Shown here: positions 1 through 64,000 of the stretch, one piece after another
Numbering within the stretch: the first letter of the stretch is position 1
How the letters are laid out: every line of letters begins with the position of its first letter
Assembly (NCBI RefSeq): GCF_002113885.1
Contig: NW_018408889.1
Coordinates: 416,383-480,382, forward strand
Source of the DNA: Mizuhopecten yessoensis
Lineage: Eukaryota
Direction: 5' to 3'
DNA: 64,000 nucleotides
Position numbers and translations under genes: made by a program
Notes under the pieces: generated by a model
Told to the model about the DNA's origin: nothing
What the model saw: only the letters and a program-made list of their open reading frames with translations
The model's database searches: none

Positions 1-345
1 GTAATAACGGTTGTGTGACAGGTGTAAATTGTTTTACTGAACACTAATAATGGTAGTGTGACAGGTGTAAATTGTTTTACTGAACACTAATAACGGTAGT
101 GTGACAGGTGTAAATTGTTTAACTGAACAGTAATATCGGTAGTGTGACAGGTGTAAATTGTTTTTCTGAACAGTAATAACGGTTGTGTGACAGGTGTAAA
201 TTGTTTTACTGAACAGTAATAACGGTAGTGTGACAGGTGTAAATTGTATTACTGAACAGTAATAACTGTAGTGTGACGGGTGTAAATTATTTTACTGAAC
301 AGTAATAATGGTAGTGTGACAGGTGTAAATTAATTTACTGAAATA
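1..345. repeat. 43-bp minisatellite (~8 copies, runs off the left edge), probably intronic in DYNC2LI1
   Basis: Unit gtaataacggtagtgtgacaggtgtaaattgttttactgaaca repeated directly. Confidence 0.95.
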
Positions 346-954
346 CTGTTGGCTCAAGGTAAATTGAAAACCAGTTTTGGTTGTTCGTCTTTTGTATTTC
401 TTTATAATTTTAATTTTGTTTCCCTCGTGGTGTTTATGGGAAGTTCAGGAGCGTCTCTTACAATTACGAATGCTTTCAGTGTTTCCAGTAGTAAAATAAC
501 CGGTGAAATCCAGTGGATACCCATCTTTAGAGATAATTTCCCAAAGAAATCACAATTATTTACAATTATGGTTTCAGAATATTGCTGTAGGCTTAACGGT
601 TTCAATTCGGTATTGATTGCAATACTGCAAATAGACAGGGCTTTGATACATTTTTCCTGAAATCATAATTAAAGTATTAATTTTTCGAAATGGCAGTAAA
701 GTAAAACATTGCTAGTGGACCAGATGTTGATGACATACCTACAGGCATTGGAATAAAAATTATGTGGATTTTGATAAAAGAAAAAAACAATAAAAAACAA
801 CATTATAATGACTAATTTATATTGCACAAATGATCACACGAAGCTAGCTAGGCAGTTTCTATAAATAGAAACAGTAGGTGACACCAATCTTCCCCAGGGC
901 CCACTCCAGCTAGCTCTTATGTCTCTAATTGTCACAGATAAAGGCTCCTCCGAA

Positions 955-1305
955 TACAAATACAAAAAAGGGGAAAATCAAACAGGAGCACAAACAAGTG
1001 AAAATTAATTTGCAGCAAAAAGGATGACAAATAAGGCCAGTAAAAGATGAAAATAGAATGGGGCCATAAAAGGATGAAGTAAAACAGGGGCAAAAAAGGG
1101 GAAATATAATGGGAGTGAAAAACTTGGAAGTAGAATAGGGTTAATAAGGTGAAAATAAAATGGGCAAAAATGACAAAATAAAATGGGGAGCAAAAAAGGA
1201 TGAAAATGAAATGGGAGCTAAAACCAATTCGAGTGAATCAGATGTGAAAACCTACAAAATTGGTGAAACATATGATGGGGACAAAAGGGACGGGGAATGG
1301 AATGG
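955..1305. repeat. Degenerate purine-rich (A/G) low-complexity repeat
   Basis: Recurring aaaatggg...aaaaggatg motifs with a strong purine bias on + strand; explains spurious ORFs 1005-1193 and 1160-1384. Confidence 0.6.
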
Positions 1306-1594
1306 GTGTAATAATTCCTATTTTACACTGTTTATTTTAATCAATTCACACATGATATATATATATAGTGAACTGCTTATATAGAAACGTGTGTGGTAAC
1401 CAGGTATTTGTTTTGGTGTTCATATGAGTTTACAACCATTGAATTAGTACAAATATTCATGGTCATCTTAGTAGTTTGTGTGAAAATGAGTCCGTACTTA
1501 GTTGCACGCCTATTCCGTGTGGTAAGTTCCTTTGGTTTATAAACAGTTGATTGCCCTTGGTATAAAGTTTACTACAGTTATATTTGGAAAAATT

Positions 1595-1770
1595 GGTGAT
1601 TGGGTGGTGCAGTGGATAGCGCACTAAGGCAGCCGGGGTTTGATCGGATATGAAAAGGTATGGGGTCACCTGCCCGACTACGTGGGTTTTCTCCGGGTAC
1701 TCTGGTTTCCTCCCACAATAAGACTCCCTGCGCGCTAACTAAAATCCGGGCCAACAAGAGTTTATATATA
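1595..1770 (+). mobile_element. tRNA-derived SINE, family A (V-domain-like core)
   Basis: A-box-like ggtggtgcagtggatagc head; core gtgggttttctccgggtactctggtttcctcccaca; related copies at 13.7, 25.7, 46.0 and 50.8 kb. Confidence 0.85.
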
Positions 1771-1886
1771 TTTGGACATTTTCACCACCGCATCAGAAGT
1801 CAACCGATTTCTGTTTTACCAAATATGATCTACCGGTATTCATGACTTGTACACCGCAGAGTCGTAAACTGTAGTTTCTGTTCCAG

Positions 1887-1938
1887 GAACCCCATGCAGC
1901 TCTGGAAGCATGCTTATACAGCCAAGTTCCCACAGGAG
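1887..1938 (+). CDS. DYNC2LI1: Cytoplasmic dynein-2 light intermediate chain 1, internal exon (xNPMQLWKHAYTAKFPQE)
   Basis: ttccag acceptor and GAG|gtgagt donor; resembles the recalled vertebrate DYNC2LI1 segment SPMELWKKVYEKLFP; phase 0 join to the next exon. Confidence 0.88.
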
Positions 1939-3633
1939 GTGAGTTCCAAGAGTAAATGTTGTCATGTCTCTGGTTTTGAAAATATTCATTGCATGATAAA
2001 AAATACAAATCATTTCTGTACAAAGTTTTTTGAAAAAAGGATTAAAAACAGGCCAAATGGAGAAATACTTAAAATATGTATACTCATAACTTTGGTACAT
2101 GTATACATATATAGAGGTCACTTCAACTCATTCATTTGTCCATCAACAACTCTGTATGTCCATTAACACCTTTTCTGACCTTAACTTCTGTATTTAATTA
2201 TGAAACTTCATAGGTCATTGTTATGCAAACAGTTCAATGTCATTCAATATATTCTAAATGCCAAGCTTGTAACATGGGACAAGATGTCAAATATTAATTC
2301 TGATTGGACACAATTTCTTTTTGAAACTTAACATGTATTTGTATTATGAGGCGAATGGTCAAGGTTAATGCCATGACAGATGGTTAAAGATCCAATCATT
2401 ATAATGTGCTTGTGGAGCTAATAGCTTCAATGGAATAAAATGGATGTTGTGCACCTCTGAAAGGAGATGGGGGGGGGGGGGGGGATATGTAAGCGAGTCG
2501 TAATACATTTTGTTGATGTTTTTATTATCAAATTGTTTTTGTTTGATGGACAAACAAACCTTACGTATGTATAAATATACATTTCTCAACGTTTCAATTG
2601 TGTTACAATTGTTTATTGTTATTGTGGCTGCGCTGACAGTCGTCGGAGGTAGGTGTTTGTTTTTCGATTAAAAGTTGGTTGTTTGTAAAAGTGACGGCGG
2701 CGATTAGTACGGGTGATTAGTACCGAAAATCTGCTTGTTTCTTCAGTTTACATGTCATGTTTTATTGAACTGAATTTTTATCACCTGTGATGATTAGCTT
2801 ATGTATAATGTATAATTACAGCAACATGAAAAATTGTAGTTAAAATATTAGTATGTTAACATGAATATGTTTTCTGTAATGAGCATGTAGAAAATCTATT
2901 TAGGTAATCCAGAGCCTCATCAGGTATAAGTACAAATAGAGAACCTCAATTGTTTCTTTTCATTATAAATTATATACCAAACATAATATTTCATTATTAA
3001 TATTCATTTGGTCATTTGCATTTGTTCTCAGAAAGATTTATTTTGTCAGCTAATTGTTTTCCTTCAAATATACAAGAAAACACAAGTAAAAAATATATAT
3101 GATTTTGATCATTTGACATATATTTTTTTTTATCGTCATTCATGTACTTTATGTAAAACCAAGAATTTGAATATGGTTCCTTCCTATTATATTTATAGAT
3201 ATGCATGCCATCTAAGGAACGTTCTTCTACTATATTTCCCGTGATCTTTTGCATCTCTTTGATGTCTCTTTGATGTCATTATTTGTTGTGTCCTGTCTGC
3301 TATGTTGCAATTTAGATCTTGACCTATTTTAAGTCTGCAGGAAGAAAGATAAACAAAGACAATGATTTCTAGAGGGATAATTATAACTGAATGACAGTGA
3401 TGACTAAAAGGGACAGGATGATTTTATCTGAAATAATAATAACTAGAGTGACGATTGTTTCTGAATTGGCAATGATAAATAAATCAGCAATGCTTATCAG
3501 AGGAGCAATGCAGAGCAGTGGTTAAAAAGACATGCAAAGTTAATTATAACTGAAGACATACTGTATACGGTTTTACTATGTACTATAAGGTTTCGAGTCA
3601 TGACCTTGACATCTGGTGACTTTGTATTTGTAG

Positions 3634-3726
3634 GATGTGACCAATCCAGCGATGGTTGAAGACCCGGCTAAAGATCCCCAGTACAAGGAGGCTGCTATTG
3701 ACTCCCTAAGGTCTCAGAAGGACGAG
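3634..3726 (+). CDS. DYNC2LI1: DYNC2LI1 penultimate coding exon (DVTNPAMVEDPAKDPQYKEAAIDSLRSQKDE)
   Basis: tttgtag acceptor, GAG|gtaaga donor, 93 nt phase 0-0; DPAKDPQY..D.LR.QKD matches the DYNC2LI1 C-terminal motif [21 protein letters not shown]. Confidence 0.92.
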
Positions 3727-4372
3727 GTAAGAACTTCAGTGCTACACGCCAACGTTAACAGTCAAATTATCCATCATCATTGGGTTTGTCTGGCACAACA
3801 GTAAAGAAAATGATGCTTGTGGGACCACACAGCAAATGATGTCCCTCTTGTGCCTGTGGCCATGGGACCTAAACCAGCCAGGCCATCAAAGTGGGATTTC
3901 ACATTCTCCTGGAAGTGGAAAGCTTCAATAGTTTTCCCATTGGTTCGGGGGTATATTGACCAGGGTAGGAACATTCCTGAAGATTACGAAAAGACTTGAA
4001 TATATTTTAATTACTTTTACACTGTAGTTCGTGTTCAATAAATCTTTCTTCTAATATAATGGATGGGCTTTGCGTGTGAGTGACAGGGAAATGGGAAGGA
4101 TTGTCAGGATCTATTACTTCTATTGGGACTGGAAGACTGGAAAGAAAATATTATTTGTAACTACGGAGTACAGATCACGACAACTTGTACTGTGATATAC
4201 ACTCAATGAAGTCACATACACTACAAGACATTTTCTTACAATTGCTGTATTAAATACAGTGGTAAATCAGGTAGGGTAAAGACACAATGTTTGCATACAA
4301 TGTAAATAATGTATGATATACCATGATGTTTGTCTGTGTCAGTAGTTGTTTATTTCTGGGTTTTTTCAACAG

Positions 4373-4450
4373 GAGTTGGAACGGTACAGACGGATGTCGG
4401 AGAGAAAAGCGAAGAGCGAAAAGAAATATGGAGGAACCTTTGCATCATAG
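4373..4450 (+). CDS. DYNC2LI1: DYNC2LI1 last coding exon (ELERYRRMSERKAKSEKKYGGTFAS*)
   Basis: ttttcaacag acceptor; ELERYRR matches ELEQYKR; TAG at 4448-4450. Confidence 0.9.
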   Translation, partial: ELERYRRMSERKAKSEKKYGGTFAS

Positions 4451-4503
4451 ATTAATTAGGTAAAGTGTTTTAATCGTAGCGGAACTTGACTTGGTCGATT
4501 GTC

Positions 4504-4603
4504 GGTGACCAGGTAGCTCGATTGGTAGAGTGTCCGTCTAGACTTTGGCGGGTCCTGGTTTGAATCCTGGTCTGGCTGTTGAATTTCTCTTTCTCCCGTT
4601 ACA
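4504..4603 (+). mobile_element. tRNA-derived SINE or tRNA-like pseudogene, family C
   Basis: A box tagctcgattggtagag, degenerate B box ggtttgaatcc, imperfect cloverleaf, tail ending ctcccgttaca; reverse fragments near 31610 and 51980. Confidence 0.7.
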
Positions 4604-4665
4604 TATAAATACAGTACATGCATTACCCAGATACATTCACAGTAAATATGATATGGAAATCACAC

Positions 4666-5266
4666 TTATTATCAGGTCACTTGGCACAAAGTTCTTTCGA
4701 GTCTATCCAATGGAGCGACTTAGCTTCTATTATCTGTCGGGCATAAACTTTTTGAAAAAAACATTTTCCTAAGTTCTTTAAGTATTTTTACTCTTGACCC
4801 ATGGTTTGATCAAACAAATGAACTTGACCTACGATGAAGGTCTAAAAGTAAGTTATGAGAAAAGAGCTTGATTTGCTGATATGTTGCTTGGATGAAGTGC
4901 TATCAAGTTTCTTTCAAGTCACAGGTGTCAGATCTGTTAGAATTTTTTGTAGGATTTTTCTAATGATCCATTAGGTCCCGAATAATGATATTTGGTCTGT
5001 GTTGGCTTGTTAGGACAACAGTCTATCAAGTTTAAGGAAATGACATAGATCCGCTTGGAATCACATGAGTGAAATCTATTGAAATCTTCCAATAAAGATC
5101 CAACAGGTGTAATGACGTTAAGCCATCAGTTTGAGCTTACTTGTGACCTAAAGTTTGTTTAAATTAGTTTGACCTTGACCAATTTAGATGGTCACAGAGG
5201 TGAGATGTGTTTGCCAACACTATTTTAATAACAGGGGAGCAATACAGGCCCATTGGGCATCTTGTT
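4666..5266 (+). mobile_element. Non-autonomous Helentron/pearl-like (HINE) element, degenerate
   Basis: 3' end caggggagc...ggcccattgggc..cttgtt (sub-terminal repeat plus short hairpin) typical of bivalve pearl-like elements; tgaccttga-type internal motifs. Confidence 0.6.
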
Positions 5267-5280
5267 TGTTTGCTTTTCCC

Positions 5281-5369
5281 TTAACCCTTTCACCACTGTA
5301 GACGATAATGAATTCATCCATATCACTGCATGGTAGAGACTACTAAATTTACATGGGTGAAAGGGTTAA
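5281..5369. mobile_element. 89-bp piggyBac-like MITE
   Basis: TTAA-ccctttcacc...ggtgaaaggg-TTAA terminal inverted repeats. Confidence 0.8.
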
Positions 5370-5978
5370 AGCTGCATAACAAACTTAATCCATGCACAGG
5401 TACTAGCCTCATCTGTCAATACACCCATAATAAATTATGGTCGTATTGACAGAACGAGTTGGGGCTAGAAACCGTGATCCATGTGCATAAAGTTCACTGT
5501 TGTATTCAGAAAGGTCTATTGTATAATTCAAGTAGGTGCATGAGAGTGGTGTGCAGTACTTGTCTGTGGTAGTGTAAATGTCCTCCACCTCGAGTGGACC
5601 ACTTGACCGTAAGGGCGACAGATAGATCTGGCTCGAGTATCTAGTCGACCACCAGCTATAGGGGAAGTGCAGACAACAACTTCCTGTATATAAGCAATGT
5701 GCTTCAAGTAATTGATACATGCACCGGTAGAGCAGATTTGTAGTCAAGGCATGGTTAGCATACAACTGATATCTTTATACAACCAGATATATGGTCACGA
5801 GTTAGGTTAGCTTACAAAAATAATTTTATTGCGTTACCAAAAGTCACAGATCATGTTTGGAGGATGATCATAGATGATCTGTACCCATCCTGAAACAATC
5901 TCAGCATGAGGCTGTTTGATTGTGATCGAAGGGCTGGTCTAAGCCCTGTTTACCACATTATAATAATATTGTGGTTGC

Positions 5979-6375
5979 TAGGCTGCAGCGATATTCATAC
6001 CTCAAGAAACGATACACATCGCAGTTCGATGCTTACGATACGAAACGTTTCCGATATAGATATCTGCTTTAAAGTTCTGCTTCATAATGATTGGGTCCAG
6101 GATTTTATTGAGTTTTGTCACAGACTTCAATAGTAAATACTATAGAAATACATTTTTGTATAATTTCTAGTACTTTTGGGTATGACTGCACACAGTGGAC
6201 CACATCTTTACTGAAGGGTTAAAATAATATAGGTAACCTTTTTAGAGTTTGATAAAAATTGATTGATCATTTGTAAAAGTACTGTTAGTGTACCACGATA
6301 CAGCAGACAAACAAAACAATTTGATACGATACACAAGAAAGTATCTCCGCAATAAAATATTTCGTTGCAGCCTTA
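5979..6375. mobile_element. hAT-like MITE
   Basis: Termini taggctgcagcga / tcgttgcagcctta; cgata-rich subterminal motifs; TSD degenerate. Confidence 0.6.
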
Positions 6376-8343
6376 GTATTTACCTCAGTTTCAGCTTCAC
6401 CATCTACACTCTTTAATGAAGGTGGATTTATGATCGCAACAAGGCTAACTATACATAATACATGTCGTGCGTGAAGGGCAAAATTTACATTAGGGACAAA
6501 TGTGAATTTTACTGGTGAATATTTCACGGGGCCAAAGTTTGAAGTACCCCATGTCGGACCTGTACATGAAAAGCACGTCTTCAGTGTTTCTCTCCTCTCC
6601 TCCTATCAGGTTTCAACTGATTTATATTGAATCAGTCAACCGTATCACTTGAACAGTCTCACGTTGTTGACAATTTAAGGCCTATGACAGAGATACAGAC
6701 GAGGGATAATATGTTATCGCCTAGATTCGTATCGGTCGGACGACCTCGGTGGTACTTTTATTATAATGCCCAGCACACACATACAATTAAAATCACACAC
6801 TTTAAGGATTGGTTTGAATTTCTAGATTGGATCGGAGATTAGTGAATTTAGAATCAGCGTGCATCAAAGGGAGCTTTAAATAGAATGTCACTCCTACTCT
6901 CTCTCCTGTCTGGTCTTCACCAGGTAACTACAGGAGTCCCTTCAGTCTTGTATAAAGTACTTAACTTCTCATCAAAGTTAACCCAGACATCTGAACAGTC
7001 TGTAACCGTATTTTTACGAGAGAATTATTTTTTGTTAAACAATGTACTATTTTCTCCTCTTTTTTTACTGATTCCAGGTTTGGGGAGAATGACCCGTGTG
7101 GAAGTACTGGACATCGACAGGTCCCTGGTCGCATGTGATTTAAATAACAGACAGTTCAACTTCTGCTGGATCTTTTTATTACGAACTGGTCAACTTGACT
7201 TGCTGAATAGAAACGATTCGGTGCAGGGAAGTCGGCAAAATTTTAGTACAAATGTTATGTAATTAAATTTGTCTTCGAACGAAATTACCTGTCACACATT
7301 GAGGCATAAGCTGGTCAGATACATTTCAAACTTTGTGAAACTACGTTTTACATCAGTGAGAAAGTTACATTGTATATCAAATTATCAATGAATACACAGA
7401 ATTTGGCTAGTAAGATAATATCCTTCTGATCAGCTCACTCGTGTCAGGATGATATCATCCATAAAAGGCATGCCAGCTACAGGTTTGCTTCGTCAGGTCC
7501 CGTCAGGTCTGTTACGGACCTAACAGCTGATTAGGTGACTATACATAAACATGGACGACTATAGGAGACCTACATACACCACTTTGTGTACCAGTGTGAT
7601 ACATATTTATATTTATACATACTTATCCTGATATTGAGGTTGAGGATGTGAATACATTGCTCTGTATTTTTGAGACCACTGTTTTCACAATGGGTAAAGG
7701 AACAGCGAAGGAATTCAAAATCACCAAGGTCAAAGTTTGCCTTGGTAAAATGCAAAGTAAATGCAAAATTACTCTTCATTTCGCAGTAGTGATAATGCAG
7801 AAAAACGACTTTACGATGTTTGAACAAACATGTTGTATGTTATGCATTATGTGAGTAAAATAAGAAAATATTATATACATGTATATTTATTGTATACCCA
7901 TATGATAAATCAAGGGTAGGTTTTTATATGAAATACAAGAATGCAAAAACAACAAAATCAACCACATGATGTTAAATGATATGATGGGGAAATCATCATT
8001 GTTCTTTTTGATAAAACTAAATAATGAAAACAAAAAATAATAAATTCATCAAGAGTAAGATCATTTATCAACTAGAAACTGGTTCAAACTCTTTCTGATT
8101 TAAGCTGACCACAAAATGCTGATATCTTGATAAACAGTGTTATTCAGTACAAATGTACAATGTATAAGGAACAATGAGGATGACTGAAAACAGCTGATTT
8201 TGTCTGGTACATGTTTGTGGTATCGTAGGCAATAATAATTTTTGTGCTACTATGTGTTCTAAATTCTCAATCATCAGGGTTATAATGAAATGTGACGTGT
8301 AACCTCTACAAACTGATTCTATATACTTTGGATAAGGTTAATA

Positions 8344-8587
8344 CAGTGAAACCTGTCTAATGTGACACCTTGGGGACAATGCATTGGCATTGGTCAGATT
8401 ATACAAGATGTCAGAATACACAGGTGTTATTTTGTATGTGAACCCTGTCTTATTTGACACCTTGAGGAACACAACATATTGGTTAGATTCATGATATCAG
8501 AATATACAACTCATATTTGGTTATTTTTTTAAGAAAAAGACAGTATGTCAGAATACTCCACAGTCATATTAGACAGGTTTTTCTCTA
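8344..8587. mobile_element. Tc1/mariner (pogo/Tigger-like) MITE
   Basis: TA-cagtgaaacctgtctaa ... ttagacaggtttttctc-TA inverted termini. Confidence 0.7.
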
Positions 8588-9090
8588 ATTGTATGAGTGA
8601 GAAGAATGAAAGTTTGTGATAAATGGTAGCAAATTCATGTATATTTTTATTTAAACATTCCGTCCATTTAAAATACAAACATGGATTCTGCTTGACATTT
8701 TTGTTGTTGTTATTACATTGTCATCGTCTCTATAACATTTCGTCTCTATAACATTACGTGTATTTTACAAACCTCGTCCGATGTAGGATTGTAATGCATT
8801 GTTGAACCCATAAAGTCACCATTAAAAAACATTGTAGGCCTGTGGGAATCCTATGATGTATATGATTCAATGATATCCCTATAGTGGCGAGGGAAAAAGA
8901 GTTCTGTTAATTTACTTTCCTTCCTTTGATGTTATACATATTTTCCTATTTTCCTTTATACTTATTAGTTTACATAAATTCCTTAATTTCATGATATCAA
9001 GCAGTAAATATGTAAATAAGATTTTCTCTATCAAAGTCTGATTTATAAAAGTTTCAGTAGGTCTATAGGAAATCTGCATTAAATAGACCT

Positions 9091-9278
9091 ATTCCGTCTT
9101 TGAGTATTGCAGAGTTATCTTCTCTTGGGAGCAGGTATTGATTGTTACGTCATTGGTTTGTGAGAGTAACGTCATCAATTTTTGAGAAAATGATGCAATT
9201 TTCTCACACAAACCAATGACGTAACAATCAATACCTGCTACCAAGAGAAGATAACTCTGCAATACGCAAAGACGGAAT
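9091..9278. mobile_element. Fold-back (palindromic) MITE with ~75-bp arms
   Basis: attccgtctttgagtattgcagagttatcttctcttgg...caggtattgattgttacgtcattggtttgtg is nearly perfectly complemented by 9206-9278. Confidence 0.9.
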
Positions 9279-9879
9279 TGTATATATGTAAATTCTGAAT
9301 TCTTAGACTGTTAATGTAAACATTTTAAACATTAACACATAGCAATGACACTGAATTGATCAATGACACAGGGTGAAGACATTGTGTAAATCCCCTAGTA
9401 AGGACGTTGTCTATTGAGAATGACACGATAGGCGTAGATAACCTCAAATTAGGTCTTTCTCAATACACATTCTTCATAATGCTATCACAGAAGTAAAATA
9501 CCCAACACAATTTTGTCTGCTGATATAGTTACACACAAGTCCAAACTTTCTTATACAAAAATATTGTCATCAGGATGTCCAAATACAGTACTGTACAATG
9601 CAGATGAAAATGATCACTTATTTAAATTAACAGACACTTTCTCACTTTCACACTCTAACTGGAAGCGTTGGCAGTTTTAGGTACTTCTTGCCACATTTAA
9701 GGAGATAACATTAGATAACGTGATTTCACATCCAACAAATTGTAGAAACAGAATGGTTTTATAACGAAACATGTGGGATCCTGCGGTTACTTTCACATGT
9801 TGTAATTGTATTTCAAATCTTTTTGGAGGGGAATTCTGGACACCCAACAAAGGCTTTTTTCTTTCTTATTTTTTATTTC

Positions 9880-10600
9880 AAAATTAACTGGAGAAACTTT
9901 GAGCAGGTTCACAAAGTTTTAAGAGAAGTTGCGCTTGCAAAGTTTCAAGAGCAGGAATTTAAAGTTTTAAGGGAAATAACTCTGGAAAAGTGCCTACAGT
10001 AATACCTACTCCTTTCTTCATCCACATCTACAGATGATTTCATTCACTGTGCCAAGTTACAGCAAAATCTAATAAATGCTTTAGGATGAGCTGCACTTAC
10101 AAAATGTCTGGAGCAGAGTTAAGGGCCATAACTCCAGGAAAAATAGTTTAATCGAAAATTCCTTTCTTCACATACATTTACAGCTGATCAACATTCACTG
10201 TGCAAAAAGAATTGCCCTTACAAGTTTTCTGGAGTAGATATTTTAAGTTCCGACAGCCACCATTCCGGGAAAAATTGTCAAATCACAAATTCCTGTCTTC
10301 TTTCACATTTACATATGGTATTTACATACCTTTGTCAAGTTACAATTTAAAGCTCCAAAGGGCCATAACTCAAGAAAAAATAGTAAAATTGAAAATTCCT
10401 TTCTTTGTTCACATCTACATATGATTTACTTTCAATTAGCCAAGCTACCGAAAAAACAAACAAACGGTTTAGGAGAAGTTGCGCTTACAAAGTTTCGAGA
10501 GCAGAAATTGAAAGTTTTAAGGGCAATAACTCCAGGAAATATTGTCGAACCTCAAATTCCTTTCTTCATGTACATTTTCACTATGACAGGTTGTAAAAAA
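9880..10600. repeat. Degenerate ~160-bp tandem core repeats of Helentron/pearl-like satellite type
   Basis: Recurring agaagttgcgcttacaaag and aagggc(c/a)ataactc...aaattcctttcttca motifs (4-5 copies). Confidence 0.7.
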
Positions 10601-12666
10601 ATAAAGATAAAGGAATCTATTATACAGAAATCCATGAACTAACGCAATTTTTGGGGGAAAACTGGCCATAGAAAAATTGAAATAATCATGGTCAGTTTAG
10701 AATGTCGAAATTTTGTCGAATTCTCCCTACTTGTGGACGGAATGAGAACACTGGGTGATGACAAAGTAGCTACATAGGCCTACCATGTCTGTGGGATCTG
10801 ACATTTTCTATGTTGTTCAGGACATGTATTATTCTATGTGATCATATTCAAAGGTCTGTACAAATGACTACTACACCAAAATGACAATGTTCAGTAATCA
10901 ATATATCTTGCAACAGAAGTGATCCTCTAAATATTGAGTTAAATGAAGATTAAAAGGGATCAAACTCATGAAAACGATGGAACCTAAAGGTTGCATATAT
11001 AATACCTAGTGGAGTCCCATCGGTATGGCATACACAGAAACTAGTCGACAAGATCTACAATGGATAAAACACAACATGGGGAGGGGGGAAGGTCTGTCAG
11101 TGACAATGTACTACAGAACACAATCGCCAGTACTGGTCGTGAAATACCCAACCATAGGGCGAATGTGAATCAATATGTGTTTGACGTGGTACATTAGGCG
11201 GAGAACTATTAGAGTGCACTTGACCTCTGACCTGTATGTCTTTGTCTCATGGTGATTGTGTCTCCAATACGGGCAACTATAATTACCGGACAGTCTGGGA
11301 GACAAACTATATACGAACATTTTTGGCGGGAAAAACATTGACCACAAGATGTTGACGACATGTGTGTCTGCAGTCCTTGAATATATGTAAATGAGCGAGC
11401 ATCGTCCGATTGGCCGAAACTGAAGGTTCTGCACGCGCCTTCTGATGATACAAGAAGACTAGTTTAATGTTGAGGTGTATCAAAAGAATCGCGTGGCAAC
11501 GTATGTACGTAACGGTTCAATGGACCGGTTTTGAAGTCATGTTTTTGCTCCTACGTAATCTTAAAAGGACAGGTATCAGCCTAGCGATTCATCACATTTG
11601 TTTCACCCAAAACCAATCAAATAGCTAGCCATGTGTCTTCGATTTGTCATGTCAAACATATTCCACGCACTGTGAATAACTTATTATCATGTGGTTGATT
11701 TAAAGAACCCACACAAATGAGGCATTTAGAAGGACTTTAAATTGCTTTCTGGAGAAACAGCAAAAAAACTGGGCGAAACAAACGAGACAATACATATATG
11801 TATAACGTTCTGGGCTGAAACTGCTTGGTAGAACGGCTATTTGTTATTCATTGACGCATTACACCGGAAGAGCGACTGTAGACCATCTATCACGAGGGCT
11901 CTACGGCACCGCTTGATAATGTTTGAATGTAGTGTTTCCTATAGTTTGTTAACCTATAAATAGAAATTCATGCAATTACTTGAGCCGTAAGCCATTCACC
12001 AATAGCAAGTGTTTATATGCATTACTTCATCCAGTGACTTTGTTGATTCCGGGCCTGTCGGAACATATAACATCGATAGGTAATTCATGAATATTGAGAT
12101 ATTTTATCATTTTCTTCTGTTGTTTTTTCGCATTTGGAACAAAAACAAAAACAAACATTTAAAGTGAACACTGTTTCAGTTTGTCAATAGATGCCGCCAA
12201 TATCAGAATTATTTTGTTACCCCCATTAAAACGTGCTGAGCTTCGCTTTGTGTCTGAATACCAATGTACGATCTGCCCAAACCGTGATGAATATGCTCTT
12301 CACTTCGATCAGTTTTATTCAGTTTGCACTTATGTAAGCGCCATTTTTCCAGGGAAATATTGTGACATTTAAGACAACTTAGGACATGACGGTATAATAA
12401 TAACCACACACTTCCTGTCGACTCCCTGCCGTCATTCTTGCGCTATACGGGTTCCGGGGACAAAGATCAGAATAAACGGATGTTTTCTAGCCATTGCACA
12501 AAAATGATTATTTATGGATCTTGTAATGTTTCATATTGGTATAGGAAGCAGAATAACTGATTTTTTCCGGAAAACTTGAGACAACGATTTATCGTTTCTT
12601 CGATTAAAAATCCATGGTTCAAACATAAAAAAGATCACAAAATAGTCGTATAACATGAGCCACCTT

Positions 12667-13166
12667 AAAACGGACACGTCGTGTAATGTTAGAAACTAAA
12701 ACGGAAACGTCGTGTAATGGTAGAAACTAAAACGGAAACGTTGCGTAATGGTAGAAACTAAAACGGAAACGTCGTATAATGGTAGAAACTTAAAGGGAAA
12801 CGTCGTATAATGGTTGAAACCAAAACGGAAACGTCGTGTATTGGTAGAAACTAAAACGGAAACGTCGTGTAATGGTAGAAACTAAAACGGAAAAATCGTA
12901 TAATGGTAGAAACTAAAACGGAAACGTCGTGTAATGGTAGAAACTAAAACGGAAACGTCGTATAATGGTTGAAACTAAAACGGAAACGTCGTGTAATGGT
13001 AGAAACTAAAACGGAAACGTCGTGTAATGGTAGAAACTAAAACGGAAACGTCGTGTATTGGTAGAAACTAAAACGGAAACGTCGTATAATGGTAGAAACT
13101 AAAACGGAAACGTCGTATAATGGTAGAAACTTAAAGGGAAACGTCGTATAATGGTAGAAACTAAAA
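12667..13166. repeat. 31-bp minisatellite (~16 copies), CpG-rich
   Basis: Unit aaaacggaaacgtcgt(g/a)taatggtagaaact. Confidence 0.97.
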
Positions 13167-13627
13167 CAACGTTTGGTTCGTTCACTAGCATTTCGTGTTA
13201 TACTACTTTTACGTATTTACCAAGATGAAGGACGCAAAATAATCGTTTTGAGCACGTCGCAGTCGATGTGAGATTCGTATGGATAATACTTTGCATGATC
13301 ACTAGTCCGAAATGCCTGTGCACGCCCTCCGTGGATGCTCCATCACCTACACCTAAATTTTGATCTTTTGTTTTGGTGACGTTTCTCCTCTGCGTTTGGT
13401 GTCTCCTCATATTCTAGTTTTTAAGAGTCTCTTTTTGGTGTATTTTTGTCCTCTTTTAGTGTTGCTTCGTTGCTTTGGGACCATGCACTAAGGTATTAAG
13501 CCAATGGGTCAAAGTTTAATTTTCATATTGCATTATAGTCAATGTTTAAAAAAAAATAAAAATTATATAGATATATTAAGATTAGGGTATAAATATAAAC
13601 TTTATTTATTTTACATCAATTATAAAT

Positions 13628-13828
13628 CAAGTAATTTCAACTTATATTAATCACGCTTCTTGGCCCAGATATCAGCGCTCGAAGGGTCTTAATGTGGTAG
13701 GACACCGGAGTACCCAGAGAAAACCCACGTGTTCGGGCAGTTGACCCCATACCTTTTCACGTCCGATCGGGGAATCGAACTCTTCTGGTCGCCTTAGTGA
13801 AAGGCGCTATCCACTGCACCACCCGACC
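13628..13828 (-). mobile_element. SINE family A copy
   Basis: Reverse complement of the 1595-1770 element (ccggagtacccagagaaaacccac; gaatcgaac B box). Confidence 0.85.
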
Positions 13829-14599
13829 ATGATTAGGAGTCCAGGGGTAAAGAAAGGGTCATCAGCTGTTAATTTCTAATGTTAGGCTTAGTTCTCTTAA
13901 AATGAAAAAATAACCAATGAGAGCATGAAAAGAATCAAGTTACATCACCTTGGATATAATTGCATATATTTTATTATGCATCTTCGTTTTCTTTGTTAAG
14001 CTTTCTAATTACTTTTGTAATTACAAATTTAAAATCTTGAAACTTTGGACTAAAGCTCTGAACATGTGAACTTTGAATAGTAAATCAGCCGTTATCAAAA
14101 TTGCGATTAGACTCAAAAGGGGCTTACAGTTAGTGTGTTCGATAATATTTTACAGACAGAACACTGTATCTGACAGAAACGGTTTTCAGGTGAAAACAAA
14201 TTCTTTGTACGGAAGCTAAGAGTCATTTCTATTTGCAATGTCACGACATTACCAATGTCACGACATGGCAATTCGGGCACCTGCTGGTAATTAAGGCCGT
14301 TCTAAATTGCGACTGACTGAATAATATCGCAGTGCTTTAACATTTTATTGATTCAAGAAATCCCTGAATAACACTATTGCTTTTCGGGTATGTCCATATG
14401 CTTTGCAGAAGACAAGACCTGGCATCGAGATTACATCACCCTCCCCCGCAATATATATCAATATGAGTGTGTATATTAGCCTTGTGTATTGGGACATGAG
14501 TTGTAACTTGTGTATTGAACAAATTTGATCGGCAACGATTAACGATAAATACAAAATATTAGCATTAAATATTGCGTGATTTATTCAAATTACGGCAAC

Positions 14600-15330
14600 G
14601 CTAGATATAGAACTCTATTCTTAAACTACGCCGTACGTAGCCTAATATCACGGTAAAATTTTAGGTTCTCTTTCGTATTTGTTTAGTATGTTTCCTGTGC
14701 GCATGCGTAATCGGCATTTGTAACAGAGTACCTGTTGTAGGATATTCACAGGATCTTCCGCTTGCAGTGTTTTGATTCAATATTTCGTTTCTTTTAAATA
14801 TTCTCCTGGTTGGACATCGTTCGAGGTTAACTGGAACGTTTTGCAACGAACAGTTTTCTGCCTGGCATACTGTAACATCGGTATGGGCGTCATTTGGATA
14901 AATTTTCCGATGGTTCTGCATTGCTGAAACGCCATGATTCTGGACTCGGCTCTTTGAGAGTGCTGTTGATTAAGTGTGTGTGTCAGGAGAGATTCGGCGA
15001 CAGTACACATCGATACGTGAAACGTTTACAGGTGAGCATAATTCGTCAGGTACTCTACCGTTTCTGTGTTATGTCTGGAGATAGTCTGTGGCAGCGTAAA
15101 GGTATGGACCGGGATTAAAAATGGCTGCCACCGTGAATAATATTCATTCCACTTTCTTACCGAGCAGCAAGTAGATCTATGATTTGACAGTATAAGCAGG
15201 CGTTTTTGCTAGGTTGGTGTCTTATTCAGCGTGACAATCCTACCTTTGAACTAATCGCATGATAAATACGAGCCCAATGTTATGATTTTTTAAGAAGGAC
15301 TTATTTTCTGAACACCGACTTGACCGAGGT
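14600..15330 (+). promoter_or_regulatory. numb: Putative numb promoter and non-coding first exon(s)
   Basis: Locally CpG-rich; NRF1-type TGCGCATGCG at 14698-14707; YY1-type AAAATGGCTGCC at 15118-15129; donors CAG|gtgagc after 15031 and GAG|gtaaat after 15328; no other gene found between here and the numb coding exons. Confidence 0.6.
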
Positions 15331-16146
15331 AAATGCAAAACTGTCCTAGTTCTCAGGGCCTCTGAACCGTGACTGATATCACTTCATAGAACTTAGGAAT
15401 GTAGGGCGTGAATATGAACAGTACGCCTTGACCTCTTGCTTTGTTACCCTACCCTTCGGCCCGTACGTGACCTCTTATCTACATCGTTTGTGTACCCTAT
15501 AGATACACACATCACATCCAGGTATATCATGTAACAGAAGGGTTTAGATTATTATTAAGCTTGGTCAGGTAGCAGTGTGATTAAGCTTGGTCAGGTATAA
15601 CATTGTGATATCATCCTGTGAGCTATGTGCTTCACTACACAGGTGGAACGCTGAGGGAAGTGTGTTGGTGTAAACAAGTTATTTTTGAATGAATCCAACA
15701 AAACAACGGTTAGTGTTGTTTTATGTCATTTGATCATTTGTAACTACTTATGGTAAACTGGTTGAAAGTTGTCTATATGTATCAGTGTTTAGTTTGATTC
15801 GATTGGACATATAATTTACATCCAGTATATTTGGTTATAATATAAGTCTCAGATGTGATCACACATCTAGATGAGTCCAGGCTGAAAGACAATTAGTTAA
15901 TACCAGATTATTATACAGCAGATGGAGATCTTGCCCAGAGCTAAGGTTATTAATTAACTTGTGATGACAAGTTATACCTATAAGGATTATCCCTGTAAAT
16001 AGGCTAACATGTACAATAGGGTGAAGGTGTTGCCAAGCCTACAATTAAATGCATGCTCAAAACCTAAATTTGGCCTGAGATTGTATAGAGAATAAAAACA
16101 GATTTTGTTTATGATGATCAGTGTGCAGATTGGTTCATTTTAAAAA

Positions 16147-16548
16147 TAGAGCGGTCGCAATACACTTTACCCACGATTCGTTACCTATCTTGATATTTGT
16201 ACCACGATTTGATTATTTCGATTCGATACACCTTTATTTTAAAATATAAATAAAATGAGATATATATATATAAGCCGTCGATACACGGAAACCCACGGAG
16301 CATCACAAATTCTTATTTCCTTACAGCGTTACGCCATTTTGTTATGAATGCTTTGTGAAAATTGCATCCTCGCAACCGATTGGTTGAGGGTTTAGAGATC
16401 AGCCAATGAAAATGAACGTCTCACAGACGTTTCGACTGAAACGGCATACACTAATATTCAGATCGTGACTATCGAAAATCTGGAAAAATATATCGTGAAT
16501 CGAATCGAGCATGAAAAATCGCGGTACAAGTGAATGGTGACGCCTCCA
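16147..16548. mobile_element. hAT-like MITE
   Basis: Imperfect TIR tagagcggtc / gacgcctcca; 8-bp TSD tttaaaaa / tttaaaag; cgattcgata subterminal motifs. Confidence 0.7.
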
Positions 16549-17833
16549 TTTAAAAGGCAACAGTGTGTTGGTATTTAATAGATCAATGAAAATGGTGTCA
16601 TCCTATTAACTCTGATTTAGACATATACATACAATTTTTGACATATTTATAAATGTCACACATGGTATAATGTTCTCATTAACAGTCTATTTCTATTCAA
16701 TTTTTTTGAAACATGGAGTTACTTCTGTAAGAACAACTAAGCCATGATAACAATATATTGATCACGTGAACAGTTAAGAAAATAGATGTTGGTGTTATTT
16801 TGAAAAAAGTGTTTGATGGCTGGGAAATCCTTGAATAACATGTTTTTGTGAAATTACAATCCTGCATCAATCATTTAGTTTATAACAGGGTTGGTTATAA
16901 AAAAAGTCAGGTCTTGAATTCAGCCTTGACATTTAGCAGTTTCAGAAGGCTAACATGCTAACCATGAAGTTCGTAGAGTCAAATTAAATTTACACATGTT
17001 AGTTAGATATGTCTCAATTGTCCTTCCAGGAGTCGAAATAAATTCATTATGGAGAGTCCGATAGATATTCAGGGGCTTAATTAGTTACTACTTTCTGACA
17101 ACTTATATTAGTATGATGTCACCAATAATCTTTAAATGTTGACATCCTGAAGGGACAGCATATCTTCCCAATCTGAATTATTTCAATTCTGTGTGGCACA
17201 TATGAACATCTAAACATCATTTTATGAATAAATGTGAAGAGAAAAAAAAGCACATTGTATATTAACTTAATGAAGCCAGTGACAGTATTTCGTCTCACTG
17301 ATATTCTACATAGTTACATTGTGCTCTACAGATGTTTTTCCATTACAGAAAGCAATTAGCAGTTAGTCTCATATTGTTGACAAGTTTAGTGTCGTCAACA
17401 TTACCACTATGTAGCTAGGGACATGAACTATGTAGCTAGGGACATGAACACATGGCAATTTTGTATGACAATGCAAGTTTGGTTTGTATACTGCCATTCA
17501 AGAGTTTGTTTTTACCATCATGTTCTTCTATATATAATTATATATATGCGTGTTTGATTGGCGACAGATTAATCATGGCATACAATGAAAATGATTAGAT
17601 ATCCCAAATAACGACTTGTGTACAATAACTAGGAGTGATATTCATTATCCTGTTGATTACATACTAACACACAATGTATCAACATCAATGTTGACTGGTC
17701 ATGAAAATTCATTAAAACAAAGCTAGGCATAAGGCATGGGACTGACCAATGTAGTATTCCCATTGTAGATCTAGACCACTAAGTGGAAGCTTAAGAGTGA
17801 GGAACATAACAAATATTTATTGTGACAGTCTTG

Positions 17834-17925
17834 TTAACTCATTCACCCCTGCAGACACATTTTGAACTCTTCCAATTCAAAGGTTGGAATAGTTCATTAT
17901 GAAACTTCAGGGGTAAATAAGTTAA
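17834..17925 (+). mobile_element. ~90-bp TTAA-flanked MITE (copy 1 of 5)
   Basis: ttaactcattcacccctg...tcaggggtaaataagttaa. Confidence 0.88.
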
Positions 17926-19289
17926 TATGTAATATATCTAAACTCAGTTTGTTCAAGTGTGGTTAGCTTGAATTGACATTTGATCATGATAATTGACCAG
18001 GAACACTTACATATATATAATGCTTTATTTTCTAATTTCATGTAAGAACAAGCTGTTGTAAAATTTGGGTTGAAAAATCACTGCCAATATCTACTATGCA
18101 GATATCAACAGGTGAAAATTGATTGTATTTGTATAGAATAGTGATTTTTTCCTGTTTATCTTCCTGATAAATGAAATGGAATTTCCTGGAAAAGAGTGAA
18201 ATAATAAATGAGCTTTCCAAAATAAAAGACCGGAGACACATTTGTCAACAACAGAAATAGAAAATTAATAATATCTCAACAAAACAAAGAACAAAGGCAC
18301 AACGGAAAATATTTAAAAAAAAATCATAGAATTCAAGGGAAAATATTTTGAACTTAAATTCATAAAACTAGGATATATAATTATTTGGCGGTCATGTCAT
18401 GATCTGTAGTGCTGAATATTTCAGAATTTTTGATTATTTTTCTTTCCTGAAAAATCACTGAGAGGTTTCATATGTAATATCATTTCTAGATATTAAAAAA
18501 CCCACATATATTAACATTGTATAAGAAGCCTCTAAAGAGTATTTCTTCTGCTTAATAATTAGGGGACATGGTCGAATCACACATTGATATATATATATAT
18601 ATTCTAGCCCCATTCAAACACTTGGGATGTAATCTTTTTCATTTCTTATTCCTCTAAGCTTTCTTTTTGGCATCAATCTTTTCCATTTCTTATTCCTCTA
18701 CTCTGTCTTTTTGATGGTATAACCCTATTGTCCCCAATCGATACCTTGACTGTTGGGAGGATGTTAATTCACACACCAAACAAACATTTACTGGCCTCGT
18801 TACGGACAGCCACGTCTCAGAGGTGGCTTAAGCCGCTCTGTATCATCTGTTTATTACAGCATCGATATCTTGCAGTGCCTTTGCAAATCTGACACATGTC
18901 AAAAATGTTTATATGAAAAAATAACATGTGTGTTTGTTTGCGACTGATTTTACTCAAAAACATGATATTGATTTGAAAGTACGATAGTGTCTGATGTTGG
19001 AACAAATGCAATATATAACATTGCTTAGTTTTTACATCGTTTCTGATGCGAATGTAGCATTATGTATCATTGTTAGACTTATGTTTATAGATTCTGGTCT
19101 TACAGATCTAGAGTAAATACACTATGTAATAAATGAATAATTATAAGTGCAGGGTAAAATCGTGAGGTGCATGTAATTTCTGATAATAGTGATCATGATA
19201 ATATGAGGTTTTTGTGCCTGTTGTAAATAGACTTAATGTGGCATGTAAATATAATATGTATCATTGTGAGGCCTAGTAGTAAATATTGT

Positions 19290-19515
19290 ATGTTACATTG
19301 TGAGGTTTAGTAAAAGAATGAATAGCATTAGGGTATGTTACATTATGAAGTTTAATAGTAAAATAAATATGGTATGTATCATTTTGAGGTTTAGTAGTAG
19401 AGTAAATACTGTATGTAACATTGTGGGGTTTAGTAGTAGAGTAAATACGGTATGTTATATTGTGAGGTTAAGTAGTAGAGTAACTACGGTATGTAACATT
19501 GTTAGGTTTAGTAGT
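19290..19515. repeat. 39-bp minisatellite (~5-6 degenerate copies)
   Basis: Unit ttgtgaggtttagtagtagagtaaatactgtatgtaaca; produces the 13-aa periodic spurious ORF 19300-19566. Confidence 0.85.
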
Positions 19516-19756
19516 GTACTATCAGATGTGTTTGTGCTCTACATTTCTAACCTTTTGCGACATTAAGTAGATTTCAGTGTATTGTGGGAATGGCTTTGTG
19601 GGATCAATATCCTCATCCTGAAAAATCAATCATTGTCATGATATCCGTATCATTTTTGTTTTGTTTAATTGCAGTAACTGTACAAAAATAAAAATAAATA
19701 TATCTATATTATAACATTGAGTAATTCTTCATTAATAATAATGGTTCAGTTCTTCA

Positions 19757-19983
19757 GGGGGCTGCAGTGGCCAAGTGGTTTAGGCATCTGACATTCTGCT
19801 ATCACTAGCCCTCCACCACTGGGTTGCTGGTTCAAGACCTACAAATGGGGCAGTCACCAGGTACTGGCTGTAGGTCGGTGTTTTTTTCTCGGGAACTCCA
19901 GCTTTCCTCCACCACCAAAACTGTGCACATCCTTTAATGACCATATAGCTGTTAATGGGATGTAAAACACAAACAAAACCAAT
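19757..19983 (+). mobile_element. tRNA-derived SINE, family B (V-SINE-like)
   Basis: A box tggccaagtgg, B box ggttcaagacc, core ctccagctttcctccacca, aaac-repeat tail; TSD cagttcttca / caattcttcg; second copy at 32.6 kb. Confidence 0.88.
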
Positions 19984-22134
19984 CAATTCTTCGCCACTAC
20001 ACAATGTAATTCTTCATCACTACACAATGTAACTCTTCACCACTACATAATGTAATTCTTCACGACTACATAATGTAATTCTTCACCACTACACAATGTA
20101 ATTATTCACCACTACACAATGTTACTCTTCACCACTACAAAATGTAACTCTTCACCACTACACAATGTAACTCTTCACCCATACACAATGTAATTCTTCA
20201 CCACTACACAATGTAACTCTTTACCACTACATAATGTAATTCTTCAGCACTACATAATGTAATTCTTCACCACTACACAAAGTAATTCCTCACCACTACA
20301 CAATGTAATTCTTCACCACTACACAATGAAATTCTTCACCACTACACAATGTAATTCTTCACCACTACACAATGTAACTCTTTACCACTACACAAAGTAA
20401 TTCTTCACCACTACACAAGGTTACTCTTCACCACTACACAATGTTACTCTTCACCACTACAAAATGTAACTCTTCACCACTACACAATGTAACTCTTTAC
20501 CACTACATAATGTAATTCTTCACCACTACACAATGTAATTTTCATCACTACACAATGTAATTCTTCACCACTACACAATGAAATTCTTCACCACTACACA
20601 ATGTAATTCTTCACGACTACACAATGTAACTCTTCACCACTACACAATGTAACTCTTCACCAGTACACAATGTAACTCTTTACCACTACACAATGTTACT
20701 CTTCACCACTACACAATCTTACTCTTCACCACTACACAATGTAACTCTTCACCCATACACAATGTAATTCTTCACCACTACACAATGTAACTCTTTACCA
20801 CTACACAATGTTACTCTTCACCACTACACAAAGTAATTCTTCACCACTACACAAGGTTACTCTTCACCACTACACAATGTTACTCTTCACCACTACACAA
20901 TGTGACTCTTCACCACTACACAATGTAACTCTTCACCAGTACACAATGTAACTCTTTACCACTACACAATGTTACTCTTCACCACTACACAAAGTAATTC
21001 TTCACCACTACACAAGGTTACTCTTCACCACTACACAATGTTACTCTTCACCACTACACAAAGTAATTCTTCACCACTACACAATGTAATTCTTCACCAC
21101 TACACAATGAAATTCTTCACCACTACACAATGTAATTCTTCACCACTACACAAGGTAATTCTTCACCACTACACAATGTTACTCTTCACCACTACAAAAT
21201 GTAACTCTTCACCACTACACAATGTAACTCTTCACCCATACACAATGTAATTCTTCACCACTACACAAAGTAATTCTTCACCACTACACAATGTTACTCT
21301 TCACCACTACACAAAGTAATTCTTCACCACTACACAAGGTTACTCTTCACCACTACACAATGTTACTCTTCACCACTACACAAAGTAATTCTTCACCACT
21401 ACACAAGGTTACTCTTCACCACTACACAATGTTACTCTTCACCACTACAAAATGTAACTCTTCACCACTACACAATGTAACTCTTTATCACTACACAATG
21501 TAATTCTTCACCACTACACAAGGTAATTCTTCACCACTACACAATGTTACTCTTCACCACTACAAAATGTAACTCTTCACCACTACACAATGTAACTCTT
21601 CACCCATACACAATGTAATTCTTCACCACTACACAATGTTAGTCTTCACCACTACACAATGTAACTCTTCACCAGTACACAATGTAACTCTTTACCACTA
21701 CACAATGTAATTCTGCACCACTACACAATGTAACTCTTCACCACTACACAATGTTACTCTTTACCACTACACAAAGTAATTCTTCACCACTACACAAGGT
21801 TACTCTTCACCACTACACAATGTTACTCTTCACCACTACAAAATGTAACTCTTCACCACTACACAATGTAACTCTTCACCACTACCCAATGTAACTCTTT
21901 ACCACTACACAATGTAATTCTGCACCACTACACAATGTAACTCTTCACCACTACACAATGTAACTCTTCACCACTACACAATGTAATTTTCATCACTACA
22001 CAATGTAATTCTTCACCACTACACAATGTAATTCTTCACCACTACACAATGTAATTCTTCACCACTACACAATGTAATTCTTCACCACTACACCATGTAA
22101 CTCTTCACCATGCCACTACACAATGTAATTCTTC
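19984..22134. repeat. 23-bp satellite, ~93 copies
   Basis: Unit accactacacaatgtaattcttc with variants; the ORFs inside have 23-aa (3-unit) periodicity. Confidence 0.98.
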
Positions 22135-23098
22135 TGTAATATAATTCATTGTCATTTAGCAAGCTGCAAATGCAATGAATTCATTTAATAAATAACTATT
22201 TGATACTTCTAAGAATTCAATTATGAACATCTGGTTTTAATTAGTAATGAAAGCCTAAAGTGTAACTGTTTGGCTGTATGAGTGGTTGGTGTATTACTAT
22301 ATTATCTTTCACATTATTACACACTGCATGTATGTATGTATGTATGACTCAGCCTCCAGTGTGCCTGTATACGTACTGTATAGCTTGATAATGATTTAAT
22401 TGGTTTGTAGTGATAACTTGGTGTGGAGACCGACCCATGCCCCCAAGTACACAAGTATATATACGGGTACTGTTTTACCGGTAGATGATGTCAGAGAGGA
22501 CACCTGGGTTATATGTTCGTCATTATATTAGCACTGACATTTCCTGCAAAAAAAAGGAGGAAGTAGAGAGTAAAAAATGTTTTAATGGCCTGCACAAGTA
22601 AAAACATTTTCATAAATGTTTTAAACGAGTCTATAACATAATACTGCAGACCAAATATATGGTGTAACCAATATCCTATTTTACCAAAGAATATTACATA
22701 TACTATGGACAGAAGATTTAGGGAGAATCAAACATATGTGGTGTGTAACCTATATAAAGCGACCAAGTTTTATTACAGGAGTTATTGGTTTTAATACTGG
22801 TATAGCTACATGTATACAATTATGTGACAGATTTAATTTTGTATGCCGATAATTTTGGCTTCTACTTTATTAATATCTGACATCTGCATGAAATACTCTG
22901 AAAGTGCATATTTCATATCATTAATTGCATGATTGCAATAGCATACATGTATGTCAATATTATTACAACTATTGACTTGAGCAAGTCTATATACCATATT
23001 AGACTTGCTCAAGTCCATCTATAGACAAAAAAACCCAATCATACCGACTGAAAGTCAGTCTAACATAAATATGTATGGTACGTACTGGTAGTTTCAGG

Positions 23099-23530
23099 TA
23101 GTGTTGTCCCGATGATCGATTATAATCGATGTCTAATCGGAAAGGCAACCGATTTCCGACAATCGATTATGAGATGTCAACATCGACGATTGTTTTCAAA
23201 ACCGAAAGTGTGAGTTCTACTTTCATTTTCACTAAGAGAGAATGGGAGTTCTAAGTCATTTTACTCTTAACTATAACTTCTTACCAATCATGCTAATTAA
23301 TTAATTGCAAAAAAAAAAGGGTTAGGGTTTGCTTCAAAGTTGAAATTTCATTAGTAGTATTAATAAAAAGGAAAAGCCATATGAATGCCATTGTTAAAAA
23401 AAAAGGAACTGGTTTTTTTAAGGATTTTGTAATGGTAGGCTAACCAATTAATGATCGAATATCGATCGGTTGACACTTACCGATTATATCCGATCATCGA
23501 TGTTGAAATCTCAACTGATTCCCAACACTA
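23099..23530. mobile_element. hAT-superfamily MITE with perfect 8-bp TSD
   Basis: gtttcagg-[tagtgttg...caacacta]-gtttcagg; atcgat/cgatt subterminal repeats. Confidence 0.92.
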
Positions 23531-24263
23531 GTTTCAGGAGTGTGGAGTATCTTGTGAATGACATGTTTAGCTATGTGTCAGAGTTACTTGCCGGTGAATG
23601 ATCAACAGTAATACCAGTACATGTACTTTGACTGTTTTACTATGGATAGGAGTGTTTTCATTGTCTCACTCTCACAATGACAGCTGTGTATACATATGTT
23701 AATGTGTTTGTCTGGACATAGACAGAGTGTCAGACAGGGACATGTCTTAAGAGAGATATGCCTTTGGTCTGTCATCCATGATGTACCACCTTCCAGCAAG
23801 TTTAATGTTTTGGAGGACAACAAAATACGCATAGGACACACCTTACCTACAGATGTGATAAATTTTCCCCTTTGGTTTTGAATTGGAATAATTTAAAATC
23901 GCTTGGTGTTTCTATATATAACAGCTGTTGCTGATTTCATTCAAAATTTATTAGAATATAACATACTTTGTATATAATAACATGTATTATTGTTCCTGTG
24001 CGTCAGTACAGGTATGTCACTCATTGTACAGGTAAGAAAGGCTGTATGTATCGGTGGGTACAGTGTAATATATACCACACAGAATTAGTCATCCTGTTGA
24101 TCCATATTTCAGCGAGTGGGCTGACGTCCCATGCATTATATACATTCTACAGCATTATAGATCTAAACGATAGAGGGATCAGTGCTTCGCTGGTTCTCAA
24201 GGAAGTAGCCGGTGTCAGAAATTCTCGCACAACTCACAGTGTTATACATACAAATTCTCAAAC

Positions 24264-24305
24264 ATGGGACTAAATAAGACCACGAATCAGCCGAAATCAG
24301 GACGA
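24264..24305 (+). CDS. numb: Candidate alternative numb N-terminal coding segment MGLNKTTNQPKSGR (exon probably 24113-24305)
   Basis: Strong Kozak aaacATGG; consensus gtaagt donor in phase 0, in frame with ATC ACC ATG of exon 30313; acceptor atttcag at 24112; M-G-x-x-x-T myristoylation pattern. Confidence 0.65.
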
Positions 24306-25626
24306 GTAAGTTAGATATTATTTATTTACTATACCAACGTAGCTATATTTAGATTATGGAAACATGTAAATTGTTCTAGGTACAAACATAAAAGTACATG
24401 TATCACACTGTGGGTACCAGCTATAGGTCATAACATGTGTACATGCAGTACAGGGCGTCCTGATCATAGGGCTCGATCACAGGCGTGGTAGTTCTGCTTA
24501 TGTATTTTGAGGAATATGTGTCATAGACTCATAGTGTCTGTTGTTAAAACTAAAGTGAAATTTCATAAATGTAAATTTGAATGAGTCAGAACCTGAATTC
24601 ATGCATAAATTATAATTTTAATACTTTGTAATTAAAAAAGATCATGATCTGAATGATCATCAAAAATTGTGTGACTACCATGCACATGTGCATTTTCATG
24701 TATGATGTGGACTGTTTTTTATATATCATACTGTTGTAGTTATAAATAGTACCATTACACATGTACTTAAAATAGAATGTACATGTAAGTTGAATAATGG
24801 CTAAATATAAATACATGTAGTTTCTGTTTTTAATTTGACAGTCAATTATGTATACACATGCCTATATAGGCATGGTATTCAGTTTTGTAATGTAATGGTT
24901 ATAGACACTTTATTGGAGACAGATCTGCCTTTATTAAATATTGGATTATCATGTGAGTGTGCAGCTATTTATAAAAAAAACATGTAAATTTAAGTATGCA
25001 TGATGCAAAACCATTCATCCCAGATATGGATACTAAAGATTGTGCATATATATATATATACCAATCAACTTCCATGTCAGTTCATGTCTGTCAAAGGGTT
25101 GCAATTTTTTTTCAAGGGTAATTTGTATCCTGTTTACTTCTATATACAAGGTAACTACATAATGTATCATGGTGATGAACAGCTTGTATCCCATGAGGAT
25201 GAAATCAAGATTACATCAACAAATTTAAACAGCCTATAAGCTAGCTGTTCTACAAACCGTACCCTGGGCTAGATCAAAGGGTTACCGAGATGGTGCTATG
25301 ATATTATTAGGTAATTATAGATTTTGTTACTGGGAATATTGATAACATTTGAAACACGACACTTTTTAAATTTTTTTTGTCAGCTTTTCATCCATGGTTT
25401 ATTTATCGGGAGAGAATCCAGAGGAGATTTCAGCCATCGCATGTGTATATCTGTAAAATTATAAAATTGTGAAAGTAATACAGTGTACATCATTGTTATG
25501 CTTCAATTAATGATTTTCAGCAAAAATAAAAAAATGTTTTCAAATAGTAAACATACAGTAACAACATTGGTCATGGACGAAAAATTATCAATTAAAAATA
25601 TATTAAACTTGATTTACAGTTATGAA

Positions 25627-25840
25627 ACGAGTTATTTCAACTTATACTTAACACTCTTGTTGGCCCAGATATTAGCCTGCTGTGGGTTTAATGTGGGAGG
25701 ATGTTAGAGTCGCCCAGAGAAAACCCACAGGTGACCCATGCCAGGGCCCATATACCTTTTCATGTACGATCACGGAATCGAACCCCGGCCGCCTTGGTGA
25801 AAGGCAAGTGTGTTATCCTCTATATGCCACCCACGTTACC
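25627..25840 (-). mobile_element. SINE family A copy
   Basis: aatgtgggagg...cccagagaaaacccac...gaatcgaaccccggccgccttggtgaaaggc. Confidence 0.85.
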
Positions 25841-26694
25841 AACCAATTATAGATTGATGGGTATATATGTACCATAATGTAGGTAAAATACATATGTATA
25901 CAGTGTATATATTATATATACAGTACTGTACTGAATTGTGAAGCTTGTCCTCTATTTCAACCAGATATCAATATACATTGTACATGCCAGGTGAAAAGGC
26001 CCCTTGTGGGCCAGGTTTGACCCATAACTATGTGCCATGTGTGCTTTTTAGAACTAGTATGGTCTGTGTATATCAATTATTCAAGTCCTTGAAAGCCTCA
26101 TGCAATAATGAATATACGTACTTCAGTACATAGTTATTCATTTTGGATATAGTTTATAATCTACACTGCCCAATGTTTCAAATTGTTATAAAATTGATAG
26201 TTTTACATTCGGAGAACATGATATGCTGATCATGAAGGTGACCCATTAGATCTGGTTTATATACATAATCAATATGTTAATTTCTGTTTGAGTTTCCTAG
26301 ATTTTAACACTAGACTATTTCCATCTAATGGCCATCAGTGGGATTAATTACTTCACTCTATATAGCAAGGATAATTGTGTTTAATATCCACTGGTGTCAT
26401 GTTCAGTCAACACAAGGGTCAACATAGGATGGTATGTTACACAAAAACACTTGCTACAGAATGAGATCAGGTTGTAATGCAAGTGATATGCATTGTTATT
26501 AGGACTGATGGGAGTGTAGCTTTGGATTTTATTGGAACAACTGAAATGATTGACATTCAATTAGCTAGCCTTTAGATCTGTAGAGGTACAACAGGGAAAA
26601 GAGTTGTCATCGCTTTGGCTAGCATATAGGATCAACTTGAATTATTATTATTGTCATATTGGTTAGCCTAATTGCAACTGCATTTGCAGTTATC

Positions 26695-27660
26695 TGGACA
26701 TTGACTAGCCTGTACAAACAACTGGAATTTCATTATTATGACATTGGCTCGCCCGTACAAACAACTGGAATTTTCATTATTGTGACATTGGCTAGCCTGT
26801 ACAAACAACTGGAATTATATCATTATTGTGACGTTGGCTAGCCCATACAAACAACTGGAAATTTCATTATTGTGACGTTGGCTGGACTGTAAGAACAACT
26901 GGAATTATCATTATTGTGACATTGGCTAGCCTGTACAAACAACTGGAATTATCATTATTGTGACGTTGGCTAGCCCGTACAAACAACTGGAATTATATCA
27001 TTATTGTGACATTGGCTAGCCTGTACAAACAACTGGAATTTTCATTATTGTGACGTTGGCTAGCCTGTACAAACAACTGGAATTTTCATTATTGTGACAT
27101 TGGCTGGACTGTACAAACAACTGGAATTATGATTTTGACATTGGCTTGCCTGCAGGAACAACTGGAATTATCATAATTGTGATATTGTCTATCTACAACT
27201 AAAAAGACCAACCGGAATAACTGTAAATGTGACATCGGATTGGCTAGCCTAAACGTATGTGTACAACTGGAATTGTCATAATTGTGACATTGTCTATCTA
27301 CAAGACCAACCGGAATAACTGTACCGTTAAATGTGACATTGGCTAGCCAAAACGTATGTGTACAACTGGAATTATCGTGATTGTGACATTGTCCATCTAC
27401 AAGACCAACCGGAATAACTGTAAATGTGACATTGGCTAGCCAAAACGTATGTGTACAACTGGAATTATCGTGATTGTGACATTGTCTATCTACAAGACCA
27501 ACCCGAATAACTGTAAATGTTATATTGGCTAGCCAAAACGTATGTGTACAACTGGAATTATCATGATTGTGACATTGTCCATCTACAAGACCAACCCGAA
27601 TAACTGTAAATGTTATATTGGATTGGCTAGCCTAAACGTATGTGAACAGCTGGAATTATT
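26695..27660. repeat. Compound minisatellite: ~44-46-bp monomers, then 93-bp dimeric units
   Basis: gacattggctagcctgtacaaacaactggaattatcattattgt to ~27170; then ggctagcc at 27341, 27434 and 27527 (93-bp spacing). Confidence 0.93.
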
Positions 27661-27989
27661 TCAACTGTGAAACAGGATAGTGAATATATCTAAATTTGAA
27701 CATCTGACCTCTACCTATAGTCAGATGATCACAAACACTTCGTGTCTGGTCACCTACCATTGACCCAGTCCAATTGTGCTACATTAATTAACTCCTGTGT
27801 TTGTAAGGAACATCTCTAGATCTGAAGACACTTCATTTGTCATTTCTTTCAGCCTCACATATATAGGTCACAATGGCAACCAACCAGAACACCTATCCAA
27901 ATATGCATGCATATTCCAATTGAAGGTGTGTAGCGCTAGCCTAACAAACCAGACCATGCATACTTGCCAACTCTCTCTATTTTTGATGA

Positions 27990-28200
27990 GGGAGACTTCA
28001 GATCTTAGACCCTAAAATTCAGGATTTCAAGTTCCACTGAATTTGCTAAACTATTTCTATTTTCTGAGCTCTGATGATTGAATCTGAGAAAACAGCTTAA
28101 AAGATGCCATTTAAAAGTGTTATTTTCCCCTAGGGTGTATTTGAACCTGTGTGATCTCCCCCATTGAAATTTTAAAAAGGTTGTCATGCATGGACCATGA
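27990..28200 (+). repeat. Dispersed repeat fragment (second copy ~59025-59240)
   Basis: Shared cagatct...aaactatt.ctattttct.ag.tctgatga...tgccatttaaaagtgttatttt.ccctagggt. Confidence 0.75.
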
Positions 28201-29804
28201 GCATGTAGACCAGAGTTTTAGATTTTCATTGTATAAAACTACATACAGATGTGCCGGGAATTAATCTAATCCAATTAAAAGGAAAACATGGTCAAATTTA
28301 CTATATCACATGGATTAGAACCCATGCACTATTATTAGTGAAAGCTTTACCAATGCAAATGAGCTGATCATGACTGATTAATGATTGATAGAGCACAGTT
28401 CAATCCCGAGATCATTAATTGACAACAATAATTAAATTATATATTTAAAATACAAGATGTTCATTAAATTGGATGTTGTATTTAAATTTGATAATGTGTA
28501 AAATATGTAATTCAATCATTTCCATGTGCTCCAAAAGGTAATATTGACAGGAATTCATTTCCTGTAGAATTACCACATAGTATTGTACCTTTATTTGTTA
28601 GCACTATCTATATTGCTTGTAAGGCATACATGTATATACACAAGAATTTGTGAGCTGTTTCAATGTAATTGGTTTTTTTTCTCTCCAACTGAAGTAATTT
28701 AGTTTTGTATTTTGGCAGAAATGTTCTACTGGTGAAAACTCTCTCTCAAATAATCGAATCGGGGAAAGTCGTTTCCGCAATGTTGGACGTGTATTGAACA
28801 TTGGTTGGGAAGATGTGGGCTTCATGCATGCATGTATAAAAATACTTCACTCTTTGTTTATACATATATATGTATATATGTACAAAGAATGTGATTACAC
28901 AATTCAGATTGAGGCTTAACATTTCCAGATCAGAGTCTTTTGAAGACTTGGTTGTGTCAGACACTGACTATTGGTGAGCATGCATGCTGACTGGGTGCTT
29001 TAGGTGCTCTGTGTGTAGCATCACAACTGTCTGATGGTCTTTATGTGTACTTTAGGTTCAATTATATTACATTTGGACTTGGCTAGAATGCAGAATTAGG
29101 GTTCCGTCCATGTATATCAGCAACATATGTATATCAGCAACATATGTATATAATGTTATAGAAATCACAGATTGGTGGATCTGTGCATGTAGTCATGGGC
29201 AGTCATGACCATAGTAGGAGTTTGGCCAAGCTGGACATATGGTGCACATGGTATACGTAGTTTGTTAGGAAAATATTGGTCTTTTTACAAATGGACCGGT
29301 ATATATACGTAGAATATGAAGTACAGGGGGTACATATTGTCTGTCTTTTGTTACTTTGATCTGTAGCCAAAGGTGTTACACAACAAAACATGTGCATGTA
29401 AGGTCTGTTGTTTATCATTTAGGCCAGACATGTATATATTGTTTTAACAGTAGAACTTACATGTAACCCTATGTACATGCATGTGTAATCAATATGTACA
29501 TGAAGGCGAAGCACAGGCCAAATCAGTTTCACTGGTGTTACGTATACTTCAGTTATAGAAAGACATTACTGGAGTTAGGGAAAAGAAAATTCATGAACTT
29601 TAGATTTTCTCACATGCATCTTCGATAATTCTTTCCTGAAGTTTCCTATGCTTGAAATTGAATGAAGATGGAGGATTTTCTCAAATAAGCTTGAAAGATG
29701 ATAATGTTATAGCCATTACATTTTTCTATCCATTGAACCAATTTGAGTATGATGATATTAGCTGTCTTCAAATGCTTACATACATACACCATCAAAAAAC
29801 ATAT

Positions 29805-30025
29805 CTGTATACTGGGAAATTTTCGCTGCAGTTTTGTTTTCGCCTTTTTCTCCTTCTGTAATGACGGCGAATTTACCATTTCATGAAACATTAATAAACA
29901 GCATAATATTCATAGTAATTAAATGTGAAGGGCGTAAATTAAAGAACACTGGGTGATCATGCATATGGCTTATTCTGAAGAAGGGTGAAAGTTTGACTGG
30001 TGAAAATTTCCCGGTACATTGTATA
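29805..30025. mobile_element. Tc1/mariner-like MITE
   Basis: tactgggaaattttcgc ... ggtgaaaatttcccggta inverted termini. Confidence 0.6.
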
Positions 30026-30318
30026 TATATACAGCTAGCATGCGCAGTAGCCATTGAAAACAAAAATTTAGTTTGATTCTCCTTGTCAGTATATATATCA
30101 TCATTTCTTATACTTAACTGTAACAAATATTAAGTAAAAAAAAAGAACAAGACCCAGAGCCAGCAGACATGGGTTATCTTGGTTGAAGAAGTCGATGACT
30201 CACTGTAATATAATATATACATACCGATATACCTAATATGCAGAAAGGTGTATAAACAGTTTATGAAAGTTCTTATCGTGTCATTATAATTCTCTGTTGT
30301 ACTATTTGGCAGATCACC

Positions 30319-30447
30319 ATGGAGACTATAAAGAGGAGACTCAGTTTTCGGAAAAAGAAACCACACGTTCCAGAATGTTCAAAACCTCACCAATGGCAGG
30401 AAGATGAGAAGAAGGTGCGCGACGGCACATGCAGTTTCCAAGTCAGG
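30319..30447 (+). CDS. numb: Protein numb, exon with canonical start ([43 protein letters not shown]); exon begins at 30313
   Basis: Numb signature SFR.KK..VPE.S.PHQWQ.DE..VR.G.CSF.V; ggcag acceptor, AGG|gtaagt donor. Confidence 0.97.
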
Positions 30448-30494
30448 GTAAGTTTACATATGTACAGTAGCTATAGGATATGATTTGTTTGTAA

Positions 30495-30875
30495 GGCATT
30501 CCACGGGTTTCCAGCCCAAGAGAATGTTTGCCTGACCAAGTCAAACAAAAGATTCAACAAGATTCTCCTTCTTTCCAAGGACTGTGATACAATGAAACCA
30601 TTCCATGAGTTTCCAGCCCAAGAGAATGTTTGCCTGACCAAGTCAATCAGAAGATTAAAAAAGACTCGCCTTCTTTCCAAGGACTGTGATACAATGAAAC
30701 TGTCTACCAGGACATGTCTGCAGTACACCTTTAAACCTGAGGTGTAGAAAATCTATACCAAGTCAAACATAAGATTCAACAAGACTCGCCTTCTTTCTAA
30801 GGACTGTGATACAATGAAACTGTCTACCAGGACATGTCTGCAGTACACCTTTAAACCTGAGGTGTAGAAAGTCTG
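30495..30875. repeat. Local nested duplications (~100-120 bp) just downstream of the numb exon donor
   Basis: ccagcccaagagaatgtttgcctgaccaag x2; ccttctttc(c/t)aaggactgtgatacaatgaaac x3; ctgtctaccaggacatgtctgcag...gtagaaa x2. Confidence 0.85.
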
Positions 30876-32505
30876 TTCTTGTCTTTATCCAGTCCCACTC
30901 TGGTCTTTCTCACTTTTCTTTACCATTTCTTGCCTTACTTTTGTAAGGTGCTATGCTACATGTACACATATATCAACCTTGAGAATTATCCCTTTCTGTG
31001 AAATGTTCCACAAAGTTACCAAACCAACCCACAACTACCTAAAGCCTTACTAAACCATGCCTAACCAGCTCAGACCTTCTCCAACTCGATCAACCCACCT
31101 TTCCCCAAAACCCAGGACATGGTCCAACACCAACAAGCTGATTTGACATTCCTAGAGATGGCCTAAATGAGCTATCTCATGACTTCCAGTACAAAGGCAT
31201 GGCCTTAGCATCCTTAACAGAAGTTATATCCTATGTTGTGTGCCTTCAATGCTGGATCGTGATCCTGAAGATAAGATGTGAAATGGCTGACTTGTGTGCC
31301 CAGTGATTTTTGGGACTCCGATATTTGAGTCCAATTAGAGACTCATATGCATGCTCTTCCTGTGGGACTCACTAACTTTTGGAGAATACACTATACATTT
31401 AATTTTGTACCCTTGGTAATAGGACTTATGAAAATTTTGAAAAAAAAAACGTTCAGGATTCGGTAGAAAAAAATCTGAAAGTCTTTCTGGCTGAAAGTCT
31501 AAGAATCTATGGAGTCTCTCGTTGTACGACACCAGTGATTTTTGTAGAATTTTTTCTACCAAAATGTCTGGACTTATACTAATGCACTTACCAAGATAGC
31601 CAACTGCGCATGAGCTACCTGGTCAACAGAAGCATCCTGACCCAAATGAGCTACCACAGGGCCATCTGAAACAAAATCTAAGGGGAGGTCACTCTATGAA
31701 AAACTAAATTGGAATTCTTTACTGCTTTGTCTGCAGTGGGACATGGATGCTTAAATGCTGATTTAGTAATTAAGTCAATTAATAAAAACATGGAACCAGG
31801 AAGTAGTAATTATTACTAGACTAACTGTACAGTTCATTGATATGGAACCTCCTAAAACATTCCAGCACATTATATATACATTGCTGTATATATGTTACTT
31901 CTGATATTTCCATCGATACAGATTTGATTCTAAAAATTCCTATGTAAATGGTGTTGGCATGGATGAGTGCACTGTGTATTGAGTGGCTCTCGATCAGCCC
32001 TTGTGGGAGGCCTGGTCCAGAAGACTCAGATATTGGCAGGAGATTTATACTGCAATCTCTTGAAGTATCCATATGTGTAATAAGCTTATGATTGTATGTT
32101 TGCACTATAGTAGTATGGATTTATAACCACTTGCCAGACTTAACATTTAGTGGTTGAACAGGCATCGACCAAAACTCCTTTGGTGTGAAAGCATAATATG
32201 TAGTTTAAGATATAACACAGAATTAATCGTGTAAATGTATATGATATGGACGGTGGTACATCCTGTGCCGGGGTTCTGACACAGCGGGCTAGGGACATGT
32301 GTTGGTATCATGAACAAAAATAATCCCTGCCAATATCGTCTCATTAAAAATGTATGATCATGATGATTTAGGCCTTTAACACTAATGGAATTATATGGTG
32401 AATTCAGCAAGCATTTAGATGATATATGATGACACACAAAAGTGTGTGTGTATACATATCTGAAAACAGTATAGATTGTATTGTTAAAGATATACATTTT
32501 CATAT

Positions 32506-32744
32506 TGGGTTTGGGTTGTTTGTGTTTAACGTCCTGTAAACAGCTATAGTCATTTAAGGATGTGCCGGGTTTTGGTGGTGGAGGTAAACAGGCTAGGGCT
32601 ACCTGGGGAGAATCCACCGACCAGCAGCTAATACCTGGTGACTGCCCCAGTTCTGGTGTAGGCCTCGAACCCGAGACCCAGTTCTGGAGGGCTAGTGATC
32701 GAAGACGGTCAGACACCTTAACCACTAGGGTCACAGCAGTACCC
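32506..32744 (-). mobile_element. SINE family B copy
   Basis: Reverse complement of 19757-19983; explains ORFs 32147-32734 and 32562-32870. Confidence 0.85.
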
Positions 32745-33998
32745 TACATTGTAGTATTGGCGCAGTTGATGATATCATTATCAGTAGGTTTTGCAGACAT
32801 TTTTCAGGCAAGTCCTGAACCTCTTTTTAAAAATTTGTCGAGTCCCATTTCTAAGAAATATACATTGTAATGGGTCCTCAGAAAGTTTGTAAGCACAAGT
32901 CCAGGGCTCAGATATTGAAAGTCCCAAAGTCCCAGGATGTTTTGTTAAAGCTTACCTATACAATATACTGAAGCTATGAGATTTACAGGCAATTCTTACT
33001 TCTGAAGCGAGTTTCGGGCTGAAAAATGTTCACATTTCCTGTACTAGCCCACACTTGATTACAATCAGAGACTGACATGTGCTAGTCTTTTCACACTCGG
33101 ACCACCATGTTGATTTTTGAATGTCAGAAGTGCCATATCCTGGATCCCTATTTCCAAAACATTCAAAAACAAAATTCATGGTATTAAGTCATCCACACCT
33201 GTTTTGCATACATTACATGTCACAATATACATGTACTTATCATTTAACACCTCAAATTGTATATATGTCTGCCATATGTAATCATAGACCCTTCAATGAA
33301 AGATGTGACTAAGTGTCTTGTGATACTGAAGAGGAAAGGACTTATCTGTTATAACAGTCTGACTGATCATGAACTGTAGGATACATACATGTGCCCATAG
33401 CCCCCAGCACACAAGGCAGGCAGTACATGTACAAGTGGCTTAGAGATGGAGGATGGAGGCCATATATCTTACAAGGGATATTTAAGCAGACAACCAGGAG
33501 CTTGTAATGAGCTTTAGAAAGATCGTGCGAGCAGTCATTGCGTTTAAGTTAATTAAAGAAAGACAATATTTTCTCCTTTCTGTCATCATGTTCGGTAACA
33601 CTATTGTCTTGTTTGCGTATACACTGTTACGTGAAGGATATTTACATATTTATAGGCGATAGAGGAAAGAATAAAACTGGTCGTGCTTCAATCAATATAG
33701 CATAATTAGATGAGTCTGCAGAAAGAGTTTATGCCCAGAATGTTTAAACATTTCAATACTTCCTGGATATACAGACCAACAGTTTTATGACATTTGTATT
33801 CATAACAATGAGCAATATCCATTTCCATATATACGATACATGGGTTGTGTTGAGTTAACAGGAAACTATTTTATTATTACATTATTACATTACGAAACGT
33901 CTCAGTTTATGTTTACAGGTTGCCTTGAGTTGAGTTTAGCTTTTCTGTTCTATAATCTGCATTTTGTGTACATTGTGGTTTTTTTTCTCCGGTTTTAG

Positions 33999-34073
33999 TA
34001 CCTGGGTTGCCTGGAGGTGTTCGAGTCACGAGGGATGCAAGTATGCGAAGAGGCTGTGAAAACGTTAAAAGCT
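33999..34073 (+). CDS. numb: numb PTB exon ([25 protein letters not shown])
   Basis: Polypyrimidine tract + ag, GCT|gtaagt, 75 nt phase 0-0; YLG..EV.ESRGM..CE.AVK.LKA Numb motif. Confidence 0.97.
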
Positions 34074-36604
34074 GTAAGTATCATGCTAGAGAATTCATGG
34101 CTTTGCTCGTGTTCAGCTACTGGAAAGCTACCTGTTTCGAAGGTCATATTTGTACGTTGACTCCGATGTTGCTTCTGTAATCAAATTGCACGGAGTTCAC
34201 GTAATTTAAAAAAAACCACTTTGAGATTAAAATGAAACAGTACATTTATTACATTATAGTACCAAATAGGTCACAGCACCCGAGGGAAAACAGAACATGT
34301 CCTACATAGCACTACTTGTTTAAAGCTGCTAAATTACAGAATCATTTTAGCCTAGTGCTATAGGAACCCTCATTTGATATTTGGATAATTGGGAAGAAGA
34401 GGATGAAATAGTAATATACATGAAGTTAATTTTAAGTCACCCCTGGGGGAACCCCCAGTGGGGACTATTAATTCCGGTTTCAGTCCCAGCTTTTGACATC
34501 TGTTGCTTTTCCCTAAGAAGAGCTTTTCTGTGTTTGCTTCTGTCAGAATATACCAGGCGCTAATTACAAGGCGTTCCAAATTTCACACCGGAATTACATA
34601 TAACCTAAAGATGTTCCGAGTATGAATCAGGCACCTTTGAGGTTCCCAAAGGGGTAGACTGTTATATAATAAATTGCTACTGATTGGTTTAGATATTTTA
34701 TGTCTGACCAACGACTATCGTTAATATTTGGTATAGTGCATACTTTTTTTAAAGGAAAATTGAAATGCCATGAAAGGGGGGTGTACATGACACTCAAAGA
34801 CAATCCAAAACCAGTCCTAGGTTGAGACCATTTATCGTATTTTTTTCGAGAATTTTTGGAAATATTTTGAAATACGCTCGCAGCAATAAATTGCTAAATT
34901 TCATTGAATAACCCCAATTGCATTGCCAATTTAACTATTACGAAAAGTTGCAAGTTTTAGTCATATTATACGATAGAATCGGATAAATAAACTCGCATAA
35001 AGTTGGCCAAACTTTTCAGGACGTGACGTTGTGAATTGATAAATACCACATATGGGGAAACATAACGAAGAATTGCATCAAAATTAGCACTCTGGGGTTA
35101 AAATGTCGTTCTTGGGTAAAATCATGCTGCACTATTCAATCTCGACAATAGGAATGTGTCAAAATGACATGGTGAAAGTGGCGAAGTTTGCAAGTTTGTG
35201 TACCGCAAAGAGTCAAGGTTGCGTGATACTATTAACCGGCAGGAATTCACAAGGTGACATTCATGCGAATTGAACCGATAATGATAAAAGTTAAAGTTTG
35301 AAAATAAATATTAATAGGCTCAAAACAGTCAAAAATACATTTCGATCTTTTCTTTTCAAAGGAGAATTGCTGAAATCACAATTGTTTGGTGTTCTTCATG
35401 TCTCACGAATTTGGCTGTTGGCGGTCCTCGTCGAACCTGTTTGAGTGACTGCTTTTAGGCGTACATACTGCCGATATTGATGTCCGATTCAGTCGGATTT
35501 GCAGACATTCAGAAAACTACTTGGAAAAGTGTGTTTTATAACAAAAAAAAGTAGAAGATAAGAGTCTTTTCTGAAACTTATTGTTGTGAAAACAACATCG
35601 TTATATTCCAATAACCTGTTCTGCCCATGCAAGGTGACCGTGTCAGCAGATGTCCCCGTACTCGAGGTGTCGGTCAACGCTAACGTTATATTTGTCACAT
35701 GCTTTCTTATTAATTCCATGTGTTGGCATGGCTACCTAAACAGCGTGTATGTATTAACACCTGGTCATTGATTGACAGGTGGAAATACATCCGTTGTAGC
35801 TTGGTCAATGATTTATCTGAAATGATCATACAGGAGATGTGGTGACTTTCATGTCATTTTGACATATTTCTAGACTTTAAATTATATTCTGTTAATTATA
35901 ATATAAAACCATGTCCCCATATCTATTTGCTATATATATTTATATATTACTTAACGACTTTTTTTTCAATTTCCCAATTTCAAGAATTAGCAGTGGAAAT
36001 CCCCAATTATAAAAATTGGCTATGAAAATTCCTGAAAACCTTAATGCTCAGAGCCTCATTTTAAAACTGCTGCAGTCAGTTCTGTAACCGCTCTTGAGAT
36101 AAATACCTTGTGAAGTTTTCATCTTTTCTTGACTTTGTGTTTTGAGAGCACTAAAAAAACTGGCACTAGCAGCTTAATGTATTGTCAACTTGTTTACAAC
36201 GTGCACTATGTGGAGAGAGCTGCCTAGACTTCAATGAAACTATCAGTACGCAAGGAGAGTTGGTCATGTTCCCCTTTTTGTAAAACCATGTCCATCCACA
36301 CCTATCATGAACTTCAAAGATTTCAATAAGAATTTGTATATGTCATCAGAATGGAAGATAGTTGTTTACTGTGTAATATATTTCCATTGTTAATTGTATA
36401 GATCTGTTACAACCAAATGTTACTCCTAAGGAGTTATGTAGGGTATGAGTTTGAAACTATGACTTACAGTTCTAGTTTACAACTCATTATATGCAAGGTG
36501 TTATGAAATCTAAATATGGACAATTTCCATATTGATATATATTGATATACATCATATTCCGTGACAAGTCTTGTGTGGAGCAGTCACAGGGGAAGTTTGG
36601 ACAG

Positions 36605-36885
36605 TGTTTGTAGCGACACCTGCAGGTCATTTACTGTACTACTATATGATACTGTGGGTCTACCGTGTATAGAACATTTCCATAGAATGGTTCTGAACCT
36701 TGCTTGTAGCGACACCTTCAGGTCATTTCCTGTACTATATTGATACTGTGGGTCTACTGTGTATAGAACATTTCCATAGAATGGATCGGAACCTTACTTG
36801 TAGCGACACCCTTAGGTCATTTCCTGTACTATATGATACTGTGGGTTACCATGTATAGAACATGAATGGTTCGGAACCTTGCCAA
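36605..36885. repeat. ~97-bp tandem repeat x3
   Basis: tgtagcgacacc...ggtcattt.ctgtacta...gatactgtggg...tatagaacat...gaacctt. Confidence 0.9.
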
Positions 36886-37619
36886 AACACAACACTACTC
36901 CACCCACTTGGGCCCACCACCCCAGCCTCTGTTGCATGATATGTTGTTTGGCTTGGATTTCACTGTGACCGGTTCCCTTAGCAGTACAGATGTGGTGGTG
37001 TAAGGCTTCTTTAATGTTTAATGAACTGAAACATAACATGGAAAAAAAATATGTGTACAAATGTCAGTTATTGGAAGAGCATTTGGTCCATAAACCTTTT
37101 TCATAGACGACACTAGGGTCATAAAAATGCTTCGTAAAAGGGGCATATACACAACATAAAAACTAAACGTATCAAGGTCTGTATGTTATGGGTGCATTCC
37201 GCTGGGTTGAAATATGACGTGTTTATTTGCAGATAATAAGCACAGGTTTCTTTCCAATAGTAGTTCTTGCATTGATATTAGTTCAGATAAAGATAATCAC
37301 AATGTATCTGAACCACAACCAGACCATGTGAGACCCTGTGTTAATTAACTAGACTCTGAAAACTTCCCCTTACCTGAACATAAACCTTTGGTCCCTGCGG
37401 TGATTGGTTTAGGCAGGTGTCACTTTGTATAGGGAAAAAATAAACAGGATTCCACTACAGAATGTCAACATAAACTTGGTTTGAACTGTGGAGATTATGG
37501 CTAAGTGTTGTATTCTTATCCAATTTTCCTGTGAGAATGTTTTTTCCCTTCAATTTTCATCCAAACGATCCTAAATTATATTTATACCATCAATGATGCA
37601 TATGATTATTGATATTCAA

Positions 37620-38010
37620 ATATTCAGGTAAATATTCAAAATGATTTAGACCTAAAATAATCTTTTGATAGAATGAATCAAATTTAAAATGTATAATTAA
37701 GATGAAAACATGATGTATTTTTGATAATTCAAAAGCCCAAGGCCCCATTTCCAAAATAAAAATAGAGCAAATAGAAGAACAGAAATAATGGCTTCGGCAA
37801 AGTAATGCAGAATTCTGTCGAAAAAATAATGCAAGTATTCAAAATTATTTAGTCCAAAAATAATCTTTTGATAGAATGAGTTAAATGTCAAATTTACAAT
37901 TTGGATGAAAAAAAAGTGTTTGTGATCAAAAGCCCAAGGCCCCCATTCCTAAAATAGAGCAAAAAGAAAAAAGAAACAAAATGCTCCAGCCAAGCGATGC
38001 AGACTTCTGC
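37620..38010. repeat. ~200-bp diverged tandem duplication
   Basis: aaataatcttttgatagaatga and caaaagcccaaggcccc..aaaatagagcaaa each occur twice. Confidence 0.75.
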
Positions 38011-38606
38011 CATTTGTCATATAATCGTTACGTGAAATAAGTTCTGCCATGATGGTAAAAGATATGTACGTATAAAGTATCTATTGATCCACGAATGGTT
38101 CGGTATACATCGTAAAGATGGCTAGAATACGATGGCTTGGAGGAATTAAGTGTAATGCCCTGGACGTGATCGCCATAACAACAAATGTCTGATGGTCCTT
38201 TCTCATGGGAAATCAAAATGACAGCATTTTTCAAGAAATATTGTAAAAAACTGGGACACATTTTACAAGAAATCTAGGAAAAATACATTCGGTGAATTAG
38301 TGAACATGAAAGAATTTGAGAGATTAATGCGTCTAGCGTGAAACAGTGATTTATCTCCGACCTTCAATATTGTGACAAAATCAGAAATTCCACTATAAAT
38401 CAAAATTTCATTGGTAAACTAATACCAGTTTTTAGTTTTAATATAATTTTTTAATATAAAAACATTTTTAAGACTTTTCTAGTAAGAACAATTTATAGTT
38501 GTGTCAGATTTATTCTGTTACGAAAATTTGACAGAATTTTAAAAGGTGGTCTATGAAGTAATTTTCTTTGTACATTTGAAATCACTTTACAGGCATGTGT
38601 ATTGAT

Positions 38607-38835
38607 TAGGGGTGTCACAATATGCTTGGAGTGTATCACAATAAATTGCAATGCAGAAGGAATATATTGTGATTGGGTCCCCGTTATATTGTCGTAGGAA
38701 AAAGTGCTCAATATAAAAACAAATAACTGTCAGAATGATTTCTAACTGAACCATATATCGTATGATCACACAGATTTAAGATTTTTCGTTAAACCTACGA
38801 TCGATTATGAAATCTCTGTTTATTTCTCGCCCCTA
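38607..38835. mobile_element. hAT-like MITE (degenerate)
   Basis: taggggtg ... cgccccta termini; TSD not conserved. Confidence 0.5.
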
Positions 38836-41800
38836 GTAAAAGCTTGTGAATGAATGGTGGACAAAGTTAAAACAACATAAAAATAAAGCTTTGGAAATTT
38901 TTTGCGATATAGTGATATTTCATTTCTGTATTGTGATGAGATATGATATGCCCATGTAAGGCAATATGGTTTACCGATATTTTGTGACAGCCGTTGTATT
39001 AATTTCATTTTGTCCGACTAAGTATGGATTAATAGCATCCATTGACAAGATCGTATTTGCTAGTCGTAGGATGTGTACTGAATGAGATGTGATGATAGTT
39101 CAGCAGTGGCCATATAATAGGTATTTTTGTATCAGAATAACTTGGTATGCTGTGTTTTAGTCATAGCGTATAGGGAAAGATCAACAGTAAGCAGACTAGA
39201 TTCAATATCGAAATATCTTCATTGTTGTGTAGGTTTTGGGTTAAGCAGATGTTCCAGTCCCTAAAAACTGAACATATAATTTTTTTTGCCGTTTTAGTGA
39301 CTGACAGGAGTTTTCATTAATCTTGTGAAAAGGCCCTGGAATCCAGGGTTTCTTCCAAACACAAATGCGGTGGACTGCTGAGGAAATGGCCTCTGGTCAT
39401 GATCAGTTTTCACATCTTTGATCTTTCAGTGGATAAGACAGCAATACATACATTTATATACCAAGTAGATAATCGATTTTCAAATCAAAATGTTTTCTCA
39501 AAGTATTGATGCACAAATGCAATGTTGTGTGAACATTCCTTGTAGGGTTGCAGGAAATGTTGATTTTTTTTTTTTGAATATTTCGTAAACGTGATTCTGC
39601 AATGACATATATGTAGGTGAACAAGCCGCAGACTACAATTCCCATAGCATCTGGGGTATCTTTAGATGATCTGTTGAGGTGCCTGATTGTGATGTTTGTG
39701 TGTGGCTAAATATATAGATACCCCAGTTGTCATGGTTCATACGTTTCTCATGTTACCATCATCACATTGAATAACAAACTCTTTCCTTGTCACATCGCAG
39801 GGTGATAATTTATATAACGACTGTTGAGATCTATATTTCCTCCATGTCTCGATTGTTATTCAGTCTCGTCAGCTTTATTTATGGTAGATATATATATATA
39901 TATATATATGCTAATGTGTTTAGCCCTGACTGTAGATGGTTTCAGCGTACAGTTGAACTTAATGGGGTGGATGTTGGGCAGCATTTGGGGAAGGTAGATC
40001 TATACATTGTAGAATTGCTCAGGGAATTTTCAGCAGCATTTAAGGAAGATGATACTGTTGCTATGGTGATCACAGACAACCGTAGATGATGATTGCAGAG
40101 TCCTTTAGTGTTATATGAAGAAATCATTGGTGCTATATAGGCGTTGTTGGGATGTTAGAAATCATTGAAGGCAAATTGTTTGTTCCTACGGTGTTCATAA
40201 ACCTTGCAGTTTTTTCAGAAATGTGTAGGTGTTGGTGGGATGATCCTTTATATTCTGTGATAGAGGTGTAGGAGTAACAATCAATAGGAATTAAATGAGT
40301 TACAAAAGATAAATTGTCGTAGCTTCCCCTCACTGATTGTCCCGAGATTAGCGTTTTAGCGAAATAGTGATATGTAATCCTTCGAGATTTTGAATTCAGG
40401 TCGAGTACCTACAATGTGTGGGCTTGAATTGTTAACTCCGGTTATTGATGTTTCTTTCTCTTTGTTCATAGGACTGGATGTGTGCCTTCCCCGTGTGTGC
40501 GTGGATTTTCTTTTTTAACTTTGCTTGATCTCTGAAATAATCCATCTATATGTAAGCTGTTTGATAAAGGCTTATGGAGGATACATGTACATGCACTGAG
40601 ATTTGATTGAAATAAGAAATTTTCACAGAAATGTCACAGTTCCTCAAAAAGAATTGTGCAATTTTGTCTTTTGAAAAATAAAGGATGAAGTTTCTTTTAT
40701 GAGTTGAACTTTCAAACAAAGCATTAAAGGATTTTTAATAGCATATATAAAGTACAAATTTCCATAACAAATATTCAGCAATAAGCCCACGCTTGATCAT
40801 AAGCCCAGTTGTATCTTTTGCAGTTCAGTTTAAGTTTAACCATCACCTGATATTTCCTTGTCGTTATAAGCCCATCCCTCTACTTAATGTAACAGGTAAA
40901 GATGTAAAACAATGGGAATTTTGAAAGAAAACTTGACATTTTATGTTACTTTTTGAATTTTTCATTCATTGAAAATGTTCATAAGCAGTTCAAACTTTGC
41001 TGAAACTCAGTCCAACTCAAAAATATATTTTATGGAAACATGACGGTGATGATGTTAAAGATTTTTCGATCTTTCAACAGTTTTGTACGTATACACACAT
41101 AACACATGCTTTTGTATCAGAGAAACGACAGACTGACCTTCACATACACCTGTACAGTGCAGTATTCATTTGTTAGGTACAAAATACAATTACACTATAC
41201 TTTTATACTTTAATTCTCTGTTTTGTTTACAATATTATTCTTAGATATTTCCTTATGCACAAACCATATAGTACATAAGAGTACATTATATGTAGCAAAA
41301 TATCACCATTCGATAGTTGTCTGTATAAGTTTGTCATATATTACTCGTTGTGCATTCAAATAGAATATTTTGATGTGCATGACATCACAAATCAAAGGCA
41401 AACAACAACTTATAGGGTTTCTTTCATTTCTTTTCAAGTCTTGATATTCGTAAAATGTGCTCTTCATGTATTGGATTTTATAGGATATTTGTATACGATA
41501 TACTAATTTCAAACTTGTTCGAATTCCCATTCAGTCTTTCTGCTGTGAAAGGGAAACTTGTTTTAAATCCAATATAAACATTTAATGACCGGAGAAAACA
41601 ACCCGGAACTGTATTGATGTTTTAGAAACTCTGAAGGATCTCTCAGGAAGCAGTACGTTCTGATATGCTGGTACAGTTATTCGTCAGAAACAGCACGTTT
41701 TCTGCAACCCATTAACGAAAATACGATTTGGCAGTTAAATACAAATGCAGGCAATCTACAAGAGCATTGATTTGATTAGGTTTTGGCAGAAGCCAAGAGG

Positions 41801-42299
41801 GAGAAGCCTGTTATTACATTCAAAAACTTTAAAAAAGTTATTAGAAACAGCTATTTTGCCGGTGTAGGGAAACAATACTTATTCCATTAGTCTTCGGAGG
41901 TTTCAATTATGTTTCATGTTTGTTTTTATCAGTTGATTGAATTTTACCTTGGCCATCATAATGTTGGAATATATTGGGATTATAACACCGCTTCTGTTTG
42001 TAATGTCTACCACCTGTTTTTCACTGAAGAAACATGTTGACAATTAATATATTATTCCCAGTAATGTTTTCAGATATCGATAACTATTGTTTGGTGGTTC
42101 ATATATATCCTGTCACTGTGCAGCTCCTATACGGTATCCTTGTGTATTGAAATAACTTTATTAATATCGGTATACTTGGTCATGAACAACGTAGTTGGCC
42201 ATCAACCTCCATCCCGATCAGTCGCTTTGTTGATACATCTATAGTAATCATCTACAATCTTATTTATTATTCATCCTCAATGAAATTGCTGACCATTCA

Positions 42300-42390
42300 T
42301 TAACTCATTCACCCCTGAATACACATTTGAACTCTTCCAATTCAAAGGTTGGAATAGTTCATTGTGAAATTTCAGGGGTGAATGAGTTAA
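42300..42390 (+). mobile_element. ~90-bp TTAA-flanked MITE (copy 2)
   Basis: ttaactcattcacccctgaa...ttcaggggtgaatgagttaa, perfect TIR. Confidence 0.92.
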
Positions 42391-42839
42391 TGATTGTAAC
42401 CAAACTCCTGACCAAACTCCGTCCTGAGTGACCTAATCGATAATCTTATATTACCGTATGTATTCAGCAATAAGTCCATGCCTGGTAATAAGCCCTGACC
42501 CATGTCAAATACAGTTAAGTAGCAATACAAACAACTGCTGGCTTATTGTCCTTCAATAAGCCCACCCCCTTCTGTAAGTCGAAGTTTATTTGATGGCGTC
42601 CATGGCTTATTGCAGGATAAACATGTGAGTTAAGACAAGTGTATGGGTTCTGGGACGACTTGTATAAGACATCTCAAAGTTGAGGAAAGTCTCAAGCAGT
42701 GTGTTGTCTATGGGAGATCTTAGACTTGAGGGAATCTGAACAGTTGAGATGTTTTATACAAGTGGGGCCTGATATAACTTAAGATTTAGTGATATGTCTT
42801 TTGCTCAGGGATATTATATTTACCTCTCTGTTTTTGCAG

Positions 42840-42917
42840 CAATGCCGAGGGAAGTACCAGCGAGCTATCCTCTATGTTTCTGGTGACGCCCTCAGAGTGG
42901 TGGATGAGATTAGTAAG
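42840..42917 (+). CDS. numb: numb PTB exon (QCRGKYQRAILYVSGDALRVVDEISK)
   Basis: tttttgcag acceptor, AAG|gtatgt, 78 nt; matches A.L.VS.D.LRVVDE..K. Confidence 0.96.
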
Positions 42918-43545
42918 GTATGTACATCTATATTTTTCACTGTCAGTGGGGCGGTACAGAATTTTTGTTGTCAAATTTATGCATCCACAGTGATGAATCT
43001 GAACACCTTAACTTCTGATATTGCTAACCTTTCCATGAGTTCTGCATCTCATGCAGCATAATTCATGTGAAATTACTGAGGAGAGGTCGAAAACACCAAA
43101 AGAAATAGATTCATATTCCAGAATCCTTATCAGCGTTTACACCCAGAAAACAAAATATAATCGTCTAAAATTCAGAGCTGTCGAAATATGAGTTTATTTA
43201 CTGTAGGAAGATTTTGATGATCTACAGTACTGGAATGTAAAACTGGATTACTTACATGTAATGATCAACCTAGGTGTTAGACAGCAGACATCAATTATCT
43301 GGGAACACCAAGGTAGTGACGGACTCTCAGTCTTCTGGTGTCTTCTTGTGGGACTGTAAAATCTAGCTTTGACATGGGCCGTCAAAATTATATATCAGCC
43401 TCATTGATTCCCTCCTTGTAAATATTATCAACAATTTTGCATGAAAGCTTGGGTAAGCTTATTGAGGCAAAACCTAATTTTACTTTGTACTTTGAATTGA
43501 ACACCTGTTACTGACAGTGCCATGACCAAATGGACAGCAAATGCA

Positions 43546-43635
43546 TTAACTCATTACCCCTGAAGACACATTTGAACTCTTTCCATTCAAATGTTTGAAT
43601 AGTTCATTATGAAATTTCAGGGGTGAATGAGTTAA
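43546..43635 (+). mobile_element. ~90-bp TTAA-flanked MITE (copy 3)
   Basis: Same family as 42300. Confidence 0.9.
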
Positions 43636-45910
43636 CGTCACTAAGTTACATGTGTCTGTAGACAAATATCATGTCAGGCTCTCTGGCAAATTTATACCAA
43701 GGTCACGATAACCCTTCAAATTAACACAGTATGAAATATCATCTGTTTTCTGAACAGTTGGTTCTTCAAAGCAAAACCACATCCTGTCCAGGAAGAGCTC
43801 GCCCTCAAATAGGCAGTTATATCTCAATGTGTACCACTATCAATTGTAGGTCACTGTGACCTATATTTTGTGCTTCGCTGACTTTGTTAGACCTAACATT
43901 GCACACGTTTTCTTTGGTTAGAATTTGTGTTTCCTTCCATTTCCATCAAAGTGGGTCATATTTATTACATGTTGTCCTTATACCCTGTGTAATTTAACAG
44001 TCAGCTAAGGACAATTTTGCTTATTCTGTTACATGTTGACAACAAAACCTTTTAGCAACATAAGGTCTTTTATGGCAGAATTCACTTTCAAGGAATGAAA
44101 AAAAAGGTCAGGTCATCGGTTGATAAAACAATTTATGTTTAAGTAAAATAGAAAAATTATACCGTCCTGTCAACTCACAAAGACAAAATTGAAGCTCAAA
44201 GCTCTCACAGAAAACAACAATAGAAACGGAAGCAACCACAAAGCAGAAGGGAATGCATCATCAGCCCGATCAAAAGTCAGATTCATTGCTTGCCCATTTT
44301 GATTTGTGCCACTATCCTGACCAATCTACTGTTACATCGTACACGCTGTTCGTTTGAGGATTTTGTAGGGCCAGCCTGTGGTTTAGTACTGTAAGCTATT
44401 ACACACCGATCAATAACGCTGTTCAATCATTGTCACCAAATTACAAAGAATTTCTTATCAGTCTGGGTACGGTAAGAATCTTGGAAATATGTTCACAGAG
44501 TTATTATGGGATCAATATTGCGAATCTCGGTAAAACTGATATTTAGTTCAGAAGATTTTTTTTTTTCCTGAAGTGGATGCACCATGCTGTATGTTGTAAT
44601 TTATTGAAATGAAATCATTTTACATGTGCACTGATGAACCTATCAGATTGGTGTTGGTGGGTCTCGCAGTACCTGGACTTTGTTTTGAAATAAATATGTC
44701 TTCATACTTACTTCTACCTTCCATTTATTCAAGGGCTGATTTGTAATAATAGAGTTTTGTATTATCAAATACAGTTGTATATATCTTTCCATCACTTCCA
44801 TATATGCATGCAATTGAGAAATACAGGAAATTTAAAAAAAGAAATGATATTTAGGGTTCAAGAAACTAAAAGGAAAGACAAACAACTCTGCATGTGTTAC
44901 AATGATTTATAAATTAAATTAAGAACTCTTTCAATCAGTTCCATATGCATACAGTGGAGAAAATACAGGAAGTTTGAAAAATAGACGATATGGAGGGTTC
45001 AGGAAACTAACGGGAAGGACAAACTCTGCGCGTGTGATAATGGTTTATGAATTAAGAACCATCATATATTGTGGACATATTCATCTACTGGTCGTTATAA
45101 TTATCGCAGTGCATATGCGTCACATCATCTACCTGTGTGCATATTCATTAGATCAATGTTGGGTAATGAATCACCATGGGAGGGCTTGCTGTGGCCTATC
45201 TAGTTCTGTAAACAGGTGATCTCCGGCTGATTAGTGCCTATATTTAGACTGACCAGGTAAATCATTAACGTGGCTAATAGCAAATTTATTTCAAGGTATA
45301 AGCTGCTGGTGATTTGATCAGGTAACGGACAGTTTATGTCACGAGCAAGATGAAACTGTGGGTAGTCTTTGGGGATGAATTAATCCTAGCAGGCAGGACT
45401 AATGACGAAGCCGTCCAAAGGACCTAGACTTTTAATTAAACAAATCCACTGATCTATTCATAAACGATCAATAGAAGGATGGTTATAAGGAAAGTTCATC
45501 ACTGTTAAAGAACGTTTTGGGTCAACTGCATCATGCAGTGCTGACTGAAATGCTGGGTTTTCAATAAGACAACTACGCATTTTTTCCTTGAAATGCAAGT
45601 TTGGTTTTGGATAGGAATGCAGGATGGTAGCTTCCCTAGTGAAATATGAAACAAAAATGGTGACTACCTTTGTTTACACCCCTTGTTTTACATCAAAGCC
45701 GCATGTCTGATGTTATCGCGTGCATGATATCGCTCATTTGATCTCTAGCTGCCTCTAGAATTTAGCTACGCAATCACATAGTTTAAGCATTTTGCTGTAT
45801 ATTTGAGATGCAAACATGAAATGATACACAAACAAACTTGAGCACACCTCCTTTTGCACGGTAAGTTCTATTTTTGTACAGCTAAATGGGTAACTTCATA
45901 CTGTTATGAA

Positions 45911-46105
45911 GGTCGGTTGGCGTAGTTGATAACGCACCGGCCTTTCTCCAAGGCGGCTGGGGCTGTCAATAAATATATATAGGGCTACCTGCCTTACTGC
46001 ATTACCTGCCTTTACTATGGTTTAATTTTTCCTCCCACATTAAGACTCCCCCCCCCCATCCCTCAGCAAAAGTGATTAATATATGTTGAAATAACTTGCT
46101 TCATA
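45911..46105 (+). mobile_element. Degenerate SINE family A copy
   Basis: ggtcggttggcgtagttgataacgc head; ttcctcccacattaagactccc core; gttgaaataacttg tail. Confidence 0.65.
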
Positions 46106-46605
46106 ATTCACATGTAAACCGTTAATAGACTATACGGTATCAAGATGTTGATGCTCTATTTTATAAATATTATACTGATTGCGAAAATATACATTGTAAC
46201 AATATCAGGATTGGAACAGGTGTATTGTTTATATTAAACAAGTTTTAAATAGGTTGTTGATCCCGAGAATGGGTCTAGTTGTTGTGCGCGTTTCTCAGAT
46301 TGTCCTTTTATATAACTATTGGAGACGGAACAGGGGTTATAGATGGGCGTCTATACGTGGTATATCTAGGCAATCATTGGTACTTGCTCTCCGTAATCAA
46401 TCTGAACTGTCGATATTAATCTGGTAGGGATCCCCAGTTAGCAGTAGTCACTGGTTTAATTTGTGTAAACGGTATGTGAGGCCACCAGGTCAGGACATCG
46501 ATGGCAAATTCATCAGGACTTGCAACTGATGATAGATGAGAATACGTAGGTCAGTCAGGCTGCTCCGGTCCACCTGTACTTAAGTATACTTACATGTGTG
46601 CAAAC

Positions 46606-46695
46606 TTAACTCATTGACCCCTGAAGACACATGTGAACTCTTCCAATTCAAATGATGGTAAACTTTATTTTCAATTTCAGGGGTGAATGAGTTAA
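46606..46695 (+). mobile_element. ~90-bp TTAA-flanked MITE (copy 4)
   Basis: ttaactcattgacccctgaa...ttcaggggtgaatgagttaa. Confidence 0.9.
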
Positions 46696-48275
46696 CTACA
46701 GGTTGCGATTTTGTTTATTGTAACCAACGGTAGTAAAAGGGACATTGACCCGAGACTGAAATGGCTGCAAGACGGCAGAGGTTGGTTAACCATGTCTTGT
46801 CTAGCAGGAATAGAGAGTCGCACAGGGTTGGGTATAGATATTATTGAACTGAGCCTTACACAGAGTTCCGGCATATCTTGGGCTAGATTGAAGATTAAAA
46901 AAGTATGAGATGTCTGCTGTCGTTCCTTCAGTGAGATTGACCATACATCCCTCTGTGTATGATCAAGAGGTGTTCCTGATGACACCATATATATATATAC
47001 ATATAATACCGTACGCGTAGTAATCCACAGTCAAAGGTTGTCTGCTGTAAAAAAACCATTTGGAACAATGTCAATGTTATTTTAATGTTTTCTCTTGCCT
47101 GAGGATACTGCAGCTGTGTGACATATGATTCCAACCGGTGACCCTACGATCTGGTGCCCGAAGCTCTTGTGAGTTGATCAGGAAGTGCAGCAATTAAATA
47201 ATTTAGGACCTGAAATGTTCACACACACTAACAGGACAGGCACTGCCAGGCAGCACAATGAATTGTATTTCTTCATCATACCTGTATATTTTTCCCTTCC
47301 TTACTGTATCAAAATAAAAATGTGTCCCTTAAACCAGCCAAAACAAGTATTGATTAACAGATTTCTTTCCTTTGTTGGTCCAAAACTTGTCTCAGCAATA
47401 TTACCTGAACAAGATATTTAATAAAATTTGATCTTATGCATTGCTTTCAGAGTGCATACTAATGTTTTCAATTAACACAAATTAAGCATTATTCCTTTTT
47501 TTCAAACTGATTATTTATCCGGATAAATTAGGAGAAATATATTTTTTTGATTGGAAATAGGTATGTTACTAAAAAGTGTACGTCTGTTGTGTTACTGGGA
47601 GAGGGGGTGTTGTGATACATCACTTTCTGTCAAGGTCACGATATTAGTCTTGTTTTCCATACCATATTGCAGGTAATCAGTGGGAGATATTAGGAGAGCA
47701 TGTTTTGTCTTGTATTTAAGTCCTGAATTGTTACAGCACTCAAACTCTGCTACTTAAATGACTGATCTATCATGATTTGTAAATTCGTGTCCTGAATTGT
47801 GCAGCCCATGCTCAGAAAACATGCCTCTTAAAAGACATAACTATTGTGATTGTAAATTGGTGTCCTAAGTTGTAACAGCACGGAACCTGTAGAGTACACT
47901 TCCATTGTGTGTAGGTGGAGAATGGCATTGGTTAGCAGAGACATCTAGAAGGATGCAAATCCCTAGCTTCCAGTAACCCAAATAGTATTAAACCTTCTAG
48001 CTTAGATAACACATGAATGCATTTTTGTGGAGTTTTATAAACAGACTGAAATTGATTGTGAATGAGACCCGTTGCACACAGTATCTGGGGGAACCCATTC
48101 ATATTCATTCCTAGTTCGATAGAATTGCTACCTGGCTCCTGCAAGAGGCTGCAAATGCAACAGAATTGATGGATCCATCTCCTCCCCTTGGCTGGCCATG
48201 GTTGCACACCGGGAGACCTGTCCCCGTACGAGGCAGTGCCAGAGACAATTGGTATTTATGTGTTCGTGAGGACAC

Positions 48276-48931
48276 GGTGCTGCAAGGTCACGGTGCAGGC
48301 GTGCTACCCTCAGGAATGTCAAGTACACGTAGCTCTGGTGCTGCAAGGTGATCACGGTGCAGGCGTGCTACCCTCAGGAATGTCAAGTACACGTAGCTCT
48401 GGTGCTGCAAAGTCACGGTGCAGGCATGCTACCCTCAGGAATGTCAAGTGCACGTAACCCTGGTGCTGCAAGGTCACGGTGCAGGCGTGCTCCCCTCAGG
48501 AATGTCTACACGTAGCTCTGGTGCTGCAAGGTCACGGTGCAGGCATGCTACCCTCAGGAATGTCAAGTTCACGTAACCCTGGTGCTGCAAGGTCACGGTG
48601 CAGGCGTGCTCCCCTCAGGAATGTCAAGTACACGTAGCCCTGGTGCTGCAAGGTCACGGTGCAGGCGTTCTCCCCTCAGGAATGTCTACACGTAGCTCTG
48701 GTGCTGCAAGGTCACGGTGCAGGCATGCTACCCTCAGGAATGTCAAGTACGCGGAGCTCTGGTGCTGCAAGGTCACCGTGCAGGCATGCTACCCTCAGTA
48801 ATGTCAAGTACACGTAGCTCTGGTGCTGCAAGGTCACCGTGCAGGCATGCTACCCTCAGGAATGTCAAGTACACATAGCTCTGGTGCTGCAAGGTCCCGG
48901 TGCAGGTATGCTGCCCTCAGGAATGTCAAGT
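48276..48931. repeat. 61-bp GC-rich minisatellite, ~11 copies
   Basis: Unit ggtgctgcaaggtcacggtgcaggc(g/a)tgctaccctcaggaatgtcaagtacacgtagctct. Confidence 0.97.
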
Positions 48932-49316
48932 AGAATTAAATGGTGCAGACTTTTTCCCATTTGTATTTCATTGCCAGATCAACCCCTATGTAAACTATGT
49001 TGGACCGTTGCCATGTTTGGTAGTACAAGGGAATGTTGCTTCTGGAAATATTTGAGATGGTATCACTTAGTCTGCCATATATACACACATTGTGTTATTG
49101 GAGTACAATGATAAAATGTGATTTATATTTTGCTGTAAAATACAATAAAACCTACATATGGCTTAATGACACTATATTTCAATGTCCTCTTTTAGGTTTT
49201 TATGCCCCCGCCATAAAATTTTGGGGGGAGGGAGGGGGGTATATAGTGTTGCCCATGTTCGTCCCGTCAAACATCAAACACTGAAACTAATTTCACATGA
49301 TGATAGCCCCCCCCCC

Positions 49317-49324
49317 NNNNNNNN
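49317..49324. other. Assembly gap (8 N) inside a poly-C run
   Basis: cccccc nnnnnnnn cccccccc. Confidence 0.99.
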
Positions 49325-50729
49325 CCCCCCCCCAAATCTTACAGACATTTTCTAGTTTCTTAACAATGCCTTTCTGTTTAATGCTGTAAACATAAGCATC
49401 AAAATGTACAGACAAACCTTGTCAGGTGTATTTCTTAACTCCATGAAAATAATACAATATAAACAGATTTAGAGATTTCATTATTCGAGACTCAGGCATA
49501 GCTTGACAAAGGGAGACCAGTTGGTTTACAGATTTAATACATGCGTTTTTTTGTGTATAAAGTCAAACTTTGATATAACATATTTCCAAAAAAGATGAAT
49601 CTTATTGAAGATATGGAGTTCAAACATATAAATATTCATTGTTATAGAGACTCAAATTGACTTCATTACAAACAAGTTACTTCAGATATCCAACTTTGTA
49701 ATGATGAAATTGACTGTACATGTATGTGAGATTCAGTCTATTCCAATTTTCATTTCTGTCTGGAGCTTAACTTGAATCTTTAATCAGACCATGCCTGTTT
49801 ACATTGTTTAAAGGTCAGGGTCACTGCAGAATACTAATTGTACAAAATTTACATTGATTTTAGATCAGTTCCCAGGGCTGATCTGTCGTAATGATAACAC
49901 TTCAACTCCAATCCTTTCATTAGCCCCCATCCTATGATGCTGTACTAGAACAGTATAATCGGCTTCCGTTCTCTCATTGGTCCCTCGTCATTTACTGCTG
50001 TACTACAGTATGAACTGTCCTATCCGCTCATTGTACTCATTTACTGCTGTACTGCAGTATCACTTGGGAACTGCAAGATAAACTCTCCCCACGAAACATA
50101 AGTTTGCACTTAGAACCTTTTCAGATGTTATGTCTTTGTTACTGATCACTGCCTCACAGTGGTGTGTTACTGTCGGAGCTGCAGATATATGTATATATGC
50201 TTATACACTGACAAAGATGAACATGTATACAAACATAAACAAAATACTGGAAATTTGCATATTTTGTAAGCAATAAATTGGCTGCCTATAGTTTGTGTAA
50301 ACGCATGTTGTGGCCGTATTAGAAAATAAAAAGCTTACGATGAATCATGGAAGAGATATATGTTACACAGTAAAAAGTTGAATTAATTATTAGGAATGTA
50401 TGTACTTAAATTAATTGATTTAATTGTGTACATGTTTAATCAATACTTTTCACACCTAATCGACAGATCTATGCATCTGTCCTGAATACTAAATAAGAAA
50501 AAGAGTTTCTGAAAATTAGTTGGCTTTCTTCAGAGTTTCCGCTGAATATTGTTTGCAAACATGACAATTCAAGTGCAAACCAGACATACATTCGAAGGGT
50601 TTGACAATTCATTTTTAAATGAGTTCTGTATCTCTGTAAATGGATGTGGAACACTACTGAGTTGTTAAAAAAAATCTACTCCTAGGATATTTGGATTTTC
50701 AGAAAGTGTAGAAATGTAAACTTTATTTT

Positions 50730-50840
50730 AACTAATATTAATTACTCTTGTTGGCACCGATGGGAGCATGTGCATAGGGTGTTCTTGTGGAAAGAAAATG
50801 GGAGTAACCGAGGAAAACCCACATGGTTGGGGCAGATGAT
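50730..50840 (-). mobile_element. Truncated SINE family A-like copy
   Basis: actcttgttggc...ggagtaaccgaggaaaacccac. Confidence 0.6.
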
Positions 50841-52794
50841 TCGAGACCTTTCTCAAGCAATTTTTCAGAAAATGTTGAAGCAGATTTATAACTAACAATG
50901 ACAATAGCGATATTAAACATCAGTCACTTGTTAGGACTGAATCTTAATTATCGGTGGTCGTAGGCTAATGACTTCTGCACTTTCCATGACTAAATCTATA
51001 GAAAACACAAACACATTCACAGAAAGTCGGAACAAATCACGACAGCATGCAGTGTCACAGTAGGATTGTCAGCAGTGCGAGCGGAAAGTCTATGTTGTTC
51101 CCCATTGGAATCAATAGTGGCTGGTTGTAGTATATTCAGGAAGACGCTGGTAAATAACTTTCGTATAGTCTGGCCACGTCCACAATGACATATATCACAA
51201 GTGCATACATATCTCACGGAAGAATAATACCCAGAAAATTGTTGACTGTCGAAAAGGTCAATTGTGATGGAGTTATTATTGAGCCGTTGGCTAAAAGATT
51301 GTATATATTTGTTGATAACACATCAATTTACTGCTAACTAGATGCTGTGTTAGACCCTCATATCTCAAACAGCAATCACAAGGGGAGCAAAAAAGCTGCG
51401 TCAAACACCTGCTGTATACATGATAATAGTTTCCTGTATGTGTTAAATAACACACAGTTAGGGATGTGCTGAACCAGCAGTTTTGAGGCTGGTAGGTACA
51501 TATGTATTACTTCAATTTTCATTGTCGCAAAAAAAATCCCTCCAGGTTTTCTAAAATAGGTGAAAATTACCCAATGTTCAAAAGTAGGTGAAAATTACCC
51601 AATGTTCAAAAGTAGGTGAAAATCACCCCATGTAAATATAAAATTGTAGGTGCTGATGTTTGATTGCTTGTAAGTTGAGTGAGCATGGTGCCATCTCTTA
51701 GGTAGACAAGTTATGACAGTGCTATATCTGAAGTCTGTTAAGGAATCCCATACCACTTCCCAAAACTGTAACTAAGTATTGAAAAATGATTTTTCCAGCA
51801 TGACTGTAGCGTTTATTAATCATTTCTTAAAAGAAAACCATACCTTGCGGGACTTTTATGAGAAATAATAAGGATGAAATAAACAATATATGAATCAACA
51901 ACAGTGTTATGAGAATAAAAATTCAACAGAGTAAGGTCGGGATTCAAACCCTGGACCTCAGATTGTTATACTGTAATGAGCTGTACCTGGTCAACGGAAG
52001 TGTCATGGTCCAACTGTGCTACAGTTATATCCAAACTGAAGTTAATTAGGGGAGGTTACTGTATATAGGAAAAACCGCAGCGCTGTGGGACAGGGGGCCT
52101 TAAATCTGTATCAGCACAGATATCAATGATACAATATCAGGTTTATACAAATAACACAAAGTCCAAGTAAGATCAAGATTGTATTGTTCGTTTCATTTGT
52201 TTCAAATACAAAAGCTACTATATATATATTTACTAAAAAAGTTATAATCTTTGGGTGTAAAAACATTGTTTCAGTGATTGTTACCATAGGCTTAGCAAAA
52301 CCACAAAACTGATGACCAAGTGGGTTGTGTAAAACAGCAAAATGCTTTTAAAATTGTTGTTATATGTATATTTAATGGTTGTTATTACATCAAGCTACAT
52401 GTTAACTATATAGACACATGGTAGTCAAATACAAAATTTTAACAATGAGCGAGCCTGAATTTATTTCATGAAAAACTGTTGCTGAATGTGTCCTACGGTA
52501 GTTAGTATGTACGTGCAAATTAAAATAATGGAAATGATCTTTTGTAATATTTTGCCTTGTACATTTTTTTTAATTCCATTATACATGTATTAGAAATATA
52601 TGAATTTTTGAGCAATATGAATTTTGAAACGAGCTTGATCTTGTTTGTAAACAGAAAAAATCAAAAAATCCTGGTAAGTACTTAATGTGTATATACAACC
52701 CCTTCCACCCCTACCCTAATTTTTCTAGCTGTAAGTTTTGAAACAATAAGATTAGTTATACAGTAAACTTAACCATGATTTCTATTTCTTTCAG

Positions 52795-52935
52795 AGCATG
52801 ATTGTGGATCAGACGATAGAAAAAGTTTCGTTCTGTGCACCTGATCGTAATCATGAAAAAGGTTTCGCATACATTTGTCGTGACGGCACCACCAGACGAT
52901 GGATGTGCCACGGTTTTCTGGCCGTGAAAGAATCC
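52795..52935 (+). CDS. numb: numb PTB exon ([47 protein letters not shown])
   Basis: Near-invariant Numb motif [17 protein letters not shown]...[16 protein letters not shown]; tttcag acceptor, TCC|gtaagt donor; 141 nt. Confidence 0.99.
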
Positions 52936-54754
52936 GTAAGTGTCAGTAGTATTTTTGTTCATTTTTAAGCTTTCGTCAATTGCACTCTCTGTCAACGTGT
53001 GGACCCCAGTTCTGTGACCAGGCTGCCGAAGCTGAAGATAATCTTTAGAAATGATAATGAAAGAAAACATGTGGCACGGTAATGAAATTTAATGCATATT
53101 TTGGTGTGAAAATGATTCAATTTAATTAACTTGGTTTTGTGTGGGCGTAGACGAACTATAATAGGATAAAGAGTTAGGAACTAGGAGGATTACTTTAGCA
53201 GTAATTACAATTGGTTACGACTGGGAGACAAATGTTACTGTCTTAAATTTAGTTATAGACATCCAATTTTAGGGGGAAGTCATCGTTTGTTTTTTCAGTT
53301 TTCTAGAAATCACAAACCTTTGACATTTGAAATTATGTTGAATGAGAAAATGTAGAAGAAATTGTTTATTGAAAAGTAAATGTTTTGCAATGTTTTGCCG
53401 ATTTTTTGTACAAGATTAATGGTTGCTGAAAAGAAGTTTTATTGACACTCGCACACATTGCAAAAAATCAGCAGACGACGGCCTGGTCACAACCTAGTAA
53501 GGGGAACAGACATTGACATCGTCTTCTTTGTGTTGTTAATTCAGCTTTTTAGAACTTTTCTTTTAAAATACCGCACCCAATCAATGCCTAAGATCATGAT
53601 TTTGCTTAATGTTGGATGTTTTCTCCGGCATTTGGAGACAGGTCTGTGATATATATTTTTTTGCATCAGAATCTCTCTTTGTGCATGGTGTGGAACTGAT
53701 GTGTATTTACTATTAAGAAATGCAAACTGACTGGTCTTGAAAATGACATTGTTTAATTGTTTAACAACCTGTGTCTTATGATTTTGTTTGTAACATTTCC
53801 TATATATATATATGTGTGTCAAAAAACTATCCTAGCGAATGTGCAGGCTCAAATGTCCAAACGGCCATGAGAATGGACAAGTAACGCCTTATTAACTCGT
53901 CATGTTTTAGAGAGAAAAAATGTAAACCAATGTTATATTTTTGAAATCCAGTAGATCATATATAGGATCAATGTTGTATAGGTAAGGTCTGAAAGTAAAT
54001 TTAACATCATACAGCTTGTGTGGTAACAAAATAAATCATTTTCATCTGTCCTAAATTTGATGCAGTACAAGTGTCTATTGGTGTACCTTTAGAATCTTTC
54101 AATATACGTGTACTCTATATCTCCTTCCCCTGTGCCTGACACTTCATATGTAAATCAATCAAGATCAAAAGTTACCAAAACTTTTTCTTCGTATAAATCA
54201 GAAAGGAGAGGATTAAATATGGTCAATGTAAGAAAACTTTGTCCTTTTAAAACAGGGTCCTATACATGTCTGTATCTTGTGTGGTGTATAAGAAACAGTA
54301 GATGTAATCAGAATATGAGGGATATTTACTACCCTAGTAGTGTAAACACTCGGGGAACAATGTCCTGATTTAAATCAATACCTAAAGCTACCAGTCTGGG
54401 CAAAGTGTAGGCAAAGAGTGGTACAATATCTTCCCAACAACACAACAATGCTAACTTATAGATCCCCAAATCCTTCACACCTTAGTATAGAGAGAGCTTC
54501 CAATGAAAATATTTAACCAATTTCAGTTATCATAAGAGTCAACAGAAGTTTAAAGAACCTTCAGATAGGTGGATCTAGTGGATCTAGATATTGTCTGGAA
54601 TGTCAAGACTAACTTTGACTTTGTAGGTACTGATGTCATGCGTAATGTTTAGGGTTTAATTAAGTTGTAAGAACTTGTGCCCAATCCTTTTTGTCATTTT
54701 CAAGGCAATAAAAATATGTTTAAAAGACAAAAAAAAAAATGTTTGGTATTTACT

Positions 54755-54838
54755 TGCCACCCCTGAAATTTCATAATGAACTATACCAACCTTTGAATTG
54801 GAAGAGTTCAAATGTGTCTTTAGGGGTGAATGAGTTAA
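54755..54838 (-). mobile_element. ~90-bp TTAA MITE (copy 5, inverted orientation, one end eroded)
   Basis: cacccctgaaatttcataatgaacta...gaagagttcaaatgtgtctttaggggtgaatgagttaa. Confidence 0.88.
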
Positions 54839-57800
54839 ACTCACCACCCCCTACTTATAACAGTTAATTGTTTCGAAAATGAAGGAATACCTTAAAATAG
54901 AGCTTTCTTCATACATTTATGGTGTTAAATTAAAGAAGAAGCGCACTGCCTATTTTACACTGTTTCTAAGGTCTAAGATTCCTGGGTGTATGCAGCATGC
55001 TATATGATTCTATGTATAATATTAGAATGTACATATTTGAAAGAACTGTATACAGTTTTCAGAATGCGGTATGCTCATAGTTATTTCAGAAATGTGTAGG
55101 AGTTATTTCAAAAATACATTGTTTGTAGGATTTCATTGTACCCTGTAATAATAACCACCCACAAAACTAAAACACCCATCAATATTTCTGGTGTATATAC
55201 TGACCCAAAGACACCCAGGAGTTGACATAGTTTGGGACCATTCATGAGAACTATAGCTCATATATGTACGTATATGTGTAAATCTGAAGTAAATACTACC
55301 TGAAACGTAGCCCTAACATGAATTGCATTTAATTTGGATGAAATTTCAATGTTTTATTCCCTCCAACTTTCACATGTAAAATGACATTTATTATCATCAA
55401 ATGCATAATATTATAAGCCTATATTGTTATCAAAAAAGGAACATGTGTAGAAAAATTTATTTATAATAGCTCATTTTGCTTGTTTAGTTGAATGAAACGT
55501 TCTTAGGTGTATTACAGATATGATATAAACATCATAAACAGAGGTTGTAGATTTTGGACTGAACAATAGTGATTAGCGACACTTGGTAACCGTGACGATG
55601 GTTTTACAGAACAAAACATTGTTATTTACTACGTTCAATTCATTGCTCCACATCCAGCCATGCGAATATATTTCAAAAGTTTCAGATTATAAAATGGTTG
55701 ATCCGTATACAAATTGAATTCTTCAAAACCTTTCGATGTTCTTTAATTTCCAAATTGCTTGAAAGAAATCTCACTCTTTATATAAAGCAAATGAAAGTAG
55801 AAATGATGAGCAACAACACCACTGAATCCGGTACAAAATGTGATGCTTGATTTATATCCTGGGTGCTGACTCCCCCTGGTGTTCTTAATATAAAGAGTGA
55901 ACATGTTTAGGCTGGACGGGAGCTTTGAGTTGGGTAAAAAGTAACCAAGAATATATCCGAGAGTGTTATTTATAGAAATCAAGACACGGCTAGTGACTTA
56001 CAAAATTGGTGTTTTTATTTTATCCCAGAAATATCCTCTCCCTTTTATTTTTATTTTTTATTCATTTCTTTATTTTCACCACTTGAAGAGGTTCTTCAAA
56101 GCCCGACATAGGAATAGACGATCAGTGAGTAATCGCCATACTGGTCTAAGATCATATATAATACTGTGCACTGTATTTTGCATGTAACTTGTCATATATA
56201 ATCTCACACCAGCCTTGGGTTGTTCAACAATCTGGTTTTGGGGAATTCAAGGGGGATTTTTTTTTTTAACTATAACCTGCAAATAAAAGGAATGACAGAA
56301 AGCTTGCTAGTTTGCCTGGTTGGTTTGGCTTTTTACTTAACATGTGTCTACCAACTCGAGTCAGACCTACGTTAACACTTAACATTAGTAAAACGCATGC
56401 TCGTATCTATGTTCGGTCTGGCGACAGCTGGTAGACTCTTACTTCCCCCCTGTTTCCCATTTTCTCTACTAATAGCTAATCAATACTTATACACTGTTAC
56501 TCTGATCGTGCGACTTCCTTTCAGGATTCTTGAGACAATCTTCTCTCTCGTTTCTTAATATCGTAGCTCCAGTAGCAATGTAGAAGATTCTGAAGGTGCT
56601 GCAGCAATTCTTCCGAAGGCTCTCTAGCCTCGTACGTTATTACAAATCATATCGAATCATTGTCTTCTGGCTCTCTCTTGCATGCAAGATTTGCTTGCAT
56701 TCTGTTGACCAGAATATGGCTACGACCAAGTTTTTTCCTATTGATTATGGAACGGTATTGTATTGCTGCATAATTCCGATGTGCTTTTGATTATTTTCCT
56801 GTCTTGAGAAATTTGCCGGAGAAAATTGCTTCAAGTCTTGTCCGTAGGGTTTTCTTAGAAGTCACCGTCTAGCGCATTGCTTACTGCTGAAATATTTGCA
56901 TGTTAAACACTGATATCTCTTCGGCATGCATTGATGAATATTGAAGCTTTGGGCAGATTATATATCTCTGAGATGTTCACAGAAAAGGGCATTGAGTTGG
57001 CTTCACTATCAATAAAAATCGAAGTTTAAAGCCGTAAAACGTATAAAGACCTTTTCTCTTTCAGTTTTATCTGGATTTCTTTTTATTTCATTAAAATGCG
57101 GATCACATTTACATTAATTAGTATTCATACATGTTGATTGAGTAATGAACAAAGAGAAATATTCTTTTGAATGATCATGTATAAAAAATTCTAAACTTTA
57201 GCTTATCAGTATTTTTGAAGTAACGGAAAATGGTATTTGTGATATTGCGTAACATGAAACATTTGCAGATGATTTCAGTTTGACAGTCTCCTTTCGTTGA
57301 TTGATTAAAACTTTTCCCAGTCAACCTTTTGGTTGTTGCTCATATTCATTGTTCAATATCTGCAACATAGTGAAATCATCAAAACAGATGGCTTCATACT
57401 ATTAGACATGTATCTTAATTATGCCGTATTGAAATCGTGATTTCAGTAAATATGCAAATATTTTTTGTGCTACTGGTATTGGGTAGTTTATCCTGAGATA
57501 TTTATTTCCTAGTTCTGCACAATAGATAGATCAGTAGTCAGTTTTCTTTAGCTTAGAAAGTTCAGCTTTTCCTTTCCAATATTTTACTAACTAATTCTGA
57601 ATGTCTCCCGATCACCTGTATCACTTTCAAAGTCATCATGACAATTTCTTTGATATCATCGTCATATTTTTACCATCGTCATTCCCCTCATCTTCGTTAA
57701 TAGTTTCACCATCAAAATGTTTTCGTCGAGGTCATACTCATTGTTTTCATCATTTATGTCATGAAAATCACCTTGTCATAGCTACAGCTGTATTCATACC

Positions 57801-59975
57801 CGTCCCTCACAGATACAGGTATCGTGGTTCTCCCCCGGGGGCAGGGAACACTTGTACGTGGTCCCCTCCAAGGGCAGGAAACACATGCACTCCTCTTACA
57901 AGTCAATGGTGGCGGGGTATATGTGTGCACATGTGTATCTTCAGAAGCACTGACACATGGCAACAGGTATTTGTTACAGCCTCACGCAAAGTACCACTAG
58001 CTAGATGTGTGTTAGATGACATGGACACTCCAGGTAAGGATTTTGTTTTGTATGTATGGCGTACCTGTATTTTCTACCTGTACACGCAGGTGCTCAAACT
58101 GATTCGCTGCTCCTACGGATGATTAACAGGACAAGCATGCGACTGAGACAGATTTCTATCTATATCTATATCTTTGAAGGTTTTCACTGTCTGTTTTGCT
58201 CAGATGACCTGACCAGCGATAAACAGTCATCTGTCACGATCAATCAGCACAACTCAAAAAATAAAGATTTTGTTTTATATCTATCGTGAAATGTTTAGCA
58301 GAACCCTGTTATTCTGGACACTTTTGTGACTTTTCCAGATGGAAGGAAAAATCGATAAAAATAATGTAACTCATAAATATAAAGTCTTGAAAAGGAAATG
58401 AAACTTAGTTAGCCTGATTATTTGAGTCAAAATAAATGAGGTTCTACTGCAGTTGCACAGTTAAAACCGCCAATTTGCAGGTGAAACATGATTTGATACT
58501 TAAAGATCATGATCTATACGATTGCTCCTTAAAGACACCAGACATTCCAGGACAACACAGTAATGTGGTACAATAAGTAGGTTAAGGATTTTTGTTCTAG
58601 GCTCAGTTATAGCCAGAACAAAGACGTTAAGTCACATCAATCAGTTAAATCAGAGGATAATGATTTTATGTTCCTGTTCATGTCTGTATGTGCTAATTGG
58701 TGAACCATGTAGAACCGTTGAATAAGATTCCTAAATTTTCTTACTTTGGTACATGTATATGTTATCCCCAAAGATTTGCATCAACCAGGCATTAAGAGCT
58801 TCAAAAGTGCTTGTAAGTGCTTCAGCAGAGCCTTATAAAGGAGCTTCAACAGAACTTGAGCTTTATTTGTACTCTTCGTTTTGTTTGTCCAGTAATAGAC
58901 ATCCTGTCTGTTGTGTTTTCCTTTTCTGTAAACACTATGGTAGGTTTCACACATTCCGGCTGTAATTTTTGTACACTTCTCTACAATGTCGACATCATGC
59001 TTGCCAACTCTCCTTATTTAGGAGGAAGACTCCAGATCTCGGGCCCTTAAATTGAGCATTTTTAACCAGTGACTTTGCCAAACTATTCCTATTTTCTAAG
59101 ATCTGATGAATTTTTTTTGAAAGGATAGCCCAAACAATGCCATTTAAAAGTGTTATTTTTCCCTAGGGTTTATTTATGGTTTTAATTCTGAGCAAGCGTA
59201 ATCTGCCCCATGGATATTTCAAAAAGTTGCCAAGAATGCGACATTGTCACTGAAACATTCTTAGTAAGTTCCAGGATTAATGATAAAACAAACCTAACAC
59301 AGCAGGACTATGTCAGCAAAGTGTCATACATCACAGTTAGTGCCCGCAACACCTATTGGTCGATAGGTCTATGGTAATTGGGGAAGAATGCTTGTACCAC
59401 CTGCTGTAATCAGCTATTACATATACCTTATCCTCACAAATAACTTCCTGTACAGGGCTTGCGGGTGATCTGTTTATTGTCTAATTGGCCATCTACCCGT
59501 AAATTGACTCTCAAATATGTTTACAATTCCTTACTTCTGATAACGTCCAGTTCGTGTCCAACAAGAGCTGATATACAGTGCACACAACCTTTATGAAAAT
59601 AGCAACTATCTCTGATGCTTTAATTTGGGAAGGGATGGGGTGTTGAAAAATGAGTGCACCTTCATGCTGAATGTGTTTATAGTCATTGGAACCTTTGTAG
59701 ATATACAGACATCAAACAGCAATAAAAAAGACTCAGCCAAAATGGGTAGAGTTCAAATTATGTATAATATTCCCCTCAAATCTAGGCTGTTTTTTCTCCA
59801 AAGAATGTTTAGTTTGTTTTTCTTTGGTTGTTTTTGATGCATGAATTACATAACCGGAATGTTTTACTAACAACAACTTCATTTCACTTAGACGTAAAAC
59901 TGAAACGTTTCTTGTGCATCCATTTTAGTTGTTAGTGCTGCTGTATGGCTTCCACTTCACACACATATATATTAT

Positions 59976-60815
59976 ACAGTTATAGAATGGGTATTAGGGA
60001 AATAGCACATTTATGGTCCCCCGAGGTGAAAAACTATTTCCCGAGGCAGCGAAGCCGTCAAGGGGAATAGTTTTTCACCAAGGGTGACCATAAATGTTCT
60101 ATTTCCCGAATTACCCATTCTATAACTGTTTTATTTAAACGAAACAAATTATTAAAGGCAATTTAACAAATGAATTCATTTATTCATTTCCTTTTACAAT
60201 TGCAAAGAGAAAAAAATACAATTGGAAGTACTGTATGCATCGTCGTTGATGATAACTTCATTTCTAGCATTCAAGTAGTGTTTTTATAGACTGAATCTCA
60301 TAGTCACCATTGTTTTCCTACCATGTCTAGTCCCATCCACTTTTTTAAGTTCTGCATAAAACTTGTGTGGACACACGTTCACCTCCTCTGAACTTGCTTG
60401 ACCCTAATTGTCAACGCTTCGGTATCCGTTCTGTTAAATAAGTTTGAAGTGAGTTCACTGCAGTCTTTATAACAGCTTTTGTATTTAAGCTACGTTTAGC
60501 GTCGAAAATCTGCTGTAACTCCTCTTTACAACAACAAAACGGCCGTCATCGGTGGCCCTTTTCACTGTTGTCATTTGGTTCTGAAAATGTGGCGTCACAA
60601 GCGTCACGGAAAAGGCCCCGCCTACCAATATTTTCACTGGTTGAAATCTTATAGGCACCGCCTACAAATATTCATGAGGGAGTAGTCCTCTTTCTGGTAG
60701 GGAGTAGTCCTTTTTTGCAGAGAGTAGTCTTAATTTGGGGAGGGAGTAGCTCTCAGATGGAGGGATTTAAGTGATTTAAGGGAAATAGCAGATTTTATCG
60801 TATTGTTTTTATATA
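59976..60815. mobile_element. Non-autonomous element with a large terminal hairpin (59976-60129); right boundary approximate
   Basis: acagttatagaatgggta...ggtgaaaaactatt pairs with aatagtttttcacc...tacccattctataactgt; loop region gaggcagcgaagccg; gggaaatagca recurs at ~60781. Confidence 0.7.
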
Positions 60816-61879
60816 AGGAAAACTCGGTAGAGGTACACAACTGTATAATAAATATATATATAACGTATCTGTCTGGTAGCTACTACAAGTGTAAAACATG
60901 ATGTAGACAGGGAATGCCATGTAGACGGGGAATGCCATGTAGACGGGGAATGCCATACACATCGCAATGCTAATGTTTATTGGTGACTGATAGCTATAAG
61001 AAAAGTTAACTTCCTCTTGTGAAGTTTGTGTGTTGAACATTATTATTTCAAATCATATCTTTCTACAACTAATAGCTTCCATCTTGCTGCATGGTTAATG
61101 CATATATTCCCTTTAGAAGCTGCCAGAATTTTATTCCGAAATTATGTACTGCATATAATCTGCTAGGCTTGAAATTTATTTCTTTACCGTTTCTTTATAT
61201 TCATTTGATATATAAGAGCTGTCAGAATTTAAGATGATCTGATATCTAAAAGTTTTATACTTGTACGCATTTTATGTTTAGCTATTTTTAAGTTTCATAA
61301 AAAAATATTCGTTAAGAAGGTTGTGGCATGTATGTGATGAAATTTAATTTGCAACTTAAGTTTGATTTTTAAATCTTCAGTTTTGTGTCTCTGTTTACTC
61401 TGTCGGTGTCAGTTTGCATTGTCGCTATTGTCACTCTGGGTAAACACAGAACAATGTCGATGGCATTAATTTCATGTCAGTGTAACAAAGAATTATCTTG
61501 CAATTTGGAAACAAAATTATTTGATCAAATTAATAATGAAAACGTGATGGAACATGAATCTGTATTAAAGAAAATACATTTCCATGTGATTTGTGAAGAC
61601 TGTACCTAAGCTCTGACATTTGTTCCATATAATGGGACGTCAATTTGCTGTATTTGAAACATTTACACAAAACTGCGTGAATTGCCATCAAAGCTAGTGT
61701 TAAAATGTGAACAAATCAAAAAATAAAAATCTTCAAAGAATATTAAATACCTTTAAAAAATTCCAAAATTTTGAAAACTTTGAAAACTTTGATTTAGTTT
61801 TCAGTTAATTATTTCCCTCTACCCCTTATTTGACTGTTTGAGAGAATGTTCCGTGCTGACCATGAGTTTCCACCTGTAG

Positions 61880-62075
61880 GGGGAGCGACTGAGCCATGCA
61901 GTGGGCTGTGCCTTTGCGATCTGTCTGGAGAGGAAGCAGAAACGAGACAAAGAGGTGACGACAAGTGTGACAGTGACCTACAGTCAGGACCGCACCAGCT
62001 TCACGAGAATGGGCTCCTTCCGTCAGACCTCGCTTACAGAGAGGATCACAGACCCGCAGAGTGCCATTATAGCAG
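61880..62075 (+). CDS. numb: numb exon, end of PTB (GERLSHAVGCAFAICLERKQKRDKEVTTSVTVTYSQDRTSFTRMGSFRQTSLTERITDPQSAIIA)
   Basis: GERLSHAVGCAFA.CLERKQKR and F.R.GSFR motifs; ctgtag acceptor; CAG|gtgagg donor, phase 1. Confidence 0.98.
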
Positions 62076-62775
62076 GTGAGGGGTCAGGGGTCAGGGGTCA
62101 TACAAAATAACACCCAGTCATCACTGATGTGTCAGGGGTCAGTAAGGACATGGTATATACCAACTGCAGCAGGTGACATGTCACAGTGTGAAGACTGACT
62201 GCAGCAGGTGAAATGTCACATGGTGTAGACCCACTAGCAGGTTAGGGGTCAGGGGTCATACAAAATAACACCCAGTCATCACTGATGTGTCAGGGGTCAG
62301 TAAGGACATGGTATATACCACCTGCAGCAGGTGACATGTCAGAGTGTGAAGACTGACTGCAGCAGGTGAAATGTCACATGGTTTAGACCCACTAGCAGGT
62401 TAGGGGTCAGGGGTCAGTGGTCATACAAAATAACACCCAGCCATCAGCAAGGACTGTAGCAAGTGACACATCACATGGTGTAGACCAACTGCAGCAGGTG
62501 ACATGTCACATGGTTTAGACCCGCTAAGAGGTGACATGTCACATGGTTTAGACCCGCTAGCAGGTGACATGTCACATGGTTTAGGCCCACTAGCAGGTGA
62601 CATGTCACATGGTTTAGACCCGCTAGCAGGTAATGTGTCACTTGATCTACATAATGTACATGATCTAGATGCATTCTAGCAAGTGACAGGTCACATGGTC
62701 TAGACCAACTGTAGCAGGTGATATTTATTATGCATGGTCTATCTAGATACACTTTAGCAAGTGACAGGTCACAGG
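62070..62775. repeat. Compound repeat: 158-bp units plus 33-bp units, beginning at the exon-intron junction
   Basis: tagcaggt(g/t)aggggtcaggggtca at 62070, 62235 and 62393; gcaggtgacatgtcacatggtttagacccgcta tandem units. Confidence 0.92.
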
Positions 62776-63390
62776 TTTAACACCATTCGCGTATCTAAGG
62801 AGGGAGGGATAGGCTGACCCAGGTGGATCTCATTTAACGTCATCAATCAATGCCATTGGAATGAAATGACTTTTTAATCCCTGAAATCTTCTTAGATCTG
62901 TATTAGAAAATATTAATGTTTCCCTACTACATCCACATTAGCTGAATCATTATCATGTGGAGGTTCTATAATTTGTTATATTCACTCCGAGTTACTATTT
63001 TTGGAAACATCTGATTAATATACACTTAATGACGTCGCTTCAATTGTAACGTCACAATGCTTTCTGCCAAATGCAGCACTTTTCTCAAGACAGGTTGCTT
63101 GTACTTTGTCTCAATTAATGATAAAAACATAATGATTATATATCTTTTATAACAATTATGGACGTTGACTTTGGTGAATATATATGACATGGACCTGAAA
63201 AGTGATGTTGGCCTATGATTAACTTCGTCTTGGTTAATATCACATTTACAGGTCCATATAACCACCTATTCACCTCAACAAAGGTCCATTATTGATAATT
63301 ATATAATACTAAGACTGAAAAATCAAGGGTGTGCTATTCTGCCGTTGAAATTATTGTTTGAACCGAAATAACTTTCCATTTTTGCTACAG

Positions 63391-63615
63391 AGCCAGTCCC
63401 TGTGAAAAAAGTAGACAACCCATTTGCTGTTCAGAGACCTCGGGCTACACCAAACATGATACAGAGGCAGGGCTCATTCAGGGGCTTTGAAAATTTACAG
63501 GCAGAGTCATCTCCCTTTAAACGCTCCGTTTCCTTACGACTTAACGACTTGCCATCAACTCTACAGCGACAGAATGCTGTCTATGACACATCGCCACCCA
63601 AATCATCTAACACAG
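63391..63615 (+). CDS. numb: numb exon, NumbF domain ((E)PVPVKKVDNPFAVQRPRATPNMIQRQGSFRGFENLQAESSPFKRSVSLRLNDLPSTLQRQNAVYDTSPPKSSNT); gene continues past the window
   Basis: RQGSFRGF...SPFKR.SLR.N.LPST.QR NumbF signature; ctacag acceptor, CAG|gtacgt donor; 225 nt phase 1-1. Confidence 0.98.
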
Positions 63616-64000
63616 GTACGTCGGACCAGCTTCAAAACCACAATGATAGGCTGGTGTGTTTACTAGATTTACGACATGGATGATGATGTATCCCAAAAAG
63701 ATATGTTACAGTCTTCTTTAATTTTGAATACTATATGCCAGGAAATTTGTACCCAGTCACATTTGTTACCCTTCCTTTAACAGTAAAATCACAACATCAA
63801 ATTCCCCCTACACATTTAATTACTATGTATGTTGTTAACACATGTTCACTATATGATAAATTAGAAAATTAAACTACAGCGAAAAATTCCCAGTATAGAG
63901 TAGTAAAACATAACCAAGAAGGCAGGAATAGCAAAACATTTGTTGTTGTAAGCTAAACCATGAATGAGTTTTTTTTGTCCTACCATGAATGAGTTTTTTT

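Follow-up and report, generated by a model that had tools for sequence, protein, structure and literature searches.

Numb is inherited by one daughter cell or the other according to its position at the cell cortex, and it is anchored by its N-terminal region in flies versus an insert in the PTB domain in vertebrates. The stretch of the Yesso scallop (Mizuhopecten yessoensis) genome analysed here, 64,000 nt in length and hereafter called the window, contains a numb-like gene, and within the long first intron of that gene lies a short exon whose peptide begins with Met-Gly. This locus raises the question of whether a mollusc makes a form of Numb with an N-terminal lipid anchor, and of how such a long form would be chosen over the short one that starts at the conserved downstream Met.

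The numb-like gene and its leader exon

The gene in the window is the Yesso scallop numb-like gene, the exons of which match the RefSeq protein XP_021378148.1 (protein numb-like isoform X4) at 98-100% in tblastn (Table 1). This protein has the N-terminal PTB/PID followed by NumbF that marks Numb adaptors (Pfam PID 2.6e-26, NumbF 1.1e-29), and exon 2 alone matches Numb chains in the PDB and leads to the Numb family in a HMMER search. Named relatives were gathered by a word search with one full-length HMMER match and then from a cluster listing. Exon 2 encodes Ile-Thr, the conserved Met (30319, caccATGg), a polybasic patch and the beginning of the PTB domain region.

Table 1. Positions of the features discussed, numbered from the first letter of the window.
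Feature	Position	Strand	Basis and remarks
TATA-like element, tatataa	23971..23977	+	~30 nt before 24004, the start of the run X4 contig
Alternative 5' exon (exon 1b) of numb-like	24004..24305	+	3' end exact, 5' end approximate
Conserved 5' leader block, three scallop genera	24007..24125	+	Alignments; corresponds to L001:2745-2870 and L002:6140-6250
Upstream ORF, 75 codons	24046..24273	+	ORF listing; other frame, weak ATG context, overlaps leader ATG
Leader coding sequence, ATG + 13 codons, MGLNKTTNQPKSGR	24264..24305	+	Sequence; 100% match to XP_021378148.1 residues 1-14
Splice donor gtaagt, phase 0	24306..24311	+	Run contig loose ends at 24305; kept in Argopecten and Ylistrum
Intron from exon 1b to exon 2, 6007 nt	24306..30312	+	Tandem repeats inside at 26697-27659
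Exon 2 of numb-like	30313..30447	+	100% match to XP_021378148.1 residues 15-59; PDB Numb matches
Coding exon, isoform X4 residues 60-84	33999..34073	+	tblastn 100%
Coding exon, isoform X4 residues 85-110	42840..42917	+	tblastn 100%
Coding exon, isoform X4 residues 110-157	52792..52935	+	tblastn 98%
Coding exon, isoform X4 residues 158-222	61880..62074	+	tblastn 100%

The leader ATG (24264-24266) lies in the strong start context aaacATGg, with A at -3 and G at +4, and opens 14 codons, the last of which ends at 24305; this start, its open codons and a gtaagt donor in phase 0 were all located where the original prediction, made from the letters alone, had placed them. On the far side of the intron, cag at 30312 is followed at 30313 by ATCACCATGG, reading ATC ACC ATG GAG, and the frame is continuous with that of the leader. 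Splicing from 24305 to 30313 would extend the protein by 16 residues, MGLNKTTNQPKSGR-IT, before the conserved Numb start, and the M-G start just ahead of a polybasic patch that had been foreseen is exactly what the leader and exon 2 give. Exon 1b was found once in the 988-Mb assembly and is thus single-copy, and the 15-kb interval 15400-30312 contains only four GTRAGT donors, two of them with an in-frame ATG.

The exon had been described as hidden. The N-terminus of XP_021378148.1 is identical to the predicted leader peptide, so the exon is not hidden, since the same peptide is already annotated in a public RefSeq model; isoform X5 of the same gene begins METIKRR, at the downstream Met. The leader-bearing RefSeq models (XP_021378148.1, XP_033736084.1 from Pecten maximus and XP_069117862.1 from Argopecten irradians) are automatic and make no statement on myristoylation, and the literature that we searched is silent on the scallop Numb leader.

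Several other features of the locus were observed. Compared with isoform X4, isoform X5 carries within the PTB domain an insert of 14 residues, basic and hydrophobic (VSRFFKARHRNRRS), the source of which is a 36-nt micro-exon (56089-56124, forward strand) together with a donor 6 nt further on (52936-52941); the insert is reminiscent of the one in the PTB domain of vertebrates (exon 3), which controls membrane binding, though its place in the domain differs. Upstream of numb and on the same strand, window positions 1880-4450 hold the final exons of a gene for a cytoplasmic dynein 2 light intermediate chain 1-like protein. GenBank entry OWF38561.1 ('Protein numb', 886 aa) fuses this dynein gene to Numb exon 2, a probable mis-join, on account of which the 90% cluster takes in dynein proteins as well. 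The numb intron sequence flanking the leader exon is rich in repeats, with a 2.1-kb minisatellite at 19988-22110 (23-nt unit, 92 copies, strong skew of C over G) and, at 26697-27659, a 1-kb array built of 44-93-nt units. At 23461-23533, all four of the sequencing runs described below yielded many short high-depth contigs, flanked on either side by unlike sequence, which probably come from a dispersed repeat transcribed elsewhere.

Transcript evidence for the splice junction

Words of the exon were detected in 19 runs from nine studies; two of these runs are recorded as RNA and most of the others are guessed to be RNA. Assembled contigs of four runs (X4, X7, X3 and X11) were aligned on window positions 23100-25500, and the junction was read from their loose ends. 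Runs X4 (recorded as RNA), X7 and X3, which belong to three different studies, each contained one contig that matches the window up to 24305 and then continues as ATCACCATGGAGACTATAAAGAGGAGACTC, identical to window 30313-30342, with which exon 2 opens. Because contigs of three independent studies stop at 24305 and then read ATCACCATGGAGACTATAAAGAGGAGACTC, the exon and its junction with exon 2 are real. The in-frame joining to ATC ACC ATG at 30313 that the sequence had suggested is therefore found in transcripts, and the proposed check for reads spliced from 24305 to 30313 came out positive in all three of these runs. Depth in run X4 was 74 for the exon contig, 8.6 for an unspliced contig across the donor and 0-8.6 in the flanks.

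The overhang beyond 24305 was exactly 30 letters in each of the three runs, which we take to be the word length of the assembler minus one. Overhangs of this length are expected of a branch in the assembly graph, so exon 2 is probably also joined from another upstream sequence in the same X4, X7 and X3 libraries. Run X11 showed even coverage of the whole stretch, as from DNA or unspliced RNA, and is uninformative on splicing because this coverage is genome-colinear throughout. A word search using residues 1-120 of isoform X4 returned no scallop transcript fragments with the leader.

Conservation of the leader among scallops

The leader recurs in other scallop genera. Pecten maximus isoform X2 starts with MGLNKNMNQPKSGRVT and Argopecten irradians isoforms X1, X2 and X4 with MGLNKNLNQPKSGRVT, and the Ylistrum balloti genome contains an intact exon (L002:6392, 3.6 kb ahead of exon 2) that reads MGLNKNMNQPKSGR and then GTAAGT; the two Ylistrum RefSeq isoforms examined begin at the downstream Met, without the leader. 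DNA was compared among Mizuhopecten, Argopecten (L001) and Ylistrum (L002), with Pecten represented by its protein model. The leader frame stays intact, with no indel, in all four genera, and its ATG retains the A at -3 and the G at +4 in all three genomes.

Most differences among the three DNA sequences are silent (pS 0.41-0.56, pN 0.03-0.10, pN/pS 0.07-0.25 over the leader codons), as at Pro10, which is encoded by CCG, CCC and CCA, and all of the replacements fall on residues 6 (T/N/N) and 7 (T/L/M). The silent excess gave a Fisher p of ~0.004 in two of the three pairs, which are non-independent and cover 13 codons only. Because the codon changes are mostly silent and both exon and frame are conserved, the leader is probably translated, a view that we hold with some confidence.

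The predicted myristoylation signal

Substrates of N-myristoyltransferase (NMT) carry Gly directly after the initiator Met, and the scallop leader provides this as ATG GGA at 24264-24269, with Gly2 invariant in all four scallop genera. PROSITE describes the myristoylation site as PS00008, G-{EDRKHPFYW}-x(2)-[STAGCN]-{P}. The Mizuhopecten leader matches this low-specificity pattern as a regular expression, the GLNKNM and GLNKNL of the other three genera fit it when read by eye, and a leader of this kind turned up by chance in 0.7% of 300 shuffles. Residue 6 is Thr in Mizuhopecten and Asn in Pecten, Argopecten and Ylistrum. The favoured NMT site has Ser or Thr at this place (G1-x-x-x-S/T5; PMC5492501). 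Asn at residue 6, the transferase's second most important place, is tolerated, not favoured. Thus, of the NMT consensus M-G-L-N-K-T that had been read in the leader, Gly2 stands in four genera and Thr6 in Mizuhopecten only, and the conserved MG-x-x-x-S/T leader anticipated in relatives proved to be an MG leader in Pecten, Argopecten and Ylistrum that has Asn in place of the Ser/Thr. Myristoylation is plausible, given the unvarying Gly2 and the agreement of all four leaders with the PROSITE rule, and we rate the leader's modification in vivo, judged from its sequence, a little below an even chance.

If the leader is modified in this way, the initiator Met would be removed and Gly2 then N-myristoylated, and the lipid, together with the adjacent polybasic, Ser-containing patch, would tie the long isoform to the membrane more tightly than the METIKRR short isoform is held. 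This is the layout of the myristoyl-electrostatic switch of MARCKS and Src, in which an N-terminal Gly is followed within 20 residues by a Ser-containing basic cluster; unlike in those proteins, lipidation, phosphorylation and membrane release in scallop Numb are all read from sequence layout. Work by McLaughlin and Aderem in 1995 is reportedly the source for proteins with such a switch. The Ser of the scallop basic patch aligns with one in the basic stretch at the N-terminus of Numb from flies and vertebrates, reportedly an aPKC target (Smith et al. 2007).

Numb leaders in arthropods and other molluscs

The original prediction pointed to a longer fly Numb isoform with an N-terminal myristoylation signal, and a long and a short form were indeed found, beginning MGNSSSH... 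and MDRLRR..., in line with the long (zygotic) and short isoforms described in Drosophila (PMC11889595). In a second account (PMC12683805), the N-terminal myristoylation site and basic region of fly Numb are said to bind the membrane. Arthropods in general (flies, beetles, bugs, lice, crustaceans and spiders) have MG[NAT]xxS... leaders alongside short MDRLRR forms. Arthropod and scallop Numb share a long M-G form and a short form from the conserved Met, M-x-[KR]-L-[KR]-R-S-F. The arthropod leader spans 18-85 residues with the motif MGxxxS..HEPL[ED]R, whereas that of scallops has 16 residues and no sequence likeness to it.

None of the Numb proteins listed from other molluscs starts with M-G: oysters begin MTAG- or MKAG- and venerid clams MP-, mussels have no such leader, and cephalopods have other leaders. 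The intron before the conserved Met lies two codons upstream of it in the scallop, as against 14 codons in Drosophila tropicalis and 10 codons in Aplysia, and these differing positions rule out a leader intron shared with fly or Aplysia. Because sequence and intron position differ and other molluscs have no MG start, a shared origin with the arthropod leader is unlikely, and the scallop leader looks lineage-specific.

Gastropods have a leader of their own, MERxGSKRFxRYRxI, which is conserved from Patella to Aplysia and for that reason is probably functional. Like the scallop leader, it is a short conserved extension before the same conserved Met and is started in a separate upstream exon; unlike it, the gastropod leader has no Gly2, and the Aplysia intron lies elsewhere, with exon 2 beginning 10 codons before the Met. 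By this comparison the two leaders are probably unrelated. The gastropod-like SKRF motif was absent from window positions 3800-30312. In Aplysia californica the first coding exon contains only 14 coding nt (MERKG, L003:1001-1014), and the next exon lies at 6012-6170.

These gastropods bear on an alternative to the lipid anchor, in which the scallop leader is translated and conserved and is not myristoylated, and instead contributes extra basic residues (K5, K11 and R14) that lengthen the membrane-binding patch, alters protein stability or offers a motif for partner binding. That a Numb leader can be retained in molluscs with no lipid signal is seen in gastropods, which keep a basic-rich leader that lacks MG. 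In scallops the peptide is under purifying selection, yet the key transferase residue after Gly2 varies (T/N/N/N). Set against this variation are the invariance of Gly2 across four genera, the PROSITE rule that all four leaders still pass and the fly precedent, reportedly studied by Benetka et al. in 2008, which favours a lipid anchor. We consider a conserved leader without lipid unlikely, though with a real claim to attention.

Upstream reading frames and the conserved 5' block

The myristoylated isoform also depends on use of the leader ATG, ahead of which transcripts of exon 1b carry other start codons. The upstream ORF listed in Table 1 ends 9 nt past the leader ATG and could divert ribosomes to the downstream Met, and further upstream ATGs occur at 24014 and 24131, with more if transcripts begin further upstream (three to six in total). 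Argopecten has upstream ATGs too, mostly at other positions, including a 49-codon upstream ORF that starts nearby in the same frame as the 75-codon ORF of Mizuhopecten, the frame being restored by indels of -2 and +8 nt between the two. The most conserved DNA of exon 1b is the untranslated block at 24007-24125, which exceeds the coding leader in conservation and contains the acceptor-like GATCCATATTTCAG (24099-24112), identical in three genera. This block may act as an acceptor in other tissues, as an initiator-like element (TCAGT) or as a UTR signal. Position 24113 is a C>T polymorphism in runs X4, X11 and X3, and it is the T that gives TCAGT.

If the upstream ATGs and the overlapping ORF blocked the start at 24264, the exon would serve as a 5' UTR, protein would be made from the Met at 30319, and the promoter would alter the timing or amount of Numb and not its N-terminus. 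The number of upstream ATGs and their presence in Argopecten as well, the perfect context of the Met at 30319 and the better conservation of the untranslated block than of the leader all fit such a role. It is nevertheless improbable, given that the leader frame has remained unbroken and indel-free across four genera, that silent changes in it far exceed replacements, that the strong start context of its ATG is conserved and that the upstream ATGs mostly have weak contexts and no conserved positions. We thus retain the reading in which the leader is translated into a long isoform.

The 5' edge of exon 1b

The exon had been proposed as a cassette at 24113-24311, included or skipped, with atttcag ending at 24112 as its acceptor. 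This motif exists; the edge at 24113 is unsupported, as the junction contigs are colinear with the genome past it, back to 24004 in run X4, 23986 in run X3 and 23783 in run X7 (a reach of 109-330 nt), and the contigs of these three runs list no joint or loose end at 24113. In run X4, depth drops from 74 to 0 5' of 24004. Since the contigs pass 24112 unbroken, the likeliest identity of exon 1b is an alternative first exon whose promoter lies in the long first intron near 24,000; we infer the 5' end of the transcript from contig ends, which cannot demonstrate a start. The tatataa element ahead of 24004 is a possible core promoter of this exon, and its aligned place reads TATAAAA in Ylistrum and holds no such element in Argopecten.

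Cassette status was rejected on the alignment of contigs of the four runs, in three of which the donor at 24305 was used and no splice was seen at 24112. A cassette at 24113-24305, entered through the acceptor at 24112 from an exon near 15,000, is very improbable in view of these unbroken contigs and of the loss of depth beyond 24004 in run X4, even though GATCCATATTTCAG followed directly by YGAGTGGGC is identical in three scallop genera and only one short upstream ORF (24131) would then precede the leader ATG. Perfect conservation of the acceptor-like motif leaves room for cassette use in other tissues. In the runs analysed, the choice looks like one between alternative promoters, not between inclusion and skipping.

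Two further observations concern the sequence upstream. Runs X7 and X11 carry a 15-nt insertion (ATATATGCGTGTATA) behind 23973, within the TATA-like region. A block at window 15321-15540 is 81% identical between Mizuhopecten and Argopecten (L001:36-257) and starts at a donor-like site (15328) named in the original prediction; its distance to the leader exon is 2.7 kb in Argopecten and 8.9 kb in Mizuhopecten yessoensis.

Implications for Numb in scallops

The reading that we favour is that a promoter-driven alternative first exon gives a conserved, myristoylated M-G isoform of Numb, and we hold it, as a whole, to stand evenly between right and wrong. The long or the short form would be chosen by promoter use, possibly tuned by the upstream ORFs, and not by exon skipping. 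The practical value of the finding is modest, as the isoform is already in RefSeq; what is new is the selective conservation of the leader, its probable origin from a separate promoter and the putative lipid anchor.

We suggest, tentatively, that a lipid-anchored isoform of Numb arose within the scallops (Pectinidae), separately from that of arthropods, when the first intron acquired a promoter and a 14-codon M-G exon. A conserved M-G leader peculiar to one mollusc lineage would make a second and independently gained example of a lipid-type anchor on Numb. If this suggestion is true, the conserved 5' block and the upstream ORFs would gate the amount of the long form, the locus would offer a simple test system for asymmetric division in spiralians, and a myristoylated long form paired with a short form would be a recurrent solution for targeting Numb to the membrane in protostomes.
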